Origin: an uncultured Acidobacteriota bacterium
GTDB taxonomy: Bacteria; Acidobacteriota; Thermoanaerobaculia; Multivoradales; UBA5704
Length of the DNA stretch: 64,000 bases
Assembly (NCBI GenBank): GCA_963770895.1
Contig: CAVYRF010000001.1
Location: 2,112,001 to 2,176,000, forward strand
Direction of reading: 5' to 3'
Shown: positions 1 to 64,000 of the stretch, one piece after another
Numbering within the stretch: position 1 is the stretch's first letter
Layout of the letters: each line of letters opens with the position of its first letter
Program-made: the position numbers and the translations under genes
Notes under the pieces: model-generated
What the model was told of the DNA's origin: nothing
The model's database searches: none
Seen by the model: only the letters and a program-made list of their open reading frames with translations

Positions 1-1223
1 CAGCCGGTTGCGCCGACGCCGTCGTGCAGGATGCGCACCGTGCGCCGGCTCTCGAACTGGTTGAACTCGCCGCGCGGCTGGTTTTTGGGAACGATATGCA
101 GGCGCAGGTCGCGCGTCTCGCCGGGCTGCAGCAGGTCGGCGGCGGCGATGCCCGAGGTGCTCAACCAATCGCGTCCGGTGATGCGGTCCTGCGGCTGCTC
201 GCCGCCGCGCAGGATGTCGATCGCCAGCACCTTCACCGGGATCGCACCGGGATTTTCGATCGCGAACGACTGCTCGACTTGGGTGTCGGCGAGCTCCAGC
301 TCGAGCACCGGCTGGCGGCCGAGCACTTCCAGGGTCGGTCCGCGGCCCAGGCAGCCCTGCACCCGGGAGCGGAAGACCTTGGGTTCGCGGCTTTCGCGGC
401 TCGCGCCGGTGAACTCCACCAGCCCCGCGAACCAGGCCGGATTGGCAACCGCCGTGTCCGCCAGCCACAGCTTGAGATCCGCTTCCCATACCGCCCCGGC
501 AGGGATCTCGACCGCGTCGGCGAGCTGCGGGTGGAGTACCGCGCCCGCTGCCAGGCGCTGCTCGCCGGCGGTGCCTAGCAGCGGATCATCGATCACCTGC
601 ACCTCGGTCAAGTCGATCGTCTCCGCCGTTTCGTTGTGCAGCGCGATGCGATGCGGCAGGCCCTCGCCGCGCAGCCTTTCGGCCGGCAGGAAGCGGTAGA
701 ACGACGCTGCCGGCCAGGCCCACGGCGCCCGTGCCGCCAGCAGGGTGACGCGGAAGGGGCGCGCACTCCAGGTGCTGTCACGAAGCTCGATGAGATTGGT
801 CAGAAACGGCAGCGGCGCCTCGCGCACCGCGGCCTCCGCCTCTGCGGCATCCTGGGGGCCGAACAGACGATTGAGCGCCTCGACCCGCAGCGGGATGTCG
901 ATCGGCGTCTCGGTCGCGTCCCCCGGCGCGATGGCGTAGAGCTGTTCTACGAGCTTTTCGCGATCGATCCAATCCGGCAGTTGGGCGATATCCTCGCCGC
1001 GCAAGACCAGCGCCGCGGCGGCCACGCCGCGGTTGCGCAGCAGCAGTCGGGCGCTGACTGCGCCTTCGCGCACCGCAAGGTAGCCGTTCTTTTCGTGCCA
1101 GCGATCGTCGCTCGGCGCCCGCCACCAGAGCTGGGCGAGCACGGTGCCGCAGATCCCGCAGTAGTGATCGTAAGCGCTCACCGCGGAGTTGCAGGACGGA
1201 CAGCTCGACACGCTTGGTGGCAT
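1..1223 (-). CDS. Partial (runs off left edge) protein with N-terminal zinc ribbon and beta-rich Ig-like segments
   Basis: Not in the ORF track; read manually. ATG at 1223 gives MPPSVSSCPSCNSAVSAYDHYCGICGTVLA (C-x2-C-x10-C-x2-C) and stays open to base 1. Has repeated Ig-like motifs (LLLRNRGVA, IALHNETAE, FAIENPGAIPVKV). Starts 10 nt after the stop of the upstream gene. Confidence 0.75.
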   Translation of the reverse strand, partial: MPPSVSSCPSCNSAVSAYDHYCGICGTVLAQLWWRAPSDDRWHEKNGYLAVREGAVSARLLLRNRGVAAAALVLRGEDIAQLPDWIDREKLVEQLYAIAPGDATETPIDIPLRVEALNRLFGPQDAAEAEAAVREAPLPFLTNLIELRDSTWSARPFRVTLLAARAPWAWPAASFYRFLPAERLRGEGLPHRIALHNETAETIDLTEVQVIDDPLLGTAGEQRLAAGAVLHPQLADAVEIPAGAVWEADLKLWLADTAVANPAWFAGLVEFTGASRESREPKVFRSRVQGCLGRGPTLEVLGRQPVLELELADTQVEQSFAIENPGAIPVKVLAIDILRGGEQPQDRITGRDWLSTSGIAAADLLQPGETRDLRLHIVPKNQPRGEFNQFESRRTVRILHDGVGATG

Positions 1224-1233
1224 GGCAGGCGTC

Positions 1234-2787
1234 CTACTCCAGGTGTGGTTCGTAATCGACACGCAGGACGGCGCCGTGCCCGACGTCGAGGCCTTGGATG
1301 GCGTAGGTGCCGCCAGGTGCGATCTGGCGAAGATGCACCGGGTCGACCGCGACGTCGTCGATCGCTACCCACATGTGGCCCGGACGGTGCACCAGCGGCA
1401 AGCTGAACTGGTGCGGCGGCAGCAGCAGCAGCCGGGCCAGCAACTCCGCCGGCGCGGCGGCGGTGGGCGCCGCGGCGGCGCCCTGCGGGAACGGGACCGG
1501 CAGTTCGGGCGCCGGGTCGGCGGCTACCGGCGTTACCGTCAGCGGCGAGGGCGGGGCCGATGATGTCACCTCGCCGATGACGCTCTCGCGCGGCGGAACG
1601 GGAGGACCCTCTGCCGCGGGCGCGGCGATCTGCTCGCCGAACGCAGCAAGGCTCGCCGCCGGCGCCTCCGGGGTGACTTCGGCTCGTGCGGCGACGGCGG
1701 CCTCGTCGGCCGCGTCGACCGGCGGCGCCGTGGGCGGCGGCAGGGCCGCGCCCAGCTCGATGGCCTCTTCCAGGCTGGAGGGGTCGAGCTGTACCAGGGA
1801 GGCGCCGCGAAAGGTCAGCAAGCCGCGCAACTGGCTGACCGTCGGCCCCTCGAGCAGCACGGTGGGACGCTGCTCCCATGTGATGCCGGCCTGGGGCCTG
1901 CCGTCGAGGTCGGAGAGAAAGCCCTGCTCGGTCACCTTCCGCCACCAGACGCTGCGCGCCGGGGGCAGATCGATCTTGAAGCGCAAGCCGGTGAGCAGAT
2001 GGTAGCGGTGCGCCGCGGTCACGCTCGAGAAACGGAACAGCTCGCCGCCCGCCGCCTCCATCTCGACCGACGGTTCGCGCGCCGCCAGGGCCGCGATGAG
2101 CCGCCTTGCCACCACCTGCAGGGTGTACCAGGAGCTGGCAGCCTCCTCCTCCTGCCGGTAGCGCGCCGCGAGCTCGTCGCCCAGCTGCTGGCGCGCGGCG
2201 GCCAGCACTTCCCGCGCCGCCATGTGGGCGCGCGCGGCGTCGTCGCCGTTGGCGAAGATGAGCTGTCGGTCCGCTTCGAAGAGGCGCAGCCAGGAGCCGG
2301 ACGCGGCGACAAACCGCGTTTCGTGGTCAAACCTGCGGCGCAGCAGGTGCTCGATCGCCACCCAGTTCCACCCCTCGAGCGCCCAGACTTCGAGCAGCTG
2401 GCGCCCGGCGGGGAGGTGCAGCCAGTGCCAGGGGGTCACCAGCACTCCCGGGCCACCCAGGTCGCGCGTGGTGCGCGTCGCCTGCCCACCGGCCAGGCTG
2501 GTCCAGGAAGGGAGGGGTGCGCCTTGCGCCGCCTCGCGGCTCGCGGCGTGCTCGACTGCGATGCGCAGCGCTGGCGCAAACGGCGTCAGCGGATGAGACG
2601 CCACCGAGCTGTCGAGCTCTTCGGCCAGGCTCACCCAGTTTTCACCGAGGCCGTCCGCGCCGCCACCCTTGGGCAGTTGCACGCGGTCGGCGAATCTGCC
2701 GCGGCTCCACTGGCGGCCGAACAGCTCGGACGCGGTCGGCCGCCCCCAGGCCAGGTCGCCGCAGCCAAGCACTACGATCCGGCTCAT
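1234..2787 (-). CDS. Hypothetical protein (517 aa) with Pro/Ala linker before a small C-terminal domain
   Basis: Long ORF with protein-like composition, middle gene of a three-gene minus-strand run; no family recognised. Confidence 0.7.
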   Translation of the reverse strand: MSRIVVLGCGDLAWGRPTASELFGRQWSRGRFADRVQLPKGGGADGLGENWVSLAEELDSSVASHPLTPFAPALRIAVEHAASREAAQGAPLPSWTSLAGGQATRTTRDLGGPGVLVTPWHWLHLPAGRQLLEVWALEGWNWVAIEHLLRRRFDHETRFVAASGSWLRLFEADRQLIFANGDDAARAHMAAREVLAAARQQLGDELAARYRQEEEAASSWYTLQVVARRLIAALAAREPSVEMEAAGGELFRFSSVTAAHRYHLLTGLRFKIDLPPARSVWWRKVTEQGFLSDLDGRPQAGITWEQRPTVLLEGPTVSQLRGLLTFRGASLVQLDPSSLEEAIELGAALPPPTAPPVDAADEAAVAARAEVTPEAPAASLAAFGEQIAAPAAEGPPVPPRESVIGEVTSSAPPSPLTVTPVAADPAPELPVPFPQGAAAAPTAAAPAELLARLLLLPPHQFSLPLVHRPGHMWVAIDDVAVDPVHLRQIAPGGTYAIQGLDVGHGAVLRVDYEPHLE

Positions 2788-2830
2788 GAGCGAGCCTCAC
2801 CGGCGCGGCGGCGAGACGGCGGCCTGGCGC

Positions 2831-3424
2831 TCAACGCAGCGGCCTCGAGTGTGACCAGGCGGAAGCCGCCCCGCGCACCGCGACGCCCGCCGCGGCCAGC
2901 GCTTCGGCGAAGACCACCGGCAGCTCCCCATCCAGCAGCGCTTCGCGGGTCACGCCGCGTGATCGCAGGTCGTTGTGAATCACACGACGCAGCTCCTGCC
3001 ACTGCTCGCCGTCGAGAGCTTTGGTGCCGGCGAGGCGAGACGCAACCTCGCCGCGCAGCTGCGCCTCGGTGACCGCGCCGCTCGCGCTCAGCCACTCGCC
3101 GAGCAGAGTCTTCGCCCGTTCGCCCGGAGCCCGGCCGCCTCCCAGGAGGCGTGTCCCCTGCGCCACGAGCGCAGCGCTTTCGCCCTCGGTGAGGAAGCCG
3201 TCGCCCAGCGCCGCGGCAACGCGCCGCCCGAAGTCCTCCTCCATGAGCCGCTCGATCGCCACGCCGTGACGCGCACCTGCCAGCAGGATGCACCGCGTTG
3301 CGTCCTCGCCGGCAAGCCCGGCCTCGCCGGCGCGGCGCACCAGCTGCTCTTCTTCTTGTCGTGAGAGGATCGCCAGCCCGGAAAGACTTTGCTCGACATG
3401 CACAAAAAAATCATTGAAATTCAA
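2831..3424 (-). CDS. Hypothetical helical protein
   Basis: GAGGTG RBS followed by TTG at 3424 (MNFNDFFVHVEQSL...); amphipathic helical sequence; first gene of the operon. Confidence 0.65.
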   Translation of the reverse strand: MNFNDFFVHVEQSLSGLAILSRQEEEQLVRRAGEAGLAGEDATRCILLAGARHGVAIERLMEEDFGRRVAAALGDGFLTEGESAALVAQGTRLLGGGRAPGERAKTLLGEWLSASGAVTEAQLRGEVASRLAGTKALDGEQWQELRRVIHNDLRSRGVTREALLDGELPVVFAEALAAAGVAVRGAASAWSHSRPLR

Positions 3425-3659
3425 GGTACACCTCACCCCTTGAGACAACTGAAATTGAAGCAACAATACCGCGGCTCAACAGACTGCCGCGCTCAGGGCA
3501 AAGACACCGTCGCCGAAAAATTGTTACAGCCACGAGCCGCAAAACACGCAACGATTTGCAGGCGGCAATGGACATGCTACAGAAGTCTGTTTAAGATATC
3601 AAGCAGGACTCACTGCTTATTTTATATATTTGCACTTAGCGATGTATCGGAGGATGTCG
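3425..3659. promoter_or_regulatory. AT-rich divergent promoter region
   Basis: Locally AT-rich (e.g. cttattttatatatttgcac) non-coding stretch between divergent starts. Confidence 0.5.
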
Positions 3660-5189
3660 ATGGCTCGTGTCGGTATCTGCGTGAATGCCCCCGATTGTGA
3701 CAACGCGCTGGAACAGAAAAGGATCACGATCCCGCCGCTGGCCCCTTTCAAGTGTCCGCAGTGCCAGATGCCGCTCCGGCTCGCCCCCGACATCCCCGCG
3801 CCTCGCTGGCGTCGCGCCGGCCTCGTCGCCGTGCTCTTTGTTCTCTGCCTGGCCTGTCTCGCCGCTTCATGGTGGCTGCTCGACCGGCGGGTGCGCGGCA
3901 CAATCATTCTGCGTCTGCACGGCTCCAACACCATCGGCGAGAGACTGGCGCCGGCGTTGGCAGAGCGCTTCCTGGCGGCGCAAAATGCCACCGAGATTCA
4001 TACCTTCCCTGGCAAGGACAAGGAAGAGCAATATGTGCAGGGGACGCTGCCGCAGGCGGACCAACCCAGCCTCATCGAGATCAAGGCTCCGGGCTCCAAG
4101 GTTGCGTTCGAACACCTGCAAAAGGGACTGTGCGACATCGGCATGGCGTCGCGCCCCATCGATGCCAATGAAGCGACGATGCTGGCCGCTCTCGGCGACA
4201 TGACCTCGCCGGCCGCGGAGCATGTGATCGGCCTCGACGGGCTGGCGATCATCGTCAATCTCGGCAACCGCATCGACAGCTTGACCGTCGATCAGGTCGC
4301 CCGCATCTTCGCCGGCGAGGTCACGGATTGGAGCGAGGTGGGCGGCACGCCGGGCCGGCCCGTGGTCTATGCCCGCGACGAAAACTCCGGCACCTGCGAG
4401 ATGTTCAAGAAGATGGTGCTCGGCAAGCGCACTCTGGCGGCGGCGGCGAACCATCGCTACGCCGACAGCGAACGGCTTTCCGACGACGTGGCCGGCGACC
4501 CCAACGGCATCGGGTTCATCGGCATGCCGTTTATCCGCAGCAGTAAGGCGCTGATGGTCTCGGACGGCAGCGCGCATCCGCTCAAGCCCAACGCCCTCAC
4601 CGTGAAGACCGAGGACTACGTGCTTTCACGGCGGCTGTATCTGTACACGCCCGCTCTCAGCCGGCCCGGTGAGACGCCCAACCCCTACGTGAATCTGTTC
4701 ATCCTCTTTGCCTTGTCCGACGAAGGCCAGGCCATCGTCGAGGCGGCGCACTTCGTCGGCCAGGCGTTGTCGCCGACGTCGCAACCGCCGCCGGCATCAC
4801 CTTATCCCGGTATCTCCCTGCCGCCGGAATATGCAGCCGCCATCGCCCATGCCGAACGCCTGCCGCTCGATTTCCGTTTTCGCAGCGGCGTTCACGAGCT
4901 GGACACCAAAGCCTTGGTGGACATCGGCCGCCTTGTCCAGCTGATGACTGCGCCGCAATATCACGGCCGCGCGGTCCGTCTGCTGGGTTTCTCCGACTCG
5001 AGCGGCCAGGCCGGCGCCAACCTGTTGCTCTCTCGACAGCGCTGCCAGGCGGTCGCCGACCGGCTGCGCGGCGAAGGGCTCGACCCCTCGCTCATCAAGG
5101 GTTTCGGCGCCGAGCTGCCGGTCGCCACCAACGACACACCCGAAGGCAAGGCGCGCAATCGTCGCGTCGAGGTGTGGGTGCAGCAGTGA
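3660..5189 (+). CDS. PstS-like phosphate-binding / OmpA-C fusion protein with N-terminal Cys4 motif and TM helix
   Basis: GGAGG at 3649-3653 then ATG 3660. PstS-type motifs LHGSNTIG, DIGMASRP, ARDENSGT, YVLSRRLYLY. OmpA motifs LLGFSDSSG, NLLLSRQR, RNRRVEV. Confidence 0.88.
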   Translation: MARVGICVNAPDCDNALEQKRITIPPLAPFKCPQCQMPLRLAPDIPAPRWRRAGLVAVLFVLCLACLAASWWLLDRRVRGTIILRLHGSNTIGERLAPALAERFLAAQNATEIHTFPGKDKEEQYVQGTLPQADQPSLIEIKAPGSKVAFEHLQKGLCDIGMASRPIDANEATMLAALGDMTSPAAEHVIGLDGLAIIVNLGNRIDSLTVDQVARIFAGEVTDWSEVGGTPGRPVVYARDENSGTCEMFKKMVLGKRTLAAAANHRYADSERLSDDVAGDPNGIGFIGMPFIRSSKALMVSDGSAHPLKPNALTVKTEDYVLSRRLYLYTPALSRPGETPNPYVNLFILFALSDEGQAIVEAAHFVGQALSPTSQPPPASPYPGISLPPEYAAAIAHAERLPLDFRFRSGVHELDTKALVDIGRLVQLMTAPQYHGRAVRLLGFSDSSGQAGANLLLSRQRCQAVADRLRGEGLDPSLIKGFGAELPVATNDTPEGKARNRRVEVWVQQ

Positions 5190-5405
5190 GACGACCTGCC
5201 CGCTTTGATCGATCAGGCCGCAGGCTTGAACCGCCCGAGGGCTGCCGCTTTGTCTTAGGGTAGACTCTGCGTGCGCGCTGCCGCGCCGCAACGCGCCACA
5301 ATTGCACCACCCGCATCATCAACTGCCCGTGAGCCCGTGAGCCCACCGGGCGACGAGCTTGCGCGGCGGCATAGGGCCGCTCGCGCCGATCGCGGAGACC
5401 GCTTC

Positions 5406-5684
5406 ATGCACGATTCATCAGCCCGCCCGGTTCTTTCCCGCTGCCTCAGCCTCGCCGCCGCCCTCGCCCTCGCCGGGTGGGCGCTGCTGCTCCCCGCCAA
5501 GCCGGCCCACGCGTACGCGATGCCGCCGCGCTGCCCCATCGGCGACAGCAGCTCCACCATCTACTACAACAACGCCCAGCACCAGCAAGTGGTCGGCAAC
5601 ACCGCGGTCAACTGCAACCAGATCTCCACCCACTCCGGCGAAACCTCCGGCTTTTTTACCGTGACCTGCAGCCCCTGCTCCTGA
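5406..5684 (+). CDS. Small secreted Cys-containing protein (DUF6289-like)
   Basis: Signal peptide ending AHA; mature part with YYNNAQHQQVVG...NC...GETSGF...CSPC pattern; followed by a hairpin terminator. Confidence 0.7.
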   Translation: MHDSSARPVLSRCLSLAAALALAGWALLLPAKPAHAYAMPPRCPIGDSSSTIYYNNAQHQQVVGNTAVNCNQISTHSGETSGFFTVTCSPCS

Positions 5685-5712
5685 TCCCGTGACCGTTCCG
5701 TAGTCGAGCGCC

Positions 5713-5751
5713 AGAAGCGGCGCGGCGGCAGTCCGCCGCGCCGCTCTTCTC
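5713..5751. terminator. Intrinsic (probably bidirectional) terminator hairpin
   Basis: 13-bp stem agcggcgcggcgg/ccgccgcgccgct with cagt loop between convergent genes, pyrimidine tail cttctctc. Confidence 0.65.
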
Positions 5752-5846
5752 TCGCCAAGCGCACCCGCGCGCTGCCGAACCGGGCTGCGCCCCGCGGTCC
5801 CTTTGGAGAGGCCCTGGCGGCTGATTTCCGCCGGGCGATCCTGCTC

Positions 5847-6380
5847 TCAAGCAGCGCGGACGAAGAGCATCGGTGCGGTAGCGCCGGCCAGGATGCCGAT
5901 CGACATGGCGGCGAGGCCGGCGAGACCGGCAAACAGACAGCCGATCGCGCCAGCCAGGATCATGACGGTCGCTGCGGCGAGCCAGAAGCAGCTGTCGCCG
6001 CGAGCGCGCAGGCCGAGCCACGCCAGGAGGAGTCCAGCCGCTACGCTCGGTAGGAGACAGACGACCGACGGGCCAAGGCAAACGCGATCCGTGCAGGCAT
6101 GGACGGCACGGACCGCGGCCGGAAACAGGCACGGCGCCAAGCCAGCCAGGAAGCCGAGCCGGGCGCCGCGCGCCCACGCGCCGCCGCGCCACAGGCAAAA
6201 GGTGAGGAGGATGCCAAGCGCCGCGGCACAGGCCGCAGGCCCGCCGCGCTCCCGGCAGGCCGCCAGGGCCACGCCGGTGATGGCGACCGCCGTCAGGGCG
6301 CGCCGGACCGACCAGCCCAAGCGCCCGCGCTCGTAGGCCCGGCGCGCGCGTGCGGCGAGATCCGCTTCATCGACGATCAT
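5847..6380 (-). CDS. Multi-pass membrane protein, probable anti-sigma factor
   Basis: ATG 6380 (MIVDEADLAARARRAYERGRL...) overlaps the end of the sigma gene; about six hydrophobic helices and several Cys. Confidence 0.75.
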   Translation of the reverse strand: MIVDEADLAARARRAYERGRLGWSVRRALTAVAITGVALAACRERGGPAACAAALGILLTFCLWRGGAWARGARLGFLAGLAPCLFPAAVRAVHACTDRVCLGPSVVCLLPSVAAGLLLAWLGLRARGDSCFWLAAATVMILAGAIGCLFAGLAGLAAMSIGILAGATAPMLFVRAA

Positions 6381-6904
6381 GGTGCAGCCTCCAGGCGACG
6401 CGCAAGCGGGCCAGCGCGCGCTCCACGCGCTTGCGGAAAGTGGGAGCCGGAAGATCGGGGCGCTCGCCGCGAGCGTAGGCCAGCAGGGTCTCCGTATCGC
6501 CGGGAGGGAGGACCGAGATCGCGGCGGCGAGCGTCCGCTCCAGTTCGCTCGCCATTGCCACGTCCTCTGGCGATCGTCCGCAGTCGGGTCTGTCGCCGGA
6601 CTCGTCGGCGGGACTCTCCCGCCGCCGCTGGCGCCTCCGGCGGGCGCTGCGGATCTCGTAGGCGGCGATACCGAGCACCCAAGGCAGCGCGTCGCGTCGG
6701 CGGTCGAACTCGGCGGCGCGCGCGAAGATGCGCAGCAACGCCTCCTGCGCCGCATCTTCGGCATCCTCGTGCGGCAGGCAACGAGCGGCGAAGCCGCGCA
6801 GCAGCGGCCACAGACGGACGAAGACCGGATGGAACGCCTCGCGATCCCCGTCCGCCAGTTGGACGATCTGACGCTGCAGCGACTCCCGCTCGAATACGCT
6901 CCAT
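6367..6904 (-). CDS. ECF RNA polymerase sigma factor, apparently frameshifted just after its ATG
   Basis: Region 2 motifs LADGDREAF, DAEDAAQEALLRIF, PWVLGIA; region 4 remnant TFRKRVERALARLR. The ATG at 6904 is one base out of frame with this body. Confidence 0.8.
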
Positions 6905-6925
6905 CCGGTTCGGCCTGCTCGCGTG

Positions 6926-7099
6926 CTATCTCGGACAGTGGTCCGGCGGACAGGGCTTGGGACAAGGCTTCGGGCAGCAGCAGCTGGGCGCGCTGTCGGC
7001 CTTGACGCTGTTTCCAGCGTTGCCATCCCCAGCCCATGCAGCTCCCATAGGTGCCGCGAGCGTCACGGCGAGTGCCAGCCAGCTCAACTTGCGCATCAT
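6926..7099 (-). CDS. Small secreted Cys/Pro-rich peptide (57 aa)
   Basis: AAGGAG RBS, MMRKLSWLALAVTLAAPMGAAWA signal peptide, C-terminus SCCCPKPCPKPCPPDHCPR. Confidence 0.75.
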   Translation of the reverse strand: MMRKLSWLALAVTLAAPMGAAWAGDGNAGNSVKADSAPSCCCPKPCPKPCPPDHCPR

Positions 7100-7121
7100 C
7101 TCGATCTCCTTTGCAGGGCGT

Positions 7122-7619
7122 TCATTCGCCCCGTCTACGGAGATAGGCGCGTAACCGGCCCGGCGTGACACCGGCTGCCGGGAGCGGGCGGGGTCGGCGA
7201 AGACCGGGGCTTGATGCATCGACCTCCCGTTCTTCAATCTCGCTCCGCGCGGCGCGGTGGAGCGCGTCGGCAAGCAGAAACCGCCCGTAGCCCTTACCCT
7301 GTTGGCGGCGATCGACGGCAAGCCGGCCCAGCAGCGTCGCCGGGACCAATGGATATCGCGGGAGCTTGCGCACGGTCTGTGCCGGCAGCTCGGCGAGCTG
7401 TACCGATGTCGAGGAGAGCGTGTAGTATCCCCCGATCGCCCCATCCGGCAGCAGCAGGACAAAGAGTGCGGCCATGTTCTTCCGCGCGTCCTGGCCAGCC
7501 TGCGTCCGGAAATATCGATCGAGCGGTTCTACACCGCTCTCGAATTCCGACCGGTCATGGCTGGACGTCAGCGGTTCGACGCGAAGTTTCGCTTCTTTTT
7601 CTTCGGACACGCGCGTCAA
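7122..7619 (-). pseudogene. GNAT toxin (AtaT/TacT-like), C-terminally truncated
   Basis: HDRSEFESGVEPLDRYF, GYYTLSS, PATLLGRLAVDRRQQGKGYG match the family. Similarity stops after RSEI (~7236); the usual A..FY..GF tail is missing. Confidence 0.8.
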
Positions 7620-7836
7620 ACGCCGGTTCGCTCGCGATAGCGGCGCACCGTGTCGCGCAGACGGTCATTGACCGGCTGCGGTTTCAGCAGCGCGTTGACG
7701 AAAGCCTCGCTGTCGTGGACAGAGAGGGCGAGCTGGCTGTGTTCCTCGATCGCACGCCGCGCGGCGTCTTGCACGCTCGTCAGCACAAAGTCGGTCACGC
7801 TCCGTCCCTGCAGGGTGGCTGCCCGCTCGATCAGGC
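7616..7836 (-). pseudogene. DUF1778 antitoxin, 3' fragment
   Basis: LIERAATLQGRSVTDFVLTSVQDAARRAIEEHSQLALSVHDSEAFVNALLKPQPVNDRL; the N-terminal RHH strand is replaced by unrelated DNA. Confidence 0.85.
7753..7836 (+). repeat. 84-bp direct repeat, copy 1
   Basis: Matches 17071-17154 at 83/84 positions by manual alignment. Confidence 0.93.
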
Positions 7837-7895
7837 GCCCGGTGCTGTACTACGGGATCGAAGACGCCACCCGCGGACCGCTCGTCCCTCCCGGC
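7834..7895 (+). repeat. 62-bp copy of an internal piece of the BNR/VPS10 gene
   Basis: Matches 20728-20789 at 61/62 positions (RRPVLYYGIEDATRGPLVPPG appears in both ORF translations). Confidence 0.93.
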
Positions 7896-8101
7896 CGACG
7901 GCGTTCACGGCTGAGGTGATGCAACTGGTCACCTTTGTGCTAGGCTTCCCGGCGTCGCCTGCAATTTAGAGATTTTGACCCGCCGGCAGCGGCGGGCCTT
8001 GGGTTCGCAAGCCTGTGGCTGCGCCGAGGGCGTTGTCGCGCTTCCTGGCCGCCGGGGGCTTTCGTGCGCGAGCTTCACCACTTGAGGGAAAGCTGAACCC
8101 T

Positions 8102-11100
8102 ATGCGCTCATCCCAACTCCTCCCCTGTAAAGCGCTCTCCTACCTCCTGCTTGCCCTGGTGGCACTGCCAACCGCGCTCGCCGCTCAGGGCCGCGTCACC
8201 GCGCAACCGGTGCCGCGGGTCAAGGCGGCGGTCGACGACCGCGACCGGGTGGTGATCGCCGGCCACGTGCTGCCGGTCGTGCGGCACGCCGCCGACGCCG
8301 GGCGGCTGCCGCAGACGACGGCGATGAACCACCTGATCATGGTGCTTCAGCCGAGCGTCGAGCAGGATCACGCGCTGGCCACGCTGCTTGACCAGCAGCT
8401 CGACCGCACCTCGGCCGTTTTCCACAAGTGGCTCACGCCGGAGCAGTTCGGAGCGCGGTTCGGGGTCCATGACGCCGACGTCGCCAAGGTCACCGGCTGG
8501 CTCGCGCAGCAGGGCTTCACGGTGGAGAAGGTGGCGAAGAGCAAGCGCTTCATCCAGTTCAGCGGCACGGTGAGGCAGGTCGAGACGGCCTTCCGCACCG
8601 AGATGCACTCCTTCGAGATCAACGGCCACCAGCGGGTGTCGAACAACGCCGACATCTCGGTGCCGGCGGCGCTGCGGCCGGTGATCGCCGGGGTGCCGAC
8701 GCTCAACAGCTTCTTCAAGCATGCCGACTTCATCGACGCGGGCACGGTGGAGGGCGCGCGGGTGCAGGCCGCGGTGGTGGAGGGGGCGGCGCCGCCCCCT
8801 CCGCCCGCGCTGGGCAAGCTCTACTTCGCAGACCCTTATCGCGGCGCCTTCAGCTCTCCCGACTACACCAACGGCACGACCCACTTCGTCGGCGCCGGCG
8901 ACTTCGCCACCATCTACAACACGACGCCGCTTTTGACCGCCGGCTTCGATGGCACCGGCATCTCGATCGGCATCATTGCCCGCACCGACATCAACCTGTC
9001 GGACGTGCAGATCTACCGCACGATGTTTGGCCTCAAACCGAACGACCCGACGTTCACCGTCGTCGGCGAGGACCCCGGTGTGGTTGCCGGCGACGACGGC
9101 GAGTCTTACCTCGACGCCGAGGTCTCGGGCGGCGCCGCGCCGGGCGCCCACATCAACTTCATCACCTCGCGCGCCACGCTGACCACCGACGGCGTCGACC
9201 TCTCGGCGCTGTATGCGGTCGACAACAACCTGACCGACATCATCAGCGAGAGCTACGGCCAGTGCGAAAACAACTTCTCGGCCACCGCCGAGTCGTTCTA
9301 CACCAACCTCTGGGGGCAGGCCGCCGCCCAGGGCATCACAGTGTTCCTTTCCTCCGGCGACAACGGGCCGGCGTCGTGCGACAACTCGAACAGCACCTTC
9401 GAATCCTTCGGCTACGCGGTCACCGGGCTCGGCTCGACGCCTTTCAACGTCGCGGTGGGCGGCACGCTCTTCGCCGACACCGCGGCCAACTGGAACGCGA
9501 CCGCCACCACCGCGCCGCCTTTCGCCTCGGCGCTCGGCTACATTCCCGAGGTGCCGTGGAACGAGGCCAAGAACAGCGGCGCCACCGGTGCCGCGGGGCT
9601 CTGGTCGGGCAGCGGCGGCATCAGCGCCTACTTCCCGCGCCCCTCGTGGCAGCACGGCTTCGGCGTACCGGCAAGCGACCCCGCCTATGCCGGCACCGGG
9701 GCATTCAGCTCGCCGGCCTCGCCTTTCGTGCCGGGCCCGCATCGCTACCTACCGGACGTGGCGATGGCGGCCGCGGCGCAGCACGACGGTACGCTCTACT
9801 GCGGTGAGGGCATCTGCCAGCTGACCACGACCGGCGCGCTGGGCAACGCCGGCATCGTCGGCGGCACGTCGGTTGCGGCCCCCAGCATGGCGGGCGTGCA
9901 GGCGCTCATCGACCAGGTCAACGGCGGGCGCCAGGGCATGGCCAACTACGTCTACTACACGCTGGCCGACAACCAGCACACGGCCGGCCTCAATTGCGCG
10001 TCGAACTCGGTGTCGCTCGATCCGACCTGCGCCTTCCGCGACATCACGACCGGCAACACCCTGATTTGCGCCAACTCCGCCTGCACCACGGCCAACAAGA
10101 TCGGCTGGACGGCGGGCGCCGGATACGACCTCGCAACCGGCCTGGGCTCGCCCAACGCGGCGCAGCTCGCCAACCTGTGGAGCACGGTCACCTTCCGCAG
10201 CTCGACCACGACGCTCGGCGCGACGCCGACGACCGGTCTCACCCACGGCCAGAGCGTGCTCATGACCGGCACCGTGGCGCCGGGCTCCGGCACCGGCGTC
10301 CCCACCGGCCAGGTGACCTTCATCCCGAGCACCGGCGCGCTCGGCGACCCGCCCGATCCCAACACCGGCGGCATGCTCAACCCGCCGCCGCTCGCGACGC
10401 TCGATGGCAGCGGCAACTATTCGATCTCGGTCACCAACCTGCCGGCGGGCACCTACAGCCTGGTGGCGCGCTATGGCGGCGATGCCACCTTCGCGGCCAG
10501 CACGTCGGCGCCGGTGACGGTGACAGTGGCTCCCGAGGCGGCGAACGTCACCATCGCGCCGAACGCCTTCAACGGCACGACGTGTGTCGAAACGGCGCAG
10601 ACCACCTTCACCTACGGCAGCTACATCTGGACGGACTTCACGGTTGCCGGCGCCTCGCTCCAGGGAGTGCCGACGGGCACGCTGGCCATCACCGACAACG
10701 GCAATCCGCTGACCACCGCCACGCTCAATGCTTCCGGGGTGGCGCACGTGCTGTCGGGTGCCATCCCCACGACGTCGTGCGTCAGCGGCTACACCTTCCA
10801 GGACGCGGCGCCGCTCGCCGTCGGCACGCACGCCCTGGGCGCCAGCTACTCGGGCGACGGCAGCTTCAACGCCGCGACCGCGTCGCCGGTCACGGTCACC
10901 ATCACCTTGGCGTCGGTGACCGGCGCGCTCACCACGAGCGCCACCACCATCGCCTCCGGCAGCTCGGTGCAGCTCACCCTGACCACCACTGCCATCTCCG
11001 GCGCCGGGCCGGGAACGCTGAGCCCGAGCGGCACGGCGACCTTCACCGACACCACCACCTCGACCGTGCTCGGCACCGCCGCGCTCACCGCCACCACCAC

Positions 11101-14100
11101 CGGCGCGGCGCGGGCCATCCTCACCACCACGGCGATCACCGCCGCCGGCGCCAACTCGGTCACCGCCAGCTGGTCCGCCGACACCAATTACAACGCCGGC
11201 ACCGCGACGTCGGCGGTGACTGTGACGGTGGCGACGGTCACCGCGACCAGCGTCGCGGTGACCTCCAACACCAATCCTTCGGTCATCGGCGGCCGGCCCA
11301 CCTTCACCGCGACGATGACCCCGACCACGGTGACCAGCGGCACGGTCAACTTCTTCGACGGCGGCGTCCTCTTGGGCAGCGGTACCGTCGGTGCGGCCCA
11401 CACCGCGACGTTCCGGCCTGCGGCGACGGTCAACCTGCCGGCCGGGGTCCACTCGATCACCGCGGTCTATGCCGGCAACGCGACGTTCGCGAGCAGCGTT
11501 TCGCCGGTCTTCTCGCAAACCTTCACGCAGTCGGCGACGACGATCGCGCTCACCGTCAAGACCAACGGCACCTGGCATCAGACGTTCGCGTTCAGCGGCG
11601 TCCTGGGGACAACCCTGGCCGCCACGCCGCCGTCGGGGACGATCCAGTTCCTGGACGGAGGAACTCCCCTCGGCTCGCCGCAGCCCATGGCCACGGTGGC
11701 CACGGCGAGCGGCGGCTTCGGGCTCTTCCAGGCGTCGTTCTATACCCCGCTGACCGCCGGCACGCATACCATCACCGCGACGCTCGCCGATTCCAACTAC
11801 ACGGCGGCGACGTCGAACTCCCAGACCATCACGGTCGCCAAGGCCAACCCGACGTTCTCCGCCGTGACCGGCGGCGGCACGTTCACCTACAACGGCAGCC
11901 CGCATGCGCTCGCCGGCACGGCCACCGGCGCCAACAGCGAGAGCCTGCCGGTGACGGTCAGCTACTCGGGCACCGGCGCGACGACGTACGGGCCGACCGC
12001 CGCGGCGCCTTCCGGCGCCGGCACCTACGCCGGGACGCTGTCGACGGCCGGCGACGCCAACAACAACTCGGGCAACGCAAGCCCGGCCGCGATCACCATC
12101 AACAAGGCGACGCCGGCGTTCTCCGCCGTGACCGGCGGCGGCACCTTCACCTACAACGGCAGCCCGCATGCGCTCGCCGCCACGGCGACGGGCGGCGGCG
12201 GCGAAAGCCTCGCCGTGACGTTCAGCTACACCGGCACCGGCGCGACGACGTACGGGCCGACTTCCACGGCGCCTGTGGCCGCCGGCACCTATTCGGGGAC
12301 GGCTTCGACGGCCGGCGACGCCAACAACAACTCGGGCAACGCAAGCCCGGCCGCGATCACCATCAACAAGGCGACGCCGGCGTTCTCCGCCGTGACCGGC
12401 GGCGGCACCTTCACCTACAACGGGACCGCCCGCCCAATCACCGCCACGGCGACGGGCGGCGGCGGCGAAAGCCTCGCCGTGACGTTCAGCTACAGCGGCA
12501 CCGGCGCGACCACCTACGGGCCGACCGCCACGGCGCCTTCCGGCGCCGGCACCTATGCAGGGACGGCCTCGACGGCCGGCAACACCAACAACACCTCGGC
12601 CAACGCCACGCCGGCCGCGATCACCATCAACAAAGCCACCCCGACCCTCTCCGCCACGGGCGGCTCGTTCGGCTTCGACGGCAACCCGCATGGGGGCTCC
12701 GGCACGGCCACCGGCGGCGCCGGCGAGACGCTGCCCGTGACGCTCAGCTACAGCGGCACCGGTTCGACCACGTACGGGCCGACCGCCACCGCGCCGTCGG
12801 GCGCCGGCACCTACGCTGTGACGGCCTCGACGGTGGGGGATGCCAACAACACCAGCGGCAGCTCGACGCCGGCAAGCCTCTCGATCGGCAAGGCCACCTC
12901 GTCGATCAGCGCCACCGGCGGCACCTTCACCTACGACGGCAACCCGCACGGCGGCACCGGTTCGGCCACCGGCGGCATCGGTGAGACCGAGACGGTGACG
13001 TACAGCTACAGCGGCACCGGCGCCACCACCTACGGGCCGACGGCCACGGCACCGACCAACGCCGGCACCTACCAGGTCGTCGCACACACCGACGGCGACA
13101 CCAACAGCGCCGCCGCCGACTCGACTGCGGCCGCGATCACCATCAACAAGGCCAACTCGATGGTTACCGCCACGGGCGGCTCCTTCGCCTTCGACGGCAA
13201 TCCGCACGGCGGCAGCGGCACTGCGACCGGCGGCGCCGGCGAGGCGCTGCCCGTGACGCTCAGCTACAGCGGCACCGGCTCGACGACGTACGGGCCGACC
13301 TCGGCGGCACCCTCGGCCGCCGGCTCCTATGCGGTGACCGCCTCGACGGTGGGCAACGCCAACAACAACGCCGGCAGCTCGACGCCGGCGGCCCTCGCGA
13401 TCGGCAAGGCCACCTCGTCGATCAGCGCCACCGGCGGCACCTTCACCTACGACGGCAGCCAGCACGGCGGCGGCGGCTCGGCCACCGGCGGCACCGGCGA
13501 GACCGAGACGGTGACGTTCAGCTACACCGGCACGGGCGCCACCATCTACGGGCCCACGGCCACGGCGCCGACCAACGCCGGCACCTACCAGGTCGTCGCG
13601 CACACCGCCGGCGACGCCAACAGCGCCGCCGCCGACTCGACTGCGGCCGCGATCACCATCAACCAGGCGGCGGCCACGGTTTCGGTGACCGGCTTCTGCA
13701 CGGCGTTCGACGGCACGGCGCACACGGCGCTGGGCACGGCGACGGGCGTGCTGAGCGCAAGCCTTACCGGGCTCGACCTTTCCGCGACGACGCACACCGC
13801 GCCGGGGACCTACAACGGCGACGCGTGGGCTTTCAGCAACACCAACTACGTCAGCCAGAACGGCGCGGTCGACGACGCCATCGTCGGCTCGGTGATCGCC
13901 GCCGCCAGCCACGTCGACCCGGGATCTCCTGACAACGTCGCCACGGTGCCTGATTCCGGCACCGGCGCGACCTACGCCTGGACGATCACCGGCGGCGCAA
14001 TCACCGGTGGCAGCGGCACGCCCAGCGTCACCTTCACCGCCGGCGACAGCGCCTCGGTGCAGCTCTCCGTGACCGTGACCACGACCACCGGGTGCGCCAA

Positions 14101-14233
14101 GACCGGCAACCTCACCATCCCCGTGGGGGCGGCGATCGCGCAGGTCCCGACGCTCGGCTCACTGGGTCTCCTGCTGCTGGGGATCCTGCTGGCCGCGGCC
14201 GCCCTGGTGGCGCTGCGGCCGCGGCGGGCCTAG
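8102..14233 (+). CDS. Secreted S53 (sedolisin/kumamolisin) protease with pro-domain, Ig-like and MBG-like repeats and IPTL-CTERM-type anchor
   Basis: Signal peptide; pro-domain FHKWLTPEQFGARFG; catalytic ESYLD, SSGDNG, GGTSVAAP; GYDLATGLGSP; C-terminus VPTLGSLGLLLLGILLAAAALVALRPRR. Confidence 0.92.
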   Translation: MRSSQLLPCKALSYLLLALVALPTALAAQGRVTAQPVPRVKAAVDDRDRVVIAGHVLPVVRHAADAGRLPQTTAMNHLIMVLQPSVEQDHALATLLDQQLDRTSAVFHKWLTPEQFGARFGVHDADVAKVTGWLAQQGFTVEKVAKSKRFIQFSGTVRQVETAFRTEMHSFEINGHQRVSNNADISVPAALRPVIAGVPTLNSFFKHADFIDAGTVEGARVQAAVVEGAAPPPPPALGKLYFADPYRGAFSSPDYTNGTTHFVGAGDFATIYNTTPLLTAGFDGTGISIGIIARTDINLSDVQIYRTMFGLKPNDPTFTVVGEDPGVVAGDDGESYLDAEVSGGAAPGAHINFITSRATLTTDGVDLSALYAVDNNLTDIISESYGQCENNFSATAESFYTNLWGQAAAQGITVFLSSGDNGPASCDNSNSTFESFGYAVTGLGSTPFNVAVGGTLFADTAANWNATATTAPPFASALGYIPEVPWNEAKNSGATGAAGLWSGSGGISAYFPRPSWQHGFGVPASDPAYAGTGAFSSPASPFVPGPHRYLPDVAMAAAAQHDGTLYCGEGICQLTTTGALGNAGIVGGTSVAAPSMAGVQALIDQVNGGRQGMANYVYYTLADNQHTAGLNCASNSVSLDPTCAFRDITTGNTLICANSACTTANKIGWTAGAGYDLATGLGSPNAAQLANLWSTVTFRSSTTTLGATPTTGLTHGQSVLMTGTVAPGSGTGVPTGQVTFIPSTGALGDPPDPNTGGMLNPPPLATLDGSGNYSISVTNLPAGTYSLVARYGGDATFAASTSAPVTVTVAPEAANVTIAPNAFNGTTCVETAQTTFTYGSYIWTDFTVAGASLQGVPTGTLAITDNGNPLTTATLNASGVAHVLSGAIPTTSCVSGYTFQDAAPLAVGTHALGASYSGDGSFNAATASPVTVTITLASVTGALTTSATTIASGSSVQLTLTTTAISGAGPGTLSPSGTATFTDTTTSTVLGTAALTATTTGAARAILTTTAITAAGANSVTASWSADTNYNAGTATSAVTVTVATVTATSVAVTSNTNPSVIGGRPTFTATMTPTTVTSGTVNFFDGGVLLGSGTVGAAHTATFRPAATVNLPAGVHSITAVYAGNATFASSVSPVFSQTFTQSATTIALTVKTNGTWHQTFAFSGVLGTTLAATPPSGTIQFLDGGTPLGSPQPMATVATASGGFGLFQASFYTPLTAGTHTITATLADSNYTAATSNSQTITVAKANPTFSAVTGGGTFTYNGSPHALAGTATGANSESLPVTVSYSGTGATTYGPTAAAPSGAGTYAGTLSTAGDANNNSGNASPAAITINKATPAFSAVTGGGTFTYNGSPHALAATATGGGGESLAVTFSYTGTGATTYGPTSTAPVAAGTYSGTASTAGDANNNSGNASPAAITINKATPAFSAVTGGGTFTYNGTARPITATATGGGGESLAVTFSYSGTGATTYGPTATAPSGAGTYAGTASTAGNTNNTSANATPAAITINKATPTLSATGGSFGFDGNPHGGSGTATGGAGETLPVTLSYSGTGSTTYGPTATAPSGAGTYAVTASTVGDANNTSGSSTPASLSIGKATSSISATGGTFTYDGNPHGGTGSATGGIGETETVTYSYSGTGATTYGPTATAPTNAGTYQVVAHTDGDTNSAAADSTAAAITINKANSMVTATGGSFAFDGNPHGGSGTATGGAGEALPVTLSYSGTGSTTYGPTSAAPSAAGSYAVTASTVGNANNNAGSSTPAALAIGKATSSISATGGTFTYDGSQHGGGGSATGGTGETETVTFSYTGTGATIYGPTATAPTNAGTYQVVAHTAGDANSAAADSTAAAITINQAAATVSVTGFCTAFDGTAHTALGTATGVLSASLTGLDLSATTHTAPGTYNGDAWAFSNTNYVSQNGAVDDAIVGSVIAAASHVDPGSPDNVATVPDSGTGATYAWTITGGAITGGSGTPSVTFTAGDSASVQLSVTVTTTTGCAKTGNLTIPVGAAIAQVPTLGSLGLLLLGILLAAAALVALRPRRA
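11840..13663 (+). repeat. Seven tandem 258-264 bp MBG-like domain repeats
   Basis: Units start at 11840, 12104, 12368, 12632, 12890, 13148, 13406 (KA..ATGG.FTYDG.PH...YGPTA.AP..AGTY); a divergent eighth starts at 13664. Confidence 0.9.
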
Positions 14234-14260
14234 AGGGCCGCAGCTGCAGGCAGGTAGCGC

Positions 14261-14294
14261 AAAAGCCCGCCCTTTGGGGCGGGCTTCGTTTTTC
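14261..14294 (+). terminator. Rho-independent terminator
   Basis: aagcccgccc-tttg-gggcgggctt stem-loop followed by cgtttttc, ~30 nt after the protease stop. Confidence 0.85.
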
Positions 14295-14455
14295 TGCGCC
14301 GAAGGTACCTGGCCGACAGCTCGTCGGCGTATACTGAAACCAAGGGGGTCGCTCGCCGTTCGGGCGGACCTGGGATAAAGGCCCTCGGAGAAGTACGCGA
14401 CTCATTGCGGAGATGGGCTCCGCGGTCGTTCGGGCCGTCAGGGAGAGGGAACCGA

Positions 14456-14629
14456 ATGCGTAAGAACGTCAGGCCGCTCGCGCTTCACCGAGAGACCCTG
14501 CGCTGCTTGATCGAAAACGACCTCGCTCGCGTCCAGGGAGCTGCCTCGAACACTAACTGCAACAACACCGGGGCCCTCTGCTGCAGCATCCGGGTCCCCT
14601 GCCCGACGACGCCGCCTCCCACTGAGTAA
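14456..14629 (+). CDS. RiPP (lanthipeptide-like) precursor peptide, 57 aa
   Basis: Purine-rich RBS (ggagagggaa). Leader MRKNVRPLALHRETLRCL...LARVQGA; Ser/Thr/Cys-rich core ASNTNCNNTGALCCSIRVPCPTTPPPTE. Confidence 0.72.
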   Translation: MRKNVRPLALHRETLRCLIENDLARVQGAASNTNCNNTGALCCSIRVPCPTTPPPTE

Positions 14630-14952
14630 GCCCGACCGCGTCCTCTCCGTGGATCCGGTTGGAATGGTGGCCGGCGCAGGCGTATGAAGCTTCCGATGTG
14701 ACAGGGCAGCGGCATGCTGCGGCCCTGGCGCGCGGCTGAGGGGCTGGGTTCCGCGGCGGCGAGCGCCCGCAAGGCGATCTGATTGGTGAAGCCGTGGGTG
14801 ATCCCATGTTCCGACTGCAGGTACTTGACGATCTCGCCGTGCTTGGCGAGTCCGGTCGAGGCCACGATCCTGAGCCACTCGTCAAGAGGTTTGCCTGTCT
14901 TTTCGGGAAGATTCGCCATCATGGCCGCCAAGGTTTCTTCCGGTGTCGGCAT
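14485..14952 (-). pseudogene. DUF4287 domain protein, probably truncated
   Basis: AGGAG RBS; NLPEKTGKPLDEW...KHGEIVKYLQSEHGITHGFTNQI. After ~70 aa the frame reads as non-protein-like and runs antisense into the peptide gene. Confidence 0.65.
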
Positions 14953-14986
14953 AGGCTCCTTTCATCAGCGAGGTCGGCTGCGAGCA

Positions 14987-15574
14987 TCAATCGGCAGGGT
15001 GCTCCTGCATGTTCTTTTCGATCCGGCGGTCGGGGAGGAACCACATGATAGGGACGATCACGTAGCAGGCGATGGCGGCCCAGGGGTAGGTGAAGGCGAA
15101 GGCCAGCGCAATCAGGTAGACGAAAAGCGACAGGGAACCTTTCTGATCGCTGCCGATAGCGTTGGCGAGGAGGGATTCGCGGCCGTGGAGGCCGATCAGG
15201 GCGCGGGTCAGGATTGTGTAAGCGATGGCGGCGCAGAACATGTCGGCGCCGTAGAGGGCAAGCGGCCAGGGAGCCAGCGGGTGGGCTCCCGCCCAGGCGG
15301 TCGCGAAAGGGATGAGCGACAGCCAGAACAGCAGGTTCAGGTTGGCCCACAGGATGGTGCCCGACACGTGCTGCGCGGCCTGCAGCAGGTGATGGTGATT
15401 GTTCCAATAGATGCCCAGGTAGACGAAGCTCAGCAGGTAGGCGCAGAAGACCGGCACCAGGGGCTTGAGCGCCGCGGGGCCGGCACCGGCCGGTGTCGGC
15501 AGCTGCAGGACCATGATGGTGATGATGATGGCGAGCACGCCATCGCTGAAAGCTTCCAACCGCCCCTTGCTCAT
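14987..15574 (-). CDS. TMEM175 (DUF1211) family potassium channel
   Basis: RLEAFSDGVLAIIITIMVL and YWNNHH signatures; six TM helices. Confidence 0.93.
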   Translation of the reverse strand: MSKGRLEAFSDGVLAIIITIMVLQLPTPAGAGPAALKPLVPVFCAYLLSFVYLGIYWNNHHHLLQAAQHVSGTILWANLNLLFWLSLIPFATAWAGAHPLAPWPLALYGADMFCAAIAYTILTRALIGLHGRESLLANAIGSDQKGSLSLFVYLIALAFAFTYPWAAIACYVIVPIMWFLPDRRIEKNMQEHPAD

Positions 15575-15851
15575 TGTCCTCGAGTCCTTTCGCGCGCGGT
15601 GTGAGGATGGTCGAGCGAGTCTAAGGCATCCGGCAGCCTCCGCGGCCGGGAGGACGCGGCCGCGCCTACGTCGCGCCGCGCGCGCTGGGAGTCGTGGCCA
15701 CGGCCGCGGCGGGCGGCCGCCGTCACCTCGACCTGCGCATCAGCCAGGCGGGTACGCTGCTACCAGACGGCAGAGCGAGAGCCGGCGCCCACTCTATACT
15801 GGAGACACTGAACAGCGCCTTGAATGGCAAGCGGCAGGGGAGGAAGCGACC

Positions 15852-17054
15852 ATGCGCGTACGTCGAAGCCAGCTGGGAATCTACTGTGGGATCTTGCTCT
15901 GCCTGGCGCCCGGGGCGGCCAGGGCACAGCTGTTTGCGGTGACGACACTCGCCAGCCCGACGCCCACCGCGTCGATCTCCGCGGCGCTGCTGCTGAGCGA
16001 CGGCAACCAGGCGCTGACGGCGCCGACCTTCGTCACCGGCTTGGCGGGTACCGAGATCCTGCGCAGCCTGGCGAGCAATCCGCTGACCGCCGACGTGGTA
16101 TCGATCGCCACTTCCGTAGGTGGCTCGCAGCTGGTGCATGTCGATCTGCAGCACGGCACGATCACGCCATTCGGGCCGCCGCTGACGATCAACCTGGTCA
16201 GCTTGGCCTTCAACAGCAAGGGGCAGCTGTTCGGCTTTGCGCTGTGCGACAAGACCTATACCAACCAGCTGTTCCAGATCGATCCGGCGAGCGGCGACAT
16301 CACCGGGGCGCTAGGCAGCCTTGACGCCGCCCAGGTCGGATCGTGCGGCATGCTGACGCTGGGGGCGGCGATCGCCATCGACCCGGCGACCGACGTGCTG
16401 TACCTCGCCTCGGTCGATGCGTACGGCATCCTGTTCGTCGACAGCTTCAACCCACTGCTCACGCCCACCACGCAGTACACGGACCCCTTCCTGATTGCTC
16501 CTGTACCGACCGCCGCGACCATCATCAACGGCCAGATTTGGATAGCGACGACCCTCACCCAATTCGGGCCAGGCGCCGGCTTTCTGACCTTCAGCACCAC
16601 GGGGTCCGGGTCCGGCACCCAGCTGGCCTCGGGCGGAGCGGCCTATCGGGCGCTGTCGTTCGACAACAACGCACCGGTCTACGGCCTGCTGGCCATCCAA
16701 TCGGCGTGCGTGCCCTCGGCCAACGTCGCTTGCCTGTACAACCGCTTCAAGGTCGAGGCCACCTACGACGCCACCCCCAATAGCGGCAAGGGGCCGGCCA
16801 CCGTGCTGCTGGAAAGCCAGCAGAGCGTCAAGTTCAGCTTCTTTGACCCCGGCAACGTCGAGATGATCCTGAAGATCCTCAACGCCTGCGTCGCCCCCTA
16901 CAACAAGTGGTGGGTGTCGGGCGCCGGCCTGACCAACGTCGGCGTCTCGATCACCGTCACAGACACCCAGACCGGCAAGGTAAAGACCTATTCCAACCCC
17001 AAGAACCAACTGTTCCAGACCTTCTTCGACACCGCCGCCTTCGACTGCCCGTGA
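15852..17054 (+). CDS. Secreted beta-propeller-like protein with Cys-bracketed C-terminal domain
   Basis: GGAGG RBS, signal peptide ending ARA, propeller-like blades (LAFNSKGQLFG, IAIDPATDVLY), tail CVPSANVACLYNRFKV...FSFFDPGNVEMILKILNAC...DTAAFDCP. Confidence 0.8.
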   Translation: MRVRRSQLGIYCGILLCLAPGAARAQLFAVTTLASPTPTASISAALLLSDGNQALTAPTFVTGLAGTEILRSLASNPLTADVVSIATSVGGSQLVHVDLQHGTITPFGPPLTINLVSLAFNSKGQLFGFALCDKTYTNQLFQIDPASGDITGALGSLDAAQVGSCGMLTLGAAIAIDPATDVLYLASVDAYGILFVDSFNPLLTPTTQYTDPFLIAPVPTAATIINGQIWIATTLTQFGPGAGFLTFSTTGSGSGTQLASGGAAYRALSFDNNAPVYGLLAIQSACVPSANVACLYNRFKVEATYDATPNSGKGPATVLLESQQSVKFSFFDPGNVEMILKILNACVAPYNKWWVSGAGLTNVGVSITVTDTQTGKVKTYSNPKNQLFQTFFDTAAFDCP

Positions 17055-17070
17055 GGCCGCGCCCTCTGGC

Positions 17071-17154
17071 CACGCCGCGCGGCGTCTTGCACGCTCGTCA
17101 GCACAAAGTCGGTCACGCTCTGTCCCTGCAGGGTGGCTGCCCGCTCGATCAGGC
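17071..17154 (+). repeat. 84-bp direct repeat, copy 2
   Basis: Matches 7753-7836 with one C/T difference. Confidence 0.93.
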
Positions 17155-17242
17155 TCTTCCGCTCTGCGGTGACGCGCGCCTCCAGGCGCTCTGCGCGTAT
17201 GCTCTGAGCTCCGCCTCGCCGGTCGCCTGATGCATCCGGCAC
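17071..17242 (-). pseudogene. DUF1778 antitoxin, 5' fragment
   Basis: RAERLEARVTAERKSLIERAATLQGQSVTDFVLTSVQDAARR, then similarity breaks at 17071. Confidence 0.85.
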
Positions 17243-17269
17243 GACGGGGAGTGCCGAGCGCGGCAAAGG

Positions 17270-17632
17270 TTACGGCAGCGGCCCGTACCAGCACACGCAG
17301 CCCTGCTGGCCGGTCGGGCAAAGGTTGTATTCCGGGGCCTCGCAGTAGCCGTACACACCCTCGATGTCGCCGCAGTACGTGCCGTACGGTTGACCTTGAC
17401 AGTAGGAAACGCTGCACGCCCCGCAGAGTCTTCCGGCCAGGGGCGTGGGGGCCGGTGCGTGGTCGGCGACGCTGAAGCTGGTGCGGTTGGCATGGCAGAC
17501 CGCCGGTGCATCCAGCGCGGCAGCGAACGGTACCACCGCCGGGGTCGAGGTTGCGGGCGCCGTCGCCGCACCGGCGACGACTGCCGGCAGCAATAGCGAA
17601 ATCAGGACCAGCATGGCAGATCGCAGTTTCAT
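17270..17632 (-). CDS. Secreted protein with 8-Cys C-terminal domain (120 aa)
   Basis: AAGGAGG RBS, signal peptide, Ala/Pro spacer, CGACSVSYCQGQPYGTYCGDIEGVYGYCEAPEYNLCPTGQQGCVCWYGPLP. Confidence 0.8.
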   Translation of the reverse strand: MKLRSAMLVLISLLLPAVVAGAATAPATSTPAVVPFAAALDAPAVCHANRTSFSVADHAPAPTPLAGRLCGACSVSYCQGQPYGTYCGDIEGVYGYCEAPEYNLCPTGQQGCVCWYGPLP

Positions 17633-17787
17633 ATCGCCTCCTTGGCAGGTGGATGAGGATTTCGCAATTCTCCCGAAGCTCCTATTCGGTAGCAACATAG
17701 TATGCACTTACCAGTCACCGTGCCATACCCTTTCGAGCCTGTGGGGCCGAGCAGCTCAGGATCAAGAGCTCACCGCCCGCAGGAGAC

Positions 17788-17820
17788 GCTGCGTGAGCTG
17801 CCAGCCTCACGCAGCTTTTC
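17788..17820 (+). terminator. Terminator-like hairpin in a divergent intergenic region
   Basis: 10-bp stem gctgcgtgag/ctcacgcagc, 8-nt loop, tttt tail. Confidence 0.45.
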
Positions 17821-18023
17821 GCGTTTCACGCCGATCTCAAGGGCTGGCTTGTGCTAGCCTTGCGGCCTAGAAACAAGGTCCGGGCGCTGCGTCTAAGTGG
17901 CTGAAACAAAGTAGGTTTACAGCGGTTAAGCGGCGATCTGCGGCGGCCGCTTGGTCGGCGCGGGTCGGGCGGCCGCACGGCTTGGCGGCATGGCGCTCCC
18001 ACGGCCACGCAAGGGGTGAACGA

Positions 18024-21000
18024 ATGCGGCGAATGGCGGCGTTGCTTTGGCTTTCGGCGAGTGCGGCGATGGCAGTGGGGGCGGCTGCGACGGCATCGGC
18101 GAGTGCGGCCTTCGAACAGGCGCAACCCTCGCCTCGCACCGGCGTGGGTGACGTGACGAAACCGGAAGCGCCGGTGCCGGAGCAGGCGGGCGAGGAGAAG
18201 GACAAGGGGCCGTTCGACGGCCTGAAATTCCGCTTCATCGGGCCGCCCGGCAACCGCGTCTCGGCGGTGGTCGGCATGCCGGGCGATCCCAACGTGTACT
18301 ACGCGGGCGCGGCGTCGGGTGGAGTCTGGAAGTCGATCGACGGCGGTACCGAGTGGAAGCCGGTCTTCGACAAGATGCCCGCCCAGTCGATCGGCGCGAT
18401 CGCGATCGCGCCGTCGGACCATGCGATCGTCTGGGTCGGCACGGGCGAGACCTTCATCCGCAGCAACGTGTCGATCGGCAACGGTGTGTACCGATCGACC
18501 GATGGCGGCAAGAGCTGGCTGCACATGGGCCTCGACAAGACCGGGCGCATCGGCCGCGTGATCATCGACCCCCGCGACCCCAACGTGGTGTACGTCGCGG
18601 CTCTCGGCACCTGCTACGGGCCGCAGCCGGAGCGCGGTGTCTTCCGCACCAGGGACGGCGGCAAAACCTGGGAGAGGGTGCTTTTCGTCGACCAGAACAC
18701 GGGAGCTTCCGACCTGGCGATGGACCCCGCCGACTCGCGCACGCTCTTCGCCGGCACCTGGCAGATCGACATCAAGACCTGGGGCAGGAACAGCGGCGGC
18801 CCCGGCAGCGGCGTCTGGGTCACGCACGATGGCGGCAACCGGTGGAAGCGATTGACCAAGGACGACGGCCTGCCCGCAGCGCCGCTGGGCAAGATCGCGG
18901 TCGCGGTGGCGCCCAACGACTCGCAGCGCGTCTACGCCCTGATCGAGACGGGCGACAAGGGGTCGCTGTGGCGCTCCGACAACGGCGGTGCGAAGTGGAA
19001 GCTGGTGAACCACAGCCGGCTGTTGAACGAACGTCCGCACTACTACACGCGCATGCTGGTCATGCCGGACAATGCCAACGAAGTCTACTTCCCGTCGAAC
19101 TCGATCGGTGTGTCCTACGACGGCGGCGAGACGACCGACCAGGTGGATTGGGGCGGCGACAATCACGACATGTGGGCCGACCCGATGAATCCGAGCCGCA
19201 TGATGATCGGCTCCGACGGCGGCGTCTTCATCTCGACCACGCGGGGCCGAAAATGGACATGGGAACGCCTGCCGATCGCCCAGATCTACCACGTCGCGAC
19301 CGACACGCGGATTCCGTACGGCGTGCACGGGCAGATGCAGGATGGCGGATCGATGCGCGGTCCGAGCCGTAACCCGGGCGCCGACACGATCCCTCCGGCG
19401 CTTTGGACGACGACGGCAGGATGCGAGACCGGTTGGGCCACGCCCGACCCCGTCGACCCCAACATCGTCTGGGGCGGCTGCTACGCGGGGGTCGTCGAGC
19501 GCTACGACGATCGCACGCGCATGTCGCGCTCGGTGTCGGTCTGGCCGGAGCGGACGATGGGAGCCAACGCCGGGCAGGTCAAGCACCGGATGAATTGGAC
19601 GTTCCCGATCGCCATCTCGCCGCACGACCACAACACCGTCTACGTCGGCAGCCAATACGTGATGCAGACCACCGACGGCGGCGATCACTGGACGGCGATC
19701 AGCCCCGACCTGACATTGCACGACCCGTCGATGATGGGGGATTCGGGCGGCCTCACGATCGACAACCTTTCTGTCGAATATGCAGGCGTCGTCTACTCGC
19801 TCGCCGAGTCGCCGCTCGCCAGGGGGGAGATCTGGGCCGGCACCAACGACGGCCTGGTTCAGGTGACGCGCGACGGCGGCGCTCACTGGGCCAACGTGAC
19901 GCCCGGCAAGGACCTGCTGCCGCCGAAGGGCACCGTCGACTCCGTCGAGCCGTCCCCGCACGAGGCCGGGACCTGCTATGTCGCCGTCGACCTGCACCAG
20001 GTCGACAATCGCGACCCATTCATCTTCAAGACGAACGACTACGGAAGGACCTGGAAGTCGATCTCCTCGAGCATTCCCAAGAGCCCGTTTTCGTACGTCC
20101 ACGTCGTGCGCGAGGACCCGTTCCGCCGGGGCATGCTGTACGCCGGCACCGAAAACGGCCTGTACGTGTCGTTTGACGACGGCGCGCATTGGCGTCCGCT
20201 GCAGTCGAAGCTGCCGCATGCGCCGGTCTACTGGCTGACCGTCGAGCCGCGATTTCACGATCTCGTGGTCGCCACGTACGGACGGGGTTTCTACATTCTC
20301 GACGACGTCACCTCGCTCGAAGCGTGGAGCGAAGCGCTGCAGGACTCACCGGCGCACCTCTTTGCGCCCGTTCCCGCCTATCGTTTCCGCGCCGTATCGC
20401 AGCCGGCCTACGCGCCGACCGGAACCGCGGAAGGCAAGAACGGGCCGGAAGGTGCGCTGCTGACCTATTGGCTGAAGAAAGCGGTTCCCAAGCCGAAAGA
20501 AACCGCCAGCGACGATGACGCGGCGAAAGAGAAGCCCCCCCTTGTCCAGATCAGGATCTTCGACGCGGCCGGCGTGAAGATCCGCTCGTTGCGCGGGACC
20601 GATGAGGCCGGCATGAACCGCGTCGTCTGGGACCTGCGCTACGACTCGATCCCGGAGGTGCGCCTGCGCGCCACCCCGCAGGCCAATCCGCACGTGTGGG
20701 CGGAGAAGCGCTTCGCCGGGAAGGATCGGCGTCCGGTGCTGTACTACGGGATCGAAGACGCCACCCGCGGACCGCTCGTCCCTCCCGGCAGCTATACGGT
20801 GAAGCTCAGGATCGGGGACCAGGAATTCACCGCGCCGGTCGAGGTCCGCAAGGACCCGAGCTCCGCCGGGACGCCGGCGGACGTCGAGGCCGCGTCGAAA
20901 CTGTCGCTCGCGATCTACCATGACGCGGCATCGGCGTCCGGGATGATCGGCGAGCTCGAATGGACGCGCTTGCAACTCGAACAGCTCGATCGCCGCCTGG

Positions 21001-21422
21001 TCGCCGCCAAGGCGGAGACTTCGCTGGCCGATGCCGTCGCGGGTCTGCGCAAGAGCGCCGAGGAGATCGAGGCGATCCTCCTCCAGCCGACGATTGCGGA
21101 CGAGGACCAGAAATCGTTCCGCGGACCGCTCGGTATCTTCCTCAAGCTGGTCTGGCTCAACGCCGAGGTATCGACCGGCGCCGGCGACGTTTCGGGCAAC
21201 GCCGACTTTGCGCCCACGCAACCCGAAGGTGAGGTCTTCGAGCTGCTCGACCACCAGCTCGGCGAGGTGCACCAGCGGTTCCAGTCCCTGTATGACCAGG
21301 GCGTCCCCGCCTTCAATCGCGCGCTGGCCGCCAAGGGGATGACCGGGATCGCCCCAGTCCATGAAGTCCCGCCGGAGTTCGCCAAGGAGAAGGAAAAGAA
21401 GCCGGACGAGGACGACAATTGA
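18024..21422 (+). CDS. Secreted BNR/Asp-box (VPS10/sortilin-like) glycosyl hydrolase-family protein
   Basis: Signal peptide; many Asp-box motifs (SIDGGTEW, STDGGKSW, TRDGGKTW, SDNGGAKW, TTDGGDHW); C-terminal GMNRVVWDLRY and helical tail. Confidence 0.9.
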   Translation: MRRMAALLWLSASAAMAVGAAATASASAAFEQAQPSPRTGVGDVTKPEAPVPEQAGEEKDKGPFDGLKFRFIGPPGNRVSAVVGMPGDPNVYYAGAASGGVWKSIDGGTEWKPVFDKMPAQSIGAIAIAPSDHAIVWVGTGETFIRSNVSIGNGVYRSTDGGKSWLHMGLDKTGRIGRVIIDPRDPNVVYVAALGTCYGPQPERGVFRTRDGGKTWERVLFVDQNTGASDLAMDPADSRTLFAGTWQIDIKTWGRNSGGPGSGVWVTHDGGNRWKRLTKDDGLPAAPLGKIAVAVAPNDSQRVYALIETGDKGSLWRSDNGGAKWKLVNHSRLLNERPHYYTRMLVMPDNANEVYFPSNSIGVSYDGGETTDQVDWGGDNHDMWADPMNPSRMMIGSDGGVFISTTRGRKWTWERLPIAQIYHVATDTRIPYGVHGQMQDGGSMRGPSRNPGADTIPPALWTTTAGCETGWATPDPVDPNIVWGGCYAGVVERYDDRTRMSRSVSVWPERTMGANAGQVKHRMNWTFPIAISPHDHNTVYVGSQYVMQTTDGGDHWTAISPDLTLHDPSMMGDSGGLTIDNLSVEYAGVVYSLAESPLARGEIWAGTNDGLVQVTRDGGAHWANVTPGKDLLPPKGTVDSVEPSPHEAGTCYVAVDLHQVDNRDPFIFKTNDYGRTWKSISSSIPKSPFSYVHVVREDPFRRGMLYAGTENGLYVSFDDGAHWRPLQSKLPHAPVYWLTVEPRFHDLVVATYGRGFYILDDVTSLEAWSEALQDSPAHLFAPVPAYRFRAVSQPAYAPTGTAEGKNGPEGALLTYWLKKAVPKPKETASDDDAAKEKPPLVQIRIFDAAGVKIRSLRGTDEAGMNRVVWDLRYDSIPEVRLRATPQANPHVWAEKRFAGKDRRPVLYYGIEDATRGPLVPPGSYTVKLRIGDQEFTAPVEVRKDPSSAGTPADVEAASKLSLAIYHDAASASGMIGELEWTRLQLEQLDRRLVAAKAETSLADAVAGLRKSAEEIEAILLQPTIADEDQKSFRGPLGIFLKLVWLNAEVSTGAGDVSGNADFAPTQPEGEVFELLDHQLGEVHQRFQSLYDQGVPAFNRALAAKGMTGIAPVHEVPPEFAKEKEKKPDEDDN

Positions 21423-21632
21423 GCGCCCGATGCGGCGAGCCGGCTGATCTGGCGGGCGCAGCTGGCGCTGGACAGGGTGCTCTCTCGCGGCCAGGATTTG
21501 GGGTTCGGCGCAGCGGGGGTGCGGCAGCGGGTCGAGGAGAAGTGGCCACGGTACGGCGTCGTTGCAGCGAACGGAGGTATCATCACCGGCATCGGATTTT
21601 CCGTCTTGAATCCCGCCCCTGAGAGCATGATC

Positions 21633-23633
21633 ATGCCTGACCACAACTACTTCTCGAACCTGATCTGGCAGATCGCCGACCTGCTGCGCGGGCCGTACCG
21701 GCCGCCGCAATACGAGCGCGTCATGCTGCCCATGACCGTGCTGCGTCGATTCGACTGCGTGCTTGCCCCTACCAAGGCCAAGGTGCTGGCCGAGCAGGCG
21801 CGGTCAAAGGTCAAGTTCAAGGGCGAGGCGCTCGACGCCCGACTCAACAGGGCGGCGGGCCAGCGCTTCCACAACCACTCGCCGCTCGACTTCGAGAAGC
21901 TCAAGGGCGACCCCGACCACATCGCTCAGCACCTCGTCAGCTACATCAAGGGGTTCTCGGCCAACGTCCGCCACATCTTCGACTTCTTCGAGCTCGAGAC
22001 CGAGATCGAGAAGATGCGCGAGTCGAACATCCTCTTTCTTGTCGTCTCGAAGTTCTGCGATGTGGACTTGACGCCGAGTGACGACCCTCGCACCGGGGTG
22101 CCGAATTTCCAGATGGGGCTCATCTTCGAGAACCTCATCCGCCGCTTCAACGAGCTGGCCAACGAGACCGCGGGCGACCACTTCACGCCGCGCGAGGTCA
22201 TCCGGCTGATGGTGAGCCTCCTGTTCATCCGGGATAACAAGCTGCTCGCCACGCCCGGCACCGTGCGCAAGCTCCTAGACCCCGCTTGCGGCACGGGTGG
22301 CATGCTGGCGGAAGCGCAGAACTACCTGCGCGACCACCATCGAGAAGCGAAGCTCTACGTCTACGGGCAGGACTACAACAAGCGCGCCTTCGCCACTGCG
22401 GCGTCAGACATGCTGATGAAGCAGGTCGATCATAACGGCAGCGGCGGCAACATCCGCTTCGGCGACAGCTTCACCGAAGACCAGTTCGCCGGCGAAACCT
22501 TCGATTACTTCCTAACTAATCCGCCCTTCGGTGTGGACTGGAAAAAGCAGCAGAAGGAGATCCAGCGCGAGCAGGAGAGGCAAGGTTTCGCGGGCCGTTT
22601 CGGCGCGGGGCTACCGCGCGTGAACGACGGCTCGCTGCTCTTCTTGCAGCACATGCTCGCCAAGTTCGAGCCGGTGGGGCCGGCCGAGCACAAGCACGGC
22701 TCGCGCCTCGCCATCGTCTTCTCCGGCTCGCCGCTCTTCACCGGCGGCGCCGGTTCCGGCGAGAGCGAGATCCGCAGGTGGATCATCGAGAACGACTGGC
22801 TCGAGGCCATCGTCGCCCTGCCTGAGCAGATGTTCTACAACACCGGCATCGGTACTTACGTCTGGATCGTCACCAACCGCAAGGAGAAGCGGCGCAAAGG
22901 CAAGATTCAGCTCCTTGACGCACGCGACTACTGGGCCGCCGGTGGTAGCGAGGAGAGCAAGCGCAGCCTCGGAGACAAACGCCGCCACATTACAATAGGG
23001 CAGATCGACGAGATTGTCAGCCTGTACGGCCGCTTCGAAGATGGTGAGCGCTCAAAGGTCTTCGACAACGCCGACTTTGGCTACACTCGCGTCACCGTCG
23101 AGCGCCCGCTGCGGCTCACCTACCAGATGACGAACGAGGACAAGGCGCGTTTCCTGGATTCCTGCCCCGAACTGTTCGACGACGTGCAGGCCATTGATGA
23201 GGCGCTGGGGCGGGAACCTTTGCGCGACTGGAATGCGATCGGAGAGCGTATTCAGGATCTTCTACGCGAGCGCCGATCAAAATGGAAGAAGCCGGAACAG
23301 AAGCGCTTCCGCGAGGTCTTCATCCGCAAGGAGCCCGAGGCCGAGCCGGTCTTGAGCGACGGGGCGAGCGGGGGCTATGAATGCGATCCCGACCTGCGGG
23401 ACTTCGAGAACGTGCCGCTCAAGGACAACATCGAAGCTTACTTCGAGCGCGAGGTGCTCCCCCACGTGCCCGATGCCTGGATGGACCGGAGCAAGGACAA
23501 GGTCGGCTACGAGATCAACTTCAACCGCCATTTCTACAAGTACACCCCACCCCGGCCGCTGGAGGAGATCGACGCGGATCTTAAGAAGGCGGAGGAAGAG
23601 ATCCTGCGGCTGCTGCGGGAGGTGACGGAGTGA
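21633..23633 (+). CDS. hsdM: Type I restriction-modification methyltransferase subunit M
   Basis: IWQIADLLRG, GDHFTPREVI, DPACGTGGML, TNPPFG, VGYEINFNRHFY. Confidence 0.95.
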   Translation: MPDHNYFSNLIWQIADLLRGPYRPPQYERVMLPMTVLRRFDCVLAPTKAKVLAEQARSKVKFKGEALDARLNRAAGQRFHNHSPLDFEKLKGDPDHIAQHLVSYIKGFSANVRHIFDFFELETEIEKMRESNILFLVVSKFCDVDLTPSDDPRTGVPNFQMGLIFENLIRRFNELANETAGDHFTPREVIRLMVSLLFIRDNKLLATPGTVRKLLDPACGTGGMLAEAQNYLRDHHREAKLYVYGQDYNKRAFATAASDMLMKQVDHNGSGGNIRFGDSFTEDQFAGETFDYFLTNPPFGVDWKKQQKEIQREQERQGFAGRFGAGLPRVNDGSLLFLQHMLAKFEPVGPAEHKHGSRLAIVFSGSPLFTGGAGSGESEIRRWIIENDWLEAIVALPEQMFYNTGIGTYVWIVTNRKEKRRKGKIQLLDARDYWAAGGSEESKRSLGDKRRHITIGQIDEIVSLYGRFEDGERSKVFDNADFGYTRVTVERPLRLTYQMTNEDKARFLDSCPELFDDVQAIDEALGREPLRDWNAIGERIQDLLRERRSKWKKPEQKRFREVFIRKEPEAEPVLSDGASGGYECDPDLRDFENVPLKDNIEAYFEREVLPHVPDAWMDRSKDKVGYEINFNRHFYKYTPPRPLEEIDADLKKAEEEILRLLREVTE

Positions 23634-24904
23634 GAGCCGTCTCCTGGGGCGCTTCCTTTCCGGTTGAATGGCCTCGAACAAGAATCAAGCACGTCTGTAC
23701 CTTCGTAGGAGGAGGCACCCCTGATAAGGGAAGTCCGGAGTATTGGAACGGTGACATTCCCTGGTTGTCGCCGAAGGATATGAAGAGCGGCGTTATTGAG
23801 GACACTGAAGATCACATCACTGCGGATGGCCTAGAGGCTAGCGCCACCAAGCTCGTCAATTCTGGAGCGGTCCTGATCGTGATGCGTTCGGGAATCCTGC
23901 GTCACTCAATTCCGGTCGCTGTCAATCACGTCTCGTTGACTCTGAATCAAGATATGCGCGCGCTGATCCCGAATCATCAGGTTGAGGCACGATACCTCGC
24001 CCGGCTTGTCGAGGGCCATCAGCGGCAGCTACTGAATGCCTGGAGTAAAGTCGGCAGTACCGTTGAGAGCCTCGAATCTGACCTTGTAGGCGAGACCGAA
24101 TTCGCTGCACCGCCGTTACCGCGCCAACGCGCCATCGCCGACTACCTCGACTGCGAAACAGTGAAGATCGATGCGTTGATCGCGGCGAAGGAGCGGGTGC
24201 TCGCGCTGCTGGCCGAGAAGCGTCGGGCGCTCATCACGCGCGCAGTCACGCGGGGCCTCGATCCTCACGCCCCGCTCCGGGACTCGGGTATCCCGTGGCT
24301 CGGCGAGATTCCGGTGCATTGGGAAATAGAGCGAGGAAGATGGCTCTTCCGGGAGCGCGATGTTCGCTCCGAGAAGGGCGAAGAAGGGTTGCTCACGGTC
24401 TCTCACCTCACCGGTGTTACTCCTCGCTCGGAGAAGGACGTGAATATGTTCGAGGCGGAAACCAATGAGGGTTACAAGATCTGTCAACCCGGCGATCTGG
24501 TTATCAACACGCTTTGGGCTTGGATGGGAGCAATGGGGGTCGCTCCGGTCAAGGGAATAGTTAGCCCCGCATACAACGTCTATCAGCCTGAGGCGCGGCT
24601 TGCCCCAGCTTACGTCGATGCTCTTGTCCGACTTCTCGTCTTTGCCCAAGAGGTCACTCGGTATTCTAAAGGTGTATGGTCGTCGAGGCTGCGGCTCTAT
24701 CCGGAAGGCTTCTTCGAGGTTTACTTCCCTGTACCCCCCTATGAAGAACAACGTGCCATCGTCGGGCACATTGGTAAAGAATCCGCCAGCCTCGCAGCTA
24801 TGCAGAGTACTACCGAGCGTACCATCTCACTTCTCAGAGAACGCCGCGCAGCCCTCATCGCTGCGGTTGTGACAGGTAGAATATCTGTAGAGGCAGCTAC
24901 ATGA
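23630..24904 (+). CDS. hsdS: Type I restriction-modification specificity subunit S
   Basis: Two TRDs with conserved spacers (PPLPRQRAIADYLD, DSGIPWLGEIPVHW, PPYEEQRAIV, AVVTGRI); GTGA overlap with hsdM; visibly lower GC. Confidence 0.93.
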   Translation: MRAVSWGASFPVEWPRTRIKHVCTFVGGGTPDKGSPEYWNGDIPWLSPKDMKSGVIEDTEDHITADGLEASATKLVNSGAVLIVMRSGILRHSIPVAVNHVSLTLNQDMRALIPNHQVEARYLARLVEGHQRQLLNAWSKVGSTVESLESDLVGETEFAAPPLPRQRAIADYLDCETVKIDALIAAKERVLALLAEKRRALITRAVTRGLDPHAPLRDSGIPWLGEIPVHWEIERGRWLFRERDVRSEKGEEGLLTVSHLTGVTPRSEKDVNMFEAETNEGYKICQPGDLVINTLWAWMGAMGVAPVKGIVSPAYNVYQPEARLAPAYVDALVRLLVFAQEVTRYSKGVWSSRLRLYPEGFFEVYFPVPPYEEQRAIVGHIGKESASLAAMQSTTERTISLLRERRAALIAAVVTGRISVEAAT

Positions 24905-26052
24905 CTCGCGTATCCGTCCATCCCGAGATGCTCCGTTGGGCCTGCGAGCGCGCGGGTTACGATGTGCACGACTTGGCGCCGCGCTTCCCCCACCTTCCAG
25001 AGTGGGAGCGCGGCGAGAAGCTGCCGACGTTCAAGCAGCTTGAGGCCTTCGCCAGGGCCACTCACACGCCATTCGGGTTTCTCTTCCTTCCCGAGCCGCC
25101 CCAGGAGCCCTTGCCGATCCCTGACTTTCGGACCCTGAAGGGTCGGCCGGCACGCCCGAGCCCCGATCTCCTCGACACGATCTATGCGATGCAGCGTCGG
25201 CAGGATTGGTTGCGCGAGGAGCGCATCGAAGGCGAGGCGGATCCGCTGGAACTCGTCGGCAATGCTCGATTGAAAGACGATCCAGCGGCTGTGGGCCAGG
25301 AGATGCGGCGAATTGTCGGCCTGGATGACGGGTGGGCAGCCGAGGTGCCGAATTGGCACGCGGCAGTCAGCGAGCTGCGCCGCCGCATCGAGGGCCTGGG
25401 AATCATGGCCGTCATCAACGGTATCGTCGGAAACAACACGCATCGCAAGCTCAACATAGAGGAGTTCCGCGGCTTCGCGCTGACCGATCGCTACGCTCCT
25501 TTACTCTTCGTCAACGGCGCCGACGCGAAATCGGCCCAGATGTTCACTATCGCGCACGAGCTCGCCCACGTCTGGCTGGGAGCGGAAGGACAAGGAATCT
25601 CCGGCTTCGAGGGCCTCTTTCCCGGAGACCATCGGATCGAAAAGTTCTGCGATCAGGCGGCAGCCGAATTCCTCGTGCCGGCTCGAGAGCTGCGCGAGTT
25701 CCGGAGAGACGTGCAGAACGCGCCGGATGCCTTTGAACGGGTCGCCCGCCACTTCAAAGTGAGTCCGATCGTGGCGGGACGCCGCGCAATGGACCTGCGC
25801 CTCGTGAATCGCGCCACATTCTTCGCCTTCTACGAGGCCTATACGAATCGCGAACGGCGGCAGGCGCAGGATTCTAGCGGCGGCGACTTCTATAACAACC
25901 AAAACGCCAGGGTCGGAGCTGCGTTCGCGACTCGCATCATTCGTGCAGCCATGGGAGGGCGGCTCACATTCAAGGAGGCTTACGATCTCACCGGGCTTCA
26001 CGGCGGGGCCTTTCAGGAGTATGCCAGGCGGCTCGGGATGGCACTGCCATGA
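24901..26052 (+). CDS. XRE-HTH / ImmA-IrrE (DUF955) zinc metallopeptidase fusion
   Basis: N-terminal HTH (WERGEKLPTFKQLEAFA), PIPDFRT, FTIAHELAHVWL (HExxH), EKFCDQAAAEFLVP; ATGA overlap with hsdS. Confidence 0.92.
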   Translation: MTRVSVHPEMLRWACERAGYDVHDLAPRFPHLPEWERGEKLPTFKQLEAFARATHTPFGFLFLPEPPQEPLPIPDFRTLKGRPARPSPDLLDTIYAMQRRQDWLREERIEGEADPLELVGNARLKDDPAAVGQEMRRIVGLDDGWAAEVPNWHAAVSELRRRIEGLGIMAVINGIVGNNTHRKLNIEEFRGFALTDRYAPLLFVNGADAKSAQMFTIAHELAHVWLGAEGQGISGFEGLFPGDHRIEKFCDQAAAEFLVPARELREFRRDVQNAPDAFERVARHFKVSPIVAGRRAMDLRLVNRATFFAFYEAYTNRERRQAQDSSGGDFYNNQNARVGAAFATRIIRAAMGGRLTFKEAYDLTGLHGGAFQEYARRLGMALP

Positions 26053-26570
26053 GTGCGCCGCCACCGTACCTCCTGGATTCGGACGTTTTCATCGCCGCCA
26101 AGAACGCCTACTATGCCTTCGACATCTGCCCGGGGTTTTGGGCAGGCCTCATTCGTGCCCACGCAGAAGGCCGCGCGCGGAGCCTGGACCGCATCCGCAA
26201 CGAGTTGCTCTCTGGGAGGGAAGAAGAGGACTTGGTGCAGTGGGTGAAAAACGACTTGCCTGCGGCCTTCTTCCATAGCTCCAATTCGGCGGAAATCAGC
26301 GCCGGCTACGCCGAGGTGATGCTGTGGGTCCAGCGGAACGCGCAGTATTTCGATCGAGCGAAGGCCAAATTCGCGACTGAGGCGGACGGTTGGCTCGTCG
26401 CCTACTCGATGGTGAACGCAACGGTGATTGTGACCAACGAACAGCCGCGACCGGAATCGAGGAATCGTGTCCTCCTCCCGGATGTCTGCGCGCAATTCGA
26501 GGTGACCTACAAGGACACCTTCGTCATGTTGCGGGAATTTGGGGTTCGGCTCGACTTGAAAGGCCCTTGA
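26049..26570 (+). CDS. DUF4411 family PIN-like protein
   Basis: YLLDSDVFIAAKNAYYAFDICPGFW, ADGWLVAY, IVTNE, LPDVC; ATGA overlap. Confidence 0.9.
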   Translation: MSAPPPYLLDSDVFIAAKNAYYAFDICPGFWAGLIRAHAEGRARSLDRIRNELLSGREEEDLVQWVKNDLPAAFFHSSNSAEISAGYAEVMLWVQRNAQYFDRAKAKFATEADGWLVAYSMVNATVIVTNEQPRPESRNRVLLPDVCAQFEVTYKDTFVMLREFGVRLDLKGP

Positions 26571-26573
26571 TTC

Positions 26574-29500
26574 GTGACGAACAGACATTACGAAGCGGCC
26601 TTCGAAACAGTGATCGAGGCGCATCTCCTCGCGCACGGCTACGTCCCCGTCAAAGCCGAAGGCTTCGACCGCGCACGCGCGATCTTCTCCGAGACCGTGC
26701 TCGCCTTCATCCGAGAGACACAGCCCAGCGAATGGGCCAAGCTTGAGGTTCTCCACGGCGAGGCGACAGGCGAGCAGGTTCTCGCCGACCTCTGCAAGTG
26801 GATGGACATGAACGGCTCGCTCGCCACGTTGCGCCACGGCTTCAAGTGCTACGGCCGGACGCTCCGCGTGGCCTACTTCAAGGCGGCCCATGAGCTGAAC
26901 CCTGAGCTCGAGGCCCGCTACGCGGCCAACCGGCTAGGGTTCACACGTCAGCTCCGTTTCTCGCCTCGTTCGGAGAAGTCGCTCGATGTGACCCTGAGCC
27001 TCAATGGCATTCCGGTGGCGACCATCGAGCTTAAGAACCCGCTCACCGGGCAGGCCGTGGATCATGCGCTGTACCAGTACCGGCATGACCGCGACCCGCA
27101 GGAGCCCATCTTCGAGTTTAAGAGGCGCACCCTGGTCCACTTCGCTGCCGATACCGAGAGCGTACGCATGACCACGCGGCTCGCCGGAAGCGCGACGCAC
27201 TTCCTGCCTTTCGACCAGGGCTGGGAAGGTGGCGCCGGGAACCCACCCGATCTGACCGGGCGCACCTACCGCACCGCCTACCTGTGGGAAGAAGTGCTGG
27301 CGCGCGACAGCCTGCTCGACATCCTCGGGCGCTTCCTGCATCTACAGAGCGACGAGAGACGTGACGAGCGGGGCCACAAGGTAAAGGTCGAGTCGATGGT
27401 GTTCCCGCGCTATCACCAGCTCGACGCGGTGCGGCGGCTGGTGGAGGCTGCGCGCGTCGAAGGCATAGGGCACAACTATCTTATAGAGCACTCCGCCGGC
27501 AGCGGCAAGAGCAACACTATCGGCTGGCTCGCGCACCGCCTGGCCTCCCTCCACGACGCAGGCAATGCGCGGGTGTTCGACAGCGTGATCGTGGTCACCG
27601 ACCGCGTCGTGCTCGATCAGCAGCTCCAGGACACGATCTACCAGTTCGAGCATAAGCGCGGCGTGGTGCAGCAGATCGACGAGCGCTCGCGGCAGCTCGC
27701 GGAGGCGCTTGAGAATGCGGTTCCGATCATCATCACGACGCTCCAGAAATTCCCTTTCGTCTCGCGTCAGTTGTTGAAGCTGGCCGACGAGCGCGGCGTG
27801 CAAGGCACGGGAATGCTGCCAACACGGCGTTGCGCCGTGATCATCGACGAGGCGCATAGCTCACAGGGCGGCGAGACGGTGACCGACCTGAAGGAAGTTC
27901 TGGGCGGCGAGAACCTGCTCGAGCAAGCGCGGCAACGTGCGGTCGAAGAAGGGCGCGCGGACTTCGAGGAGCTCTTCCGCAGCATGGCCAAGCGCGGCCG
28001 ACAGGCAAATTTGAGCTTCTTCGCCTTCACGGCCACGCCCAAGCACAAGACCTTCAAGGTTTTCGGGCGCGACGGCGAGCCGAGCCACCGGTATACCATG
28101 CGCCAGGCGATCGAAGAGGGCTTCATCCTCGACGTGCTGAAGAACTACACGACCTACGCCACCTACTACAAGCTGCTCAAGGCCTGCGAGGATGATCCCA
28201 ACGTCGAACGCAAGCAGGCGGCGCGGGCGTTGGCGCGCTTTCTGCGCCTGCATCCACACAACATCGCGCAGAAGACCGAGGTGATGGTCGAGCACTTCCA
28301 GGCGGTTACGCGGCACAAGATCGGCGGACGGGCCAAGGCGATGGTGGTCACCGGGTCGCGGCTGGAGGCGGTCCGCTACAAGCAGCGCTTCGACGACTAC
28401 ATCAAGAAGAAGGGCTATGCCATCAAGACTCTGGTGGCCTTCTCCGGGACGGTGCCGGACGACGAGCTCCCTGGCGTCGAGTACACGGAAGTGCAAATGA
28501 ACGGCGGCATCCGCGAGAAGGAGCTGCCCGAGAAGTTCGCCACGCAGGAGTACCAGGTCCTGCTGGTCGCGGAGAAGTACCAAACCGGCTTCGACCAGCC
28601 GCTGTTGCACACGATGTACGTGGACAAGCGTCTCGCCGGCATCCAGGCGGTGCAGACCCTGTCGCGGCTCAACCGCACGCATCCTTTCAAGGACGATACC
28701 TTCATCCTCGACTTCGTCAACGATCGAGAGGAGATCCGCGAGGCCTTCAAGATGTACTACGAAGGCGCCCAGATGGGCGAAGAGGTCGATCCGGCCCGAA
28801 TGTATGCAGTCAGGGGCGAGCTCGACGCCTCAGGCATTTTCCTCGACGAGGAAGTCGAGCGATTCAGCGCGGTGTACTTCAAGCCGAAGCAGCGCCAAAG
28901 CGCACAGGACCATCAATCCATGAACGCCGCACTCGATCCGGCCGTCTCACGGTTCACCGTGTTGCAGCGGGACGAAGAGGATGAGGCCGAGCTCTGGCGT
29001 GGCAAGGTCCAGGCGTTCCGCAACTTGTATGCCTTCCTTAGCCAGGTCATCCCGTATCAGGACTCCGATCTTGAACGGCTCTATGTCTTCCTGCGCTATC
29101 TCGCGGCAAAATTGCCCCGCCGCCGCGGAGGGCCCACCTACCAGTTCGATGACGAGGTGCAGCTCGAGTACTACCGCCTGCAGAAGATCAGCGAGGGCTC
29201 GATCTCGCTCCAGGAGGGCCAAGCCCGGTCCCTCGATGGTCCGAAAGAGGTCGGTTCGGGGCTTGTGCGAGCTGAGGAAGTTCCGCTGTCGCAGCTCGTC
29301 GACCTGCTCAACGAGCGCTTCGGCACCGATTTCAACCAGGCGGACCAGCTCTTCTTCGATCAGATCGTCGAGGCCGCGGTGACCGACGATGGACTGCGCC
29401 AAGCGGCTGCCGTGAACCCGATGGACAAGTTCGAGCTGGTGTTCAGAAATCTCCTCGAGCGCCTCTTCGTCGAGCGCATGGACCAGAATGAAGAAATCTT

Positions 29501-30122
29501 CGTCCGTTACATGAACGAAGCGCCCTTCCGGAACTTCGTCGGCCCGAGGATGGCGTCGCAGGTGTACCAGCGTCTGAGGTCGGATGAGAGTGGCTCGGCG
29601 ATCGACGCGACCGAGCGAGGCCTGCCATCGAACCTGCGGCGGGTCGAGGGCTCCGCGAAGGAGCGTTACGTCAGTTGCGTGCCATTCATTCCGCTCAAGG
29701 CAGCCGCGGGCGCCTTTAGCGATCCGCAGCACGTTGCGGATGACGGCTACGAGTGGGTCGCGGTCAGCTCACGCCACCGACTGCACCCAGGGATGTTCGT
29801 TGCACAGGTCGTGGGAAAGTCCATGGAGCCCATCATTCCTGACGGGTCCTGGTGCCTCTTTCGCGCACCGGTCGAAGGCTCTCGGCAGGGGAGGACCGTC
29901 CTCGTCCAACTGCACGACCTCACCGACCCAGAGACCGGCCAGCGGTACACGGTCAAGCAATACGAGAGCGAGAAGGCCGCAAAAGGCAATTCGTGGCGCC
30001 ACGAGAGGATCACGCTCAAGGCCATGAATCCCGACTTCAGTCCGATTGTGCTCAACCCTGAAGGTGAGGATGTGGTCGAAGTGGTAGCGGAGTTGGTCGA
30101 GGTTCTCGGTTCGGGCCTATAA
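26574..30122 (+). CDS. hsdR: Type I restriction endonuclease subunit R with C-terminal S24 (LexA-like) peptidase domain
   Basis: Nuclease [47 protein letters not shown]. Tail has [20 protein letters not shown]. Confidence 0.95.
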
Positions 30123-30225
30123 GGCGGCAGGAAAGGCCCTTGATCTCAGGGCTCACCAGGTCACCGCAGGGCTTGCTACCCGGTGCCATGGCCGGCCGCG
30201 GCCAGTTCGGCTCTCCGGTATCCGC

Positions 30226-33200
30226 TCAGCGGGCCGCCGCGAGGTCGCGCTCGAGCTGGTCCAGGAGGAGTTCCTCGGCGGCCAGGGCGAGCGCCGCGGC
30301 GGTGGTCCGTTCGAGGAGAGTTGCGAGTGACAGGCGGACGCCGAGCTCCTGCTCCAGGCGATGGCGGACACGGGGGAGGAGGAGCGAGCGGCCGCCCAGG
30401 GCGAAGAAGTCGTCCTGGCGGCCGACGCGCGGGACTCCCAGGAGGTCGCGCCAGACGTATGCCACCGCCTCCTCGGCCGGCGTCGCCGGCGCCTCGTAGC
30501 CGCCGGCCGCGGTCGCCTCGAGCTTGGGGACCGGAAGAGCGCGGCGGTCGAGCTTGCCGCTGGCGTTGCGCGGCAAGGCGGGAAGCAGGGCGAAGAGCGA
30601 CGGCACCATGGGCTCGGGGAGGCGCTCTTTCAAGAAGCCGCGAAGCTCGGCCGCGGTGGCGCCTTCCCCCGGCCGCGCCGCCCACCAGGCGACCAGCGCG
30701 CGCTCGCCGGCGCGCCGCTCGTCGACCCCCACGGCCGCCTCGGCGACCGCCGGGTGCTGCGCCAGCGCCCCCTCGATCTCCGCCAGCTCGATGCGGACGC
30801 CGCGCACCTTGACCTGGCGGTCGATGCGGCCGAGGTACTCGAGCGCGCCGTCCTCCCCTCCATCCAGACGATGGCGCGCCAGGTCGCCGGTGGTGTACAT
30901 CCGCGCGCCGGAGCGGCCGGCGAAGGGGTCGGGAAGGAAGGCGCGGGCGGTGAGGTCCGGGCGCCCGAGGTAGCCGCGGGCCAAGCTCTCGCCGCCGACC
31001 GAGAGCTCGCCGGGGATCCCCGGCGGGCAGAGCTCGCGCGCGCCGTCCAGGACGTAGGCGCGGGCGCCCGGCAGCGGCCGGCCGATGGGGAGCTCGCGGA
31101 GCGGGCGTGGCGGGGCGTCCGGCTCGCCATGGAGGGAGTGCGAGGTGGCGGCGACGGTGACCTCCGTCGGCCCGTAGGAGTTGATCACCCGCACCGCGGG
31201 GCCGAGCTGACGGCGGAGGCGTGCGACGCGTTCCGGGAGCGGCCGCTCGCCGCCGGTGACCAGGAGGCGGATGGATGACGGCCAGGCGGCCTCGCCGGCG
31301 TCGACCCGGTCGACCAGCTCCTGCCAGAAGACGGTGGGGAGGTCGCAGACGGTCACCCCCCAGCTCGCGCAGGCGCCCAGGAAGGCCGCCGCCCCGGCGA
31401 GCATCGCGTCGTTGCGGAGGATCAGCGCCGCGCCGCTCGCCAGGCAGGAGAAGATCTCCCCGGCGCTGGCGTCGAAGGAGAGGGAGGCGAACTGCAGCAT
31501 GCGATCGGAGGGGGTGAGCGCGAGGTCCCGCCGCGCCGCGAGGACGTAGCTCGCGAGCCCGCCGTGGCGGATCATCACCCCCTTGGGCGCGCCGGTCGAG
31601 CCCGAGGTGTAGATGACGTAGGCGAGGCCCTCGCGGCCGGCCCCTGGCGTCGGGTCGCTCGGTGGTCCGCTCGGCGGCTCGACCGCGAGGGCCGGCCAGA
31701 TCTCGTCGAGGTCGACGACGGGCAGGCCGGCGAGCTGGGCCGCCGCGCGCGCCGCCGCGCGCCCGCCGCCGGTCAAGAGCGCCGCGGTGACGGCGCCGCG
31801 CCCGGCGTCCTGACCGGTGTCCCGCCCGATGTCCCTGAGGATGACGGCCAGGCGCTCGACCGGGCTGGCCGGGTCGAGCGGCACGTAGGCTCCCCCCGCG
31901 GCGAGCACGGCGAGAACGGCGGCGATCCGGCGCGGCGAGTGCTCGAGGGCGATCGCCACCCGGCTCTCGGGGCCGATCCCCTGGGCGACGAGCCGGCGCG
32001 CCAGGCTGTGCGCGAGGCGGGCGAGCTCGCCATAGGAGACCTCCCGACCCTCTGCGACGACGGCCGGCGCGCCGGGCCTGCGCGCCGCCTGGGCGAAAAA
32101 GGCGCGATGGACCAGCGGCGGCCGGGCCCCAGCTTGGCTGGCCTGACCGTCCTCGCCGGCCTCGCCGGCCTCGCCGCCGTCGCTCCAGGCGAGGAGCTGG
32201 CGGCGCTCGGACGTCGAGAGGAGGGGGAGCTCGGCGAGCGGCCGCTGCGGCGCGGCGAGCGCGGCGGCGAGCAAGGCCGCCAGGTGGTCGAGGAGGCGCG
32301 CCGCCGTCGCCTCGGTGAACAGGTGGGCGTCGTAGGCGAGCCGCAGCCCGATGCCGCCACCGCCATCACCCGCGCCGCGGGGATCGGACGTCTCTTCGGC
32401 GACGAGGCCGAGCTCGAAGACCTCCGCCGCCAGGTCCGCCGCGGGATCGGGGGGAGAGACGGCGATCTGGAGGCCCGCGCAGGAGAGCCGCGGCGCCGGC
32501 TGGCTGCGGAGCAGGAACAGGACCTGGAACGGCGGCGCGCGGCGCGGCTCGCGCGGCAGGTCCAGGGCCGTGAGGAGCATCTCGAGCGGCAGGTCCTGGT
32601 GCGCGCCGGCGCCCGCTGCCGCCTGCCGTACCTCGTCGACGAGCGGGCCGTAGCCGCGGTCGAGCCGCGGGCGGGCGCGGCGGACCAGGACGTTCCGGAA
32701 GGGTCCGATCAGCCCCAGGGCCTCCGGGCGGCGGCTCTCGACCGGCGTGCCGACCAGGACGTCCTCCTCGCCGCTGGTGCGCGCGAGGACGGCGGCCCAG
32801 GCGGCCAGGAGGAGCGAAGAGAGCGTCGCCCCGCGCCGGCCGCCCAGCTCGCGGAGGGCCGCGGCGAGCGGCGCCGGCAGCACGCGGTGGACCTCGCCGG
32901 CAAGGAATCCTTGCGCCGAGGCGCGGTCGAAGTCGGCCGGCAATCGCAGGACGGGAAGCGGCGGGGCGAGCTCGCGCCGCCAGGGATCGACCTCGAGGGC
33001 GAGCGCCTCGTCCGCGAAGTGCAGCCTCTGCCAGAGCGCATGGTCGGCGTACTGCAAGGGGGGCTCGGGGAGCGGCGACGGCCGGCCCGCGGCGAAGGCC
33101 TCGTAGAGCGCCGCGACCTCTCGCCAGAGGACGAGGCTCGATCCGCCGTCGAAGACGATGGGGTGAGCGGCGAGCAGCCCGGCGTGCCGGCCCGCCGCGA

Positions 33201-33600
33201 CGCGCACCAGAGCGACGCGGACGAGCGGCCCCGCCGCGAGGTCGAACGGGCGCCGCCGCTCCGCGGTGGCGAGGCGCGCGACCTCGCGCCTCGACGGCGG
33301 CTCCGGCAGGCCGGCGAGGTCGACGAGCGGCAGCGGCCGGCGCGCGGCGGGGGCCACGACGGGTTCCGGTGCGCCGCCTGGCGCGGCGAAGGTGGTGCGC
33401 AGGGTCTGGTGCCGGCGGACCACCTCGTCGAGCGCGCGGGCGAGGACGGCGCGGGCGAGCGGGCCCGCGATGTCGACGGTGTGGAAGAGGTTGCAGGTTG
33501 CCGCGCCCGGGTCGATCTGGTCGAGGAGCCACATGCGCTCCTGGGCGAAGGAGAGCGGGCGGACCGCTTCGTTCTGAAGCGCCGTCACACCAGGTCGCAC
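30226..33600 (-). CDS. Monomodular NRPS C*-A-T (degenerate C; A predicted for a basic residue)
   Basis: LSFAQERMW, AHPIVFDG in place of HHxxxDG, YTSGSTGAPKG, NSYGPTE, FFALGGRSL. Manual pocket code DAGDVGSVAK. Confidence 0.9.
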   Translation of the reverse strand: MRPGVTALQNEAVRPLSFAQERMWLLDQIDPGAATCNLFHTVDIAGPLARAVLARALDEVVRRHQTLRTTFAAPGGAPEPVVAPAARRPLPLVDLAGLPEPPSRREVARLATAERRRPFDLAAGPLVRVALVRVAAGRHAGLLAAHPIVFDGGSSLVLWREVAALYEAFAAGRPSPLPEPPLQYADHALWQRLHFADEALALEVDPWRRELAPPLPVLRLPADFDRASAQGFLAGEVHRVLPAPLAAALRELGGRRGATLSSLLLAAWAAVLARTSGEEDVLVGTPVESRRPEALGLIGPFRNVLVRRARPRLDRGYGPLVDEVRQAAAGAGAHQDLPLEMLLTALDLPREPRRAPPFQVLFLLRSQPAPRLSCAGLQIAVSPPDPAADLAAEVFELGLVAEETSDPRGAGDGGGGIGLRLAYDAHLFTEATAARLLDHLAALLAAALAAPQRPLAELPLLSTSERRQLLAWSDGGEAGEAGEDGQASQAGARPPLVHRAFFAQAARRPGAPAVVAEGREVSYGELARLAHSLARRLVAQGIGPESRVAIALEHSPRRIAAVLAVLAAGGAYVPLDPASPVERLAVILRDIGRDTGQDAGRGAVTAALLTGGGRAAARAAAQLAGLPVVDLDEIWPALAVEPPSGPPSDPTPGAGREGLAYVIYTSGSTGAPKGVMIRHGGLASYVLAARRDLALTPSDRMLQFASLSFDASAGEIFSCLASGAALILRNDAMLAGAAAFLGACASWGVTVCDLPTVFWQELVDRVDAGEAAWPSSIRLLVTGGERPLPERVARLRRQLGPAVRVINSYGPTEVTVAATSHSLHGEPDAPPRPLRELPIGRPLPGARAYVLDGARELCPPGIPGELSVGGESLARGYLGRPDLTARAFLPDPFAGRSGARMYTTGDLARHRLDGGEDGALEYLGRIDRQVKVRGVRIELAEIEGALAQHPAVAEAAVGVDERRAGERALVAWWAARPGEGATAAELRGFLKERLPEPMVPSLFALLPALPRNASGKLDRRALPVPKLEATAAGGYEAPATPAEEAVAYVWRDLLGVPRVGRQDDFFALGGRSLLLPRVRHRLEQELGVRLSLATLLERTTAAALALAAEELLLDQLERDLAAAR

Positions 33601-33622
33601 GGTTTGGGGCGGGACCGCCCGG

Positions 33623-36049
33623 CTATTCCTGGCGCAGGGCGATCAGGGGATCGATCCGCGTCGCGCGGCGCGCCGGCAGGAAGTTGGCGGCGAGGGCGAC
33701 GGCGGCGAGGACCAGGGCCACGATGGCGAAGGTCCAGGGATCGTTCGTGCTCACGCCGTAGACCAGGCTGGCGAGCTGGCGGGTGGCGGCGAAGGCGACG
33801 GCGAGCCCGAGCCCGAGCCCGATCAGCACCAGGATCATCCCCTGGCGGAGAACCAGGCCGAGCACGTCGTCGCGATGGGCGCCGAGCGCCATGCGGATGC
33901 CGATCTCGTGGGTGCGCTGGTCGACCGTGTAGCTCACCACGCCGTAGACGCCGACCGCCGCGAGCACCAGGGCGAGCCCGGCGAAGAGGCCGAGGAGCAC
34001 GGTGTTGAAGCGGTTCGAGGCGAGCGAGGCGGCGACCACCTCGTCCATCGTCTGCGCCTGATCGACCGGCAGATCGTGGTCGAGGTCCTGCACGACCCGG
34101 CGGATGGGCGTCGCGAGCGTGCGCGGGTCGCCGGCGGTGTGCACGACGAGGGTGGAGTTGAGCTGCGGGCTCTGGAGCTGGGCGGTGTAGATCTCGTCGC
34201 CGGGGTCCCTGTCCAGGCTGAGGTGGCGCACGTCGCCGACGACGCCGACGACCGTCATCCAGCGCACGTCCTTATCGTGCGGATCGTCCAAGGTGAGGCG
34301 CTTGTTCAGCGCGTCGCCACCCGGCCACAGCTTGTCGGCGAGCGTGCGGTTGATGACCGCGACCGGGGTCGTGGCGTCGGTATCGTGATCGTCGAAGACC
34401 CTTCCTTTGAGCAGCCGCACGCCGAGGGTGCGGAAGAAGCCGGGGGAGACAAACCGCACGTTCGCCGCCGGCGCGTCCTGCGGCCGCGGGAACGGCCGGT
34501 CGCCGGCGGCGAAGTTGAGGATCATCCGATCGCTGCTGAGCGGCAGCGGGTACGCGGTCCCGGCCTGGTCGACGCCGGGCAGCTGCGCGACCCGCGCCAG
34601 CAGCGCGCGATAGAAGGCGATCTGCCGCTTGGGCTCATGATAGCGGAGCTCCGCCGGCGCCAGGGCGACGGTGAGGACCCCCTGCGACCGGAAGCCGGGG
34701 TCGAGGGAGTGCAGGCGGGAGAAGCTCTTGATGAGGAGCCCCGCCGCGACCAGGAGGACCAGGGCGACCGCCACCTCGGAGAGCACCAGGGCCTGTCGCG
34801 CCAGGCGCCCGCGGGCGCCGCCGGCGACGGCGCGCCCCCCCTCCTTGAGCGAGGCGTGGAGATGGCCGCCGGAGCTCTGCAGGGCGGGGATCAGGCCGAA
34901 GAGGAGGCCGGTGCCGACGGCTACGCCGAGGGTGAAGGCGAGCGCTTTCCAATCGACGGCGATCGAGTCGGCGCGCGGGATCTTGTTGCCCCCCAGGGCG
35001 ACGAGGGCGTGCACCCCCCAGACCGCGAGGAGGAGCCCGAGGAGGCCGCCGCCGAGCGACAGCAGGACGCTCTCGGTGAGCACCTGGCGCACCAGACGGC
35101 CGCGGCTGGCGCCGAGCGCGGTGCGCAGGGCGAGCTCGCGCTCGCGCGACGCCATGCGCACCAGCAGGAGGTTGGCGACGTTCAGGCAGGCGATGAGCAG
35201 CACCGCCGCCACCGCCGCCACCAGCACCAGCAGCGCCGGCCGGATCAGCTGCACCATATTCTCTCTGAGCCCGATCAATCTCACCGTCCACCCTTCGTTC
35301 GTCGCCGGGAATTGGCGGGCGAGGCGGCCGGCGATGCCCACCATCTCGGTGGTCGCGCCCTGGAGCGACACGCCCGGCCGGAGGCGGCCGGCGACCAGGA
35401 ACGTATGGGCGCCGCGGTCGGCCTTGGCGGGATCGACGGCGAGCGGCAGCCAGAGGTCGCGGTGGCTGGGCATGTCGAAGCGGGGCGGCGCCACGCCGAC
35501 GACCGTGTAGCTCTCGCCGTCGAGCGTCAGGCTGCTGCCGACGATCGCCGGATCGGCGCCGAAGCGGCGCCGCCAGAAGCCGTCGGCGAGCACCGCCACC
35601 CGGTGGTTGGCCGGCGTGTCCTCCGCGGCGGTGAAGACGCGGCCGGCGCCGCCGCGCATCCGGGCGACGCCGAAGACCTGCCAGAAATCGGCGGAGACCG
35701 TCGCCGCCCTGAGCTTCTGCGGCTCGCCGCGGCCGGTCAGGCTGACGCTCGCCGTGTCCAACGCCGCCAGCGCCGTGAACGAGCGGCTCTGCTGCCGCCA
35801 GTCGAGGAAGTTCTGGCTGGCGACGCTGAAGGTCGGGTAGCCCATCCCCGGGTTGCTCTCCCGGATGAGCACGATGCGGTCGGGATCGGGGTAGGGCAGG
35901 GGCTCGAGCAGCACGCCGTTGACGACGCTGAAAATGGCGCAATTGGCGCCGATGCCGAGCGCCAGCGCGAGGAGTGCGGCGCCGGCGGTGAGAGGCGAGC
36001 GGCGCAGGCTGCGCATCCCGAAGCGGACGTCACTCCAGAGGGTTCCCAT
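33623..36049 (-). CDS. Duplicated MacB/FtsX-type ABC permease (ADOP family)
   Basis: LALGIGANCAIFSVVNGVLL, IACLNVANLLL, RELALRTALGA, RTHEIGIRMALGA, PARRATRIDPLIALR. Confidence 0.93.
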   Translation of the reverse strand: MGTLWSDVRFGMRSLRRSPLTAGAALLALALGIGANCAIFSVVNGVLLEPLPYPDPDRIVLIRESNPGMGYPTFSVASQNFLDWRQQSRSFTALAALDTASVSLTGRGEPQKLRAATVSADFWQVFGVARMRGGAGRVFTAAEDTPANHRVAVLADGFWRRRFGADPAIVGSSLTLDGESYTVVGVAPPRFDMPSHRDLWLPLAVDPAKADRGAHTFLVAGRLRPGVSLQGATTEMVGIAGRLARQFPATNEGWTVRLIGLRENMVQLIRPALLVLVAAVAAVLLIACLNVANLLLVRMASRERELALRTALGASRGRLVRQVLTESVLLSLGGGLLGLLLAVWGVHALVALGGNKIPRADSIAVDWKALAFTLGVAVGTGLLFGLIPALQSSGGHLHASLKEGGRAVAGGARGRLARQALVLSEVAVALVLLVAAGLLIKSFSRLHSLDPGFRSQGVLTVALAPAELRYHEPKRQIAFYRALLARVAQLPGVDQAGTAYPLPLSSDRMILNFAAGDRPFPRPQDAPAANVRFVSPGFFRTLGVRLLKGRVFDDHDTDATTPVAVINRTLADKLWPGGDALNKRLTLDDPHDKDVRWMTVVGVVGDVRHLSLDRDPGDEIYTAQLQSPQLNSTLVVHTAGDPRTLATPIRRVVQDLDHDLPVDQAQTMDEVVAASLASNRFNTVLLGLFAGLALVLAAVGVYGVVSYTVDQRTHEIGIRMALGAHRDDVLGLVLRQGMILVLIGLGLGLAVAFAATRQLASLVYGVSTNDPWTFAIVALVLAAVALAANFLPARRATRIDPLIALRQE

Positions 36050-36198
36050 GGGCGGATAGCTTGGCATGGGGTCGGCGGTGGGTCAACGTGAAGACCATGC
36101 GGGCCGCCGGCCGACAGTTCAGTATTTGCAAACGTTTCTGCCATTTGCCGCCGCTGTCCTATTCTGCGATCTTTGAGCACACCTTGGTAGACGTGGCC

Positions 36199-39100
36199 AT
36201 GCGGAACCTCGAGGACGTGTATGCCCTGTCCCCCCTTCAGGAAGGGATCCTTTTCCACAGCCTGTACGCCCCGGAGTCGGGGGTCTATGTCGAGCAGCTG
36301 AGCTGCGCGCTCGTCGGGCCGCTCGACGCCGCCGCCTTCGCGCGCGCCTGGGAGCGGGTGATCGAGCGCCACGCGGTGCTCCGCACGGCGTTCGTGTGGA
36401 AGAGCCAGAAGCGGCCTCTGCAGGCGGTGCAGCGCGCCGTCGCGCTGCCGCTCGCGAGCGAGGATTGGAGCCATGTGGCGGCCGGCGAGCGCGAGGCGCG
36501 CTTCGCCGGCTTCCTGGCCGAGGATCGCCGGCGGGGTTTCGAGGCGGCGCGGGCGCCCCTCCTGCGCATCGTCCTGCTGCGTTTCGGCGCCGGCGAGCAT
36601 CGGCTGGTGTGGACGTTTCACCACCTGCTCCTCGACGGCTGGTCGCTGCCGCTGGTCCTTTCGGAGGTGCTCCTTTTCTACGCCGCCTTTGCCGCCGGCC
36701 GCGACCTCGCGCTCCCCGCGCCGCGCCCCTACCGCGACTACATCAAATGGGTCGAGCGGCAGGACCTCGCCGCCGCCGAGACCTTCTTCCGGCGCGCCCT
36801 CGCCGGCTTCACGGAGCCCACCGAGGTCGGCCTGCCGCGCCCCGTCGCCGTCCCCAACGACGCCAACGACGCCAACGACGCCGGCGGCACGGCGGCCGAG
36901 CGGCAGCGGCGCGACCGCGACGACTGCAAGCGAACCCTCGGCGGCGAGCGGCACGCCCGGCTGGCGGCGGCCGCGCGGCGGCATCGGCTGACCCTCAACA
37001 CGCTCCTCCAGGGCGCCTGGGCGTCCCTCCTCGGGCGCTACGCCGGCGAGCGGAGGAGCGCGGACGACGTGGTCTTCGCCACGACGGTTTCCGGGCGCGG
37101 CATCCCGCTCGCCGGGATCGAGTCGATGATCGGCCTCTTCATCAATACGCTGCCGGTGCGGGCGCCGCTAGACCCCCTGGCGGAGGTGGGGGACTGGCTC
37201 GCCGGGCTCCAGGAGAGCCAGTTGGCGCGCCAGGCCTTCGAGACGACCCCGCTGCCGCGGATCCAGGGCTGGAGCGAGCTGCCGCCGGGCACGCCGCTCG
37301 CCGCCAGCCTCTTCGTCTTCGAGAACTACCCGCAGCCGATCATGCCGCGGGACGGCACCGTGGCGCTCGGCGAGGTGCGCTTCCGCGAGCGGACGAGCTA
37401 TCCGCTGACGGCGATCGCGGCGCCGGCCGGAGAGGACCTCGAGCTCCGCCTGGCCTGGGACCCCGAGCACCACGACGCCGCGACGGCGGCGCGCCTCCTC
37501 GCCCACTGGGAGAACCTCCTCGCGGCGCTGGGAGAGGCGCTGGGGGCGGCCCCAGGATCGGCCGGCCCGCGGCTCGGCGATCTGCCCATGCTGTCGCCGG
37601 CGGAGCGCCAGCAGATGGTGGCCGAGTGGAACCCGCGACCGCCCGCCGATCTCGCCGGCCTTCCCCTCCACCAGCGTTTCGCCGCCCAGGCGGCGCGGAC
37701 GCCGGACGCGGTCGCGCTCACCGCCCCGCCGAGCGCGCCGGGCGAGCGCGAGGGCGGCGGCGAGCTCACCTACGGCGAGCTGGCGGGGCGCGCCGGGCGG
37801 CTCGCCGCGGTCCTGCGGCGGCGGGGCGTGGGCGCGGAGTCGCTGGTGGCGATCTGCCTCGAGCGCTCGCTCGATCTCGTGGTGGCCCTCCTCGCGGTGC
37901 TCGAGGCGGGCGGCGCCTACCTGCCGCTCGATCCGGCCTATCCGCCGGAGCGGCTCGGCTTCATGGTCGACGACTCGGGGGCGCGCCTGCTCGTCTCCCG
38001 CCCCGAGCTCGCCGCCCGCCTGCCGCCGCACGGCGCGCAGCTGGTGGCGGCGGACGCCGGCGAGGGCGGCGCGGAGGATGCGCCGCAGGCCGCGGCGCCG
38101 CCCGGCTCCGGCACCGGCTCCGGCGGTGGCGCCGACGCCGCGGGCGACCATCTCGCCTACGTCATCTATACCTCGGGATCCACCGGGCGCCCGAAGGGGG
38201 TCGCGGTCACCCACGGCGACGTCTCGCGCCTGCTCGCCGCCACCCGTCCGCTCTTTGGCTTCGGGCCGGACGACGTCTGGACCCTCCTCCATTCCTACGC
38301 CTTCGATTTCTCGGTCTGGGAGATCTGGGGGGCGCTCGCCCACGGCGGCCGGCTGGTGGTCGTGCCCCAGGCGGTCAGCCGCGCGCCGGAGGAGCTCCTG
38401 CGGCTCCTCGCCGCCGAGCGGGTGACGGTCTTGAACCAGACCCCAGGGGCCTTCGCCCAGCTCGCGCCCGCGGCGCTCGCGGGCGGCGACGGCCTGCCGG
38501 ATCTGCGGCTGGTGATCTTCGGCGGCGAGGCGCTCGATCCGGCGATCCTCGCCGGCTGGTTCGGCCGCTTCGGGGACAACCGGCCGCGGCTGGTCAACAT
38601 GTACGGCATCACCGAGACGACGGTGCACGCCACCTGGCGGCCGCTCGGCAGTGCCGACCTGGCGGCGGCGGCGAGCCCGATCGGGCGGCCGCTCGCCCAT
38701 CTCCAGGTGTACCTGCTGGACCGCCGCGGGCGGCTCGTTCCCCAAGGCGTCGCGGGGGAGATGCACGTCGGCGGCGCGGCGCTCGCCCGCGGCTATCTCG
38801 GCCGGCCGGAGCTCGCCGCGGCGCGCTTCCTGCCCGACGGCTTCGGCGCCGGCCGCGGCGCCCGGCTCTACAAGACCGGCGACCTGGCGCGGTGGCGGCC
38901 GGACGGCGAGCTGGAGTTCCTCGGCCGCGCCGACCGCCAGGTCAAGATCCGCGGCCATCGCGTCGAGCTGGGGGAGGTCGAGGCGGCCCTCGCCGCCTGC
39001 CCCGGCGTGCGCGCCGCGGCGGTCGTGGCGCGCGAGCGCGACGGCGTGCGGCGCCTGGTCGCCTACGTCGCCGCGCCCGCGGAGCGGACGGCGGCCGACC

Positions 39101-42100
39101 TGCGGACGCGGCTGGCGAGGACGCTCCCCGAGCCGATGCTGCCGGCCGCCATCGTGCGGCTCGAGGCGCTGCCGCTGACGCCCAACGGCAAGGTGGACCT
39201 GCGGGCGCTGGCGGCTCTCCCGGCGCTCGAGGACGCCGAGGGCGCGGCGGCGGCGCGCGCCGGCGCGGCCGAGCGCATCGCCCCGCGCGGCGCGGTCGAG
39301 GAGCTCCTCGCCGGCCTCTGGGCCGAGGTCCTGCGGCTGCCGGAAGTGGGCGTCCACGACAACTTCTTCGCTCTTGGCGGCGACTCGATCCTCTCCCTCC
39401 AGATCGTGGCGCGGGCGGGCCAGGCGGGCTGCCGCATCACCCCGCGGCAGCTCTTCGAGCACCCGACGATCGCCGGGCTCGCCGCCGCCATCGAGCAGAG
39501 CTCCCCACAGATCGCCGGGCAGCCCGGCGCTCGCGAGGAGGACGAGGGCGCCGGCGAGGTTCCCCTGACCCCCATTCAGCGCTGGTTCCTCGACCGCGAG
39601 CCCGCCGATCCCGATCATTTCAACCAGGCGCTCCTGCTCGCCGTGCGGCCGCCGCCGCCGGCCCCCCCCGCCGCCCTGCCGCGGGCGATCGCCGCCCTGG
39701 TGGCTCACCACGACGCCCTGCGCCTGCGCTTCCGGCGCGAGCAAGGCCGCTGGCGCCAGCGGCGCCTCGCCCCGCAGCCGGCAGCGCCGCCCGCGACCCC
39801 GGCGACCCCGGCGACCCCGGCGACGCCGGGGATCGGCGGGCGCCAGGAACTGGTACGCATCGATCTGTCGGGGCTGGCCGAGCAACGGGTGCCAACGGCG
39901 GTCACCGCGGCTGCCGCGGCCGCCCAGCACAGCCTCGACCTCGCGGCCGGACCCGTCCTCCGCGCCCTCTGGCTCGATCTGCCGGCGGGCGAGGCGCGCC
40001 TGTTCCTCGCCGTCCATCACCTGGCCGTCGATGGGGTCTCCTGGCGCATCCTCCTCGACGACCTGGCGACGGCCTGGCGCCAGATCGGCCGCGGCGAGCC
40101 GGTTCGCCTGGCGCCGCGGACCGCCTCGTTCCGGCGCTGGGCCGAGCGGCTCGCCGAGCAGGCGCGGACGATGGCGGCCGAGCCCGCCGCCGCCGAAATC
40201 GCCTTCTGGCTGGCGCAGACGGCGCCTCCGCCCGAGGCGCTGCTCGCGCCGCCGGCGCCGCCGGAGGCCGCCGCCCCCGACACGGTGGCGACCGCCGCCA
40301 GCGTCACCGTCGAGCTCGGCCAAGAGGACACCGCCGATCTCCTGCGGGCGCTCCCGGCGGCCCATGGCGCCTCGATCGCCGACGCCCTGGTCGCCGCGCT
40401 CGCCGCGACGCTCGCCGGCCCCGGCGGCGCCATATGCATCGACCTCGAGGGGCACGGCCGTGAGCAGGTCGGAGGAGACCGGGGCGGGGATCTCGACCTC
40501 TCGCGGAGCGTCGGCTGGTTCACCAGCCTCTACCCCGTGCGCCTGGCGCCCGGCGACGACCCGCGCCCGGAGGCGGCCCTGGCCGCCGTCCGCCGCCAGC
40601 TCGCCGCCGTGCCGGGGCGCGGCCTCGGCTACGGGCTCCTGCGCTATCTGAGCGAGCACCCGGCGGCGGCCGCCCTGCGCGACCGGCCATCCTCCCCGGT
40701 CAGCTTCAACTACCTGGGGCAGCTCGACGCGGCGCTCCCCGCCGACTCGCCGTTCGCCGCCGCCGGCGAGCCGGTGGGCCCGTCCCAGAGCCCGCGCGCC
40801 GGGCGCAGCCACGCGCTCGCCGTCGTCGCCCTGGTCGCCGCCGGGCGCCTCGAGGTGACCTGGACCTACGGCGCGCACCGCCTCGCGGAGGAGGCCGTGC
40901 GGCGGCTCGCCGAGCGCCTCCTCGCCCGCCTCCGGGAGCTCGCCGCCAGCGCCCGCTCCCGTACCCAGACGCTCGCGCCCATCCCCGCGGCGGACCTCGC
41001 CCGTCTGCCGGCGGACCTCGAGGACGTCTATCCGCTCTCGCCGCTGCAGGAGGGGCTGCTCTTTCACAGCCTGTACGCGCCGGGGTCGGGTGCGTACGTC
41101 GAGCAGCTCCACGCCACGTTCGAGGGGGACCTCGACCGCGCGGCCTTCCGTGAGGCCTGGCGGCGGATCGTCGCCGGCATGCCGGTCCTCCGCACCTCCT
41201 TCCACGGCGACGACCTGCCGCGGCCCCTCCAGGCGGTGCACCGGCAGGCCGCGGTCGAGATCGTCGAAGAGGACTGGCGCCCGCTCGCCGAGCCCGAACG
41301 GCAGCGCCGCTTCGCGGCGCTGGTGCGCGCCGACCGCCTCCGCGGCTTCGATCTGGCGCGGCCGCCGCTGCTGCGCTGGACCCTGGTGCGCACGGGCGAG
41401 CGCGCCTGGCGCTTCCTCTGGAGCCATCACCACGCCCTGCTCGACGGCTGGTCCTACGCGGCGCTCATCGGCGACTTCGCCGCCTGCTACGAGGCGCTCG
41501 CCGCCGGCCGCGAGCCGTCGCTCCGCGCGCGGCCGCCCTACCGCGACTTCATCGCCTGGCTGTCGCTGCGCGACCCGGCGGCGGACGACGACTTCTTCGG
41601 CGCCTACCTGGCCGGCTTCGGGGCGGGCTCCACGGCACCCACGCCGCTCGCCGCGGACCGCCCGGCGCCGGCCCTCGACACGGCGCCCGACCCGGCCATC
41701 GCCCTGCTGCGCCTCTCCGCGGCGGAGACCGCGGCGCTGCATGCCGCCGTCCGCGCCCGCGGGCTCACCTTGAACACCCTCGCCCAGGGCGCCTGGGCGC
41801 TCCTCCTGGGCCGCGCGAGCGGCGAGCGCGACGTCGTCTTCGGCGCCACCGTCTCGGGACGGCCGCCGGAGCTGCCGGGCGTCGAGGCGATGCTGGGGCT
41901 CTTCATCAACACTCTGCCGGCACGGGTCCGCCTGCCGGACGAGGCGCCCGTCTCGTCCTGGCTCGCCGGCCTCCAGGCCGCGCAGGCCGAGCTCCGCCAG
42001 CACGAGGCGGCGCCGCTGGTGCGCATCCAGGGGGTCAGCCCGGTGGCTCGCGGGACGGCGCTCTTCGACAGCGTGCTGGTCTTCGAGAACTACCCGCAGG

Positions 42101-45100
42101 CGGCGATCCGCGCCAGCGCGCTCGGCCGCCGGATCGCCGAGGTCGAGGTGATCGAGCAGACCCACTATCCCCTCACCCTGACCATCGTGCCGGGCGGCGA
42201 CCGGCTGCTCCTCTCCCTGGGCTACGACCGCGCCCGCTTCGACGCGACGACCGTGGAGCGCCGCCTGGGGCATCTGCAGGGTCTGCTGGCCACGCTCGCG
42301 GCGTCCCTGCAGAGCGGCACGGCCGGCGAGGGCGAGGAGCGGCTGGCGGCCATCGGCCTGCCGCTCTCCGCGGCGGAGCGGCAGCAGCTCCTGCGCGAGT
42401 GGAGCGATGCGGCGCCCGTCGCCGGCGGGGCGACCCCGGTGCACGAGCTCTTCGCGGCGCAGGCGGCGCGGCGTCCGGACGCGGTGGCGCTGGTCTGCGG
42501 CCACCAGGTGCTGACCCACGGCGAGCTGGCGCGCAGGTCGCGCCGCATGGCGCGCCGGCTGGCGGAGCTCGGGGTCGGGCCGGGCGTGCTGGTGGGGCTC
42601 TGCGCCGAGCGCTCGCCCGAGCTCATCCTGGGAGTGCTGGCGATCCTCGCGGCCGGCGGGGCCTACCTGCCGCTCGACCCCGCCCATCCCACGGAGCGCC
42701 TGGCGTACACGCTCGCCGACGCGGGGGCGCCGGTCCTCCTGGCCGCGGAGCATCTGCGCGAGCGCCTGCCGGCGGGCGCCGCGCGGGTGGTCGGCCTGCA
42801 CGCGCTCGCCGGCGGCCGGGAGGCCGCCGGCGAGGTCCCCGCCGCCGCCGCCCGCGTCGGTTCATCCTGTATGACATCGGGCGACCTCGCCTACGTCATC
42901 TACACCTCGGGATCGACCGGCCGGCCGAAGGGCGTCGAGGTCAGCCACGCCAACGTCGCGCGGCTCTTCGCCGTCCTCCGCCAGGCCTTCGCCTTCGGTG
43001 CCGACGACGTGTGGACGCTCTTTCACTCGATCGCCTTCGACTTCTCGGTGTGGGAGCTGTGGGGGGCGCTCGCCTTCGGCGGCCGGCTCGTCGTCGTGCC
43101 GAGCGAGACGGCGCGCTCGACCGAGGCGTTCTACGAGCTGCTGCGGCGGCAGCGGGTGACGGTGCTCAGCCAGACGCCCTCGGCCTTCCGGCAGCTCCTC
43201 TGGGCCGAGGAGTCGGCCCTGGCGCGCGGCGAGGCGATGGTTTCGGATCTGCGCCTGGTGGTCTTCGGCGGCGAGGCGCTGGATTCTCCGTCGCTCGCCC
43301 CGTGGCTCGAGCGCCACGGCGAGGAGCTGCCGCTGCTGGTCAACATGTACGGCATCACGGAGACGACGGTGCACACGACCTGGCGGCGGCTGCGGCACAG
43401 CGACCTGTCGCGGCCGGGCAGCGCCGTGGGCCGGCCGCTGTCCGACCTCGCGCTCCACCTGCTCGACGCCGGCGGCCGGCTGGTGCCGATCGGCGTGCCG
43501 GGGGAGATCCACGTCGGCGGCGCCGGGGTCGCCAGAGGATATCTCGCCCGCCCCGCCCTCACCGCGCAGCGCTTCGTGCCCGATCCCTTCGCCGGCGGAA
43601 CCGGGGGCGGGCGCCGGCTCTACCGCTCCGGCGACCTGGCGCGCTGGCGCGCCGACGGCGACCTCGAATACCTCGGGCGGATCGACCGCCAGGTGAAGGT
43701 GCGCGGCTACCGCATCGAGCTCGGCGAGATCGAGGCGGCGCTCGCCGAGCACCCTGGGGTGCGCGAGGCGGCGGTTCTGGCGCGCGAGGACCGCCCGGGC
43801 GACGTGCGGCTGGTCGGCTACGTGAGCTCCGCGGCCGCGCCCGGTCCAACGCCCCAGGCGCTCGCCGCCTTCCTCGCCGAGCGGCTGCCCGGCTACATGG
43901 TGCCGGCGGCCTGGGTGCTCCTCGATCGGCTGCCGCTCACCGCCAACGGCAAGGTGGACCGCGCGGCCCTCCCGGCGCCCGAGGAGCGCGCCAGCGGCGG
44001 AGCGTACCTGGGGCCGCGCAGCCCGGTCGAACAGGTGCTCGCCGGGATCTGGGAGGAGGTGCTCGCGCGACAGGGCGTGGGAGTGGAGGACGACTTCTTC
44101 GCCTTGGGCGGCCACTCGCTCGTCGCGGCACAGGTGACCTCGCGGGTGCTCAAGGCGTTCTCCGTGGACGTGCCGCTGCGCCTTCTCTTCGAGCGCCCGA
44201 CCGTGGCGGCGTTGGCCGCGGAGGTCGAGCGGCTGCGGGGGAGCGGCGCGACCGCCGGGGCACCGCCGCTCGTGCGGGCGCCCCGCGGCACCGAGGCGCC
44301 GCTGTCGTTCACCCAGGAGCGGCTCTGGCTCTTCGACCAGCTTTCGCCGGGCAACACGGTCTACAACATGCCGCTCGCGCTGACGCTCCGCGGCGCGCTG
44401 TCGGTGCCGGCGCTCGCCGCGGCGCTCGCCGCCGAGGTCGACCGCCACGAGGCTCTGCGCACTCGCTTCGTCGCGGTCGGGGGCAAACCCCTGCAGCGCA
44501 TCGACCCTCCCTGGCGGCCGCCCCTGCCGCTCGTGGACCTGGGCGGCCTGCCGCCCGGCGCGGCGGGGCGCGAGATGGCGCGCATCGCCGCGGCGGATAG
44601 GACAGTCCCGTTCGATCTCGCGCGCGGGCCCCTCCTGCGCGCGGTCCTCCTCCGCCTGGAGGAGGAGGCATTCATCCTTCTCCTGACCTTCCACCACATC
44701 GTCTCGGACGGCTGGTCGCTGCAGATCCTGGCGCGCGAGCTGACGGCGCTCTACCGGGCCGCGCAGGCCGGCGAGCCGTCGCCGCTCCCCGAGCTCCCCA
44801 TCCAGTTTCGCGACTTCGCCATCTGGCAGCGAGCGTGGCTCCAGGGCGAGGGGCTCGAGCGCCTCCTGGGCGCCGCGGTCACGCGGCTCGCCGGCGTGCC
44901 GCGCCTCGACCTGCCCATCGACCGCCAGCCGGACGAGCGACGCTACTTCCGCTCGGGCGTCCTGCATTTCGAGCTCGACGTCGCCCGCACCGCCAGCTTG
45001 AGCGACCTGTCGCGCCGCCAGGGGGCGAGCCTCTTCATGACGGTCCTCGCCGCCTACACGGGCCTCCTCCGCCGGCACACCGGCCGGGGCGACTTCGCGG

Positions 45101-45960
45101 TCGCGACCACCACCGCGGGCCGCACCCGCGCCGAGATCGAGCCGCTCGTCGGCTACTTCATCAACAACCTGATCATCCGCGCCGCGGCGGCGGGCGACCC
45201 CGGTTTCGGCGAGCTCCTCGCACGGACGCGCCTGGCGACCCTCGCCGCCTACGACCAGCAGGACCTGCCGTTCGCCTTCATCAACCAGGCGTTGCGCGCG
45301 GAGCGGCCGGGGGAGCCGCCCCTCCTCGAGGTCCTCTTCGTCTGGCAACAGCCGACGCTGGAGATCGCGATCCCCGGCGCCGAGGTCGCGCCGTTGCCGA
45401 TCGAGGTGGCCCTGAGCAACACCAACTTCGCCCTCGCGCTCGACCTGGTCGAAGCCGACGGCCGCCTGCAGGGGACCTTCTCCTACAACCAGGCGCTCCT
45501 CGACCCCGCGACGGCCCTGCGCTGGCGGGGGCATCTCGAGGCGCTCCTGGCGGGCGCGGCGGCGGCCCCGGCGCGGCCGCTCAGCGAGCTGCCGCTCCTC
45601 TCCGCGGCCGAGCGCCATCAGGTGACGGTCGAGTGGGGTGAGGCGGTGCGCCGCGACGGCGGCCCGGCGCCGATCGGGATCTGGGGCGAGCTGGCGGACG
45701 CGCCGGCCGGCGGGCGCGCCCGCCGCCGCGCCGACGGCACCCTGGAGACGGGCGCGCCGGCGCCCGCCGCCCCAGCCGAGCCGCAGGCCGCCGCCGCGTC
45801 CACGGCGGCCGCGGCGGCCGCGCCCGTGGGGCTCGGCGCGCCGGCCCGGCGCCTGGAATCGCTCTCGCTCGCCCAGCGGAAGCTCCTCGCGAAGCGCATC
45901 CGCGGCGAGGCCGGCTCCGGCGGCGCGCCGGCCGGCGGGAGCCGCCAGGGAGATTCATGA
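36199..45960 (+). CDS. NRPS: DCL-A(Thr)-T-E-DCL-A(Thr)-T-LCL plus collapsed A remnant and docking helix
   Basis: LEDVYALSPLQEG, HHLLLDG; codes DFWNIGMVHK and DFWSVGMVHK; T GGDS then E (HHLAVDGVSW, EGHGRE, RSVGWFT); T GGHS; HHIVSDG. Confidence 0.95.
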   Translation: MRNLEDVYALSPLQEGILFHSLYAPESGVYVEQLSCALVGPLDAAAFARAWERVIERHAVLRTAFVWKSQKRPLQAVQRAVALPLASEDWSHVAAGEREARFAGFLAEDRRRGFEAARAPLLRIVLLRFGAGEHRLVWTFHHLLLDGWSLPLVLSEVLLFYAAFAAGRDLALPAPRPYRDYIKWVERQDLAAAETFFRRALAGFTEPTEVGLPRPVAVPNDANDANDAGGTAAERQRRDRDDCKRTLGGERHARLAAAARRHRLTLNTLLQGAWASLLGRYAGERRSADDVVFATTVSGRGIPLAGIESMIGLFINTLPVRAPLDPLAEVGDWLAGLQESQLARQAFETTPLPRIQGWSELPPGTPLAASLFVFENYPQPIMPRDGTVALGEVRFRERTSYPLTAIAAPAGEDLELRLAWDPEHHDAATAARLLAHWENLLAALGEALGAAPGSAGPRLGDLPMLSPAERQQMVAEWNPRPPADLAGLPLHQRFAAQAARTPDAVALTAPPSAPGEREGGGELTYGELAGRAGRLAAVLRRRGVGAESLVAICLERSLDLVVALLAVLEAGGAYLPLDPAYPPERLGFMVDDSGARLLVSRPELAARLPPHGAQLVAADAGEGGAEDAPQAAAPPGSGTGSGGGADAAGDHLAYVIYTSGSTGRPKGVAVTHGDVSRLLAATRPLFGFGPDDVWTLLHSYAFDFSVWEIWGALAHGGRLVVVPQAVSRAPEELLRLLAAERVTVLNQTPGAFAQLAPAALAGGDGLPDLRLVIFGGEALDPAILAGWFGRFGDNRPRLVNMYGITETTVHATWRPLGSADLAAAASPIGRPLAHLQVYLLDRRGRLVPQGVAGEMHVGGAALARGYLGRPELAAARFLPDGFGAGRGARLYKTGDLARWRPDGELEFLGRADRQVKIRGHRVELGEVEAALAACPGVRAAAVVARERDGVRRLVAYVAAPAERTAADLRTRLARTLPEPMLPAAIVRLEALPLTPNGKVDLRALAALPALEDAEGAAAARAGAAERIAPRGAVEELLAGLWAEVLRLPEVGVHDNFFALGGDSILSLQIVARAGQAGCRITPRQLFEHPTIAGLAAAIEQSSPQIAGQPGAREEDEGAGEVPLTPIQRWFLDREPADPDHFNQALLLAVRPPPPAPPAALPRAIAALVAHHDALRLRFRREQGRWRQRRLAPQPAAPPATPATPATPATPGIGGRQELVRIDLSGLAEQRVPTAVTAAAAAAQHSLDLAAGPVLRALWLDLPAGEARLFLAVHHLAVDGVSWRILLDDLATAWRQIGRGEPVRLAPRTASFRRWAERLAEQARTMAAEPAAAEIAFWLAQTAPPPEALLAPPAPPEAAAPDTVATAASVTVELGQEDTADLLRALPAAHGASIADALVAALAATLAGPGGAICIDLEGHGREQVGGDRGGDLDLSRSVGWFTSLYPVRLAPGDDPRPEAALAAVRRQLAAVPGRGLGYGLLRYLSEHPAAAALRDRPSSPVSFNYLGQLDAALPADSPFAAAGEPVGPSQSPRAGRSHALAVVALVAAGRLEVTWTYGAHRLAEEAVRRLAERLLARLRELAASARSRTQTLAPIPAADLARLPADLEDVYPLSPLQEGLLFHSLYAPGSGAYVEQLHATFEGDLDRAAFREAWRRIVAGMPVLRTSFHGDDLPRPLQAVHRQAAVEIVEEDWRPLAEPERQRRFAALVRADRLRGFDLARPPLLRWTLVRTGERAWRFLWSHHHALLDGWSYAALIGDFAACYEALAAGREPSLRARPPYRDFIAWLSLRDPAADDDFFGAYLAGFGAGSTAPTPLAADRPAPALDTAPDPAIALLRLSAAETAALHAAVRARGLTLNTLAQGAWALLLGRASGERDVVFGATVSGRPPELPGVEAMLGLFINTLPARVRLPDEAPVSSWLAGLQAAQAELRQHEAAPLVRIQGVSPVARGTALFDSVLVFENYPQAAIRASALGRRIAEVEVIEQTHYPLTLTIVPGGDRLLLSLGYDRARFDATTVERRLGHLQGLLATLAASLQSGTAGEGEERLAAIGLPLSAAERQQLLREWSDAAPVAGGATPVHELFAAQAARRPDAVALVCGHQVLTHGELARRSRRMARRLAELGVGPGVLVGLCAERSPELILGVLAILAAGGAYLPLDPAHPTERLAYTLADAGAPVLLAAEHLRERLPAGAARVVGLHALAGGREAAGEVPAAAARVGSSCMTSGDLAYVIYTSGSTGRPKGVEVSHANVARLFAVLRQAFAFGADDVWTLFHSIAFDFSVWELWGALAFGGRLVVVPSETARSTEAFYELLRRQRVTVLSQTPSAFRQLLWAEESALARGEAMVSDLRLVVFGGEALDSPSLAPWLERHGEELPLLVNMYGITETTVHTTWRRLRHSDLSRPGSAVGRPLSDLALHLLDAGGRLVPIGVPGEIHVGGAGVARGYLARPALTAQRFVPDPFAGGTGGGRRLYRSGDLARWRADGDLEYLGRIDRQVKVRGYRIELGEIEAALAEHPGVREAAVLAREDRPGDVRLVGYVSSAAAPGPTPQALAAFLAERLPGYMVPAAWVLLDRLPLTANGKVDRAALPAPEERASGGAYLGPRSPVEQVLAGIWEEVLARQGVGVEDDFFALGGHSLVAAQVTSRVLKAFSVDVPLRLLFERPTVAALAAEVERLRGSGATAGAPPLVRAPRGTEAPLSFTQERLWLFDQLSPGNTVYNMPLALTLRGALSVPALAAALAAEVDRHEALRTRFVAVGGKPLQRIDPPWRPPLPLVDLGGLPPGAAGREMARIAAADRTVPFDLARGPLLRAVLLRLEEEAFILLLTFHHIVSDGWSLQILARELTALYRAAQAGEPSPLPELPIQFRDFAIWQRAWLQGEGLERLLGAAVTRLAGVPRLDLPIDRQPDERRYFRSGVLHFELDVARTASLSDLSRRQGASLFMTVLAAYTGLLRRHTGRGDFAVATTTAGRTRAEIEPLVGYFINNLIIRAAAAGDPGFGELLARTRLATLAAYDQQDLPFAFINQALRAERPGEPPLLEVLFVWQQPTLEIAIPGAEVAPLPIEVALSNTNFALALDLVEADGRLQGTFSYNQALLDPATALRWRGHLEALLAGAAAAPARPLSELPLLSAAERHQVTVEWGEAVRRDGGPAPIGIWGELADAPAGGRARRRADGTLETGAPAPAAPAEPQAAAASTAAAAAAPVGLGAPARRLESLSLAQRKLLAKRIRGEAGSGGAPAGGSRQGDS

Positions 45961-45961
45961 G

Positions 45962-58657
<12,696 letters not shown>

Positions 58658-58658
58658 C

Positions 58659-59468
58659 ATGACCCACGACTGCCCCATCCTCGAATTCGATGCGGAGAGG
58701 TCGGCGCTGATCGAGCCCCACCACACGATCACGCCGGTATCGATCCCGGAGCTGGCGGTGGCGTGTTTCTTCAAGGACGTCGTGGACGACATCGTGCTGC
58801 GCGACAACCTGGTGCCGCTGACCACGCAGCGGAGCGAGATGGGGCAGCACCCCATCTACGAGATCACCTATCGCAAGCGCCGCATCGCCATCTTTCATGC
58901 CGGCGCCGGGGCGCCGATGGCCGCGGGTCTGCTCGAGGGCGCGATCGCTCACGGCGCCAGGGTGATCATCGCTTGCGGCGGCGCCGGGGTGCTCGATCCG
59001 GCGATCCCGATGGGACAGATCGTCGTGCCGACCGCCGCGATCCGTGACGAGGGCACCTCGTATCACTACCTCCCGCCCAGCCGCGAGGTGGCGGCGAATC
59101 CCCGCGGCCTCGAGATCCTCCGTGAGGTGCTCGAGTGCCAGGACAGTCCGTACCTGTTCGGCAAGACCTGGACGACCGACGCCGTCTTCCGCGAGACGCG
59201 CGCGAAGATCCAGGCGAGGCGGGCCGAAGGGGCGATCGTGGTGGAGATGGAAGCCGCCGCGCTCTTCGCCATCGGCGACTTCCGCCACGTCCTCGTGGCC
59301 CAGCTTCTCTACGCGGGAGACAACGTCGGAGGCGAGAGCTGGGACCATCGAGACTGGGGCGCGCAGAAATCGATCCGGAAGTCGCTCTTCTTTCTCGCTT
59401 GCGACGCTTGCTGCAGCGCGCCGAGCGTCGCGGCCTGTCACCCCCCGGCGGTCTCACTTCCTCCGTAG
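58659..59468 (+). CDS. Nucleoside phosphorylase (PNP/UDP family 1)
   Basis: GAGAPMAA, ACGGAG, AIRDEGTSYHY, WTTDAVFRET, VEMEAAALF. Confidence 0.92.
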   Translation: MTHDCPILEFDAERSALIEPHHTITPVSIPELAVACFFKDVVDDIVLRDNLVPLTTQRSEMGQHPIYEITYRKRRIAIFHAGAGAPMAAGLLEGAIAHGARVIIACGGAGVLDPAIPMGQIVVPTAAIRDEGTSYHYLPPSREVAANPRGLEILREVLECQDSPYLFGKTWTTDAVFRETRAKIQARRAEGAIVVEMEAAALFAIGDFRHVLVAQLLYAGDNVGGESWDHRDWGAQKSIRKSLFFLACDACCSAPSVAACHPPAVSLPP

Positions 59469-60413
59469 GATCGTGGCGATGTCGTGCTTATCCAGCGTGA
59501 GGTTCGCCGCCGCCACGATCGGATCGACCTGTTCAGGGCGCCGGAGGCCGGCGATGGCCCCGGTCACGGCCGGGTTGCGGAGGGTCCAGGCCACCGCGAC
59601 CGCCCCCGGCGTGGTGTCGTGGCGGGCGGCGACCAGCCGCAGCCGCTCCACCAGCTCGAGGCTCTGGGTGAGCTGGGGCTCGCGGAACCACTCGCTGTGC
59701 CCGCGCCAGTCGTCCGCGGGCAGCGCCGCGATCCGCTCCCGCGTCATCGCGCCGGAGAGCAGGCCGGAGGCCATCGGCGAGTAGACGATCATGCCGATCC
59801 CTTCCCGCTCGGCGACGGGGAGGATCTCCACTTCGATCCGACGGTCGATCAGCGAGTACGGCGGCTGCAGGGTCTCCACCGGCGCGATGGCCTGCGCTCG
59901 CCGAAGCTGTCTGGCGTTGAAGTTCGACACACCGATGTGGCGCACCACCCCGCGCTCCTTGAGCTCGGCGAGCGTCGACCAGCCCTCCTCGATCTCCTCA
60001 TCGGGGACCGGCCAGTGGATCTGGTAGAGGTCGATGGCCTCGACGCCGAGGCGCTCGCGGCTGCCCTCCACCTCGCTCTGCAGCGAGTCGCGCCGGAGGC
60101 TCCGTATCGTGGTCCTGTCCGGTCCCTCGGGCTGCCCGCCCTTGGTGAAGACGTAGGGGCGCGGTTCGAGGCCGGCCAGGGCGCGCCCGACGATCCGTTC
60201 CGAGTGCCCGAGGCCATACTGCGCCGCGGTGTCGATCCAGTTCACCCCGAGCGCCAGCGCGCGGTGGATCGCCGCGATCGAGTCCTCGTCATCCTGCGGT
60301 CCCCAGCCCCACTTGTAGCCACCGCCTCCGATCGCCCAGGCGCCGAAGCCGACGCGGGTGATCTTGAGACCGGTGGCGCCCAGCTCAGCCGTCCTCAGCG
60401 CCGTGGGCGTCAT
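59454..60413 (-). CDS. Aldo/keto reductase
   Basis: AGGAG RBS; GFGAWAIGG, WIDTAAQYG, IDLYQIHWP, IGVSNF, YSPMASGLL. Confidence 0.94.
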   Translation of the reverse strand: MTPTALRTAELGATGLKITRVGFGAWAIGGGGYKWGWGPQDDEDSIAAIHRALALGVNWIDTAAQYGLGHSERIVGRALAGLEPRPYVFTKGGQPEGPDRTTIRSLRRDSLQSEVEGSRERLGVEAIDLYQIHWPVPDEEIEEGWSTLAELKERGVVRHIGVSNFNARQLRRAQAIAPVETLQPPYSLIDRRIEVEILPVAEREGIGMIVYSPMASGLLSGAMTRERIAALPADDWRGHSEWFREPQLTQSLELVERLRLVAARHDTTPGAVAVAWTLRNPAVTGAIAGLRRPEQVDPIVAAANLTLDKHDIATILRRK

Positions 60414-60512
60414 GGCGTCTCCTGTCAAACCGTAGTTGCAGCGGGCAACGATGGCCTGACGATAACTCTGACAGACTATCTTCCATCGACGTGAGCGCGC
60501 GGGGCGGGGCGC

Positions 60513-63500
60513 TCAGGCCTCGTCCAGCTCGGCGAGCAGGTTCGCGAGGTCGTCGGCCTCGAGATCGGCGTGGGTGAAGTCGCCCGGCGTATAGACGGTC
60601 CCGGCGGTGCGGCAGTGGGCGATGAGCTGCCGCAGGCTCGCGGCATAGGCGGCGGCGAGGCGCTCGATCGTGCCGCGGTCGCAGAGGTCGGCGCTGTAGC
60701 CCCAGTCGACCCGCAGGCGTCCGGAGGCGACGAGCAGGGAGACCGCGAGGGCGTGCGTGCGCCGCTGGCGCGGGCTCTGCGCGGCGCCGCTCGGCTCCGC
60801 GGCGGGGGCGAACAGGCCGCCCGCGAAGCTGCCGTCGAACTCTCCCAGGTAGTTGAAGCTCACTCTCGGGGCGGGCAGCGCGGCCAGGAGGGCCGCCGCC
60901 GCGCCGCCGCGCAGGTAGCGCAGCACGCCATGGCCGAAGCCGCGGTCGGGGATGGCGCGGAGCTGCTCCTTGACCGACTGCAGGAGGGCGCCCGGCGCCG
61001 TGCTCTCGACCGCCAGGGCCACCGGGAAGAGGGTGGTGAACCAGCCCACGGTGCGCGACAGGTCGACCCCAGGGACGACCTCCTCCCTGCCGTGCCCTTC
61101 GAGGTCGATCCACAGCGCGCCGCCCGGCCGGGCGAGGGTCGCCGCGAGCGCCGCCAGGAGCGCGTCGTTGACCTGCGTGCCGTAGGCCGACGGCAGCTCG
61201 GTCAACAGGGCGCGGGTCTCGGCAGGGTCGAGCTCGACCGTCACCGTCCGCGACGAGGCGACGAGGCCGGTGGCAGCGGCGGAGGCGAAGGAATCGAACG
61301 GGTCCGTCCGCTCGTTCGGCGCGGCCGGCTCGAACGGCAGCCGCTCGAAGGGCAGCCCGGCGAGCCCCGACCAGTGTCCGAGCTCGCGCTCGACCGCCTC
61401 CGGCGAGAGGCTGTGGGCGTAGGCGTCGAGCCGCTCGGCCCACTCCTTGAACGAGGTGGTCTTCGCCGGCAGGCGGAGGGCGGCGGCCCCTCCCGCGGCG
61501 ACCTGCCGGCAGGCCGTCTCCAGGTCCTCGAGCAGGATGCGCCACGAGACGCCGTCGACCGCCAGATGATGGATGACGAGGAGGAGCCGCGCCCCTCCCG
61601 CGAGCTGGTACCAGACGCACCGGAGCAACGGTCCGCGCGCGAGGTCGAGGCCGGCTTGCGCGGCGTCGGCCGCGGCGCCCAGGGCGCGCTCGGCGTCGGC
61701 GGACGCCAGGGCCGTGAGGTCGACCCGCGGCAGGAAGAAGCAGGGCTCCGGCGGGGCGTTCTCCGCCCGCGGCAGGCCGCCGTCCTCCGCCGCCGGCGAG
61801 ACGCGCAGCCGCAGCGCGTCGTGGTGGCGGACGAGCGCGCCCAAGGCGCTCTCGGCCACCCGCGGCCCCACCTCCCGCACGGCGAGGAGCACCGCCTGGT
61901 TGAAGTGGTGCGGATCGGCGAGGTCCTGGCCGAAGAACCAGCGCTGGATGGGGGTGAGCGGCAGCGGCCCCGTGACCGGTCCCTGGCTCGCCAGGACCTC
62001 GGCGGCGGTCCCGGCGACCGCGGCGAGCCGGGCCACGGTCTGCTGCTCGAAGAGCTGGCGCGGCGTGATGCGGCAGCCGGCCCGCGCGGCGCGGGCGACG
62101 ATCTGGATCGAGAGGATCGAGTTGCCGCCGAGCTCGAAGAAATTGTCGTGCACGGAGATCGCGCGCCCCAGCCGCGCGCTCCCCAGCACCTCGGCCCAGA
62201 TGCCCGCGAAGAGCGCCTCGACGGGGTTGCGCGGCGCCACGTAGCCGCCTGCCGCCAGGCCGGGAAGGCCGGGCTCGGTCGCCAGGAGCGCCCGGCGGTC
62301 GAGCTTGCCGGTCGGCGTGAGCGGCATCGCCGCGAGGAGCACGAAGGCGTTGGGGATCATCGGCCCCGGCAGGCGCGCGGCGAGGAAGGCGCGGAGGTCG
62401 TCCCGGAGCTCGGCGTCGGGCGGGTCCGCGTGCCCGTCGCGGCGGGTCAGGCAGGCGACGAGGCCGCCGCCGCCGGGGAGCTCGGGGCGGAGGATCACCA
62501 CGGCTTCGGCGACCGCCGGATGCGCCGCGAGCGCCGCCTCGACCTCCCCCAGCTCGATGCGCACGCCGCGGACCTTGACCTGGTGGTCGAGGCGGCCGAG
62601 GTAGTCGAGGCTGCCGTCGGCCAGGAAGCGGGCGAGGTCGCCGGTGCGATAGAGCCGCGCGCCGGGGAGCGCCGAGAGCGGATCGGGCACGAAGCGCTCC
62701 GCCGTCAGGTCCGGCCGCCGCCAGTAGCCGCGCCCCGGCGCCAGGCCGCCGATCGCGAGCTCGCCCGCACCGCCGACCGGGACGGGCCGCAGCGACGGGT
62801 CGAGCAGGCGGATCTCGACGCCCGAGATCGGCCGGCCGATGGGCACGCTGCCCCCCAGGCCGTCGCCCGCCCCCACGCGACAGTCGCGGCAGGTGACGTC
62901 GACCGCCGCCTCGGTGGGGCCGTAGAGGTTCCAGAGCGGCGCCGGATTGCGCTCGGCGAGGCGGCGCGCCAGCTCCCGCGGCAGCGCCTCGCCGCTGGCG
63001 ACGACGCGGCGCAGCGAGGTGCAGGCCTCGACGCCCGGCGCGGCGACGAAGGCCTGCAACATCGACGGCACGAAGTGGACGGTGGTGATCCGCTCCAGGG
63101 CGACGAGGTGGGCGAGATAGGCCGCATCCTGGTGGCCGCCCGGCCGGGCGAGGACCAGCCGCGCCCCGGCGAGGAGCGGCCAGAAGAGCTCCCAGACCGA
63201 GACGTCGAAGGAGATCGGCGTCTTCTGCAGCACCCGGTCCTCGCCGGTCAGGCCGAATGCCCGCTGCATCCAGAGCAGCCGGTTGACGACGGCGCGATGG
63301 CTGTTCATCGCCCCCTTGGGCCGCCCGGTCGAGCCCGAGGTGTAGATCACGTAGGCGAGGTCGTCGGGATCGGCCGCCGGGAGCGGCAGGTCGGAGCGGT
63401 CCGGCGCCGCGGCGAGGAGGGCGGCGAGGTCGATCTCGACCAGCTCCGGCGTCTCCGGCGTCTCCGCCACCGCCGCGCCATGCAGCGGCAGGGCGCTCGC

Positions 63501-64000
63501 CGCGGCACCGTGGGTGAGGAGCACACCGACCGCGGCGTTCTCGACCATGTGGGCCAGCCGCTCGGCGGGGTAGGCCGGGTCGAGCGGCACGTAGGCGGCA
63601 CCCGCGGCGAGGATGGCGACGAGGCCGACCATCAGCTCGAGCGAGCGCTCGACGCAGAGGCCGACGAGGACGCCGGGTCCGACGCCCTTGCCGGCGAGCC
63701 GCCGCGCCAGCCGCTCGGCCGCGTCGCCCAACTGCCGATAGGTGAGCTCGTCGCCCGCCAAGGAGACCGCGACCGCGCCGGGCGTGCGCTCGATCTGCGC
63801 CGCGATCAGCCCGTAGAGGGTGGTCCCCGCCCGCTCCACGCATTGACCGAGCCATGCCGGGGTGTCGTTCCACTCGCGGAGCTGCTGGCGCTCGGCGGCG
63901 GAAAGCAGCGGCAGGTCGTCGAGGCGCCGGGGCTCGCCGGCCGCGGCCAGGTCGACGACGGCGCCCGCGAGGAGGGCGGCAAACCGCTCGGCCAGGCGGG
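60513..64000 (-). CDS. Partial NRPS (3' end): ...C-A(Ser)-T-E-COM donor
   Basis: Frame is open to the right edge (LPLLSAAERQQLREWNDT). Code DVWHVSLVDK; T GGNS; E motifs; C-terminus YTPGDFTHADLEADDLANLLAEL. Confidence 0.93.
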   Translation of the reverse strand, partial: RLAERFAALLAGAVVDLAAAGEPRRLDDLPLLSAAERQQLREWNDTPAWLGQCVERAGTTLYGLIAAQIERTPGAVAVSLAGDELTYRQLGDAAERLARRLAGKGVGPGVLVGLCVERSLELMVGLVAILAAGAAYVPLDPAYPAERLAHMVENAAVGVLLTHGAAASALPLHGAAVAETPETPELVEIDLAALLAAAPDRSDLPLPAADPDDLAYVIYTSGSTGRPKGAMNSHRAVVNRLLWMQRAFGLTGEDRVLQKTPISFDVSVWELFWPLLAGARLVLARPGGHQDAAYLAHLVALERITTVHFVPSMLQAFVAAPGVEACTSLRRVVASGEALPRELARRLAERNPAPLWNLYGPTEAAVDVTCRDCRVGAGDGLGGSVPIGRPISGVEIRLLDPSLRPVPVGGAGELAIGGLAPGRGYWRRPDLTAERFVPDPLSALPGARLYRTGDLARFLADGSLDYLGRLDHQVKVRGVRIELGEVEAALAAHPAVAEAVVILRPELPGGGGLVACLTRRDGHADPPDAELRDDLRAFLAARLPGPMIPNAFVLLAAMPLTPTGKLDRRALLATEPGLPGLAAGGYVAPRNPVEALFAGIWAEVLGSARLGRAISVHDNFFELGGNSILSIQIVARAARAGCRITPRQLFEQQTVARLAAVAGTAAEVLASQGPVTGPLPLTPIQRWFFGQDLADPHHFNQAVLLAVREVGPRVAESALGALVRHHDALRLRVSPAAEDGGLPRAENAPPEPCFFLPRVDLTALASADAERALGAAADAAQAGLDLARGPLLRCVWYQLAGGARLLLVIHHLAVDGVSWRILLEDLETACRQVAAGGAAALRLPAKTTSFKEWAERLDAYAHSLSPEAVERELGHWSGLAGLPFERLPFEPAAPNERTDPFDSFASAAATGLVASSRTVTVELDPAETRALLTELPSAYGTQVNDALLAALAATLARPGGALWIDLEGHGREEVVPGVDLSRTVGWFTTLFPVALAVESTAPGALLQSVKEQLRAIPDRGFGHGVLRYLRGGAAAALLAALPAPRVSFNYLGEFDGSFAGGLFAPAAEPSGAAQSPRQRRTHALAVSLLVASGRLRVDWGYSADLCDRGTIERLAAAYAASLRQLIAHCRTAGTVYTPGDFTHADLEADDLANLLAELDEA

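Follow-up and report, generated by a model that had tools for sequence, protein, structure and literature searches.

The type I restriction subunit HsdR encoded in the window, a 64,000-nucleotide stretch of DNA from an uncultured Acidobacteriota bacterium (contig CAVYRF010000001.1, positions 2,112,001 to 2,176,000), ends in a bona fide, intact-looking S24/LexA-type self-cleavage module, as established by its family match, its fold, its Ser-Lys dyad and its Ala-Gly site. We infer that this module, on HsdR and on other immune nucleases that carry it, probably ties enzyme activity to a DNA-damage signal. Both the autoprotease domain and the enzymes are known; the regulatory logic implied by their combination is new.

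On the + strand of the window lies a type I restriction-modification operon composed of hsdM, hsdS, an HTH-M78 gene, a DUF4411 gene and hsdR. The hsdM gene (21477..23633) encodes an N6-adenine methylase of 718 aa (Pfam N6_Mtase, 1.3e-52, and HsdM_N, 1.2e-23; PADLOC MTase_I, 2.2e-258), and hsdS (23630..24904) a specificity subunit of 424 aa (Pfam Methylase_S, 5.6e-16; PADLOC Specificity_I, 1.2e-109). Inserted in this operon are a gene for a 383-aa ImmA/IrrE-type M78 metallopeptidase (24901..26052; Pfam Peptidase_M78, 3.9e-15; PADLOC CapP, 2.6e-13, and several RmrA models), whose HTH was read by eye, unscored, from the N-terminal sequence, and its partner, a gene for a 173-aa DUF4411 protein (26049..26570; Pfam DUF4411, 4.1e-42) on which the PADLOC scan gave no match. 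The hsdR gene is a single unbroken open reading frame of 1182 aa (26574..30122), S24 tail included. Its residues 1-1010 (26574..29603), delimited by Pfam, PADLOC REase_I and the end point of S24-less orthologues, comprise the nuclease, the SF2 motor and the helical C-terminal domain. HSDR_N, SWI2_SNF2, ResIII and T1R_D3-like each exceed their Pfam cut-offs, NCBIfam TIGR00348 scores 197.6 bits, under its 284.55 cut-off, and the GSGKS, DEAH and D...ELK motifs are seen by eye in the translation. Outside its tail, the protein is thus an ordinary type I R subunit, with HsdR domains and with hsdM and hsdS upstream.

The S24 module itself spans residues 1021-1182 (29634..30119, + strand) and was delimited with Pfam, AlphaFold2 and Foldseek. 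On residues 1039-1174, Pfam Peptidase_S24 (PF00717) is matched at 113 of its 116 profile positions (3-115). Whole HsdR scores 31.4 bits and the isolated tail 37.0 bits (E 3.1e-9), where the curated cut-off is 23.3; an S24 profile scan of the tail's own genome also recovers it, at 36 bits. As a single phmmer query against PDB sequences, the tail gave no match at E≤1. A profile built from 41 sequences of the tail family reached LexA, lambda CI and UmuD at E 0.001-0.2, the matches to LexA being marginal (0.001-0.01). Two insertions set the tail family apart from E. coli LexA: the Lys strand is preceded by an extra loop containing DPETG and followed by ~10 extra residues. AlphaFold2 modelled the module from the 41-sequence alignment with a mean pLDDT of 92.7 and a pTM of 0.87, and Foldseek gave 28 PDB matches to this model at E≤1e-3, those listed being LexA, lambda CI or related chains. 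At the top stand the cleavable-form LexA mutant 1jhe and LexA or lambda CI bound to the RecA filament (8trg, 8gms, 8gmu), with UmuD chains also found; the TM-scores are moderate (0.4-0.74), because of the insertions relative to LexA. A larger model of residues 701-1182, based on 31 close homologues, was of low confidence (mean pLDDT 47.1). A complex prediction with two copies of the module returned no answer (score 0.00) and is uninformative on dimerisation.

The predicted scissile bond lies between Ala1045 and Gly1046 (29706..29711), aligned with A84-G85 of E. coli LexA, within a PLKAAAG motif at residues 1040-1046 (nt 29691-29711). The predicted nucleophile is Ser1083 (29820..29822) in G-K-S-M, part of GKSMEP, and the predicted general base is Lys1128 (29955..29957) in T-V-K, part of YTVKQY; both are on the + strand like the bond, align with LexA Ser119 and Lys156, respectively, and are invariant in the 41-sequence alignment. 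In the profile-PDB alignment, the family A-A-G falls over the LexA V-A-A-G, G-x-S-M over the Ser119 motif and T-V-K-R over the Lys156 motif, and the tail aligns in the same way with two proteins of this genome, its LexA (217 aa, L001) and a further LexA-like one (L002), which have AAG/TAG sites. We then counted residues in 270 domains of 269 proteins aligned to the family HMM, relative to non-gap rows. The catalytic positions are Ser in 266/268 and Lys in 258/262 domains, P1 is Ala in 248/251 and P1' Gly in 244/251, and the equivalents of Ala1044 and Met1084 are Ala in 246/250 and Met in 264/269. P3 is mostly Ala (211; Val 24, Ile 8, Leu 3), and P4 varies (K 173, Q 20, R 20, E 15, A 14). That Ser, Lys and Ala-Gly hardly vary argues for selection for catalysis, since an active autoprotease would require such constancy and a mere binding domain would not; the conserved Ala-Ala before the predicted cut may be kept solely as a cleavage requirement.

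These results bear out what the first-pass annotation had read from the letters, namely an HsdR running in frame, as one 1182-aa protein, into the three motifs above and thereby into an intact-looking LexA-type domain with an Ala-Gly site and a Ser/Lys dyad. Pfam, the modelled fold and conservation in hundreds of fusions all agree with that description. The Peptidase_S24 search that it proposed as a check gave the above match, and a survey of fusions for AAG, Ser and Lys, also proposed there, came out as predicted. Two other accounts of the tail were considered and rejected. A chance or decayed S24 domain does not fit key residues that are near-invariant across the 270 domains. A frameshift or fusion artefact does not fit the identical 1182-aa protein and the 69 full-length HsdR-type relatives present in independent assemblies. 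Nor is the protein a LexA repressor, despite the automatic names of some fusions: it has no N-terminal DNA-binding domain, and HsdR domains fill residues 1-1010.

How the tail is joined to HsdR was apparent from orthologues. When residues 701-1182 were searched against 401 genomes of the same phylum, four other genomes gave full-length matches (55-77% identity) and several matched the HsdR part alone (up to 77% identity). A match covering the S24 part was found in 27 of the 401 (G000 included), in open reading frames often very different in size (230-2100 aa). From ten operons fetched for comparison, four fused and six unfused, the tail is present in 4/4 fused orthologues and absent by tblastn in 6/6 unfused ones, whose bodies are 55-81% identical over ~1000 residues and which all end at the equivalent of ~residue 1010. 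Residues 1011-1020 (29604..29633, + strand), just downstream of this end point, have no majority residue in the alignment consensus of the fused orthologues. By this comparison, residues 1-1010 are a complete HsdR, 1011-1020 a variable linker and the 1021-1182 module an add-on. The same position holds in the wider family, 103 of 111 complete domains among cluster representatives lying ≤30 residues from the C-terminus.

A word-indexed search with residues 1000-1182 against proteins of 650-2069 aa gave 1533 matches at E≤1e-3. The best 120 of these are either HsdR-S24 proteins (~1180 aa) or N6_Mtase/Eco57I + Type_ISP_C + S24 proteins (~1300 aa); the tail is also present on one complete type ISP enzyme (1826 aa). 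By BLAST labelling of the 119 others among these best 120, 69 have the HsdR body in common with the window protein over >700 residues, and 47 have no part of it. In the 69 HsdR-type matches, identity is 78-90% for the body and 68-80% for the tail (medians 83.5% vs 72.5%). The tail is more identical than the body in 0/69, and the expectation that it would be better conserved than the enzyme was therefore rejected. Because the body exceeds the tail in identity, the whole system is taken to be a recently spread, well-conserved unit, and the high identity of the tail is partly due to this spread. The window tail is as close to type ISP-like tails (median 74.7% identity) as to those of its own orthologues. 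In a tail tree (FastTree, 230 complete domains, midpoint root), there are six changes between HsdR and ISP labels on 132 tips, with modest support; this tree, too poorly resolved to be relied on, hints at some tail exchange between the two enzyme classes.

An exhaustive search of 1.84 billion cluster representatives with the 162-residue tail returned 1842 matches at E≤1e-3, including 160 at E≤1e-30. We scanned with Pfam the 80 proteins of ≥240 aa among the best 150 of the 1842 representatives, many of them metagenomic gene fragments, counting each family once per protein. No further Pfam domain at E≤1e-3 was found in 36. The commonest partner was Type_ISP_C (11), followed by HsdR-type enzymes (7), including a second HsdR family with T1RH-like_C, by MZB with or without a DEAD helicase (5, one also with an MTES_1575 nuclease), and by the Schlafen group-3 helicase and XRE-type HTH (4 each). 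PLDc_2, RE_endonuc, MmeI-like or N6 methylase, Schlafen AlbA_2 and HNH were each found in 2 proteins, McrBC and LlaJI in 1 each, and ResIII as the sole partner in 1. The defence partners of this one subfamily hence range over type ISP-like methylase-TRD, PLD, McrBC, LlaJI, MmeI-like, DISARM-like helicase and Schlafen-like proteins, with a few HTH repressors besides. On these alignments, one S24 subfamily sits C-terminally on unrelated DNA-targeting defence proteins and appears as a mobile, portable module. It is uncommon on sequenced plasmids: tblastn of the tail against 72,556 plasmids gave one weak match (42% identity), on a Halomonas megaplasmid.

A search for related loci with the single tail as query, which recovers close relatives only, gave 15 loci in named MAGs, with hosts among Acidobacteriota, Anaeromyxobacter, Desulfosarcina, Pseudomonadales, Gammaproteobacteria, Nitrospirae, Planctomycetota, Syntrophus and others. 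Two of the loci, L010 and L011, have the operon order hsdM-hsdS-...-hsdR-S24, and L011 shares the M78 and DUF4411 insert of the window. L013 consists of three genes, for a PLD-SNF2 helicase (1043 aa), a methylase-Type_ISP_C-S24 protein (1317 aa) and a HATPase_c_3 protein, the tail being on the methylase-TRD protein and not on the PLD-helicase, i.e. the nuclease. L014 and L016 encode a DEAD-helicase-MZB-S24 protein of ~1975 aa, which in L014 lies downstream of an Eco57I-type methylase in a DISARM-like arrangement; in L019 and L020, a small SAM methyltransferase is paired with a ResIII helicase-S24 protein. In the type I system, the S24 fusion is on the R subunit only. In L022, an EcoEI-type HsdR, the module is placed within the N-terminal nuclease domain, between the first conserved helix and the D...E-x-K core; since it is inserted inside the domain, cleavage would split the nuclease.

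In LexA, a hydrophobic pocket formed by F111, L113 and V153 accepts Phe203 of the RecA L2 loop, and an acidic patch, D150-E152, opposes RecA K232, R243 and K245, according to the accessible text of PMC9926225. Through the LexA alignment, the F111 equivalent is Phe1075 (Phe in 263/266), the L113 equivalent Ala1077 (Ala in 251/267) and the V153 equivalent Tyr1125 (Tyr/Phe in 253/263). Acidic residues mark the loop inserted ahead of the Lys strand, where Asp1118 is conserved in 260/265 and Glu1120 is Glu/Asp in 253/265. The Asp1115 equivalent is Asp/Glu in 212/265. This conservation is compatible with RecA* binding, some of these positions being perhaps core residues; the two insertions of the subfamily adjoin the putative RecA-contact region. 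The genome encodes a canonical RecA, with the L2 loop MFGNPETT, and a ClpX (639.6 bits), and the organism's ssrA tag ends in LAA.

On this basis, we tentatively propose that RecA*-stimulated self-cleavage exposes an Ala-Ala C-terminus through which HsdR is degraded, a hard-wired and host-independent restriction alleviation acting as an "autoimmunity fuse"; we regard this as the best of the readings weighed, a real possibility that still falls short of probable. RecA-ssDNA filaments would arise from DNA damage or from cuts in the chromosome of the host itself, and the S24 module would dock into their groove as LexA does. The strand with the cleavage site would then occupy the active site of Ser1083 and Lys1128, and the Ala1045-Gly1046 bond would be cut. 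The product HsdR(1-1045) would then end in ...Leu-Lys-Ala-Ala-Ala, the LKAAA-COOH terminus that the first-pass annotation had anticipated and that does follow by analogy with LexA cleavage, resembling the C-degron that lies latent in the LexA N-fragment as well as the -LAA end of ssrA. ClpXP or another AAA+ protease would remove it, and restriction would drop while HsdM and HsdS continue methylation. The same module would be the same switch for many other defence nucleases. The observed basis of this proposal is the identity and fold of the domain, its conserved catalytic and cleavage residues, its gain and loss as a module and the breadth of its partners; the cleavage event, its triggering by RecA*, degradation of the product and the direction of the change in activity are inferred. 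In the scheme, inactivation requires a second, proteolytic step, because HsdR(1-1045) would retain the whole HsdR body, S24-less orthologues ending at ~residue 1010.

The module shares with LexA, lambda CI and UmuD (MEROPS S24, PF00717) the fold, the Ser-Lys dyad and the Ala-Gly bond on the strand preceding the catalytic core. It also has conserved putative counterparts of two of the three RecA-L2 pocket residues (the third is Ala) and of the nearby acidic patch, the latter on an inserted loop; as with the LexA N-fragment, an Ala-Ala C-terminus is expected after cleavage. Unlike these proteins, HsdR has no S24-associated DNA-binding domain, its N-terminal cargo is a 1010-residue helicase-nuclease, the module has two insertions, and the HsdR-tail subfamily is a clade of its own, strongly conserved and borne by defence enzymes. 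The damage-responsive proteolytic control of defence or mobile-element genes by CapP/CapH, ImmA/ImmR and IrrE/DdrO is a further parallel, with an M78 family member in the same operon; those metallopeptidases act in trans on a repressor, hence transcriptionally, whereas the S24 tail is in cis on the effector. To our knowledge, EcoKI has no S24 domain. Its alleviation is described, in the available part of PMC4231737, as ClpXP proteolysis specific to HsdR, through a degron that is unidentified and that is exposed on translocating complexes individually, with no SOS signal in trans. The likeness to this type IA HsdR would lie in proteolysis of HsdR alone, sparing the chromosome when damage or establishment gives rise to unmodified sites (PMC4231737; PMC12707154, both as partly accessible); unlike in EcoKI, the proposed signal is RecA* and the degron would be made by self-cleavage. 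For LexA and LexA-like proteins, the accessible text of PMC5742171 reports C-degrons directly beside the cleavage sites that are functional when moved to other proteins, and credits Neher et al. 2003 for the LexA degron. The two-step logic proposed for HsdR, autocleavage followed by AAA+ degradation via a site-adjacent transferable degron, would be that of the LexA, IrvR and HdiR repressors (PMC5742171, same text). Those are transcription factors, whereas the cargo here is an enzyme and the degron is predicted.

Several features weigh on the direction of the effect. Because one subfamily is fused to unrelated enzymes via a short variable linker, a partner-independent mechanism is required. Degron exposure, or the loss of S24-mediated pairing, would be partner-independent, and both would switch the cargo off, as in HTH-S24 repressors. 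The L022 insertion also points to inactivation. The fuse model would further agree with the fusion of the R subunit alone, which matches ClpXP-dependent EcoKI alleviation (PMC4231737, in its accessible part). Against it, cleavage alone should not inactivate HsdR, so that the model leans on a predicted degron; the new C-terminus would be K-A-A-A and not L-A-A, with a variable P4; the type ISP-like tail is on a methylase-TRD protein, whose loss would also halt methylation; the two insertions lie near the putative RecA-contact region, and the L113 equivalent is Ala. A RecA-independent LexA-like protein, IrvR, is also on record (PMC7101444, text available in part), and EcoKI alleviation is argued not to be a general SOS effect in trans (PMC4231737, accessible text).

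An opposite outcome, in which the S24 module keeps the enzyme off or sequestered and RecA*-stimulated cleavage frees active HsdR as a damage-licensed second-line or abortive defence, appears unlikely to us. It is nevertheless a serious rival, because the cleaved HsdR keeps its whole body and the ISP-like tail sits on the methylase-TRD protein. The product would be a natural S24-less HsdR with ~35 additional residues, thus a presumably competent enzyme; several partners (PLD, HNH, Schlafen AlbA_2) are typical suicide-type effectors; UmuD is an S24 protein that cleavage activates; and characterised relatives of the CapP/RmrA-like M78 peptidase of this operon turn defences on after DNA damage. 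However, a type I system with its own hsdM and hsdS must act on incoming DNA before any damage signal, and a normally-off HsdR would provide no first-line defence. Moreover, many enzymes of unrelated structure would all have to be inhibited by one conserved module across a short variable linker, cleavage in L022 would run through the nuclease domain, and the HTH-S24 members of the subfamily (4 of 80 scanned) are of the kind inactivated by cleavage.

That the module cleaves itself without a RecA* trigger, as constitutive maturation or upon another cue (pH, a phage protein, ssDNA directly or motor engagement on DNA), we likewise hold to be improbable. The conserved catalytic and site residues demand cleavage and not RecA, the subfamily is distinct from LexA in its two insertions and marginal E-values to PDB LexA, and IrvR again offers a precedent (PMC7101444, as available). 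Yet putative equivalents of the residues with which LexA, UmuD and CI hold the RecA L2 loop are conserved together with a nearby acidic cluster, the nearest structural matches include RecA-bound LexA and CI, and all fusion partners act on DNA, fitting a DNA-damage cue. A domain that does not cleave at all, and only pairs HsdR subunits or localises the enzyme by dimerisation or RecA-filament binding, seems very unlikely. Dimeric action is common among nucleases. The C-domains of LexA, CI and UmuD dimerise and bind RecA filaments (PMC9926225, accessible text). Near-invariant Ser, Lys and Ala-Gly in 270 domains would nevertheless be needless for binding alone, and S24 relatives that have no catalytic activity usually lose these residues.

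Returning to the fuse model in its broader form, the module may be a portable RecA-filament sensor on unrelated immune enzymes that couples protein level to SOS, a fuse against self-restriction during repair and upon arrival in a new host, with M78 and DUF4411 perhaps a back-up damage-responsive protease module in this operon; we give this the same standing, a real possibility short of probable. Decades have passed since restriction alleviation after DNA damage was recognised, its mechanism is understood for EcoKI-like enzymes only, and the authors of PMC4231737, in its accessible part, ask why other restriction enzyme classes show no alleviation. If the proposal is true, a self-contained SOS-sensing tail would partly answer the alleviation question for a large, mostly environmental set of systems, would mean that the RecA signal controls immune nucleases post-translationally and in cis, and would explain the transfer of such systems between hosts without killing. 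The module could then be used as a transferable damage-responsive degradation switch.

In full-text searches of main texts, drawn largely from open-access literature, we found no account of a restriction enzyme or another defence nuclease that bears an S24 or LexA-like domain. In their accessible text, a 2025 restriction-modification review contains no mention of LexA, S24 or 'autoprote' (PMC12707154), a 2025 YprA-helicase survey none of LexA, S24, peptidase, protease or SOS (PMC12458937), and the McrBC/CoCoNuT census (PMC11090510) and the Dnd reappraisal (PMC10853773) none of LexA or S24. In one sequence source, the automatic names of some of the fusions already read 'SOS-response transcriptional repressor LexA', and the domain has therefore already been seen by annotation pipelines.

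Between hsdS and hsdR, the hsd operon of the window carries a gene encoding an HTH domain and an M78 peptidase (ImmA/IrrE/CapP/RmrA-like), followed by a DUF4411 gene (24901-26570), and the two look like a two-gene module, either RosmerTA-like or CapP-like. Among the operons compared, an M78 homologue was found in five of seven with the S24 fusion (one at just 30% identity) versus one of six unfused operons (at 25% identity), and DUF4411 in 3/7 versus 0/6, both comparisons being drawn from a small sample of related genomes. On the other side of hsdR, the minus strand encodes, in convergent orientation, an NRPS with a single module (Condensation, AMP-binding, PP-binding; 30226-33600) and a MacB/FtsX-type permease (33623-36067). 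A 2072-aa pro-kumamolisin protein with Big_3_5 (8015-14233) and a BNR/sortilin-like protein (17982-21422) are encoded upstream of the operon. No integrase or other mobile-element gene was noticed in the eight scanned ORFs flanking it.

At a locus in an Acidobacteriota MAG (L009, 8200-9486), the closest tail, at 77% identity, is encoded in a frame that is interrupted by stops upstream, the gene being either broken or mis-assembled. At a second MAG locus (L022, 8542-11580), an EcoEI-type HsdR (EcoEI_R_C) carries the S24 module within its N-terminal PD-(D/E)xK nuclease domain and not at the C-terminus. The N-terminus of the called ORF is rich in Arg and Ala, and its true start is therefore probably located further downstream. 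In the window's own genome, a second LexA-like protein (L002, 1498-1908, on contig C2) displays a Thr-Ala-Gly cleavage site together with G-R-S-M and T-V-K-K motifs; its frame stays open further upstream, reaching 200 aa in the own-genome scan.

The module is also present at the end of DEAD-helicase-MZB proteins of ~1975 aa in two further MAG loci (L014, 2-9477; L016, 1212-7139). The protein at L014 is preceded by an Eco57I-type methylase, an arrangement that is DISARM-like. One genus from the same order as the genome of the window includes genomes with S24 matches in open frames of ~2050-2100 aa. At L013 (2386-11622), the module belongs to a three-gene system composed of a PLD-SNF2 helicase, a methylase-Type_ISP_C-S24 protein and a HATPase_c_3 protein. 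After this system comes a toxin-antitoxin pair, with an Xre-type antitoxin and a RES toxin.
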